A stretch of DNA of 64,000 nt from Ostreococcus lucimarinus (lineage: Eukaryota), in NCBI GenBank assembly GCA_000092065.1, contig CP000594.1. One strand, written 5' to 3'. The translations under genes were made by a program, and so were the position numbers. The first letter of the stretch is position 1. Each line of letters opens with the position of its first letter. The notes beneath the pieces were generated by a model. The model was not told where the DNA came from. It worked only from the letters and a program-made list of their open reading frames with translations, and ran no database searches. Below, piece after piece: positions 1 through 64,000 of the stretch.

Positions 1-26
1 TTCCCTCCGCCACGAGCGCCGCGACG

Positions 27-1499
27 ATGGTAGCCGACGATCGACAGCGAAATCGCGCGCTCGGACGGCGTCGTGCGACGGCAATACGCTTAGCCTTTAG
101 TGCGCTCATGTTCACGTGCGCGGCGAACTCGCTGGTGTGGCTTCAGGGATTGACGTCGAGCGCGGGTGCTACCGAACGCGAAGTGTCATCACGCGCGCGA
201 CGTCGAGATGCGGAGACGTGTAAAGTCGATGCGCCGACGAGGCTGGCTGAACGTACGGCGCGTGATAGACTTTTCGGGTACAGACGACGAGACGTAGGCG
301 CGCTCGCGGCGTTGCGAGGCGATGGTGTGACGCTCTCAACGTCGACGACGCGCTGGCGCGATCTCCAATATGGAGACGCACTGGATCGGTACGGGTTCTT
401 TGTTACGTCTGAACCGGTTTTAAGCGAGAAAGAGGCGGACAAGACGCGGGCGCACCTGCTCAGTCTGTTGCGAAGTACGGATGTGTACGAGCAAAACGAT
501 GGGTGTCTCGGCGAACTTGCGGACTGTCAGGAGAGATTTGATTTGTCTCTTCGACTCACAACGACTGTGACACGCGCGGTGAATAAGATTGTGTCCACAC
601 TTAAGCCCGCACTGGTGGATATATTCGGCGATGAAGACTGTGAACTCGTAGAACTGAGTGCGTTGATCACATGTAAAGGCTCACCCACGCAAGGCATCCA
701 CAGTGATGCGGAAGGGGTGAAAGGAGACGATCGACTTGTCAGCGTGTTCGTATCATTACAAGACACCCCCACGAATCTTGGTCCAACGCACGTTTTCTTT
801 AACTCACCGAATGCTGTAACAGAGTTTGACTACTATTCCGCACTCATGCTGATGAGGATTGTGGCGGCCGAGCTCAAGAACTCGACGGTTGCGTTAAGAG
901 ATCATGGTCTTGGTGATATTTATATCAAGCAAGGCGTCGCAGCCATCCCAGAAAACGAGGTTGCGACAGAAGAAGAACTAAAATTCTTCAATGCGCACTG
1001 TAGAGTCGATGAGAGGGATAATACACTGGCATTCTATCCCCCTTGGGAGTCCTCCCCAAACGCCCGTCTCGTGTTTGGCGTCGTCGCTGCTACGCGACAG
1101 GGAGCCGCTCTCGTGTATGACTCGCGGACTCAACACAGAGGTGGAGCTAACACAGTAGGAGCGCGAGTACAACTTATGTTTAGTTTTCAGACGAAGCGTG
1201 CTTTTGTGGCTGGGTCGACATTCACAATGCGACGTAGGTATCATCGCATTGAACGCATGCCACTGACCCTCATGGAGAGAGCGACTCTGACATCATTTGG
1301 GCATGAATACGAGAAAAGCAAGTCGAACCTTGCGTGGTACCTGCGAGTATTCGGAAAGATACGCCTTCGAGACTTCCCATTACGAGCTGACACCACTGAT
1401 CAGGAACGTGAATGGGTGAATGCTGACTTAGTGCAAAACTCTGAAAACAAGTCGGACTTTGATGTCGATAGGATGGGGTTACAAGGTGGAGTGTTGTGA
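27..1499 (+). CDS. Membrane-anchored 2-oxoglutarate/Fe(II) dioxygenase-like protein (PhyH-like), 490 aa
   Basis: ATG-initiated 490-aa ORF with an N-terminal hydrophobic anchor (AIRLAFSALMFTCAANSLVWL). Candidate HxD (GIHSDAE) and distal H/R (SRTQHRGGAN) resemble phytanoyl-CoA-dioxygenase-type enzymes. Product assigned by eye only. Confidence 0.5.
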   Translation: MVADDRQRNRALGRRRATAIRLAFSALMFTCAANSLVWLQGLTSSAGATEREVSSRARRRDAETCKVDAPTRLAERTARDRLFGYRRRDVGALAALRGDGVTLSTSTTRWRDLQYGDALDRYGFFVTSEPVLSEKEADKTRAHLLSLLRSTDVYEQNDGCLGELADCQERFDLSLRLTTTVTRAVNKIVSTLKPALVDIFGDEDCELVELSALITCKGSPTQGIHSDAEGVKGDDRLVSVFVSLQDTPTNLGPTHVFFNSPNAVTEFDYYSALMLMRIVAAELKNSTVALRDHGLGDIYIKQGVAAIPENEVATEEELKFFNAHCRVDERDNTLAFYPPWESSPNARLVFGVVAATRQGAALVYDSRTQHRGGANTVGARVQLMFSFQTKRAFVAGSTFTMRRRYHRIERMPLTLMERATLTSFGHEYEKSKSNLAWYLRVFGKIRLRDFPLRADTTDQEREWVNADLVQNSENKSDFDVDRMGLQGGVL

Positions 1500-1537
1500 T
1501 GTAGATGTTGGTATAATTGCAGTTACCTCGACTACCG

Positions 1538-1723
1538 CTACATCATGCTCATGTTTGTTTTAAGTTCCTCTTCGAATCGAACGGTGCTCGGGTAATGCTC
1601 GGCGACCGGCGGCTCCTCAGAAATTTCTCCAGGTTCGTCAGAAGGCTCTTCAGATTGAACTGGATTCTTAACTATGATATTGTATGGTGTACCATCGGAC
1701 ATCGCGCGCAATATATTGGACAT
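1538..1723 (-). CDS. Hypothetical small acidic protein (61 aa), element-borne, divergent from the helicase gene
   Basis: ORF MSNILRAMSDGTPYNIIVKNPVQSEEPSDEPGEISEEPP... The first 17-18 codons recur at 47060-47116 (copy B), where the repeat is truncated. No recognisable domain; coding status unproven. Confidence 0.25.
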   Translation of the reverse strand: MSNILRAMSDGTPYNIIVKNPVQSEEPSDEPGEISEEPPVAEHYPSTVRFEEELKTNMSMM

Positions 1724-2064
1724 AACTTTTCATACTTAAAGGGGAGCCGCGTGATACACGAGGGACCATCTCACCACGAAGAAATGGGCACCTCTGGTAC
1801 CGAAAAACGTGGCACCCTCGTTCACGCGCGACCACTCTTGAGCCATGAACGGGAGCGACCCATCAAAGGAGACACGCGCACACCGATTCTCGACCACCCG
1901 TCTTCGCCGTGTGCTTTGCAGTACCCCGATCTCGTCGAAAAAGTAGCAAAATGTTGACCAGTGGGGCGTGCTGGCGTGCTTTTCCAGGCTGTTGAAAAAC
2001 TTGAAAATCAGTCATCGCGCCGATGTGACCAGGAAAAACACGGCTTAAAGAATTCTTTTCTTAT

Positions 2065-3096
2065 GTGATATATATGGACGCCAGAGAATTTACGAACGGC
2101 ATGCATCTGATCCCACTCGACCAGGACAAGGAACCAACATGCGGCAGGGGGTTCCTCGATGAAGCAAACTATGAACAGAACACGCAGAAAGTCATCCCAG
2201 GAGAAATGTACGGCGTGCTGACAGGGCGACCGAACCGTGTCCTCGTCGTCGACTGGGATTGTTACGGTGGCAAGTGCGAGTTTGAACTCACGGAAGAAAT
2301 GTTGACGCGCAAGGTTGGCGGGGAAGGCGCGTACATCGTCAAAACGCGATCAGGCGGGTACCACACGTACTTCGCATGGGACGAAGAACGAGTCGGCGAT
2401 TGGAAAGGCACAGTAGGCATCGAAGGGTTCGTCGATATCCGTACGACGGGTAACTACGTGGTCGGTGCCCATGCCCCGGGCTACGAGCTACTCCGAGGAG
2501 ACATCAACAATTTACCACCAATGCCCAACGATTTGTACAGTTTCTTTGATGGCAAAGTCGGTCACAAGGTCGAACGCGCCGACACGGAGTGCAGCTTTAC
2601 GCAAGCATCTGTGACACCTTTGCTCGAGGACATGGGGTTCACCGGCATACATTGGCTCAGTGGAGCGACATCGTATGATTTTGAATGCGACCAATGTCGC
2701 CCACAGCGAGGCACCTCTGTGGGCCAATGTCCTTGCTGTGGGGGCTTCCACGAAGGCAATGGAAAGGGCGGCGGGAACCACTTTTACGTCGCCGAGGTCG
2801 GCCTCGGCGTGCTCACCGTGAAAAACCATGGCAACTGCAAGCCCAGGCAGTTTCGCTTTGAGGTTGGGTGTCTGGTGACCGGTATCACCGAAAAGGAGCA
2901 GAACGAAATCAAAGAGGGCACGTCTGCGGGCTACATCGAGGTCCGCCGTGAGTTCGAGAAGCACGTCGCAAAGATCTTGACCAAGGACCTCTTCTGCGAC
3001 GATAGCTGTTATGGAACCACCGGGGAGATCGCCAAATTCAGCGAGGCCGCTTTGGTGAGGCGCTATCGAGAACTCTCCTTTGTCGATGAGAACGGC
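2065..3096 (+). pseudogene. Truncated PrimPol-helicase gene (N-terminal AEP primase and Zn-ribbon part only, 344 codons)
   Basis: About 97 percent identical in protein to residues 1-344 of the 736-aa ORFs and retains VVDWD, SGGYHTYF and DIRTTGNYVVG. After FVDENG the 426-aa track ORF continues into unrelated sequence (antisense of another fragment), so the SF3 helicase half is missing. Confidence 0.85.
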
Positions 3097-3330
3097 GCGT
3101 CCGATGAGCGTCTTGCTCACGGTGCAACCGTCCTGTTGGACCTTGAACTGAATTTTGGCGAAAGAGAGAAAGTCCTCGGGATCATTTGTCTTTTCAAAGA
3201 GCGCATTCAGACGGTCGCAGAGGTCGTCGTTCTCCGCCCATTCGGCGATGCTCTTCCTCACTGCATCGGGCGCGACGGGCTTCGTCGCCTCGTACGCCTT
3301 GAGGAGCAGCGAACGCGAAACGAACCGGTG
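3095..3330 (-). pseudogene. Fragment resembling the C-terminal region of a second, divergent D5/P4-type helicase gene
   Basis: The minus-strand reading is ...LLLKAYEATKPVAPDAVRKSIAEWAENDDLCDRLNALFEKTNDPEDFLSFAKIQFKVQQDGCTVSKTLIGRA, with no start or stop of its own. Its last 37 nt overlap the fragment at 15111-15147. The family assignment is pattern-level inference only. Confidence 0.3.
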
Positions 3331-3415
3331 ATATATATATATTAAGTAAAATTTGGCTATTGAGTCTTCATATGGGAAGCGTACCGATTACAAATTTCTA
3401 CTTCTGGCCCATCAC

Positions 3416-4132
3416 TTACTCAGCTGACTGGCACGAGGTGTACAGGTTCGCTGGGTCGTCCACCTTGACGAACTCGTACTTCGCGTGAGGGCTTATGGTA
3501 CCGGGGAAAGAGCACTCTTGCTTGCCACCCTTATCTTGACAGTACTTGTTCCGCTGCTGACTATAGATGGAGGTCTTGCCGTCTGCCAGCGTGGCGAGAG
3601 TAAACTTGGCGCCGACGAAAATTTCTTCGCCCTCAGCCTCCTTCGGCACGTCACACATAATTAGAGTCTTCCTCCATCCCGGGGGACCACGACTGAGGGT
3701 GTCATCAGCGTCCGTCGCGCAACGGAACTCGGCACCCGTCTCGTCCAAGCGAGTGAGGGTGTAAAAATTGCCCTCGTTCTTCAGGTACACGAGCTTTGGA
3801 GCGTTGTTCGCCGCCGAGGGATCCTCAGACGCAACGCATCGCTGCGAACAGGCGAAGCCCCACTGTCCATTTCCAGCGGTTCCGATGTTATAGTTGCAGA
3901 AGTTTTGATTCATCATGTTAGTCCCATACTTCGATGGGACCCAACCCCCTCGCATCAAGTACGCTCCGTCCTCGAGCGTCGCGCCTTGGCCGAGCGTCGG
4001 AAAGTGTGTTGAACCGACTCCCACGAGCGCGACGACACCGAGACAAGCGATCACGAGCGTTTTACCTCGGCGCACGTCGCTCGCCGCCTTGGCCGCGCGC
4101 ACTTCATCGCGCAGAGGCGTCGATTCGTCCAT
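3416..4132 (-). CDS. Type II membrane / secreted Cys-containing protein of unknown function (238 aa from the first ATG)
   Basis: The track ORF 3416-4270 begins at a non-ATG codon. The first ATG (MDESTPLRDE...) is at 4132. A single TM segment (LVIACLGVVALVGVGS) is followed by a Cys-containing ectodomain. Confidence 0.55.
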   Translation of the reverse strand: MDESTPLRDEVRAAKAASDVRRGKTLVIACLGVVALVGVGSTHFPTLGQGATLEDGAYLMRGGWVPSKYGTNMMNQNFCNYNIGTAGNGQWGFACSQRCVASEDPSAANNAPKLVYLKNEGNFYTLTRLDETGAEFRCATDADDTLSRGPPGWRKTLIMCDVPKEAEGEEIFVGAKFTLATLADGKTSIYSQQRNKYCQDKGGKQECSFPGTISPHAKYEFVKVDDPANLYTSCQSAE

Positions 4133-4356
4133 CGAATTAGTGTTGAGCGAACCCCTTCCGGCTGCTGTTTCGATCCCGTCGACCACGATTAACGACGCGC
4201 GTGTTTCACTCGTGCGTCCGACGCGCTTTTTCCCGACGCGGTTCCCGACTGCACTGACGTGCGTCGTCAAGTGCCTCGTCGTCGAGGGTGCTCGAGTTTT
4301 ACTTTTACTGTTGACGCGCCACGTCGGATTCCGACAGGCCCAGGCGCGGCCGCAAT

Positions 4357-4488
4357 GCTACTTTAAACTTAGTATATTTTTTTTGAAAAAAGAGTAGTAA
4401 GAGTAATAAAAACAAACTTTTTGCTACTTTAAACTTAGTATATTTTTTTTGAAAAAAGAGTAGTAAGAGTAATAAAAACAAACTTTTT
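4357..4488. repeat. 2 x 66-bp AT-rich tandem duplication in the element terminal region
   Basis: The unit GCTACTTTAAACTTAGTATATTTTTTTTGAAAAAAGAGTAGTAAGAGTAATAAAAACAAACTTTTT starts at 4357 and again at 4423. Copy B has a single unit. Confidence 0.9.
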
Positions 4489-4583
4489 TTTGAGTTGCGG
4501 CACCCCAACATGATAAAACCGCACATCGACGTCGATGTACCACATGTAAGATTTCTCCAGAACCAATCGTGTGAGTGAAGTGG

Positions 4584-5081
4584 TCAAACCAAGCCACGCA
4601 ACTCGTCTACCGTAAATTGATACTTGTCGAGACTGCGCTTCGAAGGCAGCGTGCCGCGCGCTCGAGCATTCTTGAGGCACGTCTTACGCAGTATTCTTTT
4701 CGCGTGCTGCTTGTAATAATTGAGTTGTCTGTAGTTACCATCGCCGCCGTCCCGCTTCGGCGTATATTTAGCTCTGCCAAGGGTTCGACTCTCGTCCACG
4801 TTCTCGTGGCACGTGTGTTTCTGGCTGAGTCCAGCAGCTCGGGAGTTGAATAAGCCGTCACGCTTCTCTCTCATGTAGGCACTTTTACGTTGATGGAGCT
4901 CTCCAGCTGGAATGTCCTTTTCGAGAACTCTCACGTTCGCGTCGCCAAACTTGAAGATTGGATGCCGTGCGTATTTATGCGAGGCAAGGCGCGCTCTGAG
5001 CGAACCTGTCGTCGATCCGATGTACGTTTTGTTACATTTTGCATTATCGCTAAACATTTCGTACACGCATCCCGACGGCAT
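4584..5081 (-). CDS. GIY-YIG family nuclease (165 aa), element-borne
   Basis: ATG ORF. The N-terminal GCVYEM...KTYIGSTTGSLRARL...H matches the GIY...YIG...R signature. It differs at 15 of 165 aa from the copy at 15262-15759, with the changes clustered in a central linker. Confidence 0.8.
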   Translation of the reverse strand: MPSGCVYEMFSDNAKCNKTYIGSTTGSLRARLASHKYARHPIFKFGDANVRVLEKDIPAGELHQRKSAYMREKRDGLFNSRAAGLSQKHTCHENVDESRTLGRAKYTPKRDGGDGNYRQLNYYKQHAKRILRKTCLKNARARGTLPSKRSLDKYQFTVDELRGLV

Positions 5082-5258
5082 TTGTCCTGGTCACCTATCT
5101 ATCCCTAAGAAAATATAGTTGCCAAAAGTGCTCCTCTTGCGGTTTGCAGTCACATTCGAGAGATCATAGGTGCTCGTGTTGCTGCGTGGGGTGCAAGGTC
5201 TGGGATGTAGATATCGAACCGCCTGATTTCACACCTGGACGTTCGTGATCCGACGAGA

Positions 5259-5449
5259 CCTGACGAAATGACGAACTTGTTTTGTCGTCCCCAAATTCGT
5301 CAGCCCGTCGTTCGGTCACACTTTGTGTGTACCAATGATGAAAATGACGAAATGTTAAAATATTTCAATGTTTATTTTTATTTTAGATCTATGAAAAGCA
5401 ACAGTGTAGACCTTTATGAAAACAGTTCGTCATTCGTCATTTCGTCAGG
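5259..5449. other. Iteron / inverted-repeat / AT-rich block in the element spacer (origin-like), fragment 2 copy
   Basis: Same 191-bp block as 15927-16117 and 44245-44435: CCTGACGAAATGACGAAC ... AT-rich core ... GTTCGTCATTCGTCATTTCGTCAGG. Confidence 0.4.
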
Positions 5450-5657
5450 ATCCAAACCATGGTCTTTTTGGTGTCTTGTTGAGTCTTCATATTGCAAATG
5501 TACGAATCACAAAATTAGTATGAACACCAGACGACCGCCGGCGCGAGCTCCGTCTCCCCCGTTTACCCATTGTCCTTCAGCCACTCGAAGCACCCGTCGC
5601 GGTCAATTTCCCAATAGACGCCATTCTCGTCCCTAGCTTGCCTCAGGTGGTCCTCTT

Positions 5658-5841
5658 AATACACCAAAAAGTAAATGCAATTATGGTGTTTCATTATTCC
5701 ATACGAGTACCCCAGAACGACGAGTCGTGACCCATACGGTAAAAATATCACGTCCCGCCGGTCCGGTCCCCATAGTATATAGAATTTATACAATTCAGCC
5801 CGCGTCATTACGGGGGTACAGTAATCTATGTGTCCGACATT
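5658..5841 (+). repeat. Intergenic module R1, copy a
   Basis: CCAAAAAGTAAATGCA...TTTCATTATTCCATACGAGTAC...GACGAGTCGTGACCCATACGGTAAAAATATCACGTCCCGCCGGTCCGGTCCCCATAGTATA...GTACAGTAATCT. It recurs at 19862-20125 (same orientation) and 36231-36410 (inverted), with a partial copy at 51131-51177. Confidence 0.7.
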
Positions 5842-5868
5842 AAACTCGATTTTTGCTAGGGTTTAGCG
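5842..5868 (+). promoter_or_regulatory. Conserved 27-nt 5' motif AAACTCGATTTTTGCTAGGGTTTAGCG (contains a telo-box-like AAACCCTA core)
   Basis: Identical 27-mer at 36494-36520 (+) and 19754-19780 (-), each immediately upstream of and oriented toward a large gene. Confidence 0.6.
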
Positions 5869-5889
5869 TCCCCGGTGTCCCGCGCGCGC

Positions 5890-8800
5890 ATGCGTTGGCG
5901 CCGTCGACACTCGTCGACGCCCCGGCCCGCGGTCGTTCGCGTCCACACGGTTCAAGTAGTGCCCTTGGACGACGAACGTGCGCTTGTGCACCCTTGCGCG
6001 GATGAAGTGCGTTTCCATCGTGCGTCGCCGCCGTTCGGTCCTTTAAGGGCGACCGTAGCGCAACCGGGCGATCTCCGTGCGGACGGCGCGATGCCGGCGT
6101 ACGCATCGCAAGGAGTGCACACCGGGGGCACTGCGCCATTCGCGACGTACCGTGCAGCACAACACGCGTTTGCAACGCCAGACGGCATGCATTGGCGCGG
6201 TGGACGCAGCGTTTCATTGAAAATTGCGCGCAGCACTAGTGGGCAAAGCGGCTCGTTGGCACCCCAACGGGTCTTAAACACAATACTTGTTTTGTTCGGA
6301 TACTCGCCCAGGGATCTAGACACACGTGAGGGTAGTCGAAGGGCTAGCGTCCGGTGCCAAAAGAACATGCTCTTTGCTACGGCCACGTGGATGCTGCTAT
6401 TGCTCACGTCGTTTGTCGATGGGGCAATAGTAGACCGCGACGCTTTGAAAGTTGCAGTGGACAACTGTTTGGCGGCAAATGCCACTGGTAACTGCGATTG
6501 TAGCAGTGACTCTGTGGACTGCGGTACCGCTGGAAGTCTTCCCATCTCGCAGTGGGATACGAGCCGCGTGAACGATATGAATAGACTATTCAGCAACCAG
6601 GGTTCATTTAACGCGAATATCTCCGCGTGGGACGTGAGCGGCGTGACGGACATGACTCGAATGTTCGAGGGCGCTAATAGTTTCGCTCAGGACATCAGCT
6701 CGTGGAACGTGGTGAACGTCACGAGCATGGACACTATGTTCTATCGCGCGGATGCGTTCAACGCGCCCATCGGCAGTTGGAACACAGACGGCGTGACAAA
6801 CATGTTTCAGATGTTCCACTCAGCACATTTGTTCGATCAACCGATCGGAAGCTGGAACACGGAACGGGTGACGACCATGCAGTGTATGTTCATGTATGCG
6901 CGTGAATTCAATCAGGATATCAGCTCCTGGAACACGGCCAACGTGGTAAATATGTGGGATATGTTTTATAGTGCGGATGCGTTCAACCAGAACATTGGGT
7001 CATGGAACACAGAGGAGGTGACGGATATGAGGTACATGTTTTATAGTGCGGATGCGTTCAACCAGAACATTGGGTCATGGAACACAGAGAAGGTGACGGA
7101 TCTGAGCGGAATGTTTCAGGGCGCAGCGGCGTTCAACCAGGACATTGGCTCATGGAACACAGAGGAGGTGACAGACATGAGCGGAATGTTTCAGGGCGCA
7201 GCGGCGTTCAACCAGGACATTGGTTCATGGACGACGACGTCGGTGAAGAACATGGAGAGCATGTTCGAGGATGCGACGGCGTTCAACCAGAACATTAGCT
7301 CCTGGAACGTCAGTGCCGTCACAGACTTCGATCGGATGTTCTACACAGCGACCGCCTTCAACAAAGGCATAATCACCACGAAAACGACATGGACTGGCGC
7401 CACCGGCGCGTCCGCGACAGACATGTTCTCCGCCGCCACGGCGTGGCTGCAGAGGTATGAGTACACGACGAATCCCAGCGGAAGCGTCGTGAATGGTCCC
7501 GCGTCGGCTTGGAGTGTGAAGAAGTGTTCGTCCAATCAGTACGTTTTGAGCAACACATGCAAGGCGTGTGCCTCTGGCAAATTTCGCAGTGCTGGTGACG
7601 ACCCTGATGGCTCCAATACGGCGTGTACGTACGCGTCGCCGTTTGCTTCAAATACCCAGCTGAAAGACACGATCGAGTCTTCGTACTGCTTGGGAGGCAG
7701 CGACGCCACGGGCGCGAATTGCACGGACGGCAAGGGTATGTATATAGCGCAGTGGGATACGAGCTTGATCACGGATATGAATCACTTGTTCTACAACAAA
7801 ATTTCATTCGACGCCAATATCAGCACGTGGAACACGGCGAAAGTGACAAAAATGGATAGCATGTTTTCTCAAGCACGTGCATTTAACCAGAGGATTAATG
7901 AATGGAATACATCGAGCGTGGTGACAATGGAAGCTATGTTCCGCTACGCCGAGTCCTTTGACCAGCCCATTGGTGAGTGGAATACCGGAAGAGTCACCAA
8001 TATGAAAGACATGTTTTCGCAGGCGTCTGAATTCAATCAGAATATCGGTAATTGGGATACATCGAGTGTGACGACGATGGATACTATGTTTCGCTACACC
8101 GAGTCCTTTAACCAGCCCATTAGTGAGTGGAATACCGGAAGAGTCACCAATATGAAAGACATGTTTTCGCATGCGTACGCATTCAATCATTCAATCGGTG
8201 ACTGGAACACGGGTGCCGTGGAGAATATGGAGCTTATGTTCCAAAATACCGGCGTTTTCAACCAGGACATCAGCAGTTGGAACACGGCGGCGGTGACTCA
8301 GATGGACTCAATGTTTTACGGTGCTTCAGCCTTCAATTATGACATCACTGGTTGGAGTTCAGCAAGCCTTACGTCGTCGACGGACATGTTTCTCTCCGCG
8401 ACGGCTTGGCTGGCGAGGTACAAGAACACCGCCTCCCCAGGTAGCAAAAATGGGCCATCGTCGAACTGGCTCGGTCCCGGTCCGTTCACGACCAAGTCGG
8501 CGTTGGAGACCGCTACATGGAACTGCTTGGCGGGGAGCGCCGATGCCGATGGCAACTGCGACTGTACGACCGTCGATTGTGGCGCGGCGGTGTATGAATC
8601 GATTTCGAACTGGAACACGAGTTTGATCACGGACATGACCGGTTTGTTTGAAGGTAAGTCTTCATTCAACGCGAATATCGGCGGATGGAACACGGGGAGC
8701 GTCACAAACATGCACCAGATGTTTAACGGCGCGACTGCTTTCAACCAAGACATCGGTTCTTGGGATGTCTCGGATGTAGCGGACATGTATCAAATGTTCG

Positions 8801-11800
8801 GTAGCGCGTCCTCGTTCAATCAAAACATTGGGTCGTGGAACACAGGCAGTGTGACGGATATGAGCGGTATGTTCATGAATGCATCTGCGTTTAACCAGCC
8901 CGTTGGTGACTGGAACACAGGCAGCGTCGTGGATATGAGCGGCATGTTTGAGAGCGTGTCTGCGTTTAACCAGCCCATTGGTGAGTGGAATACCGGAAGA
9001 GTCACCAATATGAAAGAAATGTTTTCGCAGGCGTCTGAATTCAATCAGAATATCGGTAATTGGGATACATCGAGTGTGACGACGATGGATACTATGTTTC
9101 GCTACACCGAGTCCTTTAACCAGCCCATTAGTGAGTGGAATACCGGAAGAGTCACCAATATGAAAGACATGTTTTCGCATGCGTACGCATTCAATCATTC
9201 AATCGGTGACTGGAACACGGGTGCCGTGGAGAATATGGAGCTTATGTTCCAAAATACCGGCGTTTTCAACCAGGACATCAGCAGTTGGAACACGGCGGCG
9301 GTGACTCAGATGGACTCAATGTTTTACGGTGCTTCAGCCTTCAATTATGACATCACTGGTTGGAGTTCAGCAAGCCTTACGTCGTCGGCGAGCATGTTTC
9401 TCGACGCGCCGGCTTGGCTGGCGAGGTACAAGAACACCGTCGCCTCTGGTAGCAAAAATGGGCCATCGTCGAACTGGCTCGGTCCCGGTCCGTTCACGAC
9501 CAAGTCGGCGTTGGAGACCGCTACATGGAACTGCTTGGCGGGGAGCGCCGATGCCGATGGCAACTGCGACTGTACGACCGTCGATTGTGGCGCGGCGGTG
9601 TATGAATCGATTTCGAACTGGAACACGAGTTTGATCACGGACATGACCGGTTTGTTTGAAGGTAAGTCTTCATTCAACGCGAATATCGGCGGATGGAACA
9701 CGGGGAGCGTCACAAACATGCACCAGATGTTTAACGGCGCGACTGCTTTCAACCAAGACATCGGTTCTTGGGATGTCTCGGATGTAGCGGACATGTATCA
9801 AATGTTCGGTAGCGCGTCGTCGTTCAATCAAAACATTGGGTCGTGGAACACAGGCAGTGTGACGGATATGAGCGGTATGTTCATGAATGCATCTGCGTTT
9901 AACCAGCCCGTTGGTGACTGGAACACAGGCAGCGTCGTGGATATGAGCGGCATGTTTGAGAGCGTGTCTGCGTTTAACCAGCCCATTGGTGAGTGGAACA
10001 CAGGTAGCGTGGCGGATATGAACGGTATGTTCAGGAGCGCATCCGCGTTTAACGAGCCCGTTGGTGCATGGAACACAGGCAGCGTGACGGATATGAGCGG
10101 CATGTTTGAGAGCGTGTCTGCGTTTAACCAGCCCATTGGTGAGTGGAACACAGGTAGCGTGGCGGATATGAACGGTATGTTCAGGAGCGCATCCGCGTTT
10201 AACCAGCCGATTGGTGAGTGGGCCACAGGAAGCGTGGCGGATATGAGCGGCATGTTTGAGAGTGCATCCGCGTTTAACCAGCCGATTGGTGAGTGGGACA
10301 CAGACAGCGTGACGGATATGAGCAGCATGTTTGAGAGCGCGTCTGAATTCAATTATAACATCACTGATTGGAGTTCAGCTAGTCTCACGACGGACATGTT
10401 TCTCGATGCGACAGCTTGGCTGGGAAGATTTGCACGCAAAGATGGCGAAGACACCACTGATGGCCCACCATCCAAGTGGGGCGAACCGTGTGGCAATGAG
10501 TGGTACGATGCGACCTTTGAGGAGAAGTGTGAGCCAAGAGTGAACGGGATTGAAGTGAAAGGATGCAATTCTACGTGCGGGATAAAAGACAACTGGCGGT
10601 GCGACAATTTCGACTTGCTACGCCCCCCCGGTGATGACTTAGATAGCTACAATTGTACGTGCGACAACCCGGCGGGCACGTACGCATCGCCTGATCTTGA
10701 TTGTGCTCGCACAGATTGCATTTACGGCGAGCGGTGTCTCGCTAACGGCCTAGGCTGTGCGCCCGGTGCCGGTGGAAACGCATGCGACCGGTGTTTGACG
10801 GCCGCTGATATTGCCGAGCTTCCACTCAACGAACGAAGTCTCAGCAAGAATGGCTATTACAAGACTGGGCAGATGTGCACGGCTTGTCCAGAGACATCGG
10901 CTGGTCAACTTTTCGCTGCGGCTGCGGTTGTCGTCGTCCTCGCTTTTTGTGGTTTCAAAGCCTCTCAATTGATGGGCGCTCAAGCGACGAACAATTTGAA
11001 GAAAATTGTCGAGTCGCTGCAGTTCTTCTCTCTTTCGCTCAGTATGAGTATCAAGTGGCCTGGACCCGTACTCAATCTCGGTAAATATTTGGAAGCTTTC
11101 ACGTTCAGTATTGAGTTTCTACGACCCGAATGCGTCGCTACGGGGCTGAATTGGCTCAATATATTTTTGTCCTCAGTGTTTTTCGTTCCCGCTCTCATCT
11201 TCATAATCATCGTCGTGAACAATAGACGGGCGAAGCACCGTTACAAAACAACGGTGCGCGCGATCGACAGTGAACGACACGAGGATGGCGAAACAGTCTA
11301 CTGGATCAAGAAACCAGGTTTCTTGTGGGGTACGCGGAGAGCTTACGAGTCCAAGGGTGGAGATAAGATTGTTCGCGAGTTGCAGCGCCAGTATCGGTTT
11401 CGAGCCGCGCTTCGATCTTTCGGCGTACTGTCGCTGACCGTCCTATACCTTCCCATCGTGCGTATGTGCCTTCAGTCATACGATTGCATAAAGATAGACG
11501 GCGTGGATGGGCTTCGATTGGAGCATGACATAGATATCCTCTGTGAAAGCGAAGGGCACGTGATCATCCAGGCCGCCGCCGCGGTGATGTTGGCCATTGT
11601 CGGTATCGGCATGCCAATTTACGTCATAATGCAAGTTCGTAAGATCCGTTTGAGCGGTAAACTGGATGATCCACAGACTATCGACTCGTATGGTCCGTTC
11701 TACGACGTCTACCGGCGCGAGGAGCTCACACACGATCACAAATTGGAGATTGCGAGCATTCGACAAACCGCGGTCGAGTCGTCCTCATTTCGACGAGGCG

Positions 11801-12597
11801 AAGGCACGAGCGACGAACGTCCTTTCGATGCAGCAACTGATGATATTGCAGAAGAAATCGCAAATGAAGCCAGGGTCGATACGGAAGAAGATTCAAGCGA
11901 CGTTGATCGTGTTGACGTCGAGGACGATAGTGATACTCCACCACCTCAGAAAGTTGCATCCGGTCTCGGTAAGCTCGCTCGGGCGTTAACGATGACGAAG
12001 TCTGCTTTAGGCCGGACGACGTCAGCGAAAGCGCGCGAACGGGCACATCGAATGCACTGGAAGGACAGGTTCGCGCTTCACTACCTGGCCGTTGAACTAG
12101 TGCAGAAGAGTTGCGTCATTTTGACGACGTCTCCGCTAGTGGCCGAAACCGCGGTGAGCGGTTGGGCTCTGGTTGTCGTACACTGGTTTACCGGCGCCTT
12201 CGTCTACGTGTGTCAGCCTTGGCGCATCATGACGCTCGGCTTCGGCAAATACAAGGTGCGAAATTGCTTAAACAAAGTCGAGTCCTTGGCTGGATTTTTG
12301 CAGGGCGTGGGACCGTTCTTGGCGATGATCTTCCCTGTTCAGAGAAACGAGTTGGGCGAGGTGAAGCAAACTGTGACACTCTCAGCCATAACTGTCCTGC
12401 TGACCATCATAATCACCGGGCTGCTTTCTATTCGTATCATTGTTTTCGTCGGCGAACGCGTCGCCGTCAAACGAAAGAAGATGGACATTGACAAGGATCC
12501 CGAGAAATGCATGCAAAATGTTCACAAACAACTGGTCAAGCTCGCAACCAACAGAGCGATTGTGAGCATGTTGCTTTCAAGGCAGATTTCGACATAA
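5890..12597 (+). CDS. Large DUF285/BspA-like leucine-rich-repeat surface protein with Cys-rich stalk and C-terminal multi-pass TM region (~2,236 aa)
   Basis: 6.7-kb uninterrupted frame.
- It holds dozens of ~25-aa units of the type FN(Q/A)xIxxWNTxxVTxMxxMF.
- A hydrophobic segment MLFATATWMLLLLTSFVDG lies at 6367.
- A Cys-rich region lies at about 10.5-10.9 kb, followed by about 7-9 hydrophobic helices.
- The start is uncertain: an in-frame ATG at 5890 lies 22 nt after the 27-nt motif, and 6367 is the alternative. Confidence 0.85.
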   Translation: MRWRRRHSSTPRPAVVRVHTVQVVPLDDERALVHPCADEVRFHRASPPFGPLRATVAQPGDLRADGAMPAYASQGVHTGGTAPFATYRAAQHAFATPDGMHWRGGRSVSLKIARSTSGQSGSLAPQRVLNTILVLFGYSPRDLDTREGSRRASVRCQKNMLFATATWMLLLLTSFVDGAIVDRDALKVAVDNCLAANATGNCDCSSDSVDCGTAGSLPISQWDTSRVNDMNRLFSNQGSFNANISAWDVSGVTDMTRMFEGANSFAQDISSWNVVNVTSMDTMFYRADAFNAPIGSWNTDGVTNMFQMFHSAHLFDQPIGSWNTERVTTMQCMFMYAREFNQDISSWNTANVVNMWDMFYSADAFNQNIGSWNTEEVTDMRYMFYSADAFNQNIGSWNTEKVTDLSGMFQGAAAFNQDIGSWNTEEVTDMSGMFQGAAAFNQDIGSWTTTSVKNMESMFEDATAFNQNISSWNVSAVTDFDRMFYTATAFNKGIITTKTTWTGATGASATDMFSAATAWLQRYEYTTNPSGSVVNGPASAWSVKKCSSNQYVLSNTCKACASGKFRSAGDDPDGSNTACTYASPFASNTQLKDTIESSYCLGGSDATGANCTDGKGMYIAQWDTSLITDMNHLFYNKISFDANISTWNTAKVTKMDSMFSQARAFNQRINEWNTSSVVTMEAMFRYAESFDQPIGEWNTGRVTNMKDMFSQASEFNQNIGNWDTSSVTTMDTMFRYTESFNQPISEWNTGRVTNMKDMFSHAYAFNHSIGDWNTGAVENMELMFQNTGVFNQDISSWNTAAVTQMDSMFYGASAFNYDITGWSSASLTSSTDMFLSATAWLARYKNTASPGSKNGPSSNWLGPGPFTTKSALETATWNCLAGSADADGNCDCTTVDCGAAVYESISNWNTSLITDMTGLFEGKSSFNANIGGWNTGSVTNMHQMFNGATAFNQDIGSWDVSDVADMYQMFGSASSFNQNIGSWNTGSVTDMSGMFMNASAFNQPVGDWNTGSVVDMSGMFESVSAFNQPIGEWNTGRVTNMKEMFSQASEFNQNIGNWDTSSVTTMDTMFRYTESFNQPISEWNTGRVTNMKDMFSHAYAFNHSIGDWNTGAVENMELMFQNTGVFNQDISSWNTAAVTQMDSMFYGASAFNYDITGWSSASLTSSASMFLDAPAWLARYKNTVASGSKNGPSSNWLGPGPFTTKSALETATWNCLAGSADADGNCDCTTVDCGAAVYESISNWNTSLITDMTGLFEGKSSFNANIGGWNTGSVTNMHQMFNGATAFNQDIGSWDVSDVADMYQMFGSASSFNQNIGSWNTGSVTDMSGMFMNASAFNQPVGDWNTGSVVDMSGMFESVSAFNQPIGEWNTGSVADMNGMFRSASAFNEPVGAWNTGSVTDMSGMFESVSAFNQPIGEWNTGSVADMNGMFRSASAFNQPIGEWATGSVADMSGMFESASAFNQPIGEWDTDSVTDMSSMFESASEFNYNITDWSSASLTTDMFLDATAWLGRFARKDGEDTTDGPPSKWGEPCGNEWYDATFEEKCEPRVNGIEVKGCNSTCGIKDNWRCDNFDLLRPPGDDLDSYNCTCDNPAGTYASPDLDCARTDCIYGERCLANGLGCAPGAGGNACDRCLTAADIAELPLNERSLSKNGYYKTGQMCTACPETSAGQLFAAAAVVVVLAFCGFKASQLMGAQATNNLKKIVESLQFFSLSLSMSIKWPGPVLNLGKYLEAFTFSIEFLRPECVATGLNWLNIFLSSVFFVPALIFIIIVVNNRRAKHRYKTTVRAIDSERHEDGETVYWIKKPGFLWGTRRAYESKGGDKIVRELQRQYRFRAALRSFGVLSLTVLYLPIVRMCLQSYDCIKIDGVDGLRLEHDIDILCESEGHVIIQAAAAVMLAIVGIGMPIYVIMQVRKIRLSGKLDDPQTIDSYGPFYDVYRREELTHDHKLEIASIRQTAVESSSFRRGEGTSDERPFDAATDDIAEEIANEARVDTEEDSSDVDRVDVEDDSDTPPPQKVASGLGKLARALTMTKSALGRTTSAKARERAHRMHWKDRFALHYLAVELVQKSCVILTTSPLVAETAVSGWALVVVHWFTGAFVYVCQPWRIMTLGFGKYKVRNCLNKVESLAGFLQGVGPFLAMIFPVQRNELGEVKQTVTLSAITVLLTIIITGLLSIRIIVFVGERVAVKRKKMDIDKDPEKCMQNVHKQLVKLATNRAIVSMLLSRQIST
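7963..9978 (+). repeat. Near-identical 2 x 1,008-bp in-frame tandem duplication inside the DUF285 gene
   Basis: The unit starts with CAGCCCATTGGTGAGTGGAATACCGGAAGAG at 7963 and 8971. Track ORFs repeat at exactly +1,008 bp (8321/9329, 8337/9345, 8190/9198). Confidence 0.95.
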
Positions 12598-14399
12598 AGC
12601 GCCGTAAAGCACGCGCGAGGCTGGAAGATACCCGCCAAGCGATGTTATCGCGCATCGATATCTTGAAGTCACAACAGACCGACGAGGACCATTCCGATAA
12701 AATTACCGCGTTGTACGAAGTGGCGAATGAAATGGCACACATCGTGAATACGATCGTACCCCAAGCACCCCCAACCGGTCCCAACGCAGAAGGGTCTATC
12801 GAATTGCTGGATGAACAACTGGCATCAATTCTCAAGGACGTCGACGTCCGAGCGCGGGCGAACGCGTTAGATGCCCCAAATTCTGCGGCAGTACATATCG
12901 TGATGAAAGTCCACGCGTTCGATACAATCATATGTCGACTTGACGAACATTTGCTCGAATTCGCGGCGGCAGAACTTGTGAGTGAGCTTGCCGAGCTGGG
13001 TCGAAGACACGCTGAATTACGACATACGCGAAGTTGTGTCGCGATAGGTTTCGGTGACGCAGAGCTTCGAGCTACTTTCGATGCGCTACGATCGTCTATC
13101 GAGACACTTCGCCATGCCGTTGAGAACGACGACTTCGAAGCTGTATTCACCACTTTGAATGGTGGGAAGGAGATCATTGATTCTCACTTACGATGGTGTC
13201 GGGATCAATGTGAATTGTTCAAGAGCGCCGAGGACGAGCACCCCGATTTCCTCGAGGACGAGCCTCCACTGACGACCAAGTTTTTCAAGGCGACAGTCAA
13301 GGTGATACAATCCCATGAAAAGCAACTGTCTAAATTCAAATCGGAGTGTATTCGTAACTGGCCCCCGCTTTTCAAGAACTTTGGCCGCGTCAAGTACATA
13401 CAAGGCTTTGCTGAGCAACTTCAGAATCAACTCCATCTCGATCTCAATGAAAGCACGCCGGAGGAGGCCAAGGCTGTTTTCGATCAGGTGTTGGCCTTCA
13501 CAGATGGCTTCGCGGTTTGGTGCGGCGATTTAGTGGCACAGGTCGAAGGCTCAGATGTCTTCATCTTGTTTGAGCCAATCGCCCGCGCGATGATGGAAAG
13601 CTTGAAAGCCATCAGAACAGACGCTGAGTCGCAAAGTGCACTCGCGAGGCAAGCATTGAGTATGATAGATTATGCGGTGACGCAACGGGCGTTGGCCGCA
13701 ACGACGCGATCGGGCTTGCAGACAGCACTCGCAGATGGTACGTCTGCGCTTGAAGACCAGCTCGCCGCAGAAATTGCACACATGGACGCTGCGAAGATTT
13801 CTCGAGAGACTACTTTCGAGACCGACAAGATGCGCATCGAGGAAGCTTTGACTACATCAGAGCAAGAGTCGGACGGTAGGCGAGCGGTTTTAGAGGATGA
13901 CATTCGATCGCAACAGGACACTATCGCGCGGCTACAAAACTTGAAACGGGAAGAGGCCGCGGCATCGAGCTCTATAAACCCGTTGAAATGGGAGCGTTTC
14001 AGTCGAAGCACTGAGCTCGCCGAAGCTGTAAGTGCACTCCGTATGAGCAAACAAAACTTGAAGAATGAAGAGCTTGCAAATGAGAAGGCCCGCGGGGATG
14101 CCCGTAAGGCTGTTCATTCGTTGGAACGGGGCCTGAAAAAGGACCTGGTCGAATGTGACGTCCGAGCAAAAAAAATCCGAGACGATGTGGCAAAGGAGCT
14201 GAAGAAACAAACTCTGGATGCTCAGAGGAAGACACCCGAAGACGCTAAAGCCCATAAGGCTAGTCTGGCTTCCAGGCGCGCGGTGTTCCAGCAACAACGC
14301 GCCGCCGCCAAACTCATCGCGAGCGAAAGTAGAGAAGCTACGCGAATCCAAGCACAGCTTGCATACTACATGCGAAATTTAAAGGCGCGCGAATCGTGA
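12507..14399 (+). CDS. Coiled-coil protein of unknown function (630 aa; possibly starting at M46 = 12642, or continuous with the upstream gene)
   Basis: Long ORF rich in heptad-like E/K/R/L/A segments. It overlaps the end of the upstream ORF by 91 nt in another frame. No recognisable catalytic motif. Confidence 0.6.
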   Translation: MHAKCSQTTGQARNQQSDCEHVAFKADFDIKRRKARARLEDTRQAMLSRIDILKSQQTDEDHSDKITALYEVANEMAHIVNTIVPQAPPTGPNAEGSIELLDEQLASILKDVDVRARANALDAPNSAAVHIVMKVHAFDTIICRLDEHLLEFAAAELVSELAELGRRHAELRHTRSCVAIGFGDAELRATFDALRSSIETLRHAVENDDFEAVFTTLNGGKEIIDSHLRWCRDQCELFKSAEDEHPDFLEDEPPLTTKFFKATVKVIQSHEKQLSKFKSECIRNWPPLFKNFGRVKYIQGFAEQLQNQLHLDLNESTPEEAKAVFDQVLAFTDGFAVWCGDLVAQVEGSDVFILFEPIARAMMESLKAIRTDAESQSALARQALSMIDYAVTQRALAATTRSGLQTALADGTSALEDQLAAEIAHMDAAKISRETTFETDKMRIEEALTTSEQESDGRRAVLEDDIRSQQDTIARLQNLKREEAAASSSINPLKWERFSRSTELAEAVSALRMSKQNLKNEELANEKARGDARKAVHSLERGLKKDLVECDVRAKKIRDDVAKELKKQTLDAQRKTPEDAKAHKASLASRRAVFQQQRAAAKLIASESREATRIQAQLAYYMRNLKARES

Positions 14400-14711
14400 T
14401 ATAGCGGTCGTCTACGAGGAATACACGCATAGTCTAAACATGACCATCCTGTTGGAGAAGGAGCTGAGTTTCCGCTTCGTTACGGATGAGATTGTCGCGA
14501 GGAGATGAGCCTTCAAATTCGGGGCGATGGCTCACAAATCAGGCAAGGGAAGACAGGTGCACGTGCAAACTCTCAGCGGAAAGAGTTCATCGTCTCGAAG
14601 ATCTCGGTGTTTGGTGAGACAAACTCGACACACAGCAGGAGCACTTCACTGCCTGAGTGTACAGAAGATGTAACTAGCCTGAAGCGTTCGACCGTTGAGA
14701 CCTCAAGTTTT

Positions 14712-14759
14712 GGTGCCCTCGCTTAAGATTTCTTCAGAATAGAATCTCTGAAAGCAAGG
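14712..14759. repeat. 48-bp 3'-flank module with a short hairpin (TTCAGA...TCTGAA)
   Basis: GGTGCCCTCGCTTAAGATTTCTTCAGAATAGAATCTCTGAAAGCAAGG recurs at 43111-43158 with a few substitutions. Both copies lie downstream of the stop of a large plus-strand gene. Confidence 0.5.
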
Positions 14760-15013
14760 GATGCTCAAAGCAGCAAAAATGACTTCCTACTACGGGCCAC
14801 ACAGGACGCCGAGCCCGATTTCTCTGTGCGTTCCGACCCCCCTTAACAGCGGACCCTTGGGTCTTAAGAAATTTCAACCTTTAAGGTTATAGGTTATATA
14901 GGTTATAGGTTTATTTATAAAGTTTACATGTGACGTTTTTTTTCAAAAATGGAAAAAAAAGTGACGGAGAGAAAGTTCCTCACAGGACCTCCAACCACTA
15001 AACCCATAACCGG

Positions 15014-15148
15014 TCACTCTTCCTCGCCCCGTTCTTTGATACACGTTCGCCCCACGACGGTTCGACCTGAAATTTTTTTCGGTTTGGCTTCGAACCCGAG
15101 CTTGGTCAGCGCGCGTCCGATGAGCATCTTGCTCACGGTGCAGCCGTT
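15014..15148 (-). pseudogene. C-terminal 44 codons plus stop of the second helicase-like gene family (fragment)
   Basis: The minus-strand reading is NGCTVSKMLIGRALTKLGFEAKPKKISGRTVVGRTCIKERGEEE*. Its first 37 nt match 3095-3131 (35 of 37). It abuts the left end of element copy A. Confidence 0.3.
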
Positions 15149-15261
15149 AAAAATATCAACTTTTTTGTTTCAGTTGGGGCACCCCAACATGATAAAACGC
15201 TCATCGACGTTGATGTACCGCATGTACGATTTCTTCAGAACCAATCGTTCGAGTGAAGTGG

Positions 15262-15759
15262 TCAAACCAAGCCACGCAACTCATCTACCGTAAATTGATA
15301 CTTGTCGAGACTGCGCTTCGAAGGCAGCGTGCCGCGCGCTCGAGCATTCTTGAGACACGTCTTACGCAGTATTCTTTTCGCGTGCTGCTTGTAATAATTG
15401 AGTTGTCTGTAGTTACCATCGCCGCCGTCCCGCTTCGGCGTATATTGAGCTCTGCTGTAGGCCAGACTCTCGTCCACGTTCTCGTGGCACGCGTGTTTCC
15501 GACTGCGTCCAGGAACTCGGGAGTTGAATACGCCGTCGCGCTTCTCTCTCATGTATGCACTTTTACGTTGACGGAGCTCTCCAGCTGGAATGTCCTTTTC
15601 GAGAACTCTCACGTCCGCGTCGCCAAACGTGAAGATTGGATGCCGTGCGTATTTATGCGAGGCAAGGCGCGCTCTGAGCGAACCTGTCGTCGATCCGATG
15701 TACGTTTTGTCACATTTCGCATTATCGCTAAACATTTCGTACACGCATCCCGACGGCAT
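15262..15759 (-). CDS. GIY-YIG family nuclease (165 aa), element-borne
   Basis: ATG ORF with GCVYEM / KTYIGST / R / E(MREKRDG) / N(FNSR) signature order. The C-terminal 60 aa are identical to the 4584-5081 copy. Confidence 0.85.
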   Translation of the reverse strand: MPSGCVYEMFSDNAKCDKTYIGSTTGSLRARLASHKYARHPIFTFGDADVRVLEKDIPAGELRQRKSAYMREKRDGVFNSRVPGRSRKHACHENVDESLAYSRAQYTPKRDGGDGNYRQLNYYKQHAKRILRKTCLKNARARGTLPSKRSLDKYQFTVDELRGLV

Positions 15760-15926
15760 TTGTCCTGGTTACCTGTCTATCCCTAAGAAAATATTGTTGT
15801 CAAAAGTCCTCCTGCTGCGGTTTGCAGTCGCATTCGAGAGACCGTATCGCTGCGTGGGCTGCAAGGTCTGGGATGTAGATATCGAACCGCCCGATTTCAC
15901 ACCTGGACGTTCGTGATCCGTCGAGA

Positions 15927-16117
15927 CCTGACGAAATGACGAACTTGTTTTGTCGTCCCGAAATTCGTCAGCCCGTCGTTCGGTCACACTTTGTGTGTAC
16001 CAATGATGAAAATGACGAAATGTTAAAATATTTTAATGTTTATTTTTATTTTAGATCTACGACAAGCAACAGTGTAGACCTTTATGAAAACAGTTCGTCA
16101 TTCGTCATTTCGTCAGG
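15927..16117. other. Iteron / inverted-repeat / AT-rich block between helicase and nuclease genes (candidate replication origin or bidirectional regulatory region)
   Basis: The heptamer TGACGAA occurs at 15929, 15937 and 16013, and its complement TTCGTCA at 15964, 16094, 16101 and 16109. An 18-bp inverted repeat brackets an AT-rich core (AATGATGAAAATGACGAAATGTTAAAATATTTTAATGTTTATTTTTATTTTAGATCT). Confidence 0.4.
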
Positions 16118-16182
16118 ATCCAAACCATGGTCTTTTCGGTGTCTTGTTGAGTCTTCATATTGCAAATGTACGAATCACAAAA

Positions 16183-18393
16183 TTAGTATGAACACCAGAC
16201 GACCGCCGGCGCGAGCTCCGTCTCCCCCGTGTACCCATTGTTCTTCAGCCACTCGAAGCACCCGTCGCGGTCAATTTCCCAATAGACGCCATTCTCGTCC
16301 CTACCTTGCCTCAGGTGGTCCTCGCGCATTGGGATCCTGTGGCCCTTTTCCTTCTTGAAGAAGTCCTTGAGCTTATTGCCGACCCTGGTCGCGCTATCTT
16401 GACCGCGCGTAGCCGCTGGCAACCACGTCTGGTATTCGATGAAGATGTCACTGTTGCGGATTTTATTTCCAACCCACTTCTCAGGGAATTCAACAGTGAC
16501 GCAATGCTCAAACCATCGAGTGAACTTGGGCATGCAGCCACGCTTCATTTCCGAATACGCGTCGGTCGTAGGTCTGTCTTTCACGTAGTCAAAAGTCGAT
16601 AGGTCGAGCCCCATGAGGTGGTCGTAGATCGCCCTCAAGTTCCTCAGATCCTTGATGTACACGTCGCGGAATTCCTTCAAGAATCCAGTCTGGTCGTTCA
16701 AGTGCGTGAGCAGTGGCTCCATAACGACGAACCGACGATCACTCATTTCCAGAAAAACGGGGTAGTCGTCGTTCGAGAAAAATAGGAACCCAACCAGATT
16801 CATGATGACGTACAGCTGCACGTGCTTCGGGTTGATTGTGAAACTCGTGTCCGTGAGCATCGATTTCAGCAACTTTCTATACATTTTCATGATGCACTCA
16901 TCTGCTTCGTTCAACGCGAGACACTTTTTGCCTTCAATCATGTTCGCATGCGTCCCAAATATGTCCTTTTTCGGATCAGCCGTCTCATGAAACGTCTTGC
17001 CCATGAGCGCATGAAGCAGGTGCAGGAAAGTGCCCTTGCCGGTACCTTGGACTCCTCGAAACACGAGCGACGTGATCGGCTTCTCTTCGGGTCTCTGGAA
17101 GAGACACGCGAACCAATTCAAAGCGTACTCGAGCGCATTTTCTGAACCGCCACATAGCACCAGGAGGAGCTCGAGGAAAGGCTTTACGTCGCCCTCTTTG
17201 CCCAGTTCACTGGGGATGCCTTCGACCGGATAGCCTCGCCACAGATTGTACGTCTTGTTGCTGCAGTTTTTCGGGACGACATCGAGGGTATCGTACACCC
17301 GTTTATTGTCGTCGTCGAGCCACTTTTCGATGAACCCGTTCTTCTTGCCTTTCCTCAAGACACCGTTCTCATCGACAAAGGAGAGTTCTCGATAGCGCCT
17401 CACCAAAGCGGCCTCGCTGAACTTGGTAATGTCCCCGGTGGTTCCATAACAGCTATCGTCGCAGAAGAGGTCCTTGGTTAAGATCTTTGCGACGTGCTTC
17501 TCGAACTCACGGCGGACCTCGATGTAGCCCGCAGACGTGCCCTCTTTGATTTCGTTCTGCTCCTTTTCGGTGATACCGGTCACCAAACACCCAACCTCAA
17601 AGCGAAACTGTCTGGGCTTGCAGTTGCCATGGTTTTTCACGGTGAGCACGCCGAGACCGACCTCGGCGACGTAAAAGTGATTCCCACCGCCCCTTCCATT
17701 GCCTTCGTGGAAGCCCCCACAGCAAGGACATTGGCCCACAGTGGTGCCTCGCTGTGGGCGACATTGGTCGCATTCAAAATCATACGATGTCGCTCCACTG
17801 AGCCAATGTATGCCCGTGAACCCCATTTCCTCGAGCAAAGGTGTCACAGATGCTTGCGTAAAGCTGCACTCCGTGTCCGCGCGTTCGACCTTGTGACCGA
17901 CTTTGCCATCAAGGAAACTGTACAAATCGTTGGGCATCGGTGGTAAATTGTTGATGTCGCCTCGGAGTAGCTCGTAGCCCGGGGCATCGGCACCGACCAC
18001 GTAGTTACCCGTCGTACGGATATCGACGAACCCTTCGATGCCCACCGTGCCTTTCCAATCGCCGAATCGTTCTTCGTCCCATGCGAAGTACGTGTGGTAC
18101 CCGCCTGATCGCGTTTTGACGATGTACGCGCCTTCCCCGCCAACCTTGCGCGTCAACATTTCTTCCGTCAGTTCAAACTCGCACTTGCCACCGTAACAAT
18201 CCCAGTCGATGACGAGGACACGGTTCGGTCGCCCTGTCAGCACGCCGTACATTTCTCCTGGGATGACTTTCTGCGTATTCTGTTCATAGTTTGCTTCATC
18301 GAGGAACCCTCTGCCGCATGTTGGCTCCTTGTTCTGGTCGAGTGGGATCAGATGCATGCCGTTCGTAAATTCTCTGGCGTCCATATATATCAC
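16183..18393 (-). CDS. PrimPol (AEP primase) / Zn-ribbon / D5-like SF3 helicase fusion protein, 736 aa
   Basis: Intact ATG ORF.
- AEP motifs: VIDWD, SGGYHTYF, DIRTTGNYVVG.
- Cys cluster: CDQCRPQRGTTVGQCPCCGGFHEG.
- Walker A is GVQGTGKGT, Walker B is LALNEAD and motif C is FFSND.
- A second copy at 44501-46711 differs at 13 of 736 aa. Confidence 0.9.
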   Translation of the reverse strand: MIYMDAREFTNGMHLIPLDQNKEPTCGRGFLDEANYEQNTQKVIPGEMYGVLTGRPNRVLVIDWDCYGGKCEFELTEEMLTRKVGGEGAYIVKTRSGGYHTYFAWDEERFGDWKGTVGIEGFVDIRTTGNYVVGADAPGYELLRGDINNLPPMPNDLYSFLDGKVGHKVERADTECSFTQASVTPLLEEMGFTGIHWLSGATSYDFECDQCRPQRGTTVGQCPCCGGFHEGNGRGGGNHFYVAEVGLGVLTVKNHGNCKPRQFRFEVGCLVTGITEKEQNEIKEGTSAGYIEVRREFEKHVAKILTKDLFCDDSCYGTTGDITKFSEAALVRRYRELSFVDENGVLRKGKKNGFIEKWLDDDNKRVYDTLDVVPKNCSNKTYNLWRGYPVEGIPSELGKEGDVKPFLELLLVLCGGSENALEYALNWFACLFQRPEEKPITSLVFRGVQGTGKGTFLHLLHALMGKTFHETADPKKDIFGTHANMIEGKKCLALNEADECIMKMYRKLLKSMLTDTSFTINPKHVQLYVIMNLVGFLFFSNDDYPVFLEMSDRRFVVMEPLLTHLNDQTGFLKEFRDVYIKDLRNLRAIYDHLMGLDLSTFDYVKDRPTTDAYSEMKRGCMPKFTRWFEHCVTVEFPEKWVGNKIRNSDIFIEYQTWLPAATRGQDSATRVGNKLKDFFKKEKGHRIPMREDHLRQGRDENGVYWEIDRDGCFEWLKNNGYTGETELAPAVVWCSY

Positions 18394-18695
18394 ATAAGAA
18401 AAGAATTCTTTAAGCCGTGTTTTTCCTGGTCACATCGGCGCGATGACTGATTTTCAAGTTTTTCAACAGCCTGGAAAAGCACGCCAGCGCGCCCCACTGG
18501 TCAACGTTTTGCCACTTTTTCGACGAGATCGGGGTACTGCAAAGCACACGGCGAAGACCCGAGAGATCAGCAGATCGACGAACTCCGCAGTGAGCTCAGT
18601 GACATCGTGTCAAGACTGGAGGCGGTGGAGAGCGCCTAATCATCGTTTTTCTATATCGCGCCATTCGTGGACAACAAAATATACGTCCACATATA

Positions 18696-19691
18696 TTAAC
18701 TCCCCGTGCTTGCCTCGTCCAAATTGGCATCGCCCATGCGCCGTCGAAGCGAAGACGTGTCATCTCCCGAACCACTGAGCGCCTTTAGCGCGCCCTCTAC
18801 GCCACGAAGCGCGCTGTAAAGAAGGTCTTGGGCGCCAACTTTGTTGTACCAATCTTGGAAGCTTTTGCACGCACAAAATTGCTTCTCAGGTCCCCATTCA
18901 GGCTGCCACTTTGGTACGTTACACTGACCATAACCATCATAGTTAACGTATCCATCAACGCTGAGGTTACTGCCATCGCAGCCAATGACACCCACAGGAT
19001 GAACAATGAAGCTACTTGAGCCACTTCGGTGGCCAACATACTGGGGTGGACATGACCCATAATTCCCACGATAATTCCACAGTGTGAGCCTCTGTTGTTC
19101 CATTTTCGCCTCGTAGCTGCGCAACGCATCGCTCAACTCCTCGAGGTTGCGTTCCAAAGATACACTAGTCCTTTTTCTTTTGTGTTGCTGGAGTTGTTCA
19201 GAGGCGTGTTCTTTTATGTCGGCAATTTTATCGGGCAAGCCTTTCAAATCTGCGATAACCGCATCCACATCGGCGCACATCGCGTTCAATGAATTGTCTT
19301 TCTCTTTTAATTTCGCACGAGTGTCCTCGATGTGCTGCGGGATAACCGACCGTCGCGTTTCGGAGATATTCTCGTCTTGTAGCTGCGCTTCCAGAACTCG
19401 GATATCTTTATCGATGCGCTCTACGGTGCGAAGATAACTCGCCCGTAAGAGGCGCTTGAACTCCTCGAGGCCGTCGGGCGTCGGTTTGTCATACTCGTCT
19501 CGTGATCTGGCGAATTTCTCGTAGCATGGGTCCTTGAAGAATGGCTTGTTCTTGTACGAGCGCTCGAGATCATCCTCCGCTGTTTTGACCGCCTCTGACT
19601 CCGCCGTGCCGTTCATCCAGTCCGGTTGCAGCGACGGGTCTAATGAGTTCGTTCTCCATGTCGGTGAGGCGTGCGCGACTGAATCGGTCAT
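18696..19691 (-). CDS. Coiled-coil protein with Cys-containing C-terminal domain, unknown function (331 aa from the first ATG)
   Basis: The track ORF 18696-19769 starts at a non-ATG codon inside the conserved 5' motif. The first ATG (MTDSVAHASP...) is at 19691, 62 nt after the motif. Confidence 0.6.
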   Translation of the reverse strand: MTDSVAHASPTWRTNSLDPSLQPDWMNGTAESEAVKTAEDDLERSYKNKPFFKDPCYEKFARSRDEYDKPTPDGLEEFKRLLRASYLRTVERIDKDIRVLEAQLQDENISETRRSVIPQHIEDTRAKLKEKDNSLNAMCADVDAVIADLKGLPDKIADIKEHASEQLQQHKRKRTSVSLERNLEELSDALRSYEAKMEQQRLTLWNYRGNYGSCPPQYVGHRSGSSSFIVHPVGVIGCDGSNLSVDGYVNYDGYGQCNVPKWQPEWGPEKQFCACKSFQDWYNKVGAQDLLYSALRGVEGALKALSGSGDDTSSLRRRMGDANLDEASTGS

Positions 19692-19719
19692 CGCGTGCGT
19701 CGATGAGTGGCGCCGACAC

Positions 19720-19751
<32 letters not shown>

Positions 19752-19753
19752 GC

Positions 19754-19780
<27 letters not shown>
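19754..19780 (-). promoter_or_regulatory. Conserved 27-nt 5' motif (reverse-strand copy)
   Basis: CGCTAAACCCTAGCAAAAATCGAGTTT is the exact reverse complement of the 27-mer at 5842 and 36494. The following leader resembles that of the 36586 gene up to the ATG. Confidence 0.6.
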
Positions 19781-19786
<6 letters not shown>

Positions 19787-19835
19787 TTGTCGATTTTTAA
19801 CACGTTTACAGTGGAACCTCTGCGGTTTTTGACGC

Positions 19836-19861
19836 CTAAACCCTAATTTCTAAACCCTAAT
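19836..19861. repeat. Two interstitial plant-type telomere-like units (CTAAACCCTAA x2)
   Basis: CTAAACCCTAATTTCTAAACCCTAAT lies directly adjacent to module R1 copy b. Confidence 0.6.
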
Positions 19862-20125
19862 GTGTAAATACGAGTACGACGTTTCATTAACCCATACGAG
19901 TACCCCCGAACGACGAGTCGTGACTCATACGGTAAAAATATCACGTCCCGCCGGTCCGGTCCCCATATACTATGGAATTTATGCTATTCAGCCCGCGCAA
20001 ACAGTCGGGTAGATTACTGTACAGTAATCTACCCGTATCTTACTGTACAGTAATCTGTGCGCGGAATCAGTAATCTGTACCCGGAATGACGCGGGATGTG
20101 GCGTAATCTATACCCGACATCCCGT
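19862..20125 (+). repeat. Intergenic module R1, copy b, with an expanded right part containing a 30-bp perfect palindrome
   Basis: The core matches 5690-5841. The right part holds four GTAATCT-containing units. CGGGTAGATTACTGTACAGTAATCTACCCG at 20006-20035 equals its own reverse complement. Confidence 0.65.
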
Positions 20126-20437
20126 GTTCTGTACACTGTGGGGCTTCAGGCCGCCGAGTATGATTAAGCCTATTTTGCATCACAATTGTCGGTCTACTCT
20201 TAACATTTGGCGGACTCGCGTTACATGCTATTCTGATCGAGTGGAATTTTCCATAGTTATTGTCCGTATGTTGAACGGCCCTCTCTTAAGATTGGGTGCG
20301 CATCTGAAGCGAGGCTTCCAGGATCTGAACAGTCGTGTACAGGTGGTTCGGTTAACGGCGTCTTCTGTACCCTCAGGTGGCGAACTTCATCTCCAAGATA
20401 TCAGGTTTTTGTGCCAAAACACACTCACTTCTTCGAC

Positions 20438-23400
20438 TCAACGGCTTGATTCCAAGGTCGAGCCGTAATCATACGCTCGCGAGCCTACGAACACCGCATC
20501 GCACTCGTTTATTGGCGCGCGTCGCGACTTACGACGTACAATCGCCACAAACGCAACAAAGGTAAACATCGCAAGGTACAGAGTTAATGTGAAGGGTCGA
20601 GGCGCCCCCAATCTGGCTCTCGACTGTTGCACGGCGTTACATTCGCACAGTTCCAATGCCTTGCTTCGTTGCTCGGCATTTTTCCAGTTACGCGTGAAGC
20701 TGACATTAAAGTTTGCGACTCCACGAAACATTTCGTCGACGTTCGCGTCAGCGCTCAATACCCACGAATTCAGATCTTGATTGAAACTTTTGGCGAAAGC
20801 AAACATCCGATGAAAGCTCTTGACGTTGGAGACGTTCCAATCGCTTAGGTTTTGATTGAAATTTCGATTGTACGCGAACATTTCTGACATGTCCGTAGCA
20901 GACGCCGTGTTCCACGCACTGATGATGGTCGCCGCCGTCGATCCAACGCCATTCAGACTATCGTAATGTGTTTGAAATAGACTTCTGAAATTCCTCACCT
21001 CACTTGTATCCACCATGTTTAGAGGCCCAAATCTACAACAGTAGCTGTACTTCGAGAAATTCGACCCCATGCAGTTACTCCGAGCTGACTCTTGGCTTCG
21101 GCAGGAGCGTATCACTTGGTATAAACTCGAACGATCGCCACGAAGTGGTGATAAACCTTGCGCCGTACCAGAATACGCAAAGAGATCTATAAACTGTTGA
21201 TGATCGCTTCGGTGAGTATTGACTTGTTTTTCCTTGATATTTTCGGCAAATGACGGCGAACGATAGCTTGGATTCAGAAAGTAGGTGGAATGGAACATCC
21301 CGTAAGCGGTCGTAACCGAGGAAACATCCCACGTCCACTTTCGCAAATCGCGCGAGAATGCGCGCGCGCCATTGAACATGTATTGCATGTTCTGAACTTT
21401 TTTCACGTTCCATGACGACAAATCCTGATCAAAACTTGTCGCATATTGAAACATTTTCACCATCGTCCCGACTTGCGCGACATTCCAAGATCCGATTGAC
21501 GCGTTGAAGTCTCTCCGATTTTGGAAAAGTTCATTCATGTTCGTTACCCTACTGACATCCCACGTCTCCATGGTCCCAAACTGTAAGTCTCGACACATAC
21601 CTCCGACGGGATCGACTTCCAAACATTTATCTATGATATCATCGATGTTGTCGTTATCGATGTGCTCCATAACTTTGGTTTCAGCGATTTTCGGTTTCCA
21701 ATTGCACGGGGGGCCATGTCTCATGTTCGACTTGCTGATTGAGACGAGTTTGAAATCGAACGAGCTCCGTCTGCCTCTTGCATAGTGACTGAACCATTTG
21801 GTAACGCGAACTTCGTCCTTCAATGCGTACTTCACCTTCCACGCGGCGGCGTTCAGGAACATGTCACCCACGATTGGCTGCAGAACGGTCGATTGCGACG
21901 TTGCGTGCTGGGCGAGACAAACGTACTCGCCTCGAACGGCAGCTTCGCCGCGGCCCCAATTTGTAATGTCGGCATCAAACATCCAAGCGTCGTCAAACAT
22001 TTTATAAAAGTCTGTGACTGATCTCACGTTCCAATCCCCCAAGTCTCCGTTAAATTTATAGGCGTTGGAAAACATCTGGTTCATGTCTTCAACCTGGGCG
22101 ACGTTCCAAAGTTTCAAAGAGCCCCGGAATCGACGCGCGCCGTAGAACATGCGGAACATACTCGTGACTGAAGCAACGTTCCAGTTTTCGATATTGCCAT
22201 TGAAGTCGCGTGCGCCCGAGAAGGCTTCAGACATATCGAACACACCTGAAGTATTCCAGGTTGACATCGCGCCATACTTGGAGTCGACGCAAGCGCCATC
22301 AGTGGGATGTGTCTCCAAACATTTGCCGACGGCGTACAAGAAATTACCTTGATGTACTTCGGCGAAGGTTGATGAATTCGTTGAGTTCTTGCTCGTTGTA
22401 GGCACGGTGCACTTAGCTGGCGAAGCACGATTTGGTTTCTTCGCCAACCCAACACAGTCGACATCACCATATATGGCGTGGCGACCATATTTCCCGTCTT
22501 TGTCGCGCCCCCACTTGTAGCCAATTTTCGTATTGTATTCCAGGCAAGTGCGCGGCTTGCAGGTCCACTTCGACACGGGACCAGAGAGAGACCACGTTCT
22601 TCTACGTTCGTGGCCTTCGCGCGTGCATGCCTCAAGCCAGGCCGTCGCAAGACCAAACATATTGGCACTCCCCAACCTGTCCAGACTCGCGGAATCCCAC
22701 TTGGAGATATCTTGCGCAAACTTCGACGCGCCGTAAAACATCCCCTCCATATTGTACACGTTGCGTACGTCCCAATTGCCAATGTCTTGATTGAAACTCG
22801 AAGCGCCTTGAAACATGCGCAACATAAATGTTACGGAACTCACATCCCAAGCAGATATATCGCCATCGAACTGGTCTCTGCCCTTAAATGCCTCGCGCAT
22901 GTCGGTGACTCGGCTTACGTCCCAGCCAGACATACATCCGTGTCTAAATCCAGAGCAGTCTCCGTACTTTGGGTCTTCACTCAAGCATTCTTCAATCGCA
23001 TCATAGAAGACAGCATTTTCAATGTTTACGTGCTTTCGTTTCCAAACAATCGGTGGTCCATCACTTTTCCCTCCGACGGCGAGAGGATCGCGATAAAACT
23101 CCATTTGAAACTCCGTGATGCCGTCGAACATCTTCGTCGAAACTTCCAACGAAGCCGTCGACCAAGAAGTGACATCAGGAAAGTCTGGGACCACTACTCT
23201 GGAAAACATCTCGCGCATGTTTTTCACTTTTCGCACATTCCAGTGCGATATCTCTGATGGGATCTTTCCAAAGCGAACGCCCTTGAACATCATTTCCATA
23301 CTTGTAGCCGAACTCGTGTCCCATGAAGCAAATCCTGAAGGCAAGCGGGTAGTGCGATATCGCGATGAAAACATGCTCCTAAAGTTCGTTATACCAATGG

Positions 23401-26400
23401 TGCGCATGTTGGATACATCGCAGGTCGTCGACACGGGTGAATTCAAACCAGAAAACATGGAATCAGCATCGACGTTTGATCCGAAACTCCATGAGATGTT
23501 GACATCCGTGCACTCAGAACCCTTCATCATTGCCTTGATATCATTGGCAGAGTCTAGTTTCCACGCGCTCGCTTGACGAAGAATGGGTGGTTTTGAGAAA
23601 GCAAACGCGGATTGCATCTTCTGAACTCGTTTAGGATCCCATTTGCCAAGACCGTCGATGGCGTCGTGACCAATCCGAGCAAATGCAAGCTCCATGCTCT
23701 TCACATTCCTCACGTCCCAAGAACCAATATCGCCGATGCGTCCTTGATTTGTCATTTTGAAGAATATTCCGTCCATGTTGGTGACCGAGGAGACATCCCA
23801 ATGTTTGAACATATTGTGCCAATCACGCCCCAGACCACTGAAGGTGAACCGCATGCTCCGCACGCTACTTACATTCCACGCACCCAAGTTACCAAAAGTC
23901 GCTCCCGGTAGAATGACCACAGTGCGTGGAACATCTAATCTGAAACGCGTTTCGGAATGCGAAGATGCCTTCCATTCTCCCGTATCATTGAAATACCGTT
24001 CTCCATATCTGAAAATGTGGTAATTATAGCGCTGCATGAACATTGCATCCATGTTCACGACTGAACTCGTGTTCCACTGTGACAAGTCGCCCACGTCGCC
24101 TTCAAAATCCTCAAACATCGCACCCATGTCCGTCACGGAGCTCACGTCCCATCTCGACAGGTCACGTGAAAAGTTGGGCGCGTCCTTGTATGCAGCACCA
24201 AACTCTCCAGGGCTTGCTTGAAAGAATTTCCATCGCAAACATACGTAGCCGAACGTTCGGTAATGTCCCGGAAACGCGGCTTGGTCAAACTGAAAGTGGT
24301 TAACAGTACCAATTTTGAACGCGTACGACATGTCGGTTACTCGCGAGACATCCCATTCTGACATCGGCCCGTATCTCAATTCGCATGTCGTTAAATTCTT
24401 TCTGCATGCGATGATCGCGGTATAGAAATCATCATCTGTACGAGTCAAGTTGAGTGGTTTGGATACCAGAGCGCTCAAAAGTCGGCGTCCAAGTGGAAGC
24501 CGAACAGGATCGTCGATACTTTTACCCAAACGTGCGCTGACGCTCATCGCCGGCGACTTGGCGGAGGTGAGCTCCTCTTCGAGCCTTCGCAGCTTGGCCC
24601 GCAAACCTACAAGCCCTCGGTTCCTCGGATTGCGAGCCTCGATCCGCGCAATTTTTGTGCGGAGCTTTGTCATTTCCGGCGTCGGGCTCGGTGGCGGCGG
24701 GCTCGGACTTGTCGACGGCGTGTCGCCGAAGAGCTCCTCTTCGAGCCTTCGCAGCTTGGCCCGCAAACCTACAAGCCCTCGGTTCCTCGGATTGCGAGCC
24801 TCGATCCGCGCAATTTTTGTGCGAAGCTTTGTCATTTCCGGCGTCGGGCTCGGTGGCGGCGGGCTCGGACTTGTCGACGGCGTGTCGCCGAAGAGCTCCT
24901 CTTCGAGCCTTCGCAGCTTGGCCCGCAAACCTACAAGCCCTCGGTTCCTCGGATTGCGAGCCTCGATCCGCGCAATTTTTGTGCGGAGGTTTGTCATTTC
25001 CGGCGTCGGGCTCGGTGGCGGCGGGCTCGGACTTGGTGTAGTCGTCAGATAATCGATCGATGAGCTCGGCGATTGACTCGGACTCGGCGAGCTCTTCTCT
25101 TCGTCAGCGTCCTCCTCTTCGTCAGCATGTTCGACTTCGTCTTTGTCTGCCTCTTCGTCCTCCTCTTCGTCTGCATTGTAAGGCGATGGACTCGGACTCG
25201 GCGAGCTCTTCTCTTCGTCAGCGTCCTCCTCTTCGTCAGCATGTTCGACTTCGTCTTTGTCTGCCTCTTCGTCCTCCTCTTCGTCTGCATTGTAAGGCGA
25301 TGGACTCGGACTCGGCGAGCTCTTCTCTTCGTCAGCGTCCTCCTCTTCGTCAGCATCTTCGACTTCGTCTTTGTCTGCCTCTTCGTCCTCCTCTTCATCT
25401 GCATTGTAAGGCGATGGACTCGGACTCGGCGAGCTCTTCTCTTCGTCAGCGTCCTCCTCTTCGTCAGCATGTTCGACTTCGTCTTTGTCTGCCTCTTCGT
25501 CCTCCTCTTCGTCAGCATTGTAAGGCGATGGACTCGGACTCGGCGAGCTCTTCTCTTCGTCAGCGTCCTCCTCTTCGTCAGCATGTTCGACTTCGTCTTT
25601 GTCTACCTCTTCGTCCTCCTCTTCGTCAGCATTGTAAGGCGATGGACTCGGACTCGGCGCACTTGCTTGTGCGTCGATACCTGTATATTCTGGTTCATCG
25701 GATGGCGTGTAGTTCTGAAATGGTTCATACGAATCTGTGGTTGTATTCGTTTTACTCGACGCAGCACGATGACCGATGGTATCCGCGTCGACCTCAAAAC
25801 TAAAATTGCCATTAAGACGGAAACTGGACTCCTTAGAGTCAAGAATTGCTTGGTCGTCGTCACTCACGGATACTTTATCGAGAATTTTGAGCGAATGTAT
25901 CGTTGGTAGCGGAGCACCTAGTACACTGCGGCGTACGTCATGAAGACGATCGCGAGTGGACAGCAAACGACGGTGACTTGGGCTCGTGGCAGTACACATC
26001 TTGAACAGTTTCTCGTCGTGCAATGACGAATATAGTACCTTTTTGCTTCGGGCGAGCACATCAAAGCTTGAAGTAAGTAGCGCGTCTAAATGACTCGGTA
26101 TACCAACGCCCCTCACGGACGTTAACAATTCAAACGAAGAAGCTCGTGGCGGTAAACTTTTCAGCTTTTCACGCCTCGCCCACGGGAGAGGCTTGGCAAG
26201 GTCTACCATTTCTTCCTCACCGTCTTCATTTTCGCATTTCCCATCGTCGTCGTAGACGCACATTTGACAGGTTGTCTCGTTGATGCTTGCTACATACTTG
26301 AGCGGTAGTTCGGGCAGTACAATATTCTGTAAAAAGCCAGTCACGTTTCCCACGATACTCAAACCCTGCTCTGAATCGGGATATTTCCCCCAGAAATTGA

Positions 26401-29400
26401 GCACCGGTTTGACGTGAAGATCCAGAAGGGTCCCGAATCGACTCTTCACATCACGCGCACCGTGGAAATTACTCTTTGATCGGTTCACCATGGCGTACAA
26501 AGGCCGAAGCGCATCTGTTGGCTCGACAAGTCGAGTTTCACATTCACCCCATGCCGCGCGAATCAAATCTTCGTACACATACGTCACATCCGATGTGTTG
26601 AACCATTGGCGTTTGCAATTATGATTCAGCGTGTGCAGCATCCATTTTCGCGCTTCGATATCGCAGAACGGCCGAGTAACTTGAATGACATCCTCCATGA
26701 GAATTTTGTGTATCTCTGGGTCCTCTTTGCATTTTAATGTCATAGATACTGAGCGTATCATCTTGTAGAATGTGCTCGGGTAATACATCGCGTGTGGGCG
26801 AAATACGGCGTACACACGCTTGATGAGGGTTTGATTCGTGATTGACGCCACGTCGATGTGGTTAATGAGCGTCTCCCAAGCCTCGATGTTGTGTGGATTC
26901 GATTCTAACGCTGAGAGTAAAATCGCACCGACGCGATCGACAACTTGAGCGCCAGCATCCATGTACACGTTCTGGAACAAAAGCATCGCCAAGCGCGTCT
27001 CAACGTACGAATCCAACCCTTTGCTTACCGCTCTTGAAAGTGCACGGACATGGTCGACGGAAACGATGGCATTCTTCTTCACACCTGGCGCGTTACGATG
27101 TTCCAAAATACTCAACGTCGTTCTCGCAAACGTCGAGTTGGTGGGCCAATGCAGTGGTACCGTACGCCACAAGCGCGAGAGTTCATCAAATTTAAAGCTA
27201 ATACCTCCAGGAATGGCTCCCCTCTTTTTGGAAACTTTCGTCGGGATCCCGAGACATGTTTGCATACCGATGGACAGATAAGCGATCATCGCGGCGTCAC
27301 CGCCGTCTTGAGCGATCCGTGGAAGAGAATTCGGGTGCCAGTTTGACGCCTTGCATAGAGTTTCCGCGCGTTCGGTGACGTTTGCGTGATTCAACCTCAA
27401 CCAAGTTGTATTGAGATTCCTTCTGCTGGCAATGTGCATGCATTCACTCGTTGGAAAGTGCGCACCAGCGTGCATGGCTACGACTGGCCACGGAATTCGA
27501 CCAAAATTCATCGCTCCGTTGACGTTTGCATTCAACGTGCTGTGCATGTAGTGAATTGCCTGGAGCGGACTCGGATTCAATTCTCGACTTCCTGGCATGG
27601 CCAATGTCCCATTTATGAGCTTCTTCCTGATTTCACAGACATCGCCGACTTCTTCATCCCGAGACTGATCCAAAAGCGTTGAAGTAGAGTCTGCGATGAA
27701 ATTCATATGACGATAATTGAAAGCTGTCGCAAGGATAGCATCGGATATGTTCGCGGCATCACCTCTAAAATAATTTGCCAAATATCGCACGTGATCCAAC
27801 GCTTTCATGTGCGTCGGCATCGTTAGACTATAAAGTGCTTTTCGAAACGAAACGCCTTGGCTTAACTTGGTGTGTTCTATCCATTCCCAAATAGGGTCGC
27901 TCTGCGGTATTCTCGTCAGCCGCTTGCTGAGACGCTCGTTGGATTCGAGAACTTGTTTTGAAAGCGCCTCACTCCAAGCACCCTTTGCATTTTGAACAGC
28001 AATCAAGAGCTCGTCTTGTGGAAACGCTGTGAGGAAACCACGACGCATAAATGTGTGCTCAGCAGAAATGTCCGAACGTGATAGAGAGGACAAATCAAAT
28101 TGAAGATGATGAATGAGCCGACACGTACCCGCGGCCGCAAACCCAATGAAGACGAATCCTGGGCACTTGGGCGTGTTCATACACAGAGAAGAGCACACAT
28201 CGACGGACACAGACACCGGCGACACTGGATAACTCGTCATCGTCATTTGCGGGAGGAGAACAAAATGAGTTGCAGCCGCTCGTCGCGCTGTGGTGTTCCA
28301 TGCGTGCGGTAAATCCATGATCGGTGTTGACCCTGAGACGCTGATTCTCGGCCGCGAGCCTTTAAACAGATTTGAGGAGCACCCTGTCTGTTGTTCCGAG
28401 GGTTTTGTCACGGGGTCGCAGACGACATCGCAATGCGCGTCTTCGTCATCCCTTCGAACACACTCTACGTCACGAATACGGATGCCGTTGATGCACGCGC
28501 CCCACGTAGTTTTCACGCGCCAGGACGCGCCTACACATCTGGGAATCTGAACATCGCAAGCGCCAGTTTCACCGCGTGTCCAACCATTCAAGCAGGTACA
28601 CTTGTAGTCGTAAGTCCAAGGTTTCGTGTCGTGATAATGTTTCTCACATGCGCCATTCGCGCACGACGTTGCGCCTCTTCTGGTTAAAGAGCAAGCTTGA
28701 GGAGGACACTCTTCACGCGTGTTGCAACTCCGAATACTTTCTGGCCTCGCGAGGGGACATAGAGCGCTTCTGGCGAGAGTCCCATTGGCATACGTACACG
28801 ATAACGATCTGACTTGAAAGGGCCGAGCGTCGTAGTCCAAAGTAGCACACTGTGCGCTGCACTCGCCATATGGCATACTGATCCAGTCAGCGTCGTCTCG
28901 TGGAGGCGGCGCGTAACATTCACGTTCGCGAAAATCTGTCATGATTACCCCGTCAGGTCGAGGGACAAAGCAACATCCATGATCTTCGCATACCAAAGCA
29001 CGAACTTCAGGGCTCGTGGAGCCCCGTCGATCATCGCTCTCGTAGCCAGCACACACCATTCTTCCGGAGTCTTGTCTACACTGCGCATCGCAATGGAAAT
29101 GATTACAGAATTCCTTTTCAGTAGGCTTTTCTGCGTGCGTACAGTGATCATCGGGCAGCGTTATATTTGTGCCTCTTTCGTCTTCGTGCGAGCACCAGAC
29201 CCTACGAATGCGCACTCCACCACCACACGATTTGGAACAAGAGGTAAAAGGGGAGGATTTCCAACGCACGAATTTGAGCTTTGTGAAGAAGCTTGACTGG
29301 ACGGAACTCACCACGAATTCGCGTAGGCCGTCGATCGTGACTGGGTGTTCGTACTCGACATTCGTGTACAACGTTGATCCAGATTCGCTCTCAATCGGCT

Positions 29401-32400
29401 TTGGTAAATCACTTCGTGAACGCACACCGTGAGGTTGTTCGGCGTCACCGCACGCAGATGACCATAAAGTACACTGTCCACTCGGCGAATATTCAGCCGC
29501 CGTGCACGAATTCTCTAGCGCGCATAGCGAAACGCATTCACTTGAAGAATTTGCATCTCGTGTCGCACCATTTCCAGTACAACGCTTCTTCAAGCATGAA
29601 CGAGAGAAAGTGCCATCCCGAACTAGGTCCGGCTCGGTAAATTCAATGGTCGCACACAATGGTATCACTTCACTAGGATTTTCCATCGGCGATCCGGACT
29701 TTTTAACTTGTCTTGTACCCCAAGTACCGTAGATTGGTGGGAGTGTGGGTATGACGTTATCCATCGCGCTCCAAAAGAAGCCAATCGCCACGCTATCAGC
29801 GTCGCACGCAAGATGATCGATATCGGAACTTTCCGGTATATCGTGCTCGGTGTAGTCCTTGACGCTGAATCCTGCCGGCACCCCGCATCGAGGCATGACA
29901 CCTGTAGTGTTTTCCGAAGATCCAAGAATGCCGGCAATACCGGTGAGGACTTGGCCGGGTGGACATAAAATACGAATCATACTTTCACCTCGATTGCGAT
30001 AGGCAGCGTTAACACTACGAGGTTTCCATCCATCGGTGTTGTAAATCTTGTTGCCTTGAGCGCTACCGCTTAAAACCTCTCCGGTAGTGGGATCAGTATA
30101 TCCATAGCCTGAAGTGAGGCTCAACGGGTGCGCCAACATACGCGATGTCATACCATGAATCTCCCCATTGAATCCAGGCCAATGTTGGAACTCTGTGTAT
30201 CTTTCGCTTGAAACGCACAAAGAGCTGCGAAGACGAAGTCGACACGTGCGGCGTAAGTGCTCAGAGCCAACGTTTAGGAATGGCACACCACTGGAAGTGC
30301 GATAACTTCCTCCAAAACGATTAACTCCATTGTCACCGAATGTGTTGGCCTTGGCCTGAAAAGCCATCCACAGCGAGTTGTCGCACGCAATCGCGTCCAC
30401 GGGCGCGTGCCAATCATCGGTGAGCATTTGAACTTCGCCACCCCTAAATCGTGTGTTATGCGATGCCTTCTCGCGTCCAAAAGGTCTGGTCCATTGCTCC
30501 TTGACTATAGCTTCGCATTCGCAGTAACCCCATCGGGAAAGCTTTTTGTTTGTGAAACAAGCTAGACGCGTACGATTTGGATCAATGTCTATAGAACACT
30601 GCGGATTAATCACGTCAGCGTTGCGTGGGTCTCTACTGAACATGACGTTACACGGAGCGCCATTCGCGTTTCCACCACAGGTTCGTCTCGGTTTCGCTTG
30701 ATACAGTCCCCCCTTAATTTTAGTGACGCTTCGAGGGGCGGCGCACTTTTGCGATTCGTCAAGCGATCCAGGAACATCATCTGATTCTGTGATGACAACC
30801 GAGACGTTTGCAAGTCGACCTCGGTTTTCTTCAGACGCGTACGGATATACAATAACTTTGGAAATGTCGACAACCCGACCAAGATCAATCATGAGGAAGT
30901 TTTGAGGGGTGTCCATCCGCATCGTGCTATAACGTTGCCATGTGCTATAACGTTGCCATGATATAGCACGATCGCTATATCCCGGTGATTTCTCCCCGTC
31001 GATGAGTGCAGGCCAATTTCCGGTTGCAGGCCAATTTCCGGTTCCGGTTGCGCTGATGGCAACATTCTCACCATTTTTGTCAATGATTTCCAATTCAGCA
31101 ATGTAGTAGCGGTACTCTCTACAACAAGAATTCCTCCAAGAGCTGCAGCAACTGTACGCGTACGTTTGATGATCTCCAGGTTTGACGTGCTTCCGCACGA
31201 TGACGTATCGTCCCCGTCCCCCCGCCACGGTGTAGTTGTCGTGAACGCCACTCAACTCACGAGTAACGCAGGGGGCATGAGTACGCATGTTCTCTTTGAC
31301 GCAGGAATCAAGCCCACTACGCCGTGGTATTTTTTCACTTGTTGAGCCGATGAACACGCCCCCCGTGGGAGGCGAGAAAGAGCCAGTTCGCTGGGCGGGA
31401 AGAAAATCGAATATTTGACCGTCTCCAGAATGCACGCTGTAATGACGGTCTTCGACGCCATCAATATGATCAGTTCGATCACCTTCAGCACGAAGGTATT
31501 CCAAATTGGAATTCCGCACGTATCGGCGCTGAGCCATTCCGTATGGTTTCCGACCAAACACGTGCATTGACATGAAGAAGTTCCGTAAACGTCTAAAGGA
31601 GACAGCAGAGACGTTGAAGAAATGAGCTCGGAATCCAGCCAGGCCCTCTGGAAGCTCTTGATCAAATCCAGCGGGAATTTGAATAACTCTGCGAGACGCA
31701 TACGTTTCATTTACCGAAGGATACCAATCCCAGTCTTCTCTTCGTGCAATTGTATCGAAATAAAATTCGTGCAAGGCTGATGGTACCTTGTGCAGAACGT
31801 AATTTTCACCACGTAGTCGACAGAACCGTTGAATAAGTCCGCGTTCGTCGACGCTGTCGGCGTGTACGAATTCGCCCTTGAGCCAAGAGTGAGGCATATG
31901 CGTTCTCAACTGCGACCCGTCGTGATTCATCTCATCGAGAGAAAGCGCGCTCGGACCGTAATCAAATCCGACGCACAGCGCATTCGCCTTGCAGCGTTGC
32001 GCGCAGAATTCCTTGAAGACCCCATGTTGACGCGAAACACTCGTCTTCGAGAGCGCAAAAGCCGGGTAGTGCGGAAGAACATCCGACATTGTGTATCGTT
32101 CCAACAAGTCTCCGCCAAAACCAATCACCCCGCTGGTGATTCGTCTATCCTTGATCACACCAGTCGCGTCCGGGCGCGTGACGCTCGTCTTGTAGATTTG
32201 AGTTTTCTCCGGAATCGACCCTGTCGTATAGCCCTGAAACCACGTCATGTCGCGAAGATCGATTTCGAAGATACCGAGATCGTGCCAGTTCGCAGCCTTC
32301 GAACACCGACTTGAGTCAGAGGCGTCGCATAAGCAAACGTGACCCCGGCGATCAACAAACGAGTCGCTCTTTTGGGCGCTCATATCCAACTCGAGATCGC

Positions 32401-35400
32401 GCCATTCCAAAAACGGGCGCATGGACGTCTCAATCTTTTGGTCGCGGGAATACAACTCTCCCGACAACAAGCCCGCACAAGTGGATTGGTTTACAGACTG
32501 GACTGAATCGACAGCACCGGGAAAGCACTGGCTCAAGGGATATCGACGTCGTTCAAATGTATCCGGCAAACCTTTGTCTCGTAGTCTTTGGAGAGCCTTT
32601 TTGTCGTACCTGTATGGTGCACGCATGCTGTACGACAAGTCCTCTTCGACGGGTCGGCCGACCGGCCGGACAATGTGATCACTTTGCCGAGCGAGCGTAG
32701 TCTCGGCCCAAATGGTGGTAGTATCGTCCCACGCGCCCATACATCCGACGTTGTCGCCCGCAAGCAGTCGTATCCATGCCTTGCGAGGTATTATGGACGT
32801 CCCACCTTCAACAAAGATCATATTCGTACGCTGACCAGAGAGCAGCCGCTTCGGCCCAAATCGTATCTGCTGCTCATCATATTTGGGAATACAAACGCTA
32901 GCCTTGTCGTCAAAACCATACTTGGCGCCGATCCGACGCGCGCATTGCAATCCGTAAGCGCACTGGTCGTCGCTCATGCAATGTCCTTCGTACGCCTGGC
33001 ATACCTCTCCACCTCCGAGACCTCCACAGTAGTCGTAGTCACCATTCGTGAGATTGAATCGAGCGTTGTAAGCTTCCTTGTTTTCAAAGTAGCCATCAGA
33101 GCCCGAAAAATCGGCGCAACACGCGTACGGGTGAATTTCACTCTCCAGCGCGCACTGCTTTCCAGGAAGTCCCCCTCGAGAAGCGACGAAATATCCTCTG
33201 TCTGTAGCGTTTCCACACGTTTCGTTTGTCCAATAATACTTGCCGACGATATTTGGATCTCCATAACGTCTGGGGTTGCCTCCCCATTGCGTTCGTACGT
33301 AGCTGAGATCACATGTGTCACCGAATGCAAACCCACCGACGACGCCGCTAAGAAGTTCGTTCGCTGAACACAGACGCGTGCCAGCCTGCGCACACTGTCG
33401 CATGGCAAAATGACGCGAGCCAATGCTCTTGCCGCTCACGCCAGGCAAATTTCCTCTCGCGACGTGTTCCATATCACTCAATGCCTTTTTACACTGCTCC
33501 GATTTCTTTGCGCTCGCATCTCGATCAAAGCATGCGGAAGTGTCCGGAGCCACGGCTCTGAAGCCAGGCGCGCCGCACGTGTCAGAGCCTTGCCTCAGCG
33601 CAAAATAGTTTTTGAAAGTGAATCCGTCGGGCTGCATTCCGCCTTCAAGCTTTTCACAGTTCCGTGTCACGTTACACTCATTGTAGCATATTTGCTCAAT
33701 CTCGGGTGGCCCATGACCAACCAATAAACCAATCCAACCGCTGGTATAGCGGCTAGAGTTTTTCGTCAAACTTGCCTTATCGTACGCAATAAGCCCTTGA
33801 GGATCATATGAATGCCAGTCCAAGTCGTATCGCTTCTCGCAGTAGTGAAGTGGCACCTCGCGCACGCAAGGATTTATCATATCACCAGCCGCAAAACACT
33901 TTACCTCCCGACGACGCGACACTGAGCATGTTTCAAAATCGGACGTCCAGTTCCGTGCGAGGCATGGCGACCATTCACCGATAGAGTAAAAATGATTATG
34001 TTGAAACACAATTCTGACAGTGTCATCGTCACCCGTTTTCAGCCTCAGGCCGTAATGCCATCCTTTCATTTGTGCATCCGCAGCGCCATTCACCATCACA
34101 GAAAGATCGCCCTCCAAATCACCAACGCCGTACTTTTTCTGAGTTTTAAAGTCGGTGAAACTCGCCACACAAATGGACTCTCGCCTATTGAAGTTAAACG
34201 AGTTGCAAGCCATGTTGCGAGTTGGACCTTTTTTTAGCGAATCACAGAGCGCAATACACTCTGCCATAGTGAAGGCGGCGCTGCTCTCGATCGCAATGGC
34301 TGGTACGTACTTTTCCGGGTACAAGCGATAATTGTCCTTCATTTTGTTGTCAAATCGACTGCACGCTCCTCGATTACTTCCGAGCATCGCGGATCCAACA
34401 GTATGCGTACAGGGTCCAAGTTTCGTGTCACCTCTGCAGCATGAGCGACCACACTGTGTGACTACGTTGGTCTTCGTGCGAGGCGCCATAGTCCCAGTGA
34501 TTGTATTTCTTCTCTCAGGGCACTGTAAACGGTTCCATTCCAAGTGTATCGAAAGTCTTCCGCCGACGATGGGGTCAATACATCCAGTGTCATCAATCTC
34601 GTTGCCATGATAACACTCGTGACCGGTCAGATTCTTGGCGAAATCAAAGCAGCACCCGTAATCATGGCACGCGCGCGCGCGAGAATCAATGGACATGAAC
34701 TCACTTCGAACGTCGCCGTAGTACGCCGTACACTTGAAACGATCTTCCATTTTAAGCGCACAATCAGCTTTACAAGAGTGGGTGTTACACTCTCGAGAAG
34801 TCTGTGGTAAAACACCACAGATGTGATCTTGGAGCTGCTCGCCGGATGTGGTGTTGACGCAAATCGCGCTCCGCGTTTGTCCACCTCGCTCGCACTTTCG
34901 CGAACAGTTACTCCATTCGCTAATTTCCCATCGGAATCCAAGTGGGTCTTCACCGTAACAATCAGCGTAGCCCCACAAGCCAGGCTTGGAGGTGTAGCAC
35001 CAAGGTCTCGTGGAAGGCTCGGCCGGCGCACGACCCACAAGGGTTGGTTCAAAGAATTCAACGACTGTCTGCCTTTGACGCGCGTTATAGTCGGTGGTAA
35101 AGGGAAAGACGCACGGCGCGCCACCAGCTGTACCTTCACACGTCGGTATCGCTCTTGAATGCACGACAAAATCTGCATCATTGAGCATCGAAGAGCCATC
35201 GGTGACGCTCTTGAGCAACATCGCGCTCGTCGTCGACACATCAAACGGACGCGTTGTCGAAAGTCCAAGCGTGTCGTGCTTTTTGTACATCCGCGCGGCA
35301 CAGTCCGTCGTGTTTATGCACGTATAATACCCTTGGCATTGGGAATCGCTTGCACAAAGCGTTCGTAGCCCAGTCTCTGATTTCCCGTTCACCGCGCGCC

Positions 35401-35908
35401 AAGCGAGAAGATCTGGAAACGCAACCATTTTCCCCTTGTGCGCCTTCCACTTGGCCTTGGAGTGCACACTCTTCTTGCGATAAAAATCACTCTCCGCCGC
35501 TCGTTGTAACCCGAATCCGCGACCGACCAAAGTACAGAAGTCCGTGGTCAGATCCTTCTTGAAACCCGCGCAGGCGAACCCTTTCGCGTCGCACTCGCGT
35601 TCACACGCGTCGAAAGACTCATAAGTCTCCATCAGGTTACTCCCGACTGGAATGCGGCTTCCGTGCCACCAATAATTTGTTAAATCATCCTCCAACGACC
35701 CAAGAGCGGCTTCGGGAACGTTCACGCCCGCTTTTTTCATGGCGCGCCCCAAGCGTCCTTCGGGAACGCACCAAGCATATGCCGTTCGACCGTGAATTCC
35801 GATTAACACGAACGTAGCGACGAGGATGAACGCGGCCGAGTTCCACCCAATCCATCTATCGCGCGTTCTTGTTCTTCTCGTCGTCATCGGTGCGTCAACG
35901 CCCGTCAT
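20438..35908 (-). CDS. Giant mosaic surface protein, 5,156 aa (signal anchor; PAN/Apple, TSP1, trefoil-like, FN2-like, EGF-like and discoidin-like modules; acidic and coiled-coil tandem repeats; DUF285/BspA-like LRRs; C-terminal TM anchor)
   Basis: 15.5-kb uninterrupted ATG ORF.
- TSP1 signatures include WSNCSRKCERGGQTRSAIC and CSKSCGGGVRIRRVWC.
- Trefoil-like signatures include C..R..C......C.DYGCCFD and C.DHGCCF.
- There are several PAN-like Cys patterns.
- The C-terminal third is full of W(D/N)VSxVTxMxxMF units.
- The C-terminal TM segment is LYLAMFTFVAFVAIV. Confidence 0.9.
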   Translation of the reverse strand: MTGVDAPMTTRRTRTRDRWIGWNSAAFILVATFVLIGIHGRTAYAWCVPEGRLGRAMKKAGVNVPEAALGSLEDDLTNYWWHGSRIPVGSNLMETYESFDACERECDAKGFACAGFKKDLTTDFCTLVGRGFGLQRAAESDFYRKKSVHSKAKWKAHKGKMVAFPDLLAWRAVNGKSETGLRTLCASDSQCQGYYTCINTTDCAARMYKKHDTLGLSTTRPFDVSTTSAMLLKSVTDGSSMLNDADFVVHSRAIPTCEGTAGGAPCVFPFTTDYNARQRQTVVEFFEPTLVGRAPAEPSTRPWCYTSKPGLWGYADCYGEDPLGFRWEISEWSNCSRKCERGGQTRSAICVNTTSGEQLQDHICGVLPQTSRECNTHSCKADCALKMEDRFKCTAYYGDVRSEFMSIDSRARACHDYGCCFDFAKNLTGHECYHGNEIDDTGCIDPIVGGRLSIHLEWNRLQCPERRNTITGTMAPRTKTNVVTQCGRSCCRGDTKLGPCTHTVGSAMLGSNRGACSRFDNKMKDNYRLYPEKYVPAIAIESSAAFTMAECIALCDSLKKGPTRNMACNSFNFNRRESICVASFTDFKTQKKYGVGDLEGDLSVMVNGAADAQMKGWHYGLRLKTGDDDTVRIVFQHNHFYSIGEWSPCLARNWTSDFETCSVSRRREVKCFAAGDMINPCVREVPLHYCEKRYDLDWHSYDPQGLIAYDKASLTKNSSRYTSGWIGLLVGHGPPEIEQICYNECNVTRNCEKLEGGMQPDGFTFKNYFALRQGSDTCGAPGFRAVAPDTSACFDRDASAKKSEQCKKALSDMEHVARGNLPGVSGKSIGSRHFAMRQCAQAGTRLCSANELLSGVVGGFAFGDTCDLSYVRTQWGGNPRRYGDPNIVGKYYWTNETCGNATDRGYFVASRGGLPGKQCALESEIHPYACCADFSGSDGYFENKEAYNARFNLTNGDYDYCGGLGGGEVCQAYEGHCMSDDQCAYGLQCARRIGAKYGFDDKASVCIPKYDEQQIRFGPKRLLSGQRTNMIFVEGGTSIIPRKAWIRLLAGDNVGCMGAWDDTTTIWAETTLARQSDHIVRPVGRPVEEDLSYSMRAPYRYDKKALQRLRDKGLPDTFERRRYPLSQCFPGAVDSVQSVNQSTCAGLLSGELYSRDQKIETSMRPFLEWRDLELDMSAQKSDSFVDRRGHVCLCDASDSSRCSKAANWHDLGIFEIDLRDMTWFQGYTTGSIPEKTQIYKTSVTRPDATGVIKDRRITSGVIGFGGDLLERYTMSDVLPHYPAFALSKTSVSRQHGVFKEFCAQRCKANALCVGFDYGPSALSLDEMNHDGSQLRTHMPHSWLKGEFVHADSVDERGLIQRFCRLRGENYVLHKVPSALHEFYFDTIARREDWDWYPSVNETYASRRVIQIPAGFDQELPEGLAGFRAHFFNVSAVSFRRLRNFFMSMHVFGRKPYGMAQRRYVRNSNLEYLRAEGDRTDHIDGVEDRHYSVHSGDGQIFDFLPAQRTGSFSPPTGGVFIGSTSEKIPRRSGLDSCVKENMRTHAPCVTRELSGVHDNYTVAGGRGRYVIVRKHVKPGDHQTYAYSCCSSWRNSCCREYRYYIAELEIIDKNGENVAISATGTGNWPATGNWPALIDGEKSPGYSDRAISWQRYSTWQRYSTMRMDTPQNFLMIDLGRVVDISKVIVYPYASEENRGRLANVSVVITESDDVPGSLDESQKCAAPRSVTKIKGGLYQAKPRRTCGGNANGAPCNVMFSRDPRNADVINPQCSIDIDPNRTRLACFTNKKLSRWGYCECEAIVKEQWTRPFGREKASHNTRFRGGEVQMLTDDWHAPVDAIACDNSLWMAFQAKANTFGDNGVNRFGGSYRTSSGVPFLNVGSEHLRRTCRLRLRSSLCVSSERYTEFQHWPGFNGEIHGMTSRMLAHPLSLTSGYGYTDPTTGEVLSGSAQGNKIYNTDGWKPRSVNAAYRNRGESMIRILCPPGQVLTGIAGILGSSENTTGVMPRCGVPAGFSVKDYTEHDIPESSDIDHLACDADSVAIGFFWSAMDNVIPTLPPIYGTWGTRQVKKSGSPMENPSEVIPLCATIEFTEPDLVRDGTFSRSCLKKRCTGNGATRDANSSSECVSLCALENSCTAAEYSPSGQCTLWSSACGDAEQPHGVRSRSDLPKPIESESGSTLYTNVEYEHPVTIDGLREFVVSSVQSSFFTKLKFVRWKSSPFTSCSKSCGGGVRIRRVWCSHEDERGTNITLPDDHCTHAEKPTEKEFCNHFHCDAQCRQDSGRMVCAGYESDDRRGSTSPEVRALVCEDHGCCFVPRPDGVIMTDFRERECYAPPPRDDADWISMPYGECSAQCATLDYDARPFQVRSLSCTYANGTLARSALCPLARPESIRSCNTREECPPQACSLTRRGATSCANGACEKHYHDTKPWTYDYKCTCLNGWTRGETGACDVQIPRCVGASWRVKTTWGACINGIRIRDVECVRRDDEDAHCDVVCDPVTKPSEQQTGCSSNLFKGSRPRISVSGSTPIMDLPHAWNTTARRAAATHFVLLPQMTMTSYPVSPVSVSVDVCSSLCMNTPKCPGFVFIGFAAAGTCRLIHHLQFDLSSLSRSDISAEHTFMRRGFLTAFPQDELLIAVQNAKGAWSEALSKQVLESNERLSKRLTRIPQSDPIWEWIEHTKLSQGVSFRKALYSLTMPTHMKALDHVRYLANYFRGDAANISDAILATAFNYRHMNFIADSTSTLLDQSRDEEVGDVCEIRKKLINGTLAMPGSRELNPSPLQAIHYMHSTLNANVNGAMNFGRIPWPVVAMHAGAHFPTSECMHIASRRNLNTTWLRLNHANVTERAETLCKASNWHPNSLPRIAQDGGDAAMIAYLSIGMQTCLGIPTKVSKKRGAIPGGISFKFDELSRLWRTVPLHWPTNSTFARTTLSILEHRNAPGVKKNAIVSVDHVRALSRAVSKGLDSYVETRLAMLLFQNVYMDAGAQVVDRVGAILLSALESNPHNIEAWETLINHIDVASITNQTLIKRVYAVFRPHAMYYPSTFYKMIRSVSMTLKCKEDPEIHKILMEDVIQVTRPFCDIEARKWMLHTLNHNCKRQWFNTSDVTYVYEDLIRAAWGECETRLVEPTDALRPLYAMVNRSKSNFHGARDVKSRFGTLLDLHVKPVLNFWGKYPDSEQGLSIVGNVTGFLQNIVLPELPLKYVASINETTCQMCVYDDDGKCENEDGEEEMVDLAKPLPWARREKLKSLPPRASSFELLTSVRGVGIPSHLDALLTSSFDVLARSKKVLYSSLHDEKLFKMCTATSPSHRRLLSTRDRLHDVRRSVLGAPLPTIHSLKILDKVSVSDDDQAILDSKESSFRLNGNFSFEVDADTIGHRAASSKTNTTTDSYEPFQNYTPSDEPEYTGIDAQASAPSPSPSPYNADEEEDEEVDKDEVEHADEEEDADEEKSSPSPSPSPYNADEEEDEEADKDEVEHADEEEDADEEKSSPSPSPSPYNADEEEDEEADKDEVEDADEEEDADEEKSSPSPSPSPYNADEEEDEEADKDEVEHADEEEDADEEKSSPSPSPSPYNADEEEDEEADKDEVEHADEEEDADEEKSSPSPSQSPSSSIDYLTTTPSPSPPPPSPTPEMTNLRTKIARIEARNPRNRGLVGLRAKLRRLEEELFGDTPSTSPSPPPPSPTPEMTKLRTKIARIEARNPRNRGLVGLRAKLRRLEEELFGDTPSTSPSPPPPSPTPEMTKLRTKIARIEARNPRNRGLVGLRAKLRRLEEELTSAKSPAMSVSARLGKSIDDPVRLPLGRRLLSALVSKPLNLTRTDDDFYTAIIACRKNLTTCELRYGPMSEWDVSRVTDMSYAFKIGTVNHFQFDQAAFPGHYRTFGYVCLRWKFFQASPGEFGAAYKDAPNFSRDLSRWDVSSVTDMGAMFEDFEGDVGDLSQWNTSSVVNMDAMFMQRYNYHIFRYGERYFNDTGEWKASSHSETRFRLDVPRTVVILPGATFGNLGAWNVSSVRSMRFTFSGLGRDWHNMFKHWDVSSVTNMDGIFFKMTNQGRIGDIGSWDVRNVKSMELAFARIGHDAIDGLGKWDPKRVQKMQSAFAFSKPPILRQASAWKLDSANDIKAMMKGSECTDVNISWSFGSNVDADSMFSGLNSPVSTTCDVSNMRTIGITNFRSMFSSRYRTTRLPSGFASWDTSSATSMEMMFKGVRFGKIPSEISHWNVRKVKNMREMFSRVVVPDFPDVTSWSTASLEVSTKMFDGITEFQMEFYRDPLAVGGKSDGPPIVWKRKHVNIENAVFYDAIEECLSEDPKYGDCSGFRHGCMSGWDVSRVTDMREAFKGRDQFDGDISAWDVSSVTFMLRMFQGASSFNQDIGNWDVRNVYNMEGMFYGASKFAQDISKWDSASLDRLGSANMFGLATAWLEACTREGHERRRTWSLSGPVSKWTCKPRTCLEYNTKIGYKWGRDKDGKYGRHAIYGDVDCVGLAKKPNRASPAKCTVPTTSKNSTNSSTFAEVHQGNFLYAVGKCLETHPTDGACVDSKYGAMSTWNTSGVFDMSEAFSGARDFNGNIENWNVASVTSMFRMFYGARRFRGSLKLWNVAQVEDMNQMFSNAYKFNGDLGDWNVRSVTDFYKMFDDAWMFDADITNWGRGEAAVRGEYVCLAQHATSQSTVLQPIVGDMFLNAAAWKVKYALKDEVRVTKWFSHYARGRRSSFDFKLVSISKSNMRHGPPCNWKPKIAETKVMEHIDNDNIDDIIDKCLEVDPVGGMCRDLQFGTMETWDVSRVTNMNELFQNRRDFNASIGSWNVAQVGTMVKMFQYATSFDQDLSSWNVKKVQNMQYMFNGARAFSRDLRKWTWDVSSVTTAYGMFHSTYFLNPSYRSPSFAENIKEKQVNTHRSDHQQFIDLFAYSGTAQGLSPLRGDRSSLYQVIRSCRSQESARSNCMGSNFSKYSYCCRFGPLNMVDTSEVRNFRSLFQTHYDSLNGVGSTAATIISAWNTASATDMSEMFAYNRNFNQNLSDWNVSNVKSFHRMFAFAKSFNQDLNSWVLSADANVDEMFRGVANFNVSFTRNWKNAEQRSKALELCECNAVQQSRARLGAPRPFTLTLYLAMFTFVAFVAIVRRKSRRAPINECDAVFVGSRAYDYGSTLESSR
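24569..25040 (-). repeat. About 3 x 162-bp in-frame tandem repeat (54-aa unit TPSTSPSPPPPSPTPEMTKLRTKIARIEARNPRNRGLVGLRAKLRRLEEELFGD)
   Basis: Units start at 24569, 24731 and 24893 and are almost identical at the nucleotide level. Confidence 0.9.
25094..25663 (-). repeat. 5 x 114-bp in-frame tandem repeat (38-aa acidic unit SSPSPSPSPYNADEEEDEEADKDEVEHADEEEDADEEK)
   Basis: 114-bp periodicity (for example ATGGACTCGG at 25186 and 25300), with only single substitutions between units. Confidence 0.9.
30924..30959 (-). repeat. Perfect 2 x 18-bp in-frame micro-duplication (WQRYST x2)
   Basis: GTGCTATAACGTTGCCAT occurs at 30924-30941 and 30942-30959. Confidence 0.9.
31018..31053 (-). repeat. Perfect 2 x 18-bp in-frame micro-duplication (GNWPAT x2)
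   Basis: GCAGGCCAATTTCCGGTT occurs at 31018-31035 and 31036-31053. Confidence 0.9.
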
Positions 35909-36150
35909 GGGCGTTCGATTCTCGACCTCGTTGCCACGGATGGTGTTGGCGGAAACCTCGAGTGATAGCGCGGGTGAGTCTCGAACGAACGGGTGAGTTA
36001 CGGGTGAGTCTCGAACGACTGTTTCTTTTCTCGGCCACGCGCGCGTTTTCTTTTGTCCGCCTCTCTCTCTCGCGCGCGTCGTCGAGTGATGCTGGTGCCG
36101 CTCGTGACGGATTTAAGGGCTTGAACACCCGCGTGTAAAGGCAGACACTT

Positions 36151-36230
36151 TATATAGCACTTTGGGAGGTTAAAAGGTGTCCCAAAGTCTCATACATTGG
36201 CCTATACTTTGGCAACATCCCGCGCTTTGA
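36151..36230 (+). repeat. Intergenic module R2, copy a (TATATAGC followed by a hairpin)
   Basis: TATATAGCACTTTGGGAGGTTAAAAGGTGTCCCAAAGT...ATCCCGCGCTTTGA. The 9-bp stem is ACTTTGGGA/TCCCAAAGT. An 80-bp homologue lies at 48791-48870. Confidence 0.6.
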
Positions 36231-36410
36231 TTACAGTACAGTAATATAACCCCCGCCAATGCGCGGGATGAATGGCATACATTCCATAGTATATGGGGAC
36301 CGGACCGGCGGGACGTGTGATTTTTACCGTATGGGTCACGACTCGTCATTCGGAGTACTCGTATGGAATAATGAAACACCATAACTGCATTTACTTTTTG
36401 GTTCATTAAA
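36231..36410 (-). repeat. Intergenic module R1, copy c (inverted relative to copies a and b)
   Basis: Its reverse complement aligns with 5658-5830 (CCAAAAAGTAAATGCAGTTATGGTGTTTCATTATTCCATACGAGTAC...CCGCCGGTCCGGTCCCCATA...). Confidence 0.65.
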
Positions 36411-36493
36411 AAAACCGTACGGGCATTTACTGCAGAATTGGCCACTTTTCGCGCGGGTTTCACTGGACACGTGTCAAAAACGTGGCTTTTCTG

Positions 36494-36520
36494 AAACTCG
36501 ATTTTTGCTAGGGTTTAGCG
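36494..36520 (+). promoter_or_regulatory. Conserved 27-nt 5' motif, third copy
   Basis: Exact AAACTCGATTTTTGCTAGGGTTTAGCG, 65 nt upstream of the ATG at 36586. Confidence 0.6.
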
Positions 36521-36585
36521 TCTCAGTGTCCCGACGGAGATACAGTGCGGGGATCCCGTCGGCAGCACTCTCCGTCGCGCACGCA

Positions 36586-39500
36586 ATGTCGAAGAAATCT
36601 GATCCACTGTATGTACCAGTCAACACGTGTGAAGACGACACAGTCGGTCTTCTTCGGACGATCGATGAAGTTCAAGTAGACGAGGGTGAAACCAACGTTA
36701 CTTCGCCCGAAGATAATAATTGTGACGGCGGCGTTCGAGTAGTAGACATGGTTGGGTTGATACGGAACGGGCTGCATGCGCGGAGGTGCGCGAGCAGACG
36801 ACGGTCCACCGCGATCATCCACGTTTTGTTAACTGTCGTTCTGGCAAGTTTTTTGCGTTCGACCTTGGCGTTTGAAAGGACAGATGGGTTTCAAGGCGAG
36901 CTTGAAGATACCGCACACGAAGGACCGGGAGCATCAAGGAGTTCGGTGGCGAACGAAACCGCGGCGCTGGGGTGTGCATGGGGGATACCTTGTCCGCCAG
37001 TGGCTCAGGCGGTGGTGGATGTCGTGTCAGATCCACATGGTGCTGCCGAAGATGCTGCGAACCTGGCTGGAGATGGACTCAATAGTGCTGTAGATGCAGC
37101 AGCGGCTGGGGCAACATTTTTGTACGATCAAGGGACGGCAGCCGCGAGCGCAGCAGCGGCAGCGGCGACAGAGTTGGCGTCGGCTGGATTTGAATTCGCC
37201 AAGGGTGCGGCCACAAGCGCATACGCGATGGGTTGCTCCGCGGCGGCGATGGCTTGGAACACGGCGACGGCGGTCTATGACCGTATGAGCGACCCAGAAA
37301 AATTTTTGTCAGACATGATTGACAGCTTTCCCACATCTTTGGGGGATTTGAAGTCGCTTTCGGGCAAGGCACTCGCAGTCGGTGGAGAAGCCTTCGTGGA
37401 GATGAATGCGAATAATCCCGTTGGACGCCAAGCGCTCGCTGCTGTCAAAAAGGCAAACGAAATCGGCGGCAAGTACGGTTTCGAGAACCTTCAGAAATTC
37501 ACCGCTGTGGGCGCGTCGTTGACGAATCGCGTTATCCCCGGCGGTGGCATAATTTTTGAAGCCGTGGACGTCGTCGGTGAAACGGCGCAAGATGCTGTGG
37601 ATACTGCGATTCTCATCGTGGAGTCTATGCTCAACGCTCTTGAGTGCAAAGTGTCGCCAGTCGATGTTATGGAGGTGATACAAAAAGTTGTCATCGAACA
37701 AATATCAAGCTGGAATGCGTTTGCGAAAATGTTCGAGGAGAAGAAGGGGACTGACTTCTTCTACAAACTCGATCATGTCATCTGCAATACTCTTTGGACA
37801 GTGGCTATGCCGCATGCGGACTTGATGGTGACGGCGATTGGCGTCCTCCTGGAAAAAGTCCAAGCCACTTGTCCAGGAGTTATCCCAGCGGATTCCAAAC
37901 CAGCAGCTACGCTGGGGTTGATTTTTGACGCGTCTGTAAAAGGGGGCTCAATGAAAGGTGTATCTGCTGAGGTTGGCATCGGTGCTGACATTGATGGGAA
38001 CAAATTTTGCTATTTCGGCTCCTGCGCTTACGCAGGTATATCGTTTGGTGGCTACGGTGCTGATGGGACGATGTTGGCGGGACTCAGTGTTTGGAAGTCT
38101 ATGGATTCAGTTCCGGGCACCTCGAGTACATTTGCGTTCGCGGCCGATATCACCATGCCATTACTCCCCTCGTTTGATCCCGGAGTCACGTTCGTTTCAA
38201 ACGACGCCGGGCTCATCGGCATCAGTGTCTCAAAAGAAATCCCCGGCGGCGACGAACCAAGTGGTGAATTTTCGGTCACGAAAGGGCGATGCGTAACGCC
38301 TGTTTGTGTCAAGACAGATGGTAATCCTTGTGGTGAGGGTCAGGCTGCTTGGTCCGACGTGGGCTCGCATGCGACTGCTGCAGTGGAGGCGATCAAGACG
38401 GATGAGTGCATAGTTGCTGGTGCCGGTGTGATTGAACAAAATGGTGGAATTTCCGTGAGTCGAGAAATCCGGTTACCGGCGTCTGGGGTGAACCTTCTTG
38501 CCGATGCTGAGGCAAACCCGACGGGAATGAAGAATTTTAAGCCCTCAAGCGTGAGGATTCCTGAGGGTAAATTCTTACTTGCGTTTACCGGTGGTGATGA
38601 AGCATTTAAGGGGAGCGAGACAGTGATTCGTAGCTATAAGTCAAAACTCAACAACCGTTTGTATTCAATGACGTCCTTTGTCGTTTCTGACATTGCAGCC
38701 GAGTTTCACGAAGAAGCGCCAAAATCAGTTGGCCCAGAACATGCTGGTTCAATCAGTAAATGTAAAGCGATGTGCGCGGTGAAGAAACACTGCTGCAATA
38801 CGGATGAATCCATCGGAAGTAACCAGTATCTAAGCTGCCTACAGGCATGCGTCGTCCGCGTGCGTGGAACCGACGAGCGGACATGTAACTCTTACTGTGC
38901 ATCTGCAACGACTTCTCGTCACATTAATGGTTACATGTACAACCTCGCAACATCTTGCGCTGATGTCGTTGCATCCGAAGGAAAGTTATGTTCTACTCGG
39001 TACGGTAGCGATCGTTCAACCTGCCTATACGGTTGTTCGATCGGACGCGACCCCGAACAATCGCTCGCAGTCGTCAAATCCACTGGATTCTATATGCAAC
39101 TTCCTGCGGCACATGTTACCCCCAGGTCGACGAATAATTTGCGCGATCGGACGTTGAGTAGTGTGATTGTTCGAGCCGGGTTTGTTGTTAAACTGTACGC
39201 CGGGCGCGACCTGAAAGGTCAATACCTGACGCTCGGGAGTTCGGCGACGCTGTATGGTAACCATGCGAGGTTCTATTCATCCTTACGCGGATCATTCCCG
39301 AACACGAAGTTTGCCTGGGCAAATTTCAATGACAGAACTCGGAGCATCGCCATCTTGGAGGCGCCTGTGACGCTTTATACGCAACCCAATTTCCATGGCG
39401 ATCATGAATCAAAACTTGAGCATGCATTTGACTACACCAGTCTCGGTCCGACAGTCGGGGACAGGCATGTTAATTCCATCTTTCTAAGAGAAGGATCTGT

Positions 39501-42500
39501 GGTTGAAGTATACGAGGGACGCAGTTTCAACGGTCGAGGCATGCAGTTCATATCCAGCGTATCAGATGTCCGCCGCGCAACTGAATCCATCGGTGACCTT
39601 TCTAGACCGACATGGCAAAGAGTTTATGGAACTGCAAGTATGGTTGACGCGGGTCGTGAAGAAGTATATAGTATTCACGCAGATGACGTCGCAAATACAA
39701 AGCCAGTTGATAATTCTGGTGACTGGTCGGACTTTTTGACACTGAAGTGGAGTCATATTTCTGTTGGGCCCACAGGCCATGTATGGGCGATTCGTAAACC
39801 TTACGGCAACGCTTATCACTGCATGCCACATCAAACCTCTTGCAAGACCAAATGGGAGTATACCAGGCTCACCCAGCTGGATGCTGGAAGTTTGTACGTT
39901 TGGGGGGTGACGTACTCGGGATACGTATACAGGCATCTCGTGAACACACACGAGGGTTCATGGACACGTGTAAATGCGCCAGATACGATGAAGCATATCT
40001 CAATAGGCCCAAGTGGCGATGTCTGGGCGGTATCGACGACGAATAAAGTATATTTCTGCGTGCATCCGTGTACTGGATCGTGGCGTGTCATCGGCGCATC
40101 CGCACCCGTAAAACGTCTCATATTTACTGTGAACAATGACAAATATATGGCTCGTGTCGATTTGAAGACTGACGGTAGTATTAATTTCAACGCTGGTCAT
40201 AAAGTAGCTGGCTGGTTGAGTCTAAGCGGAATCACGTACGCCACGAGCGGTCTCAACTATCTTTCCCTAAACTCGCGTTATTGGGAACATTATAGTGGCA
40301 TGAATGGCTACTGGTCGCCAGCCCAATACTCGTGCTCGAACGGCCTCGTTTCTGTGACTGGGCTCGTGAAGACAAAAAATCATGGCTGGGGGCAGGTCAT
40401 CGGTACTCTCCCGTCAGGGTGTCGTCCGACGAAAGCACTCATCTTCACCACGAATAACCACGATGAGCAGGCGCGAGTGAACGTATACGCCGACGGGACG
40501 ATCAAATGGGGTGCCGGCGGCAAGGGTCACGGATGGTTGAGCCTAAGTAACATTGTCTTTTCGACCAGTGGCAACGCGCTTTTACCTCTGAGCAATGGTT
40601 GGGCGCACTACAGTGGCACGAGTGGCTACTGGTCGCCTGCTGAGTACTCGTGCGCCGACGGCCTCGTGGTCTTGAGTGGATTAGTACGCGGTAGTAACTG
40701 GGGTTCTACTATCGGCACTCTTCCTCCGGGTTGTCGTCCGAAACAAGCTCTCATCTTCACCACGAACAACAGCGATAAGCAAGCGCGAGTGAACGTGTCA
40801 CCGGGGGGGGTGATCAAATGGTCACGTGGTGGCAAGGGCCACGGTTGGTTGAGCCTGAGCGGCATCGTATTTGCAATGACTGGGCTGCAGTTGATGCCTC
40901 TGAGCAACGGTTGGAAGTACTATAACGGCGCGAGAACGAGCGGGTATTGGGCACCCGCACAGGTCGCGTCTGTGCGCGGCCTCACCGTTGCTCAAGGCCT
41001 TATCAAAGGCGGTGGATGGGGTGGAACAATGGCAAAAATTACCGGTGGATGCGGATATATGAGTGATTTAATGTCCCTGACTAAGAAGAACGCGGGTCAA
41101 CATAGCACAGCACATAATGGCGTTGCAAGCCGCCCGTTGACGTCGACTCCAAATGGGCGCTGGGGGGGTGGCACGTGCACGCACACGAATCATGCGTCCG
41201 ACCCATGGTGGCGACTTGATATGGGGACGACGAGGACCTTGAGTTCGGTGGAGTTGTTGAATCGCAACGACTGCTGCAGTGACCGCTTTATCGGCCTCCG
41301 CGTCTACATCAGCAATCATAACTCCTACGTAAAGGATCATCCGAGTAACAAACAGTGCGGGCAGACGTTGGGATCGCCGAATACTGCCTGGAATATATTC
41401 GACTGCGGCGATGCCATCTCTGGGCGCTACGTATACGCCACCCTATATGGTAAAGCAGCACCGTTAACTATCTGCGGTGTCAGGATGTTCGAATCAAATA
41501 CGATGATAAAGCAGCTGGACGTTGGAAAGCGCTATGTTTACGGAACCAGTACGAATGGTCATCTTTTTAAAATCCGTGCCGATGGGGGCGAGGATAACTG
41601 GTCCCTCGTACATCGTTATAGCGAATTCGGCGGTATTGATGCCAATTATGTTTCAGTCTCACCGCATTCCGAACAATCGTCGTTCCTGTGGGTTACAAAC
41701 CAAGCGAACGAAATTTATCGCCAATCCATCGGAATACAAATCTCTTCCATGAGAGTCGCCTCGGCAATCGTAACTGCTTACAAAGGTGTGGGATTTACCG
41801 GTGATAGTCTGCCCCTGACTTCCGGTTTTTATAACTTTAAGACGCTCGAGGCAGACTCAGACGCCGGATTTAAGCTCACGAACCTCAGAGCGTTTGTGCG
41901 AAGCATCAAGTCTATAAGGATCCATCCAGACTACGAGGTTGAGCTGCGCGGTTATAATCAAGCACGAGCAGTCGTCACCTCTAGTACAATGGGAGTACAC
42001 GATTTTCATAAACTGGACACAGAGGGCAAGGAACACGAAGAGAATATAGTTGGAGCTACAAGATTTCCGCGACCGAGCGGTGTCTCACGCAAATCGACGT
42101 TTATGCCAATCGAAGCAACTACGCTAGGAACATGGATCCAAACACGAACTGCCAACGTTTACGTGATGTCAGATCTATCAGCCACCCCAAGTGCTCTCAT
42201 TAGGTACATTGCTGCGTACGGCGATGCAGAATATTGCAAAATGATCATGTTTCACGTGCGTCACGGCGATGAAGTCTCTGTTGTGCCTGAGGAGGCTGGA
42301 TATGCGACTTTTGGCATCAGAGATGCGTCTTCCGACAAGTGTCAGAATCGCGACGGTGTACTATCGCTCTGGCGTATAAAGCAAACTCCGAGATTGGCGC
42401 GCCGCGCGACAGATGCAGGCTACGGCATCGGAAAGTTGAAATTCTCGATTTTGGGAGGCTGGACGGGAGAAATAGCCTCAATGAAAGTGATGAGAAAACT

Positions 42501-42996
42501 CACTTATGTCCAAGGGTACTCCGGTGGCCGTCATCGTAATGAGGGAGGAAATCCAAAACGGACTCCACGAGAATGTCGGGACATCGCTAAAAGCAAGGGT
42601 TTACCTGCCTGGGGATTTCGAACCGGCCGTCATAATGATCCTAACTGGCGGTTTACGTGCTTCTTTTATGAGCACGGATTTGGGAGATTTGCGGGTAATG
42701 ATGACACAATGCATATGACAGGATGCGTCGATATATCCCGAAAGACCGCAAATGGCTGCGCACTGAGCGCATCAGCCAGCGCGCGGTTGGGTTCTGAAGA
42801 CTTAGAGACTTACCCTCGCGCGATGGCGAGACCAAAGGCGAGACTGCTAGAATCAGACTGGTACTATATCTCTGTCTGCTGTGTTCTCGTCAGCCTAGCG
42901 TCTGTGGTAGCGTTCGTCGCATTTCGACGCTCGCGAACGTCGGGCAAACGCATTCTACTTGAACGAGTCTCAACGAACTACGGTGCCACAATTTAA
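36586..42996 (+). CDS. Large membrane-anchored lectin-like protein, 2,136 aa (beta/gamma-crystallin-like, tectonin-like, three ~105-aa repeats, F-type (fucolectin-like) lectin domain, C-terminal TM)
   Basis: Uninterrupted ORF whose first ATG is MSKKSDPLY.
- The F-type-lectin-like signature is HTNHASDPWWRLDMG...VELLNRNDCCSDRF.
- Tectonin-like units include HISVGPTGHVWAI, YVWGVTYSGYVYRH and HISIGPSGDVWAV.
- Crystallin-like Greek-key patterns include VTLYTQPNFHG and VVEVYEGRSFNG.
- TM segments are AIIHVLLTVVLASFL and VCCVLVSLASVVAFVAF. Confidence 0.85.
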   Translation: MSKKSDPLYVPVNTCEDDTVGLLRTIDEVQVDEGETNVTSPEDNNCDGGVRVVDMVGLIRNGLHARRCASRRRSTAIIHVLLTVVLASFLRSTLAFERTDGFQGELEDTAHEGPGASRSSVANETAALGCAWGIPCPPVAQAVVDVVSDPHGAAEDAANLAGDGLNSAVDAAAAGATFLYDQGTAAASAAAAAATELASAGFEFAKGAATSAYAMGCSAAAMAWNTATAVYDRMSDPEKFLSDMIDSFPTSLGDLKSLSGKALAVGGEAFVEMNANNPVGRQALAAVKKANEIGGKYGFENLQKFTAVGASLTNRVIPGGGIIFEAVDVVGETAQDAVDTAILIVESMLNALECKVSPVDVMEVIQKVVIEQISSWNAFAKMFEEKKGTDFFYKLDHVICNTLWTVAMPHADLMVTAIGVLLEKVQATCPGVIPADSKPAATLGLIFDASVKGGSMKGVSAEVGIGADIDGNKFCYFGSCAYAGISFGGYGADGTMLAGLSVWKSMDSVPGTSSTFAFAADITMPLLPSFDPGVTFVSNDAGLIGISVSKEIPGGDEPSGEFSVTKGRCVTPVCVKTDGNPCGEGQAAWSDVGSHATAAVEAIKTDECIVAGAGVIEQNGGISVSREIRLPASGVNLLADAEANPTGMKNFKPSSVRIPEGKFLLAFTGGDEAFKGSETVIRSYKSKLNNRLYSMTSFVVSDIAAEFHEEAPKSVGPEHAGSISKCKAMCAVKKHCCNTDESIGSNQYLSCLQACVVRVRGTDERTCNSYCASATTSRHINGYMYNLATSCADVVASEGKLCSTRYGSDRSTCLYGCSIGRDPEQSLAVVKSTGFYMQLPAAHVTPRSTNNLRDRTLSSVIVRAGFVVKLYAGRDLKGQYLTLGSSATLYGNHARFYSSLRGSFPNTKFAWANFNDRTRSIAILEAPVTLYTQPNFHGDHESKLEHAFDYTSLGPTVGDRHVNSIFLREGSVVEVYEGRSFNGRGMQFISSVSDVRRATESIGDLSRPTWQRVYGTASMVDAGREEVYSIHADDVANTKPVDNSGDWSDFLTLKWSHISVGPTGHVWAIRKPYGNAYHCMPHQTSCKTKWEYTRLTQLDAGSLYVWGVTYSGYVYRHLVNTHEGSWTRVNAPDTMKHISIGPSGDVWAVSTTNKVYFCVHPCTGSWRVIGASAPVKRLIFTVNNDKYMARVDLKTDGSINFNAGHKVAGWLSLSGITYATSGLNYLSLNSRYWEHYSGMNGYWSPAQYSCSNGLVSVTGLVKTKNHGWGQVIGTLPSGCRPTKALIFTTNNHDEQARVNVYADGTIKWGAGGKGHGWLSLSNIVFSTSGNALLPLSNGWAHYSGTSGYWSPAEYSCADGLVVLSGLVRGSNWGSTIGTLPPGCRPKQALIFTTNNSDKQARVNVSPGGVIKWSRGGKGHGWLSLSGIVFAMTGLQLMPLSNGWKYYNGARTSGYWAPAQVASVRGLTVAQGLIKGGGWGGTMAKITGGCGYMSDLMSLTKKNAGQHSTAHNGVASRPLTSTPNGRWGGGTCTHTNHASDPWWRLDMGTTRTLSSVELLNRNDCCSDRFIGLRVYISNHNSYVKDHPSNKQCGQTLGSPNTAWNIFDCGDAISGRYVYATLYGKAAPLTICGVRMFESNTMIKQLDVGKRYVYGTSTNGHLFKIRADGGEDNWSLVHRYSEFGGIDANYVSVSPHSEQSSFLWVTNQANEIYRQSIGIQISSMRVASAIVTAYKGVGFTGDSLPLTSGFYNFKTLEADSDAGFKLTNLRAFVRSIKSIRIHPDYEVELRGYNQARAVVTSSTMGVHDFHKLDTEGKEHEENIVGATRFPRPSGVSRKSTFMPIEATTLGTWIQTRTANVYVMSDLSATPSALIRYIAAYGDAEYCKMIMFHVRHGDEVSVVPEEAGYATFGIRDASSDKCQNRDGVLSLWRIKQTPRLARRATDAGYGIGKLKFSILGGWTGEIASMKVMRKLTYVQGYSGGRHRNEGGNPKRTPRECRDIAKSKGLPAWGFRTGRHNDPNWRFTCFFYEHGFGRFAGNDDTMHMTGCVDISRKTANGCALSASASARLGSEDLETYPRAMARPKARLLESDWYYISVCCVLVSLASVVAFVAFRRSRTSGKRILLERVSTNYGATI

Positions 42997-43110
42997 ACAA
43001 ATCATTTCAAACCATCCTATTATTGGCATTGTGGTAAGTACAATCGACCTCACGGAAAAGGCAGGCGGTACTGGCGTCGAAGAGTCGCGTGAGATTTCGC
43101 TTAAGATTTC

Positions 43111-43158
43111 GGCACCCTCGCTTAAGATCTCTTCAGAATCGAATCTCTGAACGCAAGG
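43111..43158. repeat. 48-bp 3'-flank module, second copy
   Basis: GGCACCCTCGCTTAAGATCTCTTCAGAATCGAATCTCTGAACGCAAGG, matching 14712-14759. Confidence 0.5.
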
Positions 43159-43578
43159 CGTGGATGTACATTAAACCATGAACGAGGCGGGACACGGTTC
43201 GATTTTTGGATTACAAGTGTAGGTCTACTTTTACGTTTCGTGGACTCCGCTCGAGTCGGCCGATGTCACCATGTCAGGTGTTTCGAGTGCACTAGAGACG
43301 TGACCGCCGATACACAGGACGTCGAGCTCGGCGTGCCTGATTTCACGACTCGGCGACCATGGTTTGAAACCGAAATGACCATCGGCTTCAGGCCCAGGCG
43401 CGGCCGCAATGCTACTTTAAACTTAATTTTTTTTTTTTGAAAAAAGAGTAGTAAGAGTAATAAAAATAAACTTTTTTTTTGTTTGAGTTGGGGCCCCCCC
43501 AACATGATAAAACCGCACATCGACGTTGATGTACCACATGTAAGATTTCTCCGGGAACCAATCGTGTGAGTGAAGTGG

Positions 43579-44075
43579 TCAAACCAAGCCACGCAACTCA
43601 TCGACCGTAAATTGATACTTGTCGAGACTGCGCTTCGAAGGCAGCGTGCCGCGCGCTCGAGCATTCTTGAGGCACGTCTTACGCAGTATCTTTTCGCGTG
43701 CTGCTTGTAATAATTGAGTTGTCTGTAGTTACCATCGCCGCCGTCCCGCTTCGGCGTATATTGAGCTCTGCTGTAGGCCGGACTCTCGTCCACGTTCTCG
43801 TGGCACGCCTGCTTCTGGCTGCGTCCAGTAGCTCGGGAGTTGAATAAGCCGTCACGCTTCTCTCTCATGTAGGCACTTTTACGTTGATGGAGCTCTCCAG
43901 CTGGAATGTCCTTTTCGAGAACTCTCACGTCCGCGTCGCCAAACGTGAAGATTGGATGCCGTGCGTATTTATGCGAGGCAAGGCGCGCTCTGATCGAACC
44001 TGTCGTCGATCCGATGTACGTTTTGTCACATTTCGCATTATCGCTATACATTTCGTACACGCATCCCGACGGCAT
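43579..44075 (-). pseudogene. GIY-YIG nuclease gene with a 1-bp deletion (frameshift after codon 129)
   Basis: 497 nt against 498 nt in copy A. GCAGTATCTTTTCG (~43689) replaces GCAGTATTCTTTTCG. The 269-aa track ORF (43266-44075) is read-through into the AT-rich terminal region. Confidence 0.8.
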
Positions 44076-44244
44076 TTGTCCTGGTTACCTATCTATCCCT
44101 AAGAAAATATTGTTGCCTCCTCCTGCGGTTTGCAGTCACATTCGAGAGACCATAGGTACTCGTGTCGCTGCGTGGGGTGCAAGGTCCGGGATGTAGATAT
44201 CGAACCGCCCGATTTCACACCTGGACGTTCGTGATCCGTCGAGA

Positions 44245-44435
44245 CCTGACGAAATGACGAACTTGTTTTGTCGTCCCGAAATTCGTCAGCCCGTCGTTCG
44301 GTCACACTTTGTGTGTACCAATGATGAAAATGACGAAATGTTAAAATATTTTAATGTTTATTTTTATTTTAGATCTATGACAAGCAACAGTGTAGACCTT
44401 TATGAAAACAGTTCGTCATTCGTCATTTCGTCAGG
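44245..44435. other. Iteron / inverted-repeat / AT-rich block, copy B
   Basis: Same block as 15927-16117. Confidence 0.4.
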
Positions 44436-44500
44436 ATCCAAACCATGGTCTTTTTGGTGTCTTGTTGAGTCTTCATATTGCAAATGTACGAATTACAAAA

Positions 44501-46711
44501 TTAGTATGAGCACCAGACGACCGCCGGCGCGAGCTCCGTCTCCCCCGTGTACCCATTGTTCTTCAGCCACTCGAAGCACCCGTCGCGGTCAATTTCCCAA
44601 TAAACGCCCTTCTCGTCCCTACCTTGCCTCAGGTGGTCCTCTTGCATTGGGACCCTGTGGCCCTTTTCCTTCTTGAAGAAGTCCTTGAGCTTATTACCGA
44701 CCTTCGTCGCGCTATCTTGACCGCGCGCAGCCGCTGGCAACCACGTCTGGTATTCGATGAAGATGTCACTGTTGCGGATTTTATTTCCAACCCACTTCTC
44801 AGGGAATTCAACAGTGACGCAATGCTCAAACCATCGAGTGAACTTGGGCATGCATCCACGCTTCATTTCCGAATACGCATCGGTCGTAGGTCTGTCTTTG
44901 ACGTAGTCAAAGGTCGATAGGTCGAGCCCCATGAGATGGTCGTAGATTGCCCTCAAGTTCCTCGGATCCCTGATGTAAACCTCGCGGAATTCCTTCAAGA
45001 ATCCAGTCTGGTCGTTCAAGTGCGTGAGCAGTGGCTCCATGACGACGAACCGACGATCACTCATTTCCAGAAAGACCGGGTAGTCGTCGTTCGAGAAAAA
45101 TAGGAACCCAACCAGATTCATGATGACGTACAGCTGCACGTGCTTCGGGTTGATTGTGAAACTCGTGTCCGTGAGCATCGACTTCAGCAACTTTCTATAC
45201 ATTTTCATGATGCACTCATCTGCTTCGTTCAACGCGAGGCACTTTTTGCCTTCAATCATGTTCGCATGCGTCCCAAATATGTCCTTTTTCGGATCAGCCG
45301 TCTCGTGAAACGTCTTGCCCATGAGCGCGTGAAGCAGGTGCAGGAAAGTGCCCTTGCCGGTACCTTGGACTCCTCGAAACACGAGCGACGTGATCGGCTT
45401 CTCTTCGGGTCTCTGGAAGAGACACGCGAACCAATTCGAAGCGTACTCGAGCGCATTTTCTGAACCGCCACATAGCACCAGGAGGAGCTCGAGGAAAGGC
45501 TTCACGTCGCCCTCTTTGCCCAGTTCACTGGGGATGCCTTCGACCGGGTAGCCTCGCCACAGATTGTACGTCTTGTTGCTGCAGTTTTTCGGGACGACGT
45601 CGAGGTTATCGTACACCCGTTTATTGTCGTCGTCGAGCCACTTTTCGATGAACCCGTTTTTCTTGCCTTTCCTCAAGACACCGTTCTCATCGACAAAGGA
45701 GAGCTCTCGATAGCGCCTCACCAAAGCGGCCTCGCTGTACTTGGTAATGTCCCCGGTGGTTCCATAACAGCTATCGTCGCAGAAGAGGTCCTTGGTTAAG
45801 ATCTTTGCGACGTGCTTCTCGAACTCACGGCGGACCTCGATGTAGCCCGCAGACGTGCCCTCTTTGATTTCGTTCTGCTCCTTTTCGGTGATACCGGTCA
45901 CCAAACACCCAACCTCAAAGCGAAACTGTCTGGGCTTGCAGTTGCCATGGTTTTTCACGGTGAGCACGCCGAGACCGACCTCGGCGACGTAAAAGTGATT
46001 CCCACCGCCCCTTCCATTGCCTTCGTGGAAGCCCCCACAGCAAGGACATTGGCCCACAGTGGTGCCTCGCTGTGGGCGACATTGGTCGCATTCAAAATCA
46101 TACGATGTCGCTCCACTGAGCCAATGTATGCCCGTGAACCCCATTTCCTCGAGCAAAGGTGTCACAGATGCTTGCGTAAAGCTGCACTCCGTGTCCGCGC
46201 GTTCGACCTTGTGACCGACTTTGCCATCAAGGAAACTGTACAAATCGTTGGGCATCGGTGGTAAATTGTTGATGTCGCCTCGGAGTAGCTCGTAGCCCGG
46301 GGCATCGGCACCGACCACGTAGTTACCCGTCGTACGGATATCGACGAACCCTTCGATGCCCACCGTGCCTTTCCAATCGCCGAATCGTTCTTCGTCCCAT
46401 GCGAAGTACGTGTGGTACCCGCCTGATCGCGTTTTGACGATATACGCGCCTTCCCCGCCGACCTTGCGCGTCAACATTTCTTCCGTGAGTTCAAACTCGC
46501 ACTTGCCACCGTAACAATCCCAGTCGATGACGAGGACACGGTTCGGTCGCCCTGTCAGCACGCCGTACATTTCTCCTGGGATGACTTTCTGCGTATTCCG
46601 TTCATAGTTTGCTTCATCGAGGAACCCCCTGCCGCATGTTGGCTCCTTGTCCTGGTCGAGTGGGATCAGATGCATGCCGTTCGTAAATTCTCTGGCGTCC
46701 ATATATATCAC
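44501..46711 (-). CDS. PrimPol (AEP primase) / Zn-ribbon / D5-like SF3 helicase fusion protein, 736 aa (copy B)
   Basis: Intact ATG ORF with all motifs as in 16183-18393 and 13 aa substitutions relative to copy A. Confidence 0.9.
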   Translation of the reverse strand: MIYMDAREFTNGMHLIPLDQDKEPTCGRGFLDEANYERNTQKVIPGEMYGVLTGRPNRVLVIDWDCYGGKCEFELTEEMLTRKVGGEGAYIVKTRSGGYHTYFAWDEERFGDWKGTVGIEGFVDIRTTGNYVVGADAPGYELLRGDINNLPPMPNDLYSFLDGKVGHKVERADTECSFTQASVTPLLEEMGFTGIHWLSGATSYDFECDQCRPQRGTTVGQCPCCGGFHEGNGRGGGNHFYVAEVGLGVLTVKNHGNCKPRQFRFEVGCLVTGITEKEQNEIKEGTSAGYIEVRREFEKHVAKILTKDLFCDDSCYGTTGDITKYSEAALVRRYRELSFVDENGVLRKGKKNGFIEKWLDDDNKRVYDNLDVVPKNCSNKTYNLWRGYPVEGIPSELGKEGDVKPFLELLLVLCGGSENALEYASNWFACLFQRPEEKPITSLVFRGVQGTGKGTFLHLLHALMGKTFHETADPKKDIFGTHANMIEGKKCLALNEADECIMKMYRKLLKSMLTDTSFTINPKHVQLYVIMNLVGFLFFSNDDYPVFLEMSDRRFVVMEPLLTHLNDQTGFLKEFREVYIRDPRNLRAIYDHLMGLDLSTFDYVKDRPTTDAYSEMKRGCMPKFTRWFEHCVTVEFPEKWVGNKIRNSDIFIEYQTWLPAAARGQDSATKVGNKLKDFFKKEKGHRVPMQEDHLRQGRDEKGVYWEIDRDGCFEWLKNNGYTGETELAPAVVWCSY

Positions 46712-47181
46712 ATAAGAAAAGAATTCTTTAAGCCGTGTTTTTCCTGGTCACATCGGCGCGATGACTGATTTTCAAGTTTTTCAACAGCCTGGAAAAGCAC
46801 GCCAGCACGCCCCACTGGTCAACATTTTGCCACTTTTTCGACGAGATCGGGGTACTGCAAAGCACACGGCGAAGACGGGTGGCCGATGATCCATGTGTCC
46901 GTGTCTTCTCTGATGATTCGCTCCCGTTCATGGCTCAAGTGGTCGCGCGACCTCGCGCGTGAACGAAGGTGCCAAATTTTAGGTACCAGAGGTGCCCATT
47001 TCTTCGTGGTGAGATGGTCCCTCGTGTACCACGCCGCTCCCCTTTAAGTATGAAAAGTTATGTCCAATATATTGCGCGCGATGTCCGATGGTACACCATA
47101 CAATTTCATAGTTAAGCCACACTTATTATATGACGACAGTGCCTACCTGTCGGTGGTCACGGAAAAGTTGCGTCTCAGACT

Positions 47182-47320
47182 GAGGATGGCGTGGCTCATG
47201 CGAGCTATATATACCTCATATATACATATATTAACACTTATAACACTATTAATGTACAATTGATTGGATGAGGTGCTCAGTCCACCCGCGCGAGGTCAAC
47301 AGCAGCAATTGTCTATGCAC
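47182..47320. repeat. Module R3, copy a (about 139 bp; includes the last codons and 3' flank of the metallothionein-like gene)
   Basis: GAGGATGGCGTGGCTCATGCGAGCTATATAT...TTGATTGGATGAGGTGCTCAGTCCACCCGCGCGAGGTCAACAGCAGCAATTGTCT recurs as a direct repeat at 48869-49007. Confidence 0.8.
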
Positions 47321-47643
47321 TTGGAGCATGAGTTTTTGCACTCGCACGACGGACACGCGCAGGAGGTGCATCCGCACGACTTACACGTGGTCGCATCGGG
47401 ACACGCGCATTTGTCGGGGCCACAAGCATCACAGTCTTTCGGGCAGCACGCCTTGTCCGTGGACTCAGATTGTACCGTCCGTGCTGCAACCCGCGTCGGG
47501 CGCGAGACGACGCGCACGGCGCGTGGCGCGGTTCTTGACAATACGAAATCTGGTATCTGCGTACTCTTTACCTTAACGGCGGAGACTTTGAGCATTGTTG
47601 CGTCGAGGAATGGGCCAAGGGTAAGTAACCTCGTGGTCGGCAC
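47296..47643 (-). CDS. Metallothionein-like Cys-rich protein with an N-terminal extension (115 aa, or 99 aa from M17)
   Basis: The C-terminal 52 aa contain 18 Cys in CxC/CxxC/CC arrangements (KACCPKDCDACGPDKCACPDATTCKSCGCTSCACPSCECKNSCSKCIDNCCC). The N-terminal 45-60 aa are S/T/R/V/A-rich, like a transit peptide. Confidence 0.6.
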   Translation of the reverse strand: MPTTRLLTLGPFLDATMLKVSAVKVKSTQIPDFVLSRTAPRAVRVVSRPTRVAARTVQSESTDKACCPKDCDACGPDKCACPDATTCKSCGCTSCACPSCECKNSCSKCIDNCCC

Positions 47644-47810
47644 GTGCCCGCCTTATACAATCGACGCCTGAAAAGGGAGACTGGATGAGATCGAGGGCAC
47701 CCCGTGAGCGATCACTCTTCGACGCGGAACTCGTTCCTGTAGACGGCCAGCCACCACTCGAACGACCATACGGCAGCACAAAAGTACATCCACAACGTGT
47801 ACGTATCGAA

Positions 47811-48542
47811 ATGGCTGCCTATACTCAAGCGACGTTAACAGCACCTTCGTCGTCGACAGCCGTAAGCAATTCGAAGATAAGACTACGCCGTTCACGAACA
47901 ACTACGCGCACACATTCTGATCCGTCCGAAAGTACGCCGTTGAGTGAAGAGGCGCAAATCATAGTTGATGCATCGGAGGCGTACCCAGCGCAGACAAGCG
48001 TGGATTATTCGTTCGCAAGGAGTGGGTTCAGTAACCAGTGTGAACGAGCACTCAACGAGCAAATCAATGTCGAGTACAATATTTCGTACGTCTATCACGC
48101 CATGTGGGCGTACTTCAATCGTGACAATATCGCATTGGCTGGCTTTGCTGAACACTTTCGAAAAGAGTCACTGGAGGAGCGTGCGCATGCGGAACAACTC
48201 ATGGAGTACATGAACTTACGAGGCGGCAAAGTTGAGCTCCAACAATTGTTACCACCACAGAGTGAATACGATCGCCCGGAGAAAGGATGCGCACTATTAG
48301 CCCTGGAGCTGAGTTTGAGTCTCGAAAAGTTGAATAAAGAGAAACTGTGTGAACTGCATCGCGTCGCTGAGGATGCAGGAGACGCACATATGTGCGATTT
48401 TATTGAAGGCGAGTTATTAGACTCGCAGGTTCAAAGTGTGCGACAGGTTAGCGAGATGGTCGCCACGCTATTACGCATGGGACCGCCAGCAGATGGTATG
48501 GCAACTTGGCACTTCGATCAAACCTTACTTGAGGTGGCATAG
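47811..48542 (+). CDS. Ferritin with an N-terminal targeting-like extension (243 aa)
   Basis: Ferritin-like four-helix signature: NEQINVEYNISYVYHAMWAYF...FRKESLEERAHAEQLMEYMNLRGG...ALELSLSLEKL...DAHMCDFIEGELLDSQV. The first ATG in the 285-aa track ORF is at 47811. Confidence 0.85.
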   Translation: MAAYTQATLTAPSSSTAVSNSKIRLRRSRTTTRTHSDPSESTPLSEEAQIIVDASEAYPAQTSVDYSFARSGFSNQCERALNEQINVEYNISYVYHAMWAYFNRDNIALAGFAEHFRKESLEERAHAEQLMEYMNLRGGKVELQQLLPPQSEYDRPEKGCALLALELSLSLEKLNKEKLCELHRVAEDAGDAHMCDFIEGELLDSQVQSVRQVSEMVATLLRMGPPADGMATWHFDQTLLEVA

Positions 48543-48651
48543 AAGCGGATTGTATCTCGTTGAGTCTAGTCACTTTCGTGTGCTCGTTTCGTTGGTTTCT
48601 GGTTACGAGTTCTTCCGTTGTTCTAAATATAACATATATTTAGACATATCC

Positions 48652-48779
48652 AAACCCTAGTACAATCACCCTAGGGTTTAGTCAAACTTTAATCAGTTTT
48701 ATCTAAATTAATTTTCATCTGTCGTCGCGAAAGATGAATCCTCGCGACAGAAAAACAGGTCTAAACCTTAAACCCTAAC
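48652..48779. repeat. Cluster of telomere-like AAACCCTA motifs in a convergent intergenic region
   Basis: AAACCCTAG at 48652, palindromic CCCTAGGGTTTA at 48669, and CTAAACCTTAAACCCTAAC at 48761-48779. Confidence 0.55.
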
Positions 48780-48790
48780 TTCGGTTGGGC

Positions 48791-48870
48791 TATATAGCAC
48801 TTTGGGCGGTTAAAACCGCGCCCAAAGCCCCATATATTGTCCCATGTTTCGGCCAAATCCCGCGCTTTGA
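48791..48870 (+). repeat. Intergenic module R2, copy b
   Basis: TATATAGCACTTTGGGCGGTTAAAACCGCGCCCAAAG...AATCCCGCGCTTTGA. Homologous to 36151-36230, with the hairpin retained through different stem bases. Confidence 0.6.
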
Positions 48871-49007
48871 GGATGGCGTGGCTCATGCGACCTATATATG
48901 CCTCATGCGTACATATATTAACATTTATAAGGGTATTAATACATAATTGATTGGATGGGGTGCTCAGTCCACCCGCGCGAGGTCAACAGCAGCAATTGTC
49001 TTTGCAC
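48869..49007. repeat. Module R3, copy b (retains only ...CKDNCCC-stop of a metallothionein-like 3' end)
   Basis: Direct repeat of 47182-47320. It lies in the 3' flank of the minus-strand gene 49178-50968. Confidence 0.8.
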
Positions 49008-49177
49008 TGATCAGTCCGTGTTTGACAAGGAGACGTTCGCGCGAAAGTGAGTGGAGTGAGATAAGCAAAATTGGGATTTTTTGTTATTTAAAATGACTTC
49101 TTTTATATCGACGATCTTGTCTCGATTATACGCTGACCTTCGCGGGTGCTTGTTGTACTTGTACGTACACGACCCAG

Positions 49178-50968
49178 CTAGTCCGCTTTGTTGTGGATCT
49201 TGTCGCACTTGTCGAAAGCGTATGCGGCGACGGTACTGCTGACCCCGGACGGATCAAAGACTGATGCGAGCTCAGCTGCCGCGCGGACCGCATCCGTCTC
49301 TGATTCCGCGCTGTTTACGTTTTTCATCGCAGAAAAATAGCCGGTAGTCTTACCAACCGCCTCCATACCTTGGTCGAGACTATTTGCCGCCTTTTTCAAA
49401 GCAGCAAGCTTACTCCCAGCTTCGGCAACGTTAGCACCGGCACGGGCTGCAGCCTTGGCCCCAGTTGTCGCAGCTCCACTACTCCCAGCGGTCGCTACAA
49501 ATGCAATAATTTCCAACGGCCCGAGAATCATATTAGTTACCGCGGAGCCACAAGCGGCGTCATCTTTTGCGGCACCCATACCGCAGTTCACCCACTTCTC
49601 ACCGCTCACTGTTGGAGGTTGGCCCCAGCAAACTGGACCGACGCCATTGTAACCACTGCGACATTTCTTGTAACACAAACCAGCGTCGTACTCCAAACCA
49701 GGAGGACACGTGGCTGCTTCAAAGCCGTGTGAGCAGTATATCTTTTTCGGGCAACTCGGCGCAATTCCATGTGCGTACCCATTGCCGGTGCAAGAAACGC
49801 CGCACAAGTTGCAGCCAATCCGGTTCGGATGACTGCTAGGGCAAGGAGGATAACAAAGTCCAAGACAGTCTTGTCTTCCTTTTCTGCTACAGTGCCTTCC
49901 GCCGCATACGAGTCTTGTCCTCGCGTTCCCCAAAAGGCGTCGACCGTTGGCCGCATGTTCGCCAAGGGTGGATGATGATGATGACCAGTACTCCCAGCCA
50001 CACTGGACGGTACCAACACCACGACCGCGGTTACCTCTGTTACAAAAAAGACCATGATCATTCCAGCCCGAGCCGCAGCGTTGATGGCAGTCGTAGCCAA
50101 ATCTGGCATAATTACCGAGGTGGTGGCATTTGGTATAGCACAAGACGCCCCCTGCAATTGTTTCTTTATTGGAAGGGCAATGAGACGGGACTTTGCCCAC
50201 ATCGCGGCCGTATGAGTTTTTCCAACAGAACTCGACGGTGATGGCGTTCGCAACGACAGCACCCTTCGCATTCGACGCAGCACTTACACCATCACTAAAG
50301 CTGTCCCATTTTCCGCCCAACCGAGCAGATAGCATCGCTTCGTGTACCTCCAATAATGCCTTGTCTTGCTCAATCTCTTCGTGCAGTTTTTGCATATATG
50401 CTGAGACGTTCACTGGCGCCGGTTGCGTCGCACCCTCATCCACCGTGGCCTGCCAAACGAAGTTCGAATGCTCATCATTAGCAAGATTTTCATCGTCACG
50501 CCTGCGCAAATGTTGTTTAAGCATCTTAATTCGTAATAGCGTCGCGTTTCTTCCGCCCTTGGTCGATATGAACATGCCATCCTCGGCTCCTGCCGCATTC
50601 AACCTGGGTTCGGCACCTGGGATCACCTCCCCAGGACCCGCACTCCCGAGCAACGCGTGGACTTCTGGACCGAATTCCATCTCGTCAACGAATTCGTCCA
50701 AGTGATCAGGGAGATCAAATTCACCCTGGATCGAGTGCGCGGACAATCCCAGCAACGCAGACGGCCCTTTCGGTGCACTTTCACGGTACGAGAACGAAAT
50801 CACACCCACAGCAAACAGCACAGCGGCCTGCTTCACGGTACACCAGCCGCATGCCGCCGCTTTTCGCCCTTCACGTTCCTCCGTTTGTTGCCAACTGCGA
50901 GCGCCGTCGTTCGACGAGCCGGGCGCGCCGTATGTCTCACTAATCGCCGCCGCTTCGTACGTCGGCAT
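49178..50968 (-). CDS. Cys-rich membrane protein of unknown function, 596 aa
   Basis: ATG ORF with an N-terminal TM segment (AAVLFAVGVISFSY), a repetitive Cys pattern (..CP.G....G.LCY.KC..GY.GVGPVCW..) and an Ala/Gly-rich C-terminal part. Confidence 0.65.
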   Translation of the reverse strand: MPTYEAAAISETYGAPGSSNDGARSWQQTEEREGRKAAACGWCTVKQAAVLFAVGVISFSYRESAPKGPSALLGLSAHSIQGEFDLPDHLDEFVDEMEFGPEVHALLGSAGPGEVIPGAEPRLNAAGAEDGMFISTKGGRNATLLRIKMLKQHLRRRDDENLANDEHSNFVWQATVDEGATQPAPVNVSAYMQKLHEEIEQDKALLEVHEAMLSARLGGKWDSFSDGVSAASNAKGAVVANAITVEFCWKNSYGRDVGKVPSHCPSNKETIAGGVLCYTKCHHLGNYARFGYDCHQRCGSGWNDHGLFCNRGNRGRGVGTVQCGWEYWSSSSSTLGEHAANGRRLLGNARTRLVCGGRHCSRKGRQDCLGLCYPPCPSSHPNRIGCNLCGVSCTGNGYAHGIAPSCPKKIYCSHGFEAATCPPGLEYDAGLCYKKCRSGYNGVGPVCWGQPPTVSGEKWVNCGMGAAKDDAACGSAVTNMILGPLEIIAFVATAGSSGAATTGAKAAARAGANVAEAGSKLAALKKAANSLDQGMEAVGKTTGYFSAMKNVNSAESETDAVRAAAELASVFDPSGVSSTVAAYAFDKCDKIHNKAD

Positions 50969-51130
50969 AGTTTGTTCCTTTAGTCGAGCGTCGGATTGTG
51001 GCGAAACGGCGGGTGCCCTCGGTCGGTCGGACGGACTTTCGCGGTCGGTCGGACGAGGGGCCCGTTGGCGCCCCGCGGGTGTGTGTACCAGCCCTTAGGG
51101 TTTAATGTATATTAATGTATTTATGGGTAT

Positions 51131-51177
51131 CATCCCGCGCAATTCGAGGGGTAGATTACTGTACTGTACAGTAACCC
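51131..51177 (+). repeat. Partial R1-type module (right part only) at the compositional boundary
   Basis: CATCCCGCGCAATTCGAGGGGTAGATTACTGTACTGTACAGTAACCC, preceded by CTTAGGGTTTA at about 51093. Confidence 0.5.
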
Positions 51178-51222
51178 TCTAGTAGAACACGCTAGGTGAA
51201 ATCAAGCGCCGCGACCGTACGC

Positions 51223-51304
51223 TTATTCTCGTCGGCGTTTGCCGCTGCCGCTGCTACTGCTACTGCTACTGCTACTGCTCGAGGACGAGCTCGAAGACGA
51301 ACTT

Positions 51305-51342
<38 letters not shown>

Positions 51343-51912
51343 CCACGTCGATTCATCCTCGTCTTCATCCTCTCTTAATTCATCCGCAAACTCGCGCGAA
51401 CTGCGCACCAAAGCCTCTTCAAACTGCCGCTGCGCCTCGCTCCGCGCGCCTTCGAATCGAAACACCAACCGCGGCGTGTGTTTCATCGTCAACATCTTCG
51501 ACAGCATCGTCCGTATTTTCTGCGCGTTCCGCTCCAACGCGTTCCCCGCGATGTGTTCCTCCCCCATCCGCGTCGTTCCGTACAGCACGTGCACCGTCTT
51601 AAAATCTTTCGACACGCGCGCGTCCATCACGTTCGCCCCCGTGCCGTCAAACTTGTGCGCCAGCTCCTCGTGCACCACGCGCTTCAGCGCTTTGCGCACG
51701 CGCGCGCTCTGTCGAATCTGCGCCTTGTCCTGATCGATCGTCGTCCGCTCCACCTCGATCGGGCGTCGCGCCGCGCGCGGGCGCCGCGTCGTCGTCCCCG
51801 CGAAGTGCGCGCCGCTCGCCGCGCTCGCCGCGCCGCGCTCGCGCGCGCCCGCGCGCGCCGACGACGCCGTCGCGGTCAGGCGCATCAGCGCTCGCGTCGC
51901 GCGTCGACGCAT
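51223..51912 (-). CDS. RBFA: Ribosome-binding factor A (RbfA)-like protein with organelle-targeting-like N-terminus and poly-D/poly-S tail (229 aa)
   Basis: RVRKALKRVVHEELAHKF...VMDARVSKDFKTVHVLYG...KIRTMLSKMLTMKHTPRLVFRFEG fits the RbfA pattern. Of the 399-aa track ORF, only the part from the ATG at 51912 is plausible. Confidence 0.7.
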
Positions 51913-52008
51913 CGTCGCGTCCCGCGTCGCGTCGCGTCGCGTCCCGAGCGCCGCGATGTCCCGAGCGCCAATCGCCGCCGCGCCGCTCGGCGCCGCGCGC
52001 GGGACGCG

Positions 52009-52887
52009 ATGCCACCGCCGACGCGCGCGACGCCCGCGCGCGGCGCGCCCGACGTCGCCCGCGAGTGGGCGGCCGCGGGCGTCGGGTGCGCGCTCGCGGA
52101 CACGGTGTTCAACCCGCTCGAGGTGCTCAAGGTTCGCGCGCAACAACGACCGGACGCGGTCGCGCTGCGAGCGCTCGCGCGCGAGGCGATCGCGCGCGAT
52201 GGATTCGCGCGGGGCTTGCTCGCGCCGGGACTCGCGGCGACGTGGATGCGAGGGCTGTCGTACACGGGGTTTCGAATCGGGCTGTACCCGACGACGCGGG
52301 ACGAGGCGCTGCGCGTCTTCGGCGGCGACGGCGTCGGCGCGCGAGTGCTCGCGGGGGCGGTCACGGGCGGGATAGGCGCGGTGGTGTTTAATCCGATCGA
52401 CGTCGTGCGAGTGCGGATGCAATCGAGCGAGTGCGGGTATCGAAGCACGGTGGGGGCGTTCGCGGAGGTGGCGAGAGAGGAAGGCGTGAGACGCGGATTG
52501 TGGCGAGGCGCGGGGGCGTGCGTGGCGCGCGCGATGACGCTGTCGGGGTCGCAGTTAGCGACGTATGATGTCAGTAAACGATGGTTGTTGAAAAATGGGA
52601 CGTTTAGCGAGGACGCGCCGCCGTTGCACTTTACGTGCTCGTTCGCGAGCGGCGTCGTCGCGCAAACCGTCACGCAACCCGTGGACACGCTCAAGACGCT
52701 CGTCATGTCCAACGTCGGCGACAAGCGAGGCGCGATGACCATCGCGCGCGATGTCATCGCCAATCACGGCGTTCGCGGGTTATACAGGGGCTACTTTGCC
52801 GCAGCCGCGCGACAAGGTCCAGTCATGACGCTCCAAATGCCCATAGTAGAGGCGCTCAGAAGATTTTTGGGCCTCGAATACTTTTGA
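52009..52887 (+). CDS. Mitochondrial carrier family (SLC25) protein, 292 aa
   Basis: Three carrier signatures of the PxD/ExxK/R type: NPLEVLKVRAQ, NPIDVVRVRMQ and QPVDTLKTLVM. The start is the ATG at 52009, 96 bp from the divergent RbfA start. Confidence 0.85.
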   Translation: MPPPTRATPARGAPDVAREWAAAGVGCALADTVFNPLEVLKVRAQQRPDAVALRALAREAIARDGFARGLLAPGLAATWMRGLSYTGFRIGLYPTTRDEALRVFGGDGVGARVLAGAVTGGIGAVVFNPIDVVRVRMQSSECGYRSTVGAFAEVAREEGVRRGLWRGAGACVARAMTLSGSQLATYDVSKRWLLKNGTFSEDAPPLHFTCSFASGVVAQTVTQPVDTLKTLVMSNVGDKRGAMTIARDVIANHGVRGLYRGYFAAAARQGPVMTLQMPIVEALRRFLGLEYF

Positions 52888-53034
52888 ACTTTCGAGCGCG
52901 CGAGATTCGACGCTCGCAGCGATTCGTTGTATTTATCATCTATTCTTTCAGCGCGCTCGAAGCCTTCCCTCGCGCGTCGCGGTGCCAGAGCGCGGCCAAC
53001 CTCGTCCGTACCTCACACCTCGACGCGCCGAAGC

Positions 53035-53808
53035 ATGCGCGCCGCGACGTCGCCGCGGGTTCGCGCCGCCCTACGGCCGTCGACGCGTCTTTCGCGCGTG
53101 CGCACATCGCGCGCGACTCACACGCGCGCGGAGCCGTCGAAAAGCGAGGAAAAGGCGTCGAAAGACGCGCAAGATGAAGATGACGCGTTCGCGATTGATT
53201 TATCCGTCGACGTCGAAAAGGAGTTCAAACGCGGCCTGGAGTTCGGGAACACTGAAGTGCGCGCGCGCTTCCGCCCAGAGGCGATCTCTGAAGTCGACCG
53301 CGGGTTGCCGATCGCGGATTCGCTCGTCGCGGTGTCCGCGCAGGTGCTCGTGGCGGTGGCGGCGCTCAGCGCGGGAAACATTCCGTCGTGGTTGGCGCCG
53401 ATTGGACCGAGGTGGCGTGGATTAGCGTATTTGTTGCCCGCAATCGTGCATGGGGCGAAATTAGCGAGCGTGTGGGTCGTGGGGGGGCTGGCGGGGAAGG
53501 CGTACGAGCGGAAGGCGTTCGATGGGACGTTTCGGGAGGCTATGCGACGAACGGTGAGCGGCGGATGTTTCGCCGTGGGGCTGCTGATATTTATCACGCA
53601 GATTGAAGTGGCGCATAAGTTTCACGAGTTAGGGTTGGGAGATCCCGTGCTTGAATCGTCGCCCGAGGGTGATTTAGTGATAAATGGAGCACTGTCTGAG
53701 CTTTTGGTTGACATCTTCAGCGAAGCCGGCGCGTTGCTGACGTGGCGAGCGATTAGGTGGAACACGTCGCCGACTGATCCGGCATCATTGCTGGAGGAGG
53801 AAGAGTAG
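53035..53808 (+). CDS. Hypothetical organelle-targeted membrane protein, 257 aa
   Basis: The ORF from the first ATG has an R/S/T/A-rich N-terminus followed by 3-4 hydrophobic helices. No recognisable family. Confidence 0.55.
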   Translation: MRAATSPRVRAALRPSTRLSRVRTSRATHTRAEPSKSEEKASKDAQDEDDAFAIDLSVDVEKEFKRGLEFGNTEVRARFRPEAISEVDRGLPIADSLVAVSAQVLVAVAALSAGNIPSWLAPIGPRWRGLAYLLPAIVHGAKLASVWVVGGLAGKAYERKAFDGTFREAMRRTVSGGCFAVGLLIFITQIEVAHKFHELGLGDPVLESSPEGDLVINGALSELLVDIFSEAGALLTWRAIRWNTSPTDPASLLEEEE

Positions 53809-53887
53809 CGATTAATTGTTGTGATTCGATTCTTGTATTATATTATTTTCAACTTTCAATTCGTGTGTGTGTATTTGAGCGCACGCG

Positions 53888-56425
53888 TCATTCTTCGCCC
53901 CACGCTTGGTCGGCACTGCCCGCGTTCTCTTGGTCTTGTTGCGCGGCGCCTCGCAAGTGAGGCGGAACCCATTTCACCTGGGACGAAGTCGGGCGATCTT
54001 GTTCGTTGGAGATATCGTTTGACGTGGACTTTGTGAACGCACTGTCCATCATGATCTTTCCGGGAGGCTTCGCCGGTGCGGGCGCCTTCTCGGGTTCGGG
54101 TTCGGGTTCGGGCGCACGCCCACCTCCCCTCTTCTTTTCGGCTTTTCGTTTCTCCGACAACAAGTTGCCGCCCGAAAACTCTTCGCGCAACTTGGCTTTG
54201 TAATCGTCGAACGATCCATTGAAAACTTGTACGCTTCCTGGGACCGGAGGATTGGATTTCATGTCGCCCTTCGTGACAATCCAAATTTCATCGACGACGA
54301 GCGAAATGAGACGCTCGTCGTGCGAGACTAACACGACGCCGCCTTCGAAGTTGTTGAGCGCCATGGCAAGTGACTCGATCGTTTCCAAGTCAAGATGGTT
54401 AGTAGGTTCATCCAAAAGGAGAATGTGAGGTTGCTTCCACGCGAGTTCGGCAAATGCTAGACGTGACTTTTGCCCGCCGGACAAAACTTTAATCGGCTTT
54501 GTCGCGAGCTCGCCAGACAGGCCGAATCGACCCAAGTACGCTCGCGCCGTCTCTATAGGCATTTCGCTGTCTAGTCTCTTCATGTGCGCTACGCAATCTT
54601 CCTCCAAGTTCATCGTCTCCAAGTGATGTTGAGAGAAACGCGCTAGCCGAAGCTTGGTGTGACGATTAATCCAACCTTTGGTGGGCAAAATGTCACCCTC
54701 GAGAAGCTTCAAAAACGTCGATTTACCAGCCCCGTTCGGTCCGACGATTGCGACTCGGCTATCCATGTCTAACCCAAAGTCTAAGTTTTGGTACAAGGTT
54801 TGATAGCCTTCGTAACCGAACGCGACGTTCATCACGGAGATGCACGGTGGCGGCAACGGCGACGCGGATGGGAAATTGATGCGTAGATACGGATCATCGT
54901 AATCCACGTCCACCCGCTCGCTCTGTAATTTTTCGAGCATCTTCATGCGACATTGTGCCTGACGCACCATTTTCTTGTGACCTTGCCCAAATCGCTGAAT
55001 GAATTGCTTCAGAGATGACTCTCGCAAACTTTGGTTTCGCTGCATCGCCTCCTCGTTGGCTCGGTGCTCAGCGCGCACCTTGAGGAAGGTATCGTAGGAT
55101 CCGCCGTAGTAGCGCAACTTTTTGTGGTGCAAGAAAATTGTTGCCGTCGTGCAATCGTTCAAAAAGCCGCGATCGTGCGACACGATGAGGACCGTCTTTT
55201 CCCACTTTCGTAAAAACTCTTCGAGCCACGTCAAAGCGTGCACGTCCAAGTGATTCGTCGGTTCGTCCAGCAACAACAAATCCGGCGTCATGAACAGCGC
55301 CGCCGCGAGCGCGATGCGCATGCGCCAACCACCGGAAAATTCTTTCGTCGCCTTCATTTGCTCCTCGGGATCGAAACCGAGACCGCCCAGAATTTGTCCC
55401 GCGCGCGCCGTCGCCGTGTCGGCGTCTATTTCGTCCAGGCGCTCGTACACCTCGTTCAAGTCGATGCCATCGATTTGATCGAGTTCTTCGTCCAACATTC
55501 GCTTCTCTAGATTGAGCAAGTACAGACGCTCGGTGTCGGTCTCCACGACGGTCTGCAACGCGGACCGCTCGTCCGGTGACGCCTCTTGCTCGACGTGAAT
55601 GATGTGCAAAAATTCTGGCAACTTGATGACGCGTTCGGAAATCGCTCGCAACAGCGTCGACTTGCCGCATCCATTTCGACCGACCAAACCGTACTTCGTC
55701 CCGAACACTAACTTCAAAACCCCTTCCTGAATCAACTCATCGCGTCCGCCGTAGAGCTGAATACCGCTGATGTGAATGTCCATGTTACAGTTGGCGCGAC
55801 GATTCGCATCCGGGCCGCTTCGAATGTGAAAGCCCAAATCCTCCGAGCTCAACCGCCCCCCGTTCGCCGCGATTCGCGCCTCCCGCTCCTTCCTCGCCCG
55901 CTCCTCCTTTTTCTTCCTCGCTTGTTCCTCTTGCTCTTGCTTCACGCTCAACATTTTCCTCGTCTTCGCCTTGCCTCGCACGACTTTTTCCTCCGGCAGC
56001 GTCTCGCCGTTCGCCACCCTCTCCCCGTTTTCCCTCGCTCGCTTCACCCTCGCCAGCATCACCCTGTACTGCTGACAGCACTCCATCGCGTCTCGTCCAT
56101 CGACGTGCGTCGCGATCGCCTCCCACCTCTCCTCATCGCTCGTCGCCGCGTCCCTCGCCGCCGACGTCCCTCGCGCTCGCAAGCCCTCCACGAGCGCCAG
56201 GTCCTCCGCCTCGTCCCACGCCCCACCGCGTCGCGCGTCCTCGCGCGTCCGTCCCTCGTCCCGCGTCTCGCCCGCGTCGCCCGCGTCCTCGCGCGCCTCC
56301 GCGCGCGTCGCCTTGGCCGCGTCGCGCGCCGCGCGCTTCGCCGCGAGCGCCGCGCGCTTCGCCTCCTTCTCTCGATTCTTCTGTTCGAGCGCTTCGAGTC
56401 GCTCGCGCTCCTTCCGCGTGCTCAT
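53888..56425 (-). CDS. ABCF-type (GCN20/ABCF3-like) soluble ABC ATPase with a K/E-rich N-terminus containing a SANT/Myb-like segment, 845 aa
   Basis: It has two nucleotide-binding domains and no TM domain. Walker A is GRNGCGKST and GPNGAGKST, the signatures are FSGGWRMR and LSGGQKSR, and Walker B is LLLDEPTNHLD twice. Confidence 0.9.
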   Translation of the reverse strand: MSTRKERERLEALEQKNREKEAKRAALAAKRAARDAAKATRAEAREDAGDAGETRDEGRTREDARRGGAWDEAEDLALVEGLRARGTSAARDAATSDEERWEAIATHVDGRDAMECCQQYRVMLARVKRARENGERVANGETLPEEKVVRGKAKTRKMLSVKQEQEEQARKKKEERARKEREARIAANGGRLSSEDLGFHIRSGPDANRRANCNMDIHISGIQLYGGRDELIQEGVLKLVFGTKYGLVGRNGCGKSTLLRAISERVIKLPEFLHIIHVEQEASPDERSALQTVVETDTERLYLLNLEKRMLDEELDQIDGIDLNEVYERLDEIDADTATARAGQILGGLGFDPEEQMKATKEFSGGWRMRIALAAALFMTPDLLLLDEPTNHLDVHALTWLEEFLRKWEKTVLIVSHDRGFLNDCTTATIFLHHKKLRYYGGSYDTFLKVRAEHRANEEAMQRNQSLRESSLKQFIQRFGQGHKKMVRQAQCRMKMLEKLQSERVDVDYDDPYLRINFPSASPLPPPCISVMNVAFGYEGYQTLYQNLDFGLDMDSRVAIVGPNGAGKSTFLKLLEGDILPTKGWINRHTKLRLARFSQHHLETMNLEEDCVAHMKRLDSEMPIETARAYLGRFGLSGELATKPIKVLSGGQKSRLAFAELAWKQPHILLLDEPTNHLDLETIESLAMALNNFEGGVVLVSHDERLISLVVDEIWIVTKGDMKSNPPVPGSVQVFNGSFDDYKAKLREEFSGGNLLSEKRKAEKKRGGGRAPEPEPEPEKAPAPAKPPGKIMMDSAFTKSTSNDISNEQDRPTSSQVKWVPPHLRGAAQQDQENAGSADQAWGEE

Positions 56426-56563
56426 GCCGTCGTCGAGCGCCGCGCGTTTCGCGTAACGTCGCGTCGCGCGTCCTCGCTCGACGTCGCGATCGCGCGCCGC
56501 GCCGCGCCACGCGCCGACGAGTGCGCGCGACGACGACGTCTCGAGCGATTCGCAATCCGCACC

Positions 56564-57031
56564 ATGACGCGCGTCGTGCGCGGCGTGCGCCTGCGCGCCG
56601 CCTTCGTCGCGCCCGACGTCGACGCCGACGTCCTCGACGCGTCGAGCGATCTCGCGCGGCGCTTCCGGCGACGCCGCGACGCGACGCGCGACGCGCGGTC
56701 GTCGACGCCGTCGCTCTTTTCGTCGTCGACCGACGCCGACGCGCGCGCGATCGCGACGTCGAGCGACGCGCGCGACGCGCGCGACGACGACGCGGTCGAA
56801 CGCAGGGAGGCGGCGATCGCGACGACGCGGGTCTCGAACGCGTGCGATCGCGCGACGGCGGCGCTGGCGGTGGATTTAAGGATCGATCCGACGCGCGTCG
56901 GCGATTTCGCGCGCGGGTTGGAGGAGATGGCGCGGATGGGGTTCGTCGACGACGGGACGTGCGCGGGCGCGCTGGTGCGGTGCGGCATGGACGTCGCGCG
57001 CGCGGTGGAGACGGTGCTCGCGTCGCGGTGA
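56564..57031 (+). CDS. Small protein with a C-terminal UBA-like domain (155 aa), hypothetical
   Basis: Only the last third of the 419-aa track ORF looks protein-like. LEEMARMGFVDDGTCAGALVRCGMDVARAVETVL resembles a UBA fold. The start is the ATG at 56564, 138 bp from the divergent ABCF start. Confidence 0.4.
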   Translation: MTRVVRGVRLRAAFVAPDVDADVLDASSDLARRFRRRRDATRDARSSTPSLFSSSTDADARAIATSSDARDARDDDAVERREAAIATTRVSNACDRATAALAVDLRIDPTRVGDFARGLEEMARMGFVDDGTCAGALVRCGMDVARAVETVLASR

Positions 57032-57185
57032 CGCGCGAACGCGGAGACGGTGACGCGCGCGCGACGATCAGGCATTCGTCATTCGTTGTAACGCACTCGT
57101 AACGAACTCGACATCGCGCGACGCGCGGGCGACGCGCGGGCGACGGCGACGGTGGACGACGACGCGGATCGACGCGCGACGGTCG

Positions 57186-60143
57186 ATGGACTTCGTCGCG
57201 CGCGCGCGGGCGAGGGAGACGCCGCGCGGAGGAGGACAGGAGGCGACGACGTCGGCGACGTCGGGAAGGGAGATTTTGCTGCGCGAGGCGAGGGACGCGA
57301 GAGACGCGCGGCGGTGGGCGCGCGAGCGCGCGAGCGCGGCGGTGCGGTGTCAACGCGCGCGTCGGAGGCACGTGGCGCGACGGGAGGCGACGCGGCGGGA
57401 GATCGAGGCGTTGGACGCGGTGATTGAGAGAATGGCGAGGGAGGCGAACGCGAACGCGAACGCGAACGCGAAGGCGACCGTCGCGTTTTTCGACGTCGCG
57501 ATCGCGATCTTGCGCAGGAGGGGAAGTTTTAAGGAAATGGGACTCGAACGTGCGTTCCGAGCGTACGCGCTGGCGCTGAAGTGGGTGGAGGGATTGCGAA
57601 TGGGATACGACGCCGGGACGCTCGAGGCGCTCGCGACGAACGCGTTGGCGACGGCGAGCGACGAAGACGCGAGGGCGCGTTTACCGGCACTCGTGGCGTG
57701 TGCGGTGAAATTCGCGTGCGGATTGTGTGATGCGGATGAAAATTTGGCGGCGCGCGTGCACGGTGCGGTGTGTGAGGCGTTGACGGTGGTGTTGGAGGCG
57801 GACGGGTTCGAGCATCGCGCCGTCGTGGCGCGAGCGCTCGCGCCGTCGGCGTTTGCGCCGTTGACGAGCGGTGGTGACGACGCGTCGTTCAGCGCGCTCG
57901 CTGTGCGTTTGCTCGGCATACCGCAGTTGCGAACAAATCTACCTGCCGATGCCGTGCGCATTCTGGAAGAGCCGAAAACGTTGACGCGCGTGCTCCGCGC
58001 GTGTTCGGCGAGACGCAATCGAGGCGCCGAGTGCGCGATTGAAAACGTTCTCGCGTTGATGTGCAAAGGCAGTAAGGGAGGCGAAAACGTTCGAGCTTTC
58101 GCGGAAGCGGATGATGATAACAGTGTCACGGCATTGCGCGCGCTCGCAGAGTTGTCCGCGAGCGCGCGAGCGCAATCAGCGAATTGGCACAGTCGACTGT
58201 CAAGCGAAAGTCGATTTCGAGCGAGCGCGACGAACGCGATGAGCGAGACGTGGTTTTTGGCGAGCTTAGTCGGCGGAAACGACGGGTGCATCGCATCGCC
58301 CGATAAAGCAGCCGAAGTGGCGTCGCTTTACGCCGAGTTGTCGCGCGCGAATAAAGATGGAGTGTATTCGGCGTGCGCTTTTTCACCTGGCTACTTGCAC
58401 TCGCTGTGGAACCATCTCGCGCGAGCGTTGTCGCTGCCAAGCAAAGTCTCAGACTCTGATCGTGCGTCGTGGGTCGCCTCGACGTTCGCGCACCGAGGCA
58501 TATTAGATTTATCACACTCCGAGCTGGAGAGATTTGGTTATTTCTGCTCGGCGTACACGTACCTTCTCGTCGTTTTGCGAGACAAGCAATTCTTTGAAGA
58601 GCAAAAGCCGTTCTCGCTGGACGAGCAGCGAGCCATAGCGGTGGCTGTGAACACTTTGATTGTTCGCTCGCATGCGTCGAATCAAGTACACTTAATCACA
58701 GAAGATATGAAGCGGTCTATAAATGCCGCGAGTGAGTTACTTCACGCGCTCACCACGCGCGATGCGCGACGCGCCTTTGCGCCGAAGGAATTGTGGCTTG
58801 CGCCGAATTCCATGGAGCTCGAGCCAGCAGTCGCCGCGTCGGCTTTGCAATCACAAATCGACGGCGGCGCGCCGACACAAATCACGGGTTTGCTGAACGA
58901 TTGTCCACATGCTTTGTCCTTCGACGAACGAGTGAAGATATTTCGTGAACTCATCAAGGCCGACAGACTCAAGGCTGGATATAGACCACAAGCCGGCGGT
59001 GCGGACGCGGCGCACGGCGATACATTTGCGCGGCCGGTGGCGCAGGTGACACTGCGACGCGAGAGCGTACTAGAGGATACGCTCACGTCAGTTTTACCTC
59101 TCGGTGCGAAAGCTCGAGGACGCATACTCGTGAAATTCGTCAACGCTGCGGGTCAAGAAGAGGCTGGCATTGACGCCGGAGGTTTATTCAAAGAGCTCCT
59201 CAGTCAAGTCACCGAACAAGGCCTCGACCCGAACCGCGGGTTGTTTCAGTCCAACGCCACTGGACTGATTTATCCGAGCCCTCGCGCAGGAGACACGCAC
59301 GAAGGGATATTGCTTCTTGAGATGATTGGAATGATGATCGGAAAGGGAATGTACGAAGGTATTTTGCAGGACATAAACATGGCACCATTCTTCGCGGCGC
59401 ACGTTTTGGGAACAGCGCGAACGATTGACGACATTCCCAGCCTTGATGAAGATCTGGCGCGATCGATCGTACAAATATTAGAATATGAAGGTGATGTCGC
59501 CGATCTGTGTTTAGACTTCACTTGCAGCGAAGAGATTTATGGCGAGCTTGTGACCAGAGAACTCGTCGCCGGCGGGAGAGACGTTGAAGTGACGGCGGCG
59601 AACAAATTATTCTACGTCTTCTCACTAGCAGATTACCACTTGAATCGACGCATTGCGACGCCAATGCTCGCTTTCATGCGAGGTCTAACGAAAATCATCA
59701 ATCAACGCTGGCTCAGGCTGTTCAATGTGACAGAGTTGAGTCTACTTCTCAGCGGCGGTGAATCCGCGATAGACGTCGACGATTGGGAGCTCCACACAAG
59801 ATACTCGGGTGGATATTCGTCCTCGAGCGCGACGGTGCGCAACTTTTGGCGCGTGATGCGAAAATTTACCCCAAAACAGCGCCAAGACGTCTTAAAATTC
59901 GTTACGTCGTCACCAAGACCACCGCTCCAAGGATTCAAGCACCTCAATCCGCCCTTTGTCATTCACAAAGTTCGCTGTGAGGCTTCGATGTTCGCCTACT
60001 TCGGCGCTACCGACGTGCGTCGCCTTCCCAGCGCCAGCACGTGTTTCAATATGCTCAAGCTTCCAAATTACCGCCGCGCGTCGACGCTGGAAAAATCCGT
60101 GTCGTACGCCTCGCAATCTCGAGCCGGTTTCGAGCTTAGTTAA
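57186..60143 (+). CDS. HECT-domain E3 ubiquitin ligase (UBE3B/UBE3C / UPL6-like, IQ-like N-terminus), 985 aa
   Basis: The C-terminal HECT domain ends ...LPSASTCFNMLKLPNYRRASTLEKSVSYA with the catalytic-Cys context. An N-terminal basic IQ-like segment is AAVRCQRARRRHVARRE. Confidence 0.9.
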   Translation: MDFVARARARETPRGGGQEATTSATSGREILLREARDARDARRWARERASAAVRCQRARRRHVARREATRREIEALDAVIERMAREANANANANAKATVAFFDVAIAILRRRGSFKEMGLERAFRAYALALKWVEGLRMGYDAGTLEALATNALATASDEDARARLPALVACAVKFACGLCDADENLAARVHGAVCEALTVVLEADGFEHRAVVARALAPSAFAPLTSGGDDASFSALAVRLLGIPQLRTNLPADAVRILEEPKTLTRVLRACSARRNRGAECAIENVLALMCKGSKGGENVRAFAEADDDNSVTALRALAELSASARAQSANWHSRLSSESRFRASATNAMSETWFLASLVGGNDGCIASPDKAAEVASLYAELSRANKDGVYSACAFSPGYLHSLWNHLARALSLPSKVSDSDRASWVASTFAHRGILDLSHSELERFGYFCSAYTYLLVVLRDKQFFEEQKPFSLDEQRAIAVAVNTLIVRSHASNQVHLITEDMKRSINAASELLHALTTRDARRAFAPKELWLAPNSMELEPAVAASALQSQIDGGAPTQITGLLNDCPHALSFDERVKIFRELIKADRLKAGYRPQAGGADAAHGDTFARPVAQVTLRRESVLEDTLTSVLPLGAKARGRILVKFVNAAGQEEAGIDAGGLFKELLSQVTEQGLDPNRGLFQSNATGLIYPSPRAGDTHEGILLLEMIGMMIGKGMYEGILQDINMAPFFAAHVLGTARTIDDIPSLDEDLARSIVQILEYEGDVADLCLDFTCSEEIYGELVTRELVAGGRDVEVTAANKLFYVFSLADYHLNRRIATPMLAFMRGLTKIINQRWLRLFNVTELSLLLSGGESAIDVDDWELHTRYSGGYSSSSATVRNFWRVMRKFTPKQRQDVLKFVTSSPRPPLQGFKHLNPPFVIHKVRCEASMFAYFGATDVRRLPSASTCFNMLKLPNYRRASTLEKSVSYASQSRAGFELS

Positions 60144-60205
60144 ACGTAGCCGCTTGTAGCAAGCTCGAGCGCACGAGCCAAACCACACACATCGCCGCTC
60201 GCGCG

Positions 60206-60535
60206 ATGCCCAAACGCCGCGGTAAATCCGGTCGTAAACACGACGGTCCGACGCTCCCCGGCGTGCTGTTCCGCCAGCTCGACGGTTTCGACGACGGCGG
60301 CACCGACGGTGTCCCGACCAAAAAGCGCACCGACCCGAAACTCGACCGAAAGGCGCGCCGAAACGCCGCCAAGGCGGAAGCGGCGAAGAAACGCCAGGCG
60401 AGCGCGAAGTGGAAGGCTGACGGCGCGGCGCGGCGCCGAGAATCGCGGCAGACGAGCGACGACAAACGCACGGTGGCGACGAACGCGCACGCCGGCGGCG
60501 GCTCGAAGATTTCCGTCGACGACGACGATGGACGC

Positions 60536-60572
<37 letters not shown>

Positions 60573-62617
60573 AAAGAGATAGAGCTGAAAAGAAACGTGC
60601 GGTCAATACGTCGGAGGCCGCGGTGAAGCGGGTCAAGACGGTGAAGGAGTCGAAGACGACCATGCGCGCTTCGATGCGAGAGGCGTATGAGCGGGACGAG
60701 GCGAACGCGAGACGGTTGGAGAAGAAGCTGAAGGGAAGGAAAGGACCGGACGATGGGTTGGATTCTTTGTTCGAGGGATTGCCCGGTATGGACTTTTTGG
60801 AGGAGGAATACGGCGAGGATGATGAAGAGGCAGAGGGGAGCGAAGACGATGAAGAGGGCGAGGACGACGAGAGCGATGAGAGCGATGAGAGCGATGACGA
60901 AGAGGAAGAAGAGAGCGGAGACGAAGATTTGGGCGACGAGGACGCTGAAAACGAGATACAAGGGCATGAAACAAAAATGTCTGATCCGACGGCGAACACG
61001 GGGAAGTATATACCGCCGGCACAACGTGCATTGATGGCGGCCGCCGCGGGGAAATCGCCCGGCTTTGAGCAGTGCGCGAGGCAAATCAGAGGTTTGATGA
61101 ATAGAATGGGCGAGGCGAACGTGGCCGGCATCGTCAACGATGTCTCAGATTTAGCGCAAAAGTATCCTCGCTTGGAAGTGTGCGACGCAGCGACGAAAGA
61201 AATCATGGTTGCCCTCACCGAGGGGCCTCGCGCGAGCGACCAATACTCCGCCGCCATCGCGGGCTTCGTCGCCGGCATTGCGGGCTCCATCGGGCCTGAA
61301 GCTGGCGCGCGCTTCGGCTCGGCCATTTGCGTAAGATTAGAACAAGAGCAAATGGATGGAAAGGCGAGATCATGTAGCAACATAGTGAACGTTCTCGCGA
61401 GATTGTACACGTGCGGGCTGTTTCCGTCGGCGTGTTGTTACGGTTTTCTAGTCACCTTGGCCAAGAGTTTGAGTGAGCTCGACTCTACGCTCATGCTCAC
61501 CTTGCTTCGCATCGCAGGGAACCGCTTGCGTTCAGAAGATCCAGTGGGGATGAAAGAGTTCATCTTGGCTTTGCAAGCACGCGTGGCTGAGTTACAGAAG
61601 GAGCGCGGCGACGGCGAAGACGGCGGCCAACTCTCAAAGCGCGCACGCTTGATGCTCGAGATGGTCATCGATTTGAAAAACAACAAGAAGCGAGACAGCG
61701 CACAAGATGTCGGTAAAGATCAGTGGGGCTTCCCTGTCGCGCTCAGCAAGTGGTTGCGGGGGACAAACGTGGGCGAGGCTACCGTGGCGCTTCGCGCATT
61801 GACGTACGAAAAGCTCATCAAAACTGAGAGTCAGAAAGGCCAGTGGTGGTTACCCGACGCCGCAGGAACTGCAGAGTGGTTCGCGGCGCGTGCAGCGCAA
61901 GGTGCGATCACCGAACAAGCTGGGAAGACACGCGAGGGTGGTGAGTTGCTTCAACTTGCGAAGAAGATGCGAATGAACACAGAAACGCGTCGAGCCATTT
62001 TTTGCGTCGTCATGGGCGCAGATGATTTTGCCGATGCTCTCGAGCGTTTACTGCGCTTACCACTCGCTGACAAGCAAGATCGTGAAATTCCTCGCGTTCT
62101 GCTCGAGTGCTGTCTTCAAGAAAAGGCGTACAATCCGTACTACGAGGTTCTCGCCAGCAAATTGTGCGAGCGTCAGCGCTCGCATCGGCTGACGTTTCAG
62201 CTCTGCATTTGGGATCAGCTCAAAGAGATCGACGATCCGTCATCTTCGGTCAGACGCATATCGAACATGGCGCGATTTTTTGCCGGATTGGTGCTTTCAG
62301 GTGCGCTCGCACCGACTGCGCTCAAGGCTTTGGAATTCGGCGTCGACATCGCGCCGCGCGTCGCGCTCCATCACAAGCTCTTCCTCCAAACTGTCCTAGA
62401 CGATCGCTCGCGAACGTCTGCCGCAGATAGCCTCTTCCAAAGGATTGCTGTCCACCCAGAACTCATGTCCGCCAAGGCTGGCTTCTTACGACTTCTTCGT
62501 GATCCTGCGTCGCTGGCCGCCGTCGCCGTCGGCGGCTCGAGCGATCCTAAAGCCGCCGCCAAGCGGCTCGCTGCGCGCGCCGGTGCGGCGCGCAACCTCC
62601 TCGGTGGCGTCTCGTGA
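60206..62617 (+). CDS. NOM1/SGD1-like nucleolar protein with MIF4G and MA3 domains, 803 aa
   Basis: Basic/acidic N-terminus. The MIF4G-like region is IRGLMNRMGEANVAGIVNDV... and the MA3-like region is TETRRAIFCVVMGADDFADALERLLRL...QEKAYNPYYEVLASKLCE. Confidence 0.75.
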
Positions 62618-62764
62618 TGATAGCACTATTTAGTAATTCACATTCCTAGCGAAATATACACATCCTCGGCGAATGCATCGGCACCGAAGTCGTCCGAATC
62701 CGTCGCGACGGCGCGACTTCGATGCTAACCCTCGTCGCTCGACCACTCTGGCGCTCGCGCGACG

Positions 62765-63772
62765 ATGTCGTCGTCGTCCGTCGCGACTCGATGCGCGCGC
62801 CTCGCACGAGCGATGGTCACGCCGCTCATCGAACGCCCCGCGCGCGCGCTATCGTCCTCGTGCGCGCACGCCGACGCGGCGGCGCGCGACGTCGCGACGA
62901 TCGCCGGCGGCTCGACCGCGAGTTCGACCGCGAATCCAGCGCGCGCACGACGCGAACGCGCGAGCGGCGCGCGCGCGAGCGCGACTGGGATGTTTGTGCG
63001 CGAGTACGCGGCGCGTGGGCGGACGTTCGCGTCGACGTCGGGGTCGGGAGACGAGGGCGAAGGCGCCGAAGGCGACGCGAGTGAAGCCGCCGCGAGCGAA
63101 AGCGTGACGGAGGAGAAAACGATGACCACGGAGAGCGCTGAGGATGGTGGGTGGGTGTTCGGGATAAAAAACCAGCGAAGACCGACCAGGAGGGATAAAG
63201 GGTCGTACGATGGATTCTTGACGGAGATGGATTCGTATCCCACGCGTCACGACGTTCGGGACGTGTACAACGCTCGAGAGTGGGTGGAGGCGAGTCTGGA
63301 AGAGAGCTGCGCGCGAGCGGAGGAACTCATCGATAAGATGATGCGTGGTGTGAGAGAGGGCGAAGAGTTGGCGGCGAAGTACGCCGATGTGTTCCCGAAG
63401 ACGCTCGGTGAAGAAGTCGATCCGGAAGCGGTGTTGACGTGGACGAGCGAATTCATCATGGAGCCGGGAGACGAGCAGGAGCACCCGCTCAACTGGAAGG
63501 TTTCGATGGAAGTGAACCTGAGCGAGTTACAGCGCGTCACTGGTTTAAGCGATGAGGCTATCGAGTACATCAAGCTGTTGGTGGACAAGAGGTACAACGC
63601 GAAGCAAGACGTATTGCGGATTGTGTGCCGAAGAAACGCCAATCGCGAGCACAACAGACAGTGGTGCTTAAAGGTGCTGTACGATTTAATTCAAGAAGGC
63701 AATAGAGAGTACCCTAGCGACTCTTATCAGTTTACTGGGAATTTAGGAGGCGACAACGCGGGCGAGGCGTAA
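62765..63772 (+). CDS. Mitochondrial small-subunit ribosomal protein S35 (MRP-S35/S24 family)-like, 335 aa
   Basis: ATG ORF with a targeting-like N-terminus. EHPLNWKVSMEVNLSELQRVTGLSDEAIEYIKLLVDKRYNAKQDVLRIVCRRNANREHNRQWCLKVLYDLIQEG matches the family pattern as I recall it. Confidence 0.6.
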   Translation: MSSSSVATRCARLARAMVTPLIERPARALSSSCAHADAAARDVATIAGGSTASSTANPARARRERASGARASATGMFVREYAARGRTFASTSGSGDEGEGAEGDASEAAASESVTEEKTMTTESAEDGGWVFGIKNQRRPTRRDKGSYDGFLTEMDSYPTRHDVRDVYNAREWVEASLEESCARAEELIDKMMRGVREGEELAAKYADVFPKTLGEEVDPEAVLTWTSEFIMEPGDEQEHPLNWKVSMEVNLSELQRVTGLSDEAIEYIKLLVDKRYNAKQDVLRIVCRRNANREHNRQWCLKVLYDLIQEGNREYPSDSYQFTGNLGGDNAGEA

Positions 63773-63891
63773 ACTCACTTTTATTAATATCATCGGAGCG
63801 CCGATTTTAGAAAATAATTCTTGGTTTGTTTTATTGACACCGTACACTTGTTCGCGATCTACCCGACCAGCGAATGAATGAATGGAAGCGT

Positions 63892-64000
63892 TTACTTCTT
63901 CGATTCATCCGCATACTTGCCCTTCATGACCCCGTACAAGCCCGCACCGACGATGGCGATGGCGGAACCGACCAGCGTTTGCGTGGAAATCTTGTTTCCG
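63892..64000 (-). CDS. 3' end of a DMT-superfamily (triose-phosphate / nucleotide-sugar transporter-like) gene, partial at the window edge
   Basis: The minus-strand reading ...GNKISTQTLVGSAIAIVGAGLYGVMKGKYADESKK* is a typical last TM helix plus basic tail. Only 36 codons are visible. Confidence 0.4.
   Translation of the reverse strand, partial: GNKISTQTLVGSAIAIVGAGLYGVMKGKYADESKK

Follow-up and report, generated by a model that had tools for sequence, protein, structure and literature searches.

The segment at positions 43389-47116 (copy B) of the window, the 64,000-nucleotide stretch of Ostreococcus lucimarinus CCE9901 nuclear DNA analysed here, is probably one of the endogenous copies of a virus-derived replicon module and carries a separately inserted nuclease cassette. 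The analysis shows the copy structure, the domain identities, the conservation of the iterons and the inverted repeat, the presence or absence of the cassette at related loci (numbered with the prefix L) and the substitution patterns. A prim-pol/D5-helicase "selfish element" was named in O. lucimarinus as early as 2008 (PMC2579912).

The replication-initiator gene of copy B (44501-46711, minus strand; ATG at 46702) encodes a protein of 733 aa, in which a probable N-terminal AEP prim-pol is followed by a Zn-binding region and a D5-like SF3 helicase; a helix/beta-hairpin region is predicted at the C-terminus. The protein matches Pfam DUF5906 (PF19263) with an E value of 2.2e-14 and 54.5 bits, above the curated cutoff of 27.6, and all four motifs of the D5-like SF3 helicases are present. 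Invariant residues in the family alignment are G447/G449/K450, E493, N538 and R550/R551 in the helicase part and D60/D62, S93-G95/H97 and D121 in the AEP part, along with a conserved Zn cluster (C205/C219/C222/H226). PF09250 is precomputed on relatives, mostly as 'weak', and the window protein gave no PF09250 match at E<=0.01; the NrS-1 primase in the PDB was matched at the sequence level with E 5.7e-12. Top Foldseek matches of the AF2 model were NrS-1 CTR (1.5e-14), MPXV E5 / vaccinia D5, SaPI PriRep1 and PriRep5, and ASFV PrimPol. With poxvirus E5/D5 and ASFV PrimPol the folds align over the full length, primase part included, but at a high rmsd. The preliminary description held that the helicase is intact and that its substitutions avoid the motifs, and this was borne out. 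The ORFs of copies A and B both have 733 codons and differ at 41 nt and 13 aa (positions 18, 35, 322, 366, 422, 574, 578, 580, 659, 667, 684, 687 and 698), and none of the 13 falls in an invariant column of family alignment A3, columns that include the AEP motifs, the Zn cluster, Walker A/B, motif C and the Arg finger.

An origin-like region (44245-44435, minus strand) lies 66 bp 3' of the helicase stop of copy B. It contains seven TGACGAA iterons, three on one side and inverted copies on the other, with an AT-rich palindrome (44336-44359) at the centre. The seven iterons fall within 190 bp in each of copies A, B and C, against an expectation of ~0.025. A perfect 17-bp inverted repeat is also present, its arms 157 nt apart. 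The region is kept in all subfamilies, with 79% nt identity even where the helicase is only 57% identical. The arms of the inverted repeat are 98% paired, four pairs being altered on both sides (compensatory), and the covariation score was reached by 0/500 shuffles, with essentially two independent lineages behind the covariation. Clustered repeats in both orientations, an AT-rich centre, a position beside a rep gene and conservation with the helicase together give the layout of an iteron-type origin. On these sequence features, 44245-44435 is presumed to be the cognate origin of the neighbouring helicase.

A blastn search of copy B against the window located copy A at 15148-18558 (minus strand; 97.0% over 3427 bp), with the helicase at 16183-18393, the origin-like region at 15927-16117 and an intact nuclease at 15262-15759, annotated as XP_001421473 or XP_001421474. 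Copies A and B are colinear, as had been described, with an offset of 28,318 bp over the helicase and of 28,317 and then 28,316 in the nuclease part. The greater length of copy B was likewise confirmed: at the nuclease end it starts at 43389, where copy A begins only at the position corresponding to 43461 (72 bp), and upstream it continues to 47116, 240 bp past the point corresponding to 46876 where copy A stops. The extra 72 bp represent a variable 66-bp unit, which is found too in copy C, L009 and L016 and is tandemly duplicated in copy C. Copy A is without this unit and adjoins a foreign ORF fragment (X) at 15017-15147; its nuclease-end junction is common to L013 and L023.

Copies C and D are further partial copies that the preliminary description had not used. 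Copy C (4335-5657, minus strand) comprises an intact nuclease (4584-5081), the origin-like region and only the final ~47 codons of the helicase, of which other strains retain more (the full length in L009, at least 297 codons in L016). Copy D (1667-3095, plus strand; annotated as XP_001421292) is a fragment in inverted orientation that spans the upstream region and codons 1-340 of the helicase, a truncated frame that is still open.

Copy B had been called full length, a term that does not hold, as homology with other loci continues beyond both 43389 and 47116 and the common unit runs from ~43093 to ~47180. Of the upstream region of copy B (46712-47180, minus strand), the part at 47117-47180 is common to L007, L008, L015 and L021. 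A distal terminal module (43093-43170, unstranded) recurs at the termini of further copies (L008, L013 and the flank of copy A at 14708-14759) and also as solo fragments in L019 and L024. The flanks of copies A, B, C and D are unrelated except for short dispersed modules.

The occurrence of four pieces in 47 kb, together with independent flanks in metagenome contigs, upholds the view of a selfish element present in several copies, as opposed to a conserved pair of host genes. Truncation differences between strains, relatives in virus-like contigs and the literature label (PMC2579912) argue for the same reading. The different truncation points cited earlier do vary among strains, but some junctions are recurrent. 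"Recently proliferating" was too strong a term, since the copies differ by 3-5% (dS ~0.06) and orthologous alleles by only 0.2-1%. The proteins of copy B include no transposase or HUH Rep domain and so do not place it among cut-and-paste DNA transposons or Helitrons. Neither terminal inverted repeats nor target-site duplications were seen at any junction, and no circular contigs were found.

The dN/dS of the helicase is ~0.1 (0.08-0.17; A versus B, binomial p = 1.3e-9). This comparison, put forward earlier as a check on neutral decay, did not give the value of ~1 that would indicate it, but it does not discriminate, as dead fragment D is equally low (0.11-0.17; singleton changes 44 synonymous : 21 nonsynonymous). 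A low ratio even in a dead fragment indicates that selection acted before insertion or truncation. We propose that the copies were seeded from a lineage with its helicase under purifying selection. The dN/dS of the nuclease is 0.2-0.75, and its codons 106-165 are nearly invariant.

Host-level maintenance would fit some of these observations too, as each of the six full-length helicase ORFs examined is intact and the GC3 of the helicase (0.69) is close to that of normal host genes. The family could then be a domesticated host gene family, possibly with a role at chromosome ends like yeast Y' or fungal telomere-linked helicases and spread by chromosome-end recombination instead of by mobility of the element itself. 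The low helicase dN/dS is in keeping with this, as is the location of the copies in a low-GC, repeat-rich 51-kb region. In the 84% subfamily (L003, L010 and L022, three contigs), moreover, true (TTTAGGG)n arrays are located 530-600 bp from the gene, whose transcription runs in their direction. However, the window contains no telomere array, and L019 runs 7.9 kb beyond the window start. Some copies are truncated and strain-polymorphic, dead fragment D has a ratio just as low, and the helicase comes with an iteron origin-like region and homing-endonuclease genes and has relatives in virus-like gene clusters. Domestication appears unlikely.

The reading as a virus-derived replicon module draws on the wider gene neighbourhood. 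Flanking genes are common to L001/L011 and L005/L006/L036/L037, the shared neighbours being a recombinase-like protein, an RNase-H/terminase-nuclease-like protein and two further proteins of 374-450 aa. Distant helicase relatives lie on virus-like contigs of 16-21 kb. The recombinase-like gene is restricted to L001, L005, L036 and L037 among the relatives, and the call comes from one weak PHROG match (E 3e-4) and a motif pattern, the PDB profile search being negative. When all ORFs from related loci were searched against the window by tblastn, no capsid, packaging ATPase or integrase was detected, nor a double jelly-roll major capsid or penton protein. The candidate structural genes of L001, L011 and L036 matched nothing in Pfam, PHROG or the PDB. 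With copies of ~4 kb, against 14-40 kb for such elements, and with no integrase and no terminal inverted repeats, the window does not contain a polinton-like virus or virophage as such.

Since neighbour genes of the sister copies, which lie in related Ostreococcus contigs, also flank the distant relatives on the 16-21 kb contigs, the ~4-kb window copies are probably solo replication modules or remnants of larger virus-like elements, for which we infer a viral (polinton-like) source. The core would be a self-loading initiator (AEP prim-pol plus D5-like SF3 helicase) with its origin directly downstream, followed by a small opposite-strand ORF, and the GIY-YIG gene would have entered the 3' end of this small ORF as a cassette of its own. 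The copies would now be undergoing truncation, rearrangement and frameshift, copy B keeping its helicase and origin-like region intact. A more active history is quite doubtful: the ~4-kb unit would still be a functional minimal nuclear replicon, some copies capping chromosome ends, that could be re-activated (for example by prasinovirus infection) and amplify episomally as a satellite or defence element, the homing endonuclease spreading among copies.

In copy B the nuclease is represented by a frameshifted ORF (43266-44075, minus strand; 269 aa), annotated in the reference genome as XP_001421478, of which 43582-44075 is homologous to the 165-aa gene. The reported loss of one T was verified in the assembled sequence: copies A (15366) and C (4688) read GCAGTATTCTTTTCGCG, and only copy B (43683-43698) reads GCAGTATCTTTTCGCG. 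The missing base at 43689 is one T of a TT pair and shifts the frame at codon 129 of 165. It is shared by none of the ~8 other copies that span the site, namely A, C and 6-7 metagenome copies (from L007, L008, L009, L013, L016, L023 and L025, less one). The statement that the catalytic part is untouched understates the damage, the C-terminal 60 codons lost in copy B being the most conserved part of the nuclease. As the deletion removes the conserved C-terminal helical domain, which is presumed to bind DNA, the nuclease of copy B is most likely inactivated. The description of a decaying nuclease applies to copy B and to L013, which carries an independent frameshift, but most nuclease copies retain the ORF. 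The frameshift in copy B is routine decay and not a new kind of system.

The missing T could instead be an assembly error within a plain segmental duplication of a host region, in which nothing is decaying. L028 matches copy B at 100% but ends at 46395, so that no second contig of the B allele spans 43689, and the frame beyond the shift has stayed unchanged over 37 codons, as for an error or a very recent event. Nevertheless, this explanation is very unlikely, as the copies in the window have unrelated flanks apart from the short dispersed modules, the unit has different surroundings in metagenome loci, the run that lost a base is just two bases long, and the L013 nuclease is independently frameshifted, with many truncated nuclease variants in public data.

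The nuclease belongs to the GIY-YIG superfamily by its motif residues and fold match. Y7, Y20 and G22 (of the conserved Y20-I-G22), R31, H35 and N79 are invariant, and a C-terminal block is conserved. For the model of an intact copy, Foldseek ranked the I-TevI catalytic domain first (probability 1.00, TM 0.57 on the target) and UvrC GIY-YIG next, and the predicted layout includes a disordered linker (81-115) and a helical C-terminal domain. The window nuclease itself falls below the Pfam GIY-YIG threshold, with no Pfam match at E<=1; PF01541 is recorded on 48-63% identical relatives, and UniProt names A4S7L2, A4S7L6 and A4S7M1 GIY-YIG proteins. The nuclease gene is probably free-standing and has the two-part build of the homing endonuclease I-TevI.

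The gene is carried by a cassette (43379-44188, minus strand) with its own upstream region, the ORF, a hairpin, the 66-bp unit and a GCGGCCGC tail. The cassette forms an 810-bp insert in copy B, L008 and others, with duplicated target sequence on both sides, and lies between two diverged copies of the small-ORF 3' end (44189-44244 and ~43310-43365). It is absent from L001/L011/L014, where 44247 is joined directly to the homologue of 43378-43261, and copy C stops at the 3' end of the cassette. Presence or absence at a homologous site is the behaviour of a free-standing homing endonuclease gene. The small ORF remains in copy B as a degenerate remnant on the opposite strand (43126-43378, plus strand) and is intact in the L010, L011 and L014 subfamilies, where it encodes a hydrophobic, Cys-rich protein of 65-67 aa. 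The cassette is missing in the 82% and 57% helicase subfamilies, and the 84% subfamily (L010, L003) carries a different GIY-YIG gene and an HNH gene upstream of the helicase; thus helicase and nuclease are not one co-evolving pair. In L005 a nuclease 51% identical sits beside a helicase only 33% identical. Penelope-like retroelements use GIY-YIG nucleases for integration. An autonomous two-gene transposon bounded at 43389/47116, as the preliminary description implied, in which target cutting would fall to the GIY-YIG nuclease and replication or insertion of the unit to the primase-helicase, is favoured by this precedent and by the adjacency of the two genes on the same strand in copies A, B and C, but is very unlikely given subfamilies with intact helicase and origin-like region that lack the nuclease, discordant divergences of the two genes, a nuclease with its own upstream region and cassette border, and a unit without terminal inverted repeats or target-site duplications whose ends differ in L007, L008, L015 and L021.

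Several known systems resemble the virus-derived module. In Staphylococcus pathogenicity islands, the Rep/PriRep proteins (PDB 7pds, 7ola) combine an SF3-type helicase with a fused or linked primase, the arrangement predicted for copy B, and are among the best fold matches of the helicase model, and the modelled C-terminal helix/beta-hairpin would sit where SaPI Reps have a winged-helix domain. The SaPI origin lies directly downstream of rep, with 6-12 short iterons in opposite orientations split around an AT-rich centre (PMC9371898), and the origin-like region described here has the same layout. However, SaPIs are bacterial phage satellites and this is a eukaryotic nuclear element whose origin is deduced from sequence, with no sequence-level family membership beyond the D5-like helicase. 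The AEP-S3H replicases of polinton-like viruses, of virophages and of their endogenous copies in protists share the predicted domain architecture of the module helicase. Polinton-like viruses are known to carry such replicases as well as free-standing genes for GIY-YIG homing endonucleases (PMC12220804), and these elements integrate and multiply in protist genomes (PMC12220804, PMC10120064, PMC3671162). The window copies differ in their size and in having no capsid, ATPase, integrase or terminal inverted repeats, and only sister copies (L001, L011) lie among further virus-like genes. With I-TevI and the Seg nucleases of T4-like phages, the window nuclease shares the N-terminal catalytic domain, a flexible, fast-evolving linker with a separate C-terminal domain, and a discrete cassette present or absent between related genomes; it differs in its eukaryotic host and in its C-terminal domain, for which no resemblance to the DNA-binding domain of I-TevI was detected. 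Yeast Y' and fungal telomere-linked helicases are likewise multi-copy families, with a parallel in the one subfamily transcribed toward adjacent telomere repeats, but the superfamily here is SF3 with primase, telomere adjacency was seen only in that subfamily and the window copies are internal. The O. lucimarinus protein of PMC2579912, from the same organism and with the same prim-pol and D5-like helicase architecture, almost certainly belongs to the helicase family of copy B. That paper treats the protein alone, in one sentence, and does not cover element structure, the origin-like region, the nuclease cassette, the copies or selection.

No free-living eukaryote is smaller than Ostreococcus, which serves as a model for how algae and viruses coexist and whose mobile DNA has received little description. 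Here a eukaryotic chromosome carries a clean, compact example of a virus-type module for replication, in which a covarying iteron region accompanies an initiator helicase, and a homing-endonuclease gene appears to move among its copies. There is evidence that these copies derive from a selected, active lineage, and they also caution that low dN/dS among genomic copies is no proof that those copies function. The predictions are that the helicase would bind the iterons, that the module would replicate episomally and that prasinovirus infection would induce it.

Self-comparison of the window revealed four copies of the element, which consists of an AEP prim-pol/SF3 helicase gene, an origin-like region and a GIY-YIG nuclease gene. 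Copy B (43389-47116 by the limits of the preliminary description) is 97.0% identical to copy A (15148-18558). Copies C and D, neither of which had been used to describe B, also match it: C (4335-5657) is partial, with the nuclease plus the final ~47 codons of the helicase, and D (1667-3095) is an inverted partial copy with the upstream region and helicase codons 1-340. The sequence facts described earlier for copy B were confirmed. The helicase genes of A and B both run for 733 codons counted from ATG, and the offset between them is fixed at 28,318 bp. They are separated by 41 nucleotide changes and 13 amino-acid changes, and all 13 spare the invariant columns of the family alignment. In B only, a TT pair is reduced to a single T at 43689, as seen in the assembled sequence, where this fits a deletion or an assembly error alike. 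The nuclease frame of B is shifted at codon 129 of 165, giving the 269-aa ORF of the reference annotation (XP_001421478), and B is longer than A by 72 bp and 240 bp at its two ends. The deletion at 43689 was found in no other copy spanning that site. L013 (1811-2302), an A-type metagenome copy, carries a separate 1-bp deletion of its own at nuclease nucleotide 31, and many truncated nuclease variants are present in public protein clusters.

The helicase protein carries Pfam DUF5906, and PF09250 is present on its relatives. The AEP DxD, sGGxH and D motifs, the Cys/His cluster, Walker A/B, motif C and the arginine finger are kept in the family alignment. The AlphaFold model (pLDDT 72) matched the helicase region of the phage NrS-1 prim-pol (E 1.5e-14); further fold matches were to poxvirus D5/E5 primase-helicases, SaPI PriRep1 and PriRep5, and ASFV PrimPol. 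No relative was found when IMG/VR was scanned with the helicase, and the contig index had no exact record of either helicase or of nuclease A. The protein was flagged before as part of a selfish element (PMC2579912); no description of the element itself was found in the literature.

The 190-bp origin-like region (44245-44435) starts 66 bp past the helicase stop codon. TGACGAA occurs in it seven times, as three tandem copies to one side and inverted at the centre and to the opposite side, and the region also holds an AT-rich palindrome and a perfect 17-bp inverted repeat with arms 157 nt apart. Copies A and C have this region too, and 73-79% nucleotide identity is kept in three diverged subfamilies, whose helicases are 84%, 82% and 57% identical to that of the window. 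The arms are still complementary despite changes on both sides: 98% of cells are paired, with four double-changed pairs, and none of 500 shuffles reached the score, in a comparison based on few independent lineages. At SaPI origins, iterons lie directly downstream of rep, in opposite directions, split around an AT-rich centre (PMC9371898). The layout seen here is the same with respect to iteron position, AT-rich centre and opposing orientation. From this layout and the SaPI parallel we infer that 44245-44435 would be the cognate origin of the helicase.

The relation of the nuclease gene to this module was read from the diverged subfamilies. At L001 and L011 (82%) and L014 (57%), the origin-like region runs directly into the homologue of window 43378-43261, which encodes on the opposite strand a small ORF of 65-67 aa, hydrophobic and Cys-rich. 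In B-type copies, the last ~16 codons of this ORF occur twice, in diverged form, one on either side of an 810-bp block (~43379-44188), and the ORF is degenerate. Besides the 165-codon gene, the block comprises an upstream region of its own, a hairpin and a 66-bp unit; its distal border is exactly where copy C terminates. At L003 and L010 (84%) the cassette is absent, and upstream of the helicase lie a 30%-identical GIY-YIG (Pfam, 30 bits) and an HNH_3 ORF. At L005, the nuclease is 51% identical and the helicase only 33%. These arrangements show the nuclease to be a cassette separate from the replicon module. The element, treated as one unit in the preliminary description, is composed of a replicon module and an independent putative homing-endonuclease cassette. 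Copy C carries the 66-bp unit of the distal cassette end twice in tandem (4356-4488); B has it once and A lacks it. A lone relic of the small hydrophobic ORF (LSLFCITIVGLLLTFGGLALHAIL) at 20167-20235 (+) suggests a former copy, otherwise deleted.

The GIY-YIG residues are conserved across the nuclease family. As a sequence-profile search of the family against PDB gave no match, a fold search was needed. In the model, a catalytic domain (best structural match I-TevI) is joined by a disordered linker (81-115) to a helical C-terminal domain. The linker is fast-evolving between copies; codons 106-165 are almost invariant, with nine residues invariant family-wide. The earlier statement that the catalytic part of the B nuclease is untouched is literally true, but the frameshift at codon 129 would remove the conserved helical C-terminal domain, and the gene is most likely dead. 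The frameshift itself is an ordinary event.

The limits of the element were re-examined with relatives found at 29 metagenome loci. L008 gives a continuous match to B from 47292 down to 43093, with both match ends inside the contig, and matches beyond 47116 were also seen in L007, L015/L026 and L021. B thus extends past the limits 43389-47116 on both sides. Some of the extra shared sequence (47181-47321, followed by the metallothionein-like ORF) belongs to a host-type 3'-UTR module with a second instance at 48868-49008, and the upstream end of the element was therefore placed near 47180. The module at the opposite end, 43093-43170, is found again in L008, in L013 and beside A (14708-14759), and also occurs by itself in fragments. 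The nuclease-end junction of A is common to L013 and L023, and the extra 72 bp of B, made up of the 66-bp unit and a tail, are also present in C (twice), L009 and L016. These ends, read in the preliminary description as differing truncation points, are therefore not random ones. The junctions of B, C, D and L008 showed neither terminal inverted repeats nor target-site duplications, and none of the short contigs was circular or had terminal repeats.

For the helicase, close copies gave dN/dS ratios of 0.08-0.17; comparisons with the diverged subfamilies gave 0.18-0.25. Between A and B there are 13.5 nonsynonymous and 27.5 synonymous differences (p = 1.3e-9 against neutrality), and the gene is intact in 6/6 full-length copies examined. 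The proposed dN/dS check thus gave values far below ~1, but the truncated fragment D has an equally low ratio (0.11-0.17), so that the check does not discriminate. Changes unique to a single copy number 44 synonymous and 21 nonsynonymous. From these counts and the ratio of D, most of the divergence accumulated under selection, prior to insertion or breakage of the copies. Such a pattern is typical of copies drawn from an active lineage, and is not proof that A or B functions. Copies diverge by 3-5% (dS ~0.06), whereas orthologous metagenome stretches are 0.2-1% from the window; the spread is therefore not very recent, contrary to the recent proliferation suggested before. The proposal of a selfish, dynamic element stands, and the loci are still structurally polymorphic. 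Copy C is longer in other strains, with a full helicase in L009 (1321-6510) and at least 297 codons in L016. In L023 (6926-8730) other sequence takes the place of the A helicase upstream of window 16575, and in L024/L025 (10000-13265) the D locus is different left of window 2670.

Exact protein matches place the window on a 708,927-bp chromosome of O. lucimarinus CCE9901. GC is ~0.51 over the first ~51 kb and ~0.60 from there on, with ordinary housekeeping genes. The low-GC part holds all element copies, many short dispersed intergenic modules and three giant repeat proteins: a DUF285 protein of 2240 aa (5875-12597), one of 5156 aa (20438-35908) with 114-bp and 162-bp tandem repeats, and one of 2163 aa (36505-42996). 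Rfam and tRNA scans across the window gave no match; a sigma-70 promoter and terminator scan, with models not relevant to a eukaryote, was not above shuffles. The metallothionein-like Cys-rich ORF (47296-47643, minus strand) lies directly upstream of copy B, and a fragment of its 3' end, together with the UTR, is repeated at 48868-49008. Other copies are preceded by short 52-aa versions with their own promoter (L007:~165-330, L015:8424-8592). One foreign ORF with a weak HTH_Tnp_Tc3_2 match is present in two pieces, at 3095-3345 and 15017-15147, adjoining the internal breakpoint of D and the distal junction of A. The pieces overlap by 37 bp (3095-3131, 15111-15147) and, joined, would restore the gene; no simple insertion or inversion model fits this overlap. 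Contig L028 is identical to window 20040-20155 over its positions 1-116 and to ~46395-51155 over the rest, and this junction, at a dispersed module, reflects a recombinant haplotype or else an assembly chimera.

A subtelomeric, Y'-like element was kept as a rival explanation, since in three 84%-subfamily contigs the helicase lies beside true (TTTAGGG)n arrays (L003:3891-3951, L010:4191-4265, L022:1195-1234). These contigs end in the arrays 530-600 bp past the helicase stop, with the gene pointing to the telomere. The window, however, contains no (TTTAGGG)n array and is not at the physical chromosome end, as L019 reaches 7.9 kb further. In the 84% subfamily, the 30%-identical GIY-YIG and the HNH_3 ORF are on the centromere side of the helicase. 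Matches to CCCTAAACCCTA near L007, L015 and L021 and in the window, considered as telomeric, belong instead to a recurrent promoter-type intergenic module. This module, easy to mistake for interstitial telomere repeats, has a telo-box-like AAACCCTA followed by CACACACCCGCGGGGCGCCAAC and GTCCGACCGACCG (window 5857, 19754, 19834, 36509, 48766 and ~51078; L007:16-60; L015:8270-8330).

The reading of the element as a virus-derived replicon was examined in the wider family. The 90% cluster of close helicase relatives has 601 sequences and the nuclease clusters 898, 122 and 43, most members lying on 1-4.5 kb contigs. An exhaustive profile search gave 37,372 relatives at E<=1e-3, of which about a dozen 50%-identity clusters, and no more, are colinear over full length. 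P0018, a 423-aa protein in the same helicase cluster as the product of fragment D, has its record on an ENA contig of 104 Mb and may be Ostreococcus contamination of another assembly. On the Ostreococcus-type contigs L001 (6068-8721 and 12687-16411) and L011 (2688-6165), the helicase has as neighbours two recombinase-like genes, an RNase-H/terminase-nuclease-like gene, and 374-aa and 319-450-aa genes. Homologues of these flank 30-35% identical helicases on the 16-21 kb virus-like contigs L005, L006, L036 and L037, L036 also with a putative fibre-assembly chaperone. Searches of the capsid-like, recombinase-like and other genes of L001, L005, L006, L011 and L036 against Pfam, PHROGs and PDB profiles gave only weak integrase and terminase-nuclease matches, and no such neighbour genes were found in the window. 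Polinton-like viruses, like their endogenous copies, typically carry AEP-S3H replicases, tyrosine recombinases and free-standing GIY-YIG or HNH genes, and 1-2 polinton-like capsid genes have been reported from Ostreococcus genomes (PMC12220804, PMC10120064). Because AEP-S3H, recombinase and GIY-YIG/HNH genes are typical there, the window copies are read as solo replication modules of a polinton-like element, and we infer that their source would be a polinton-like virus.
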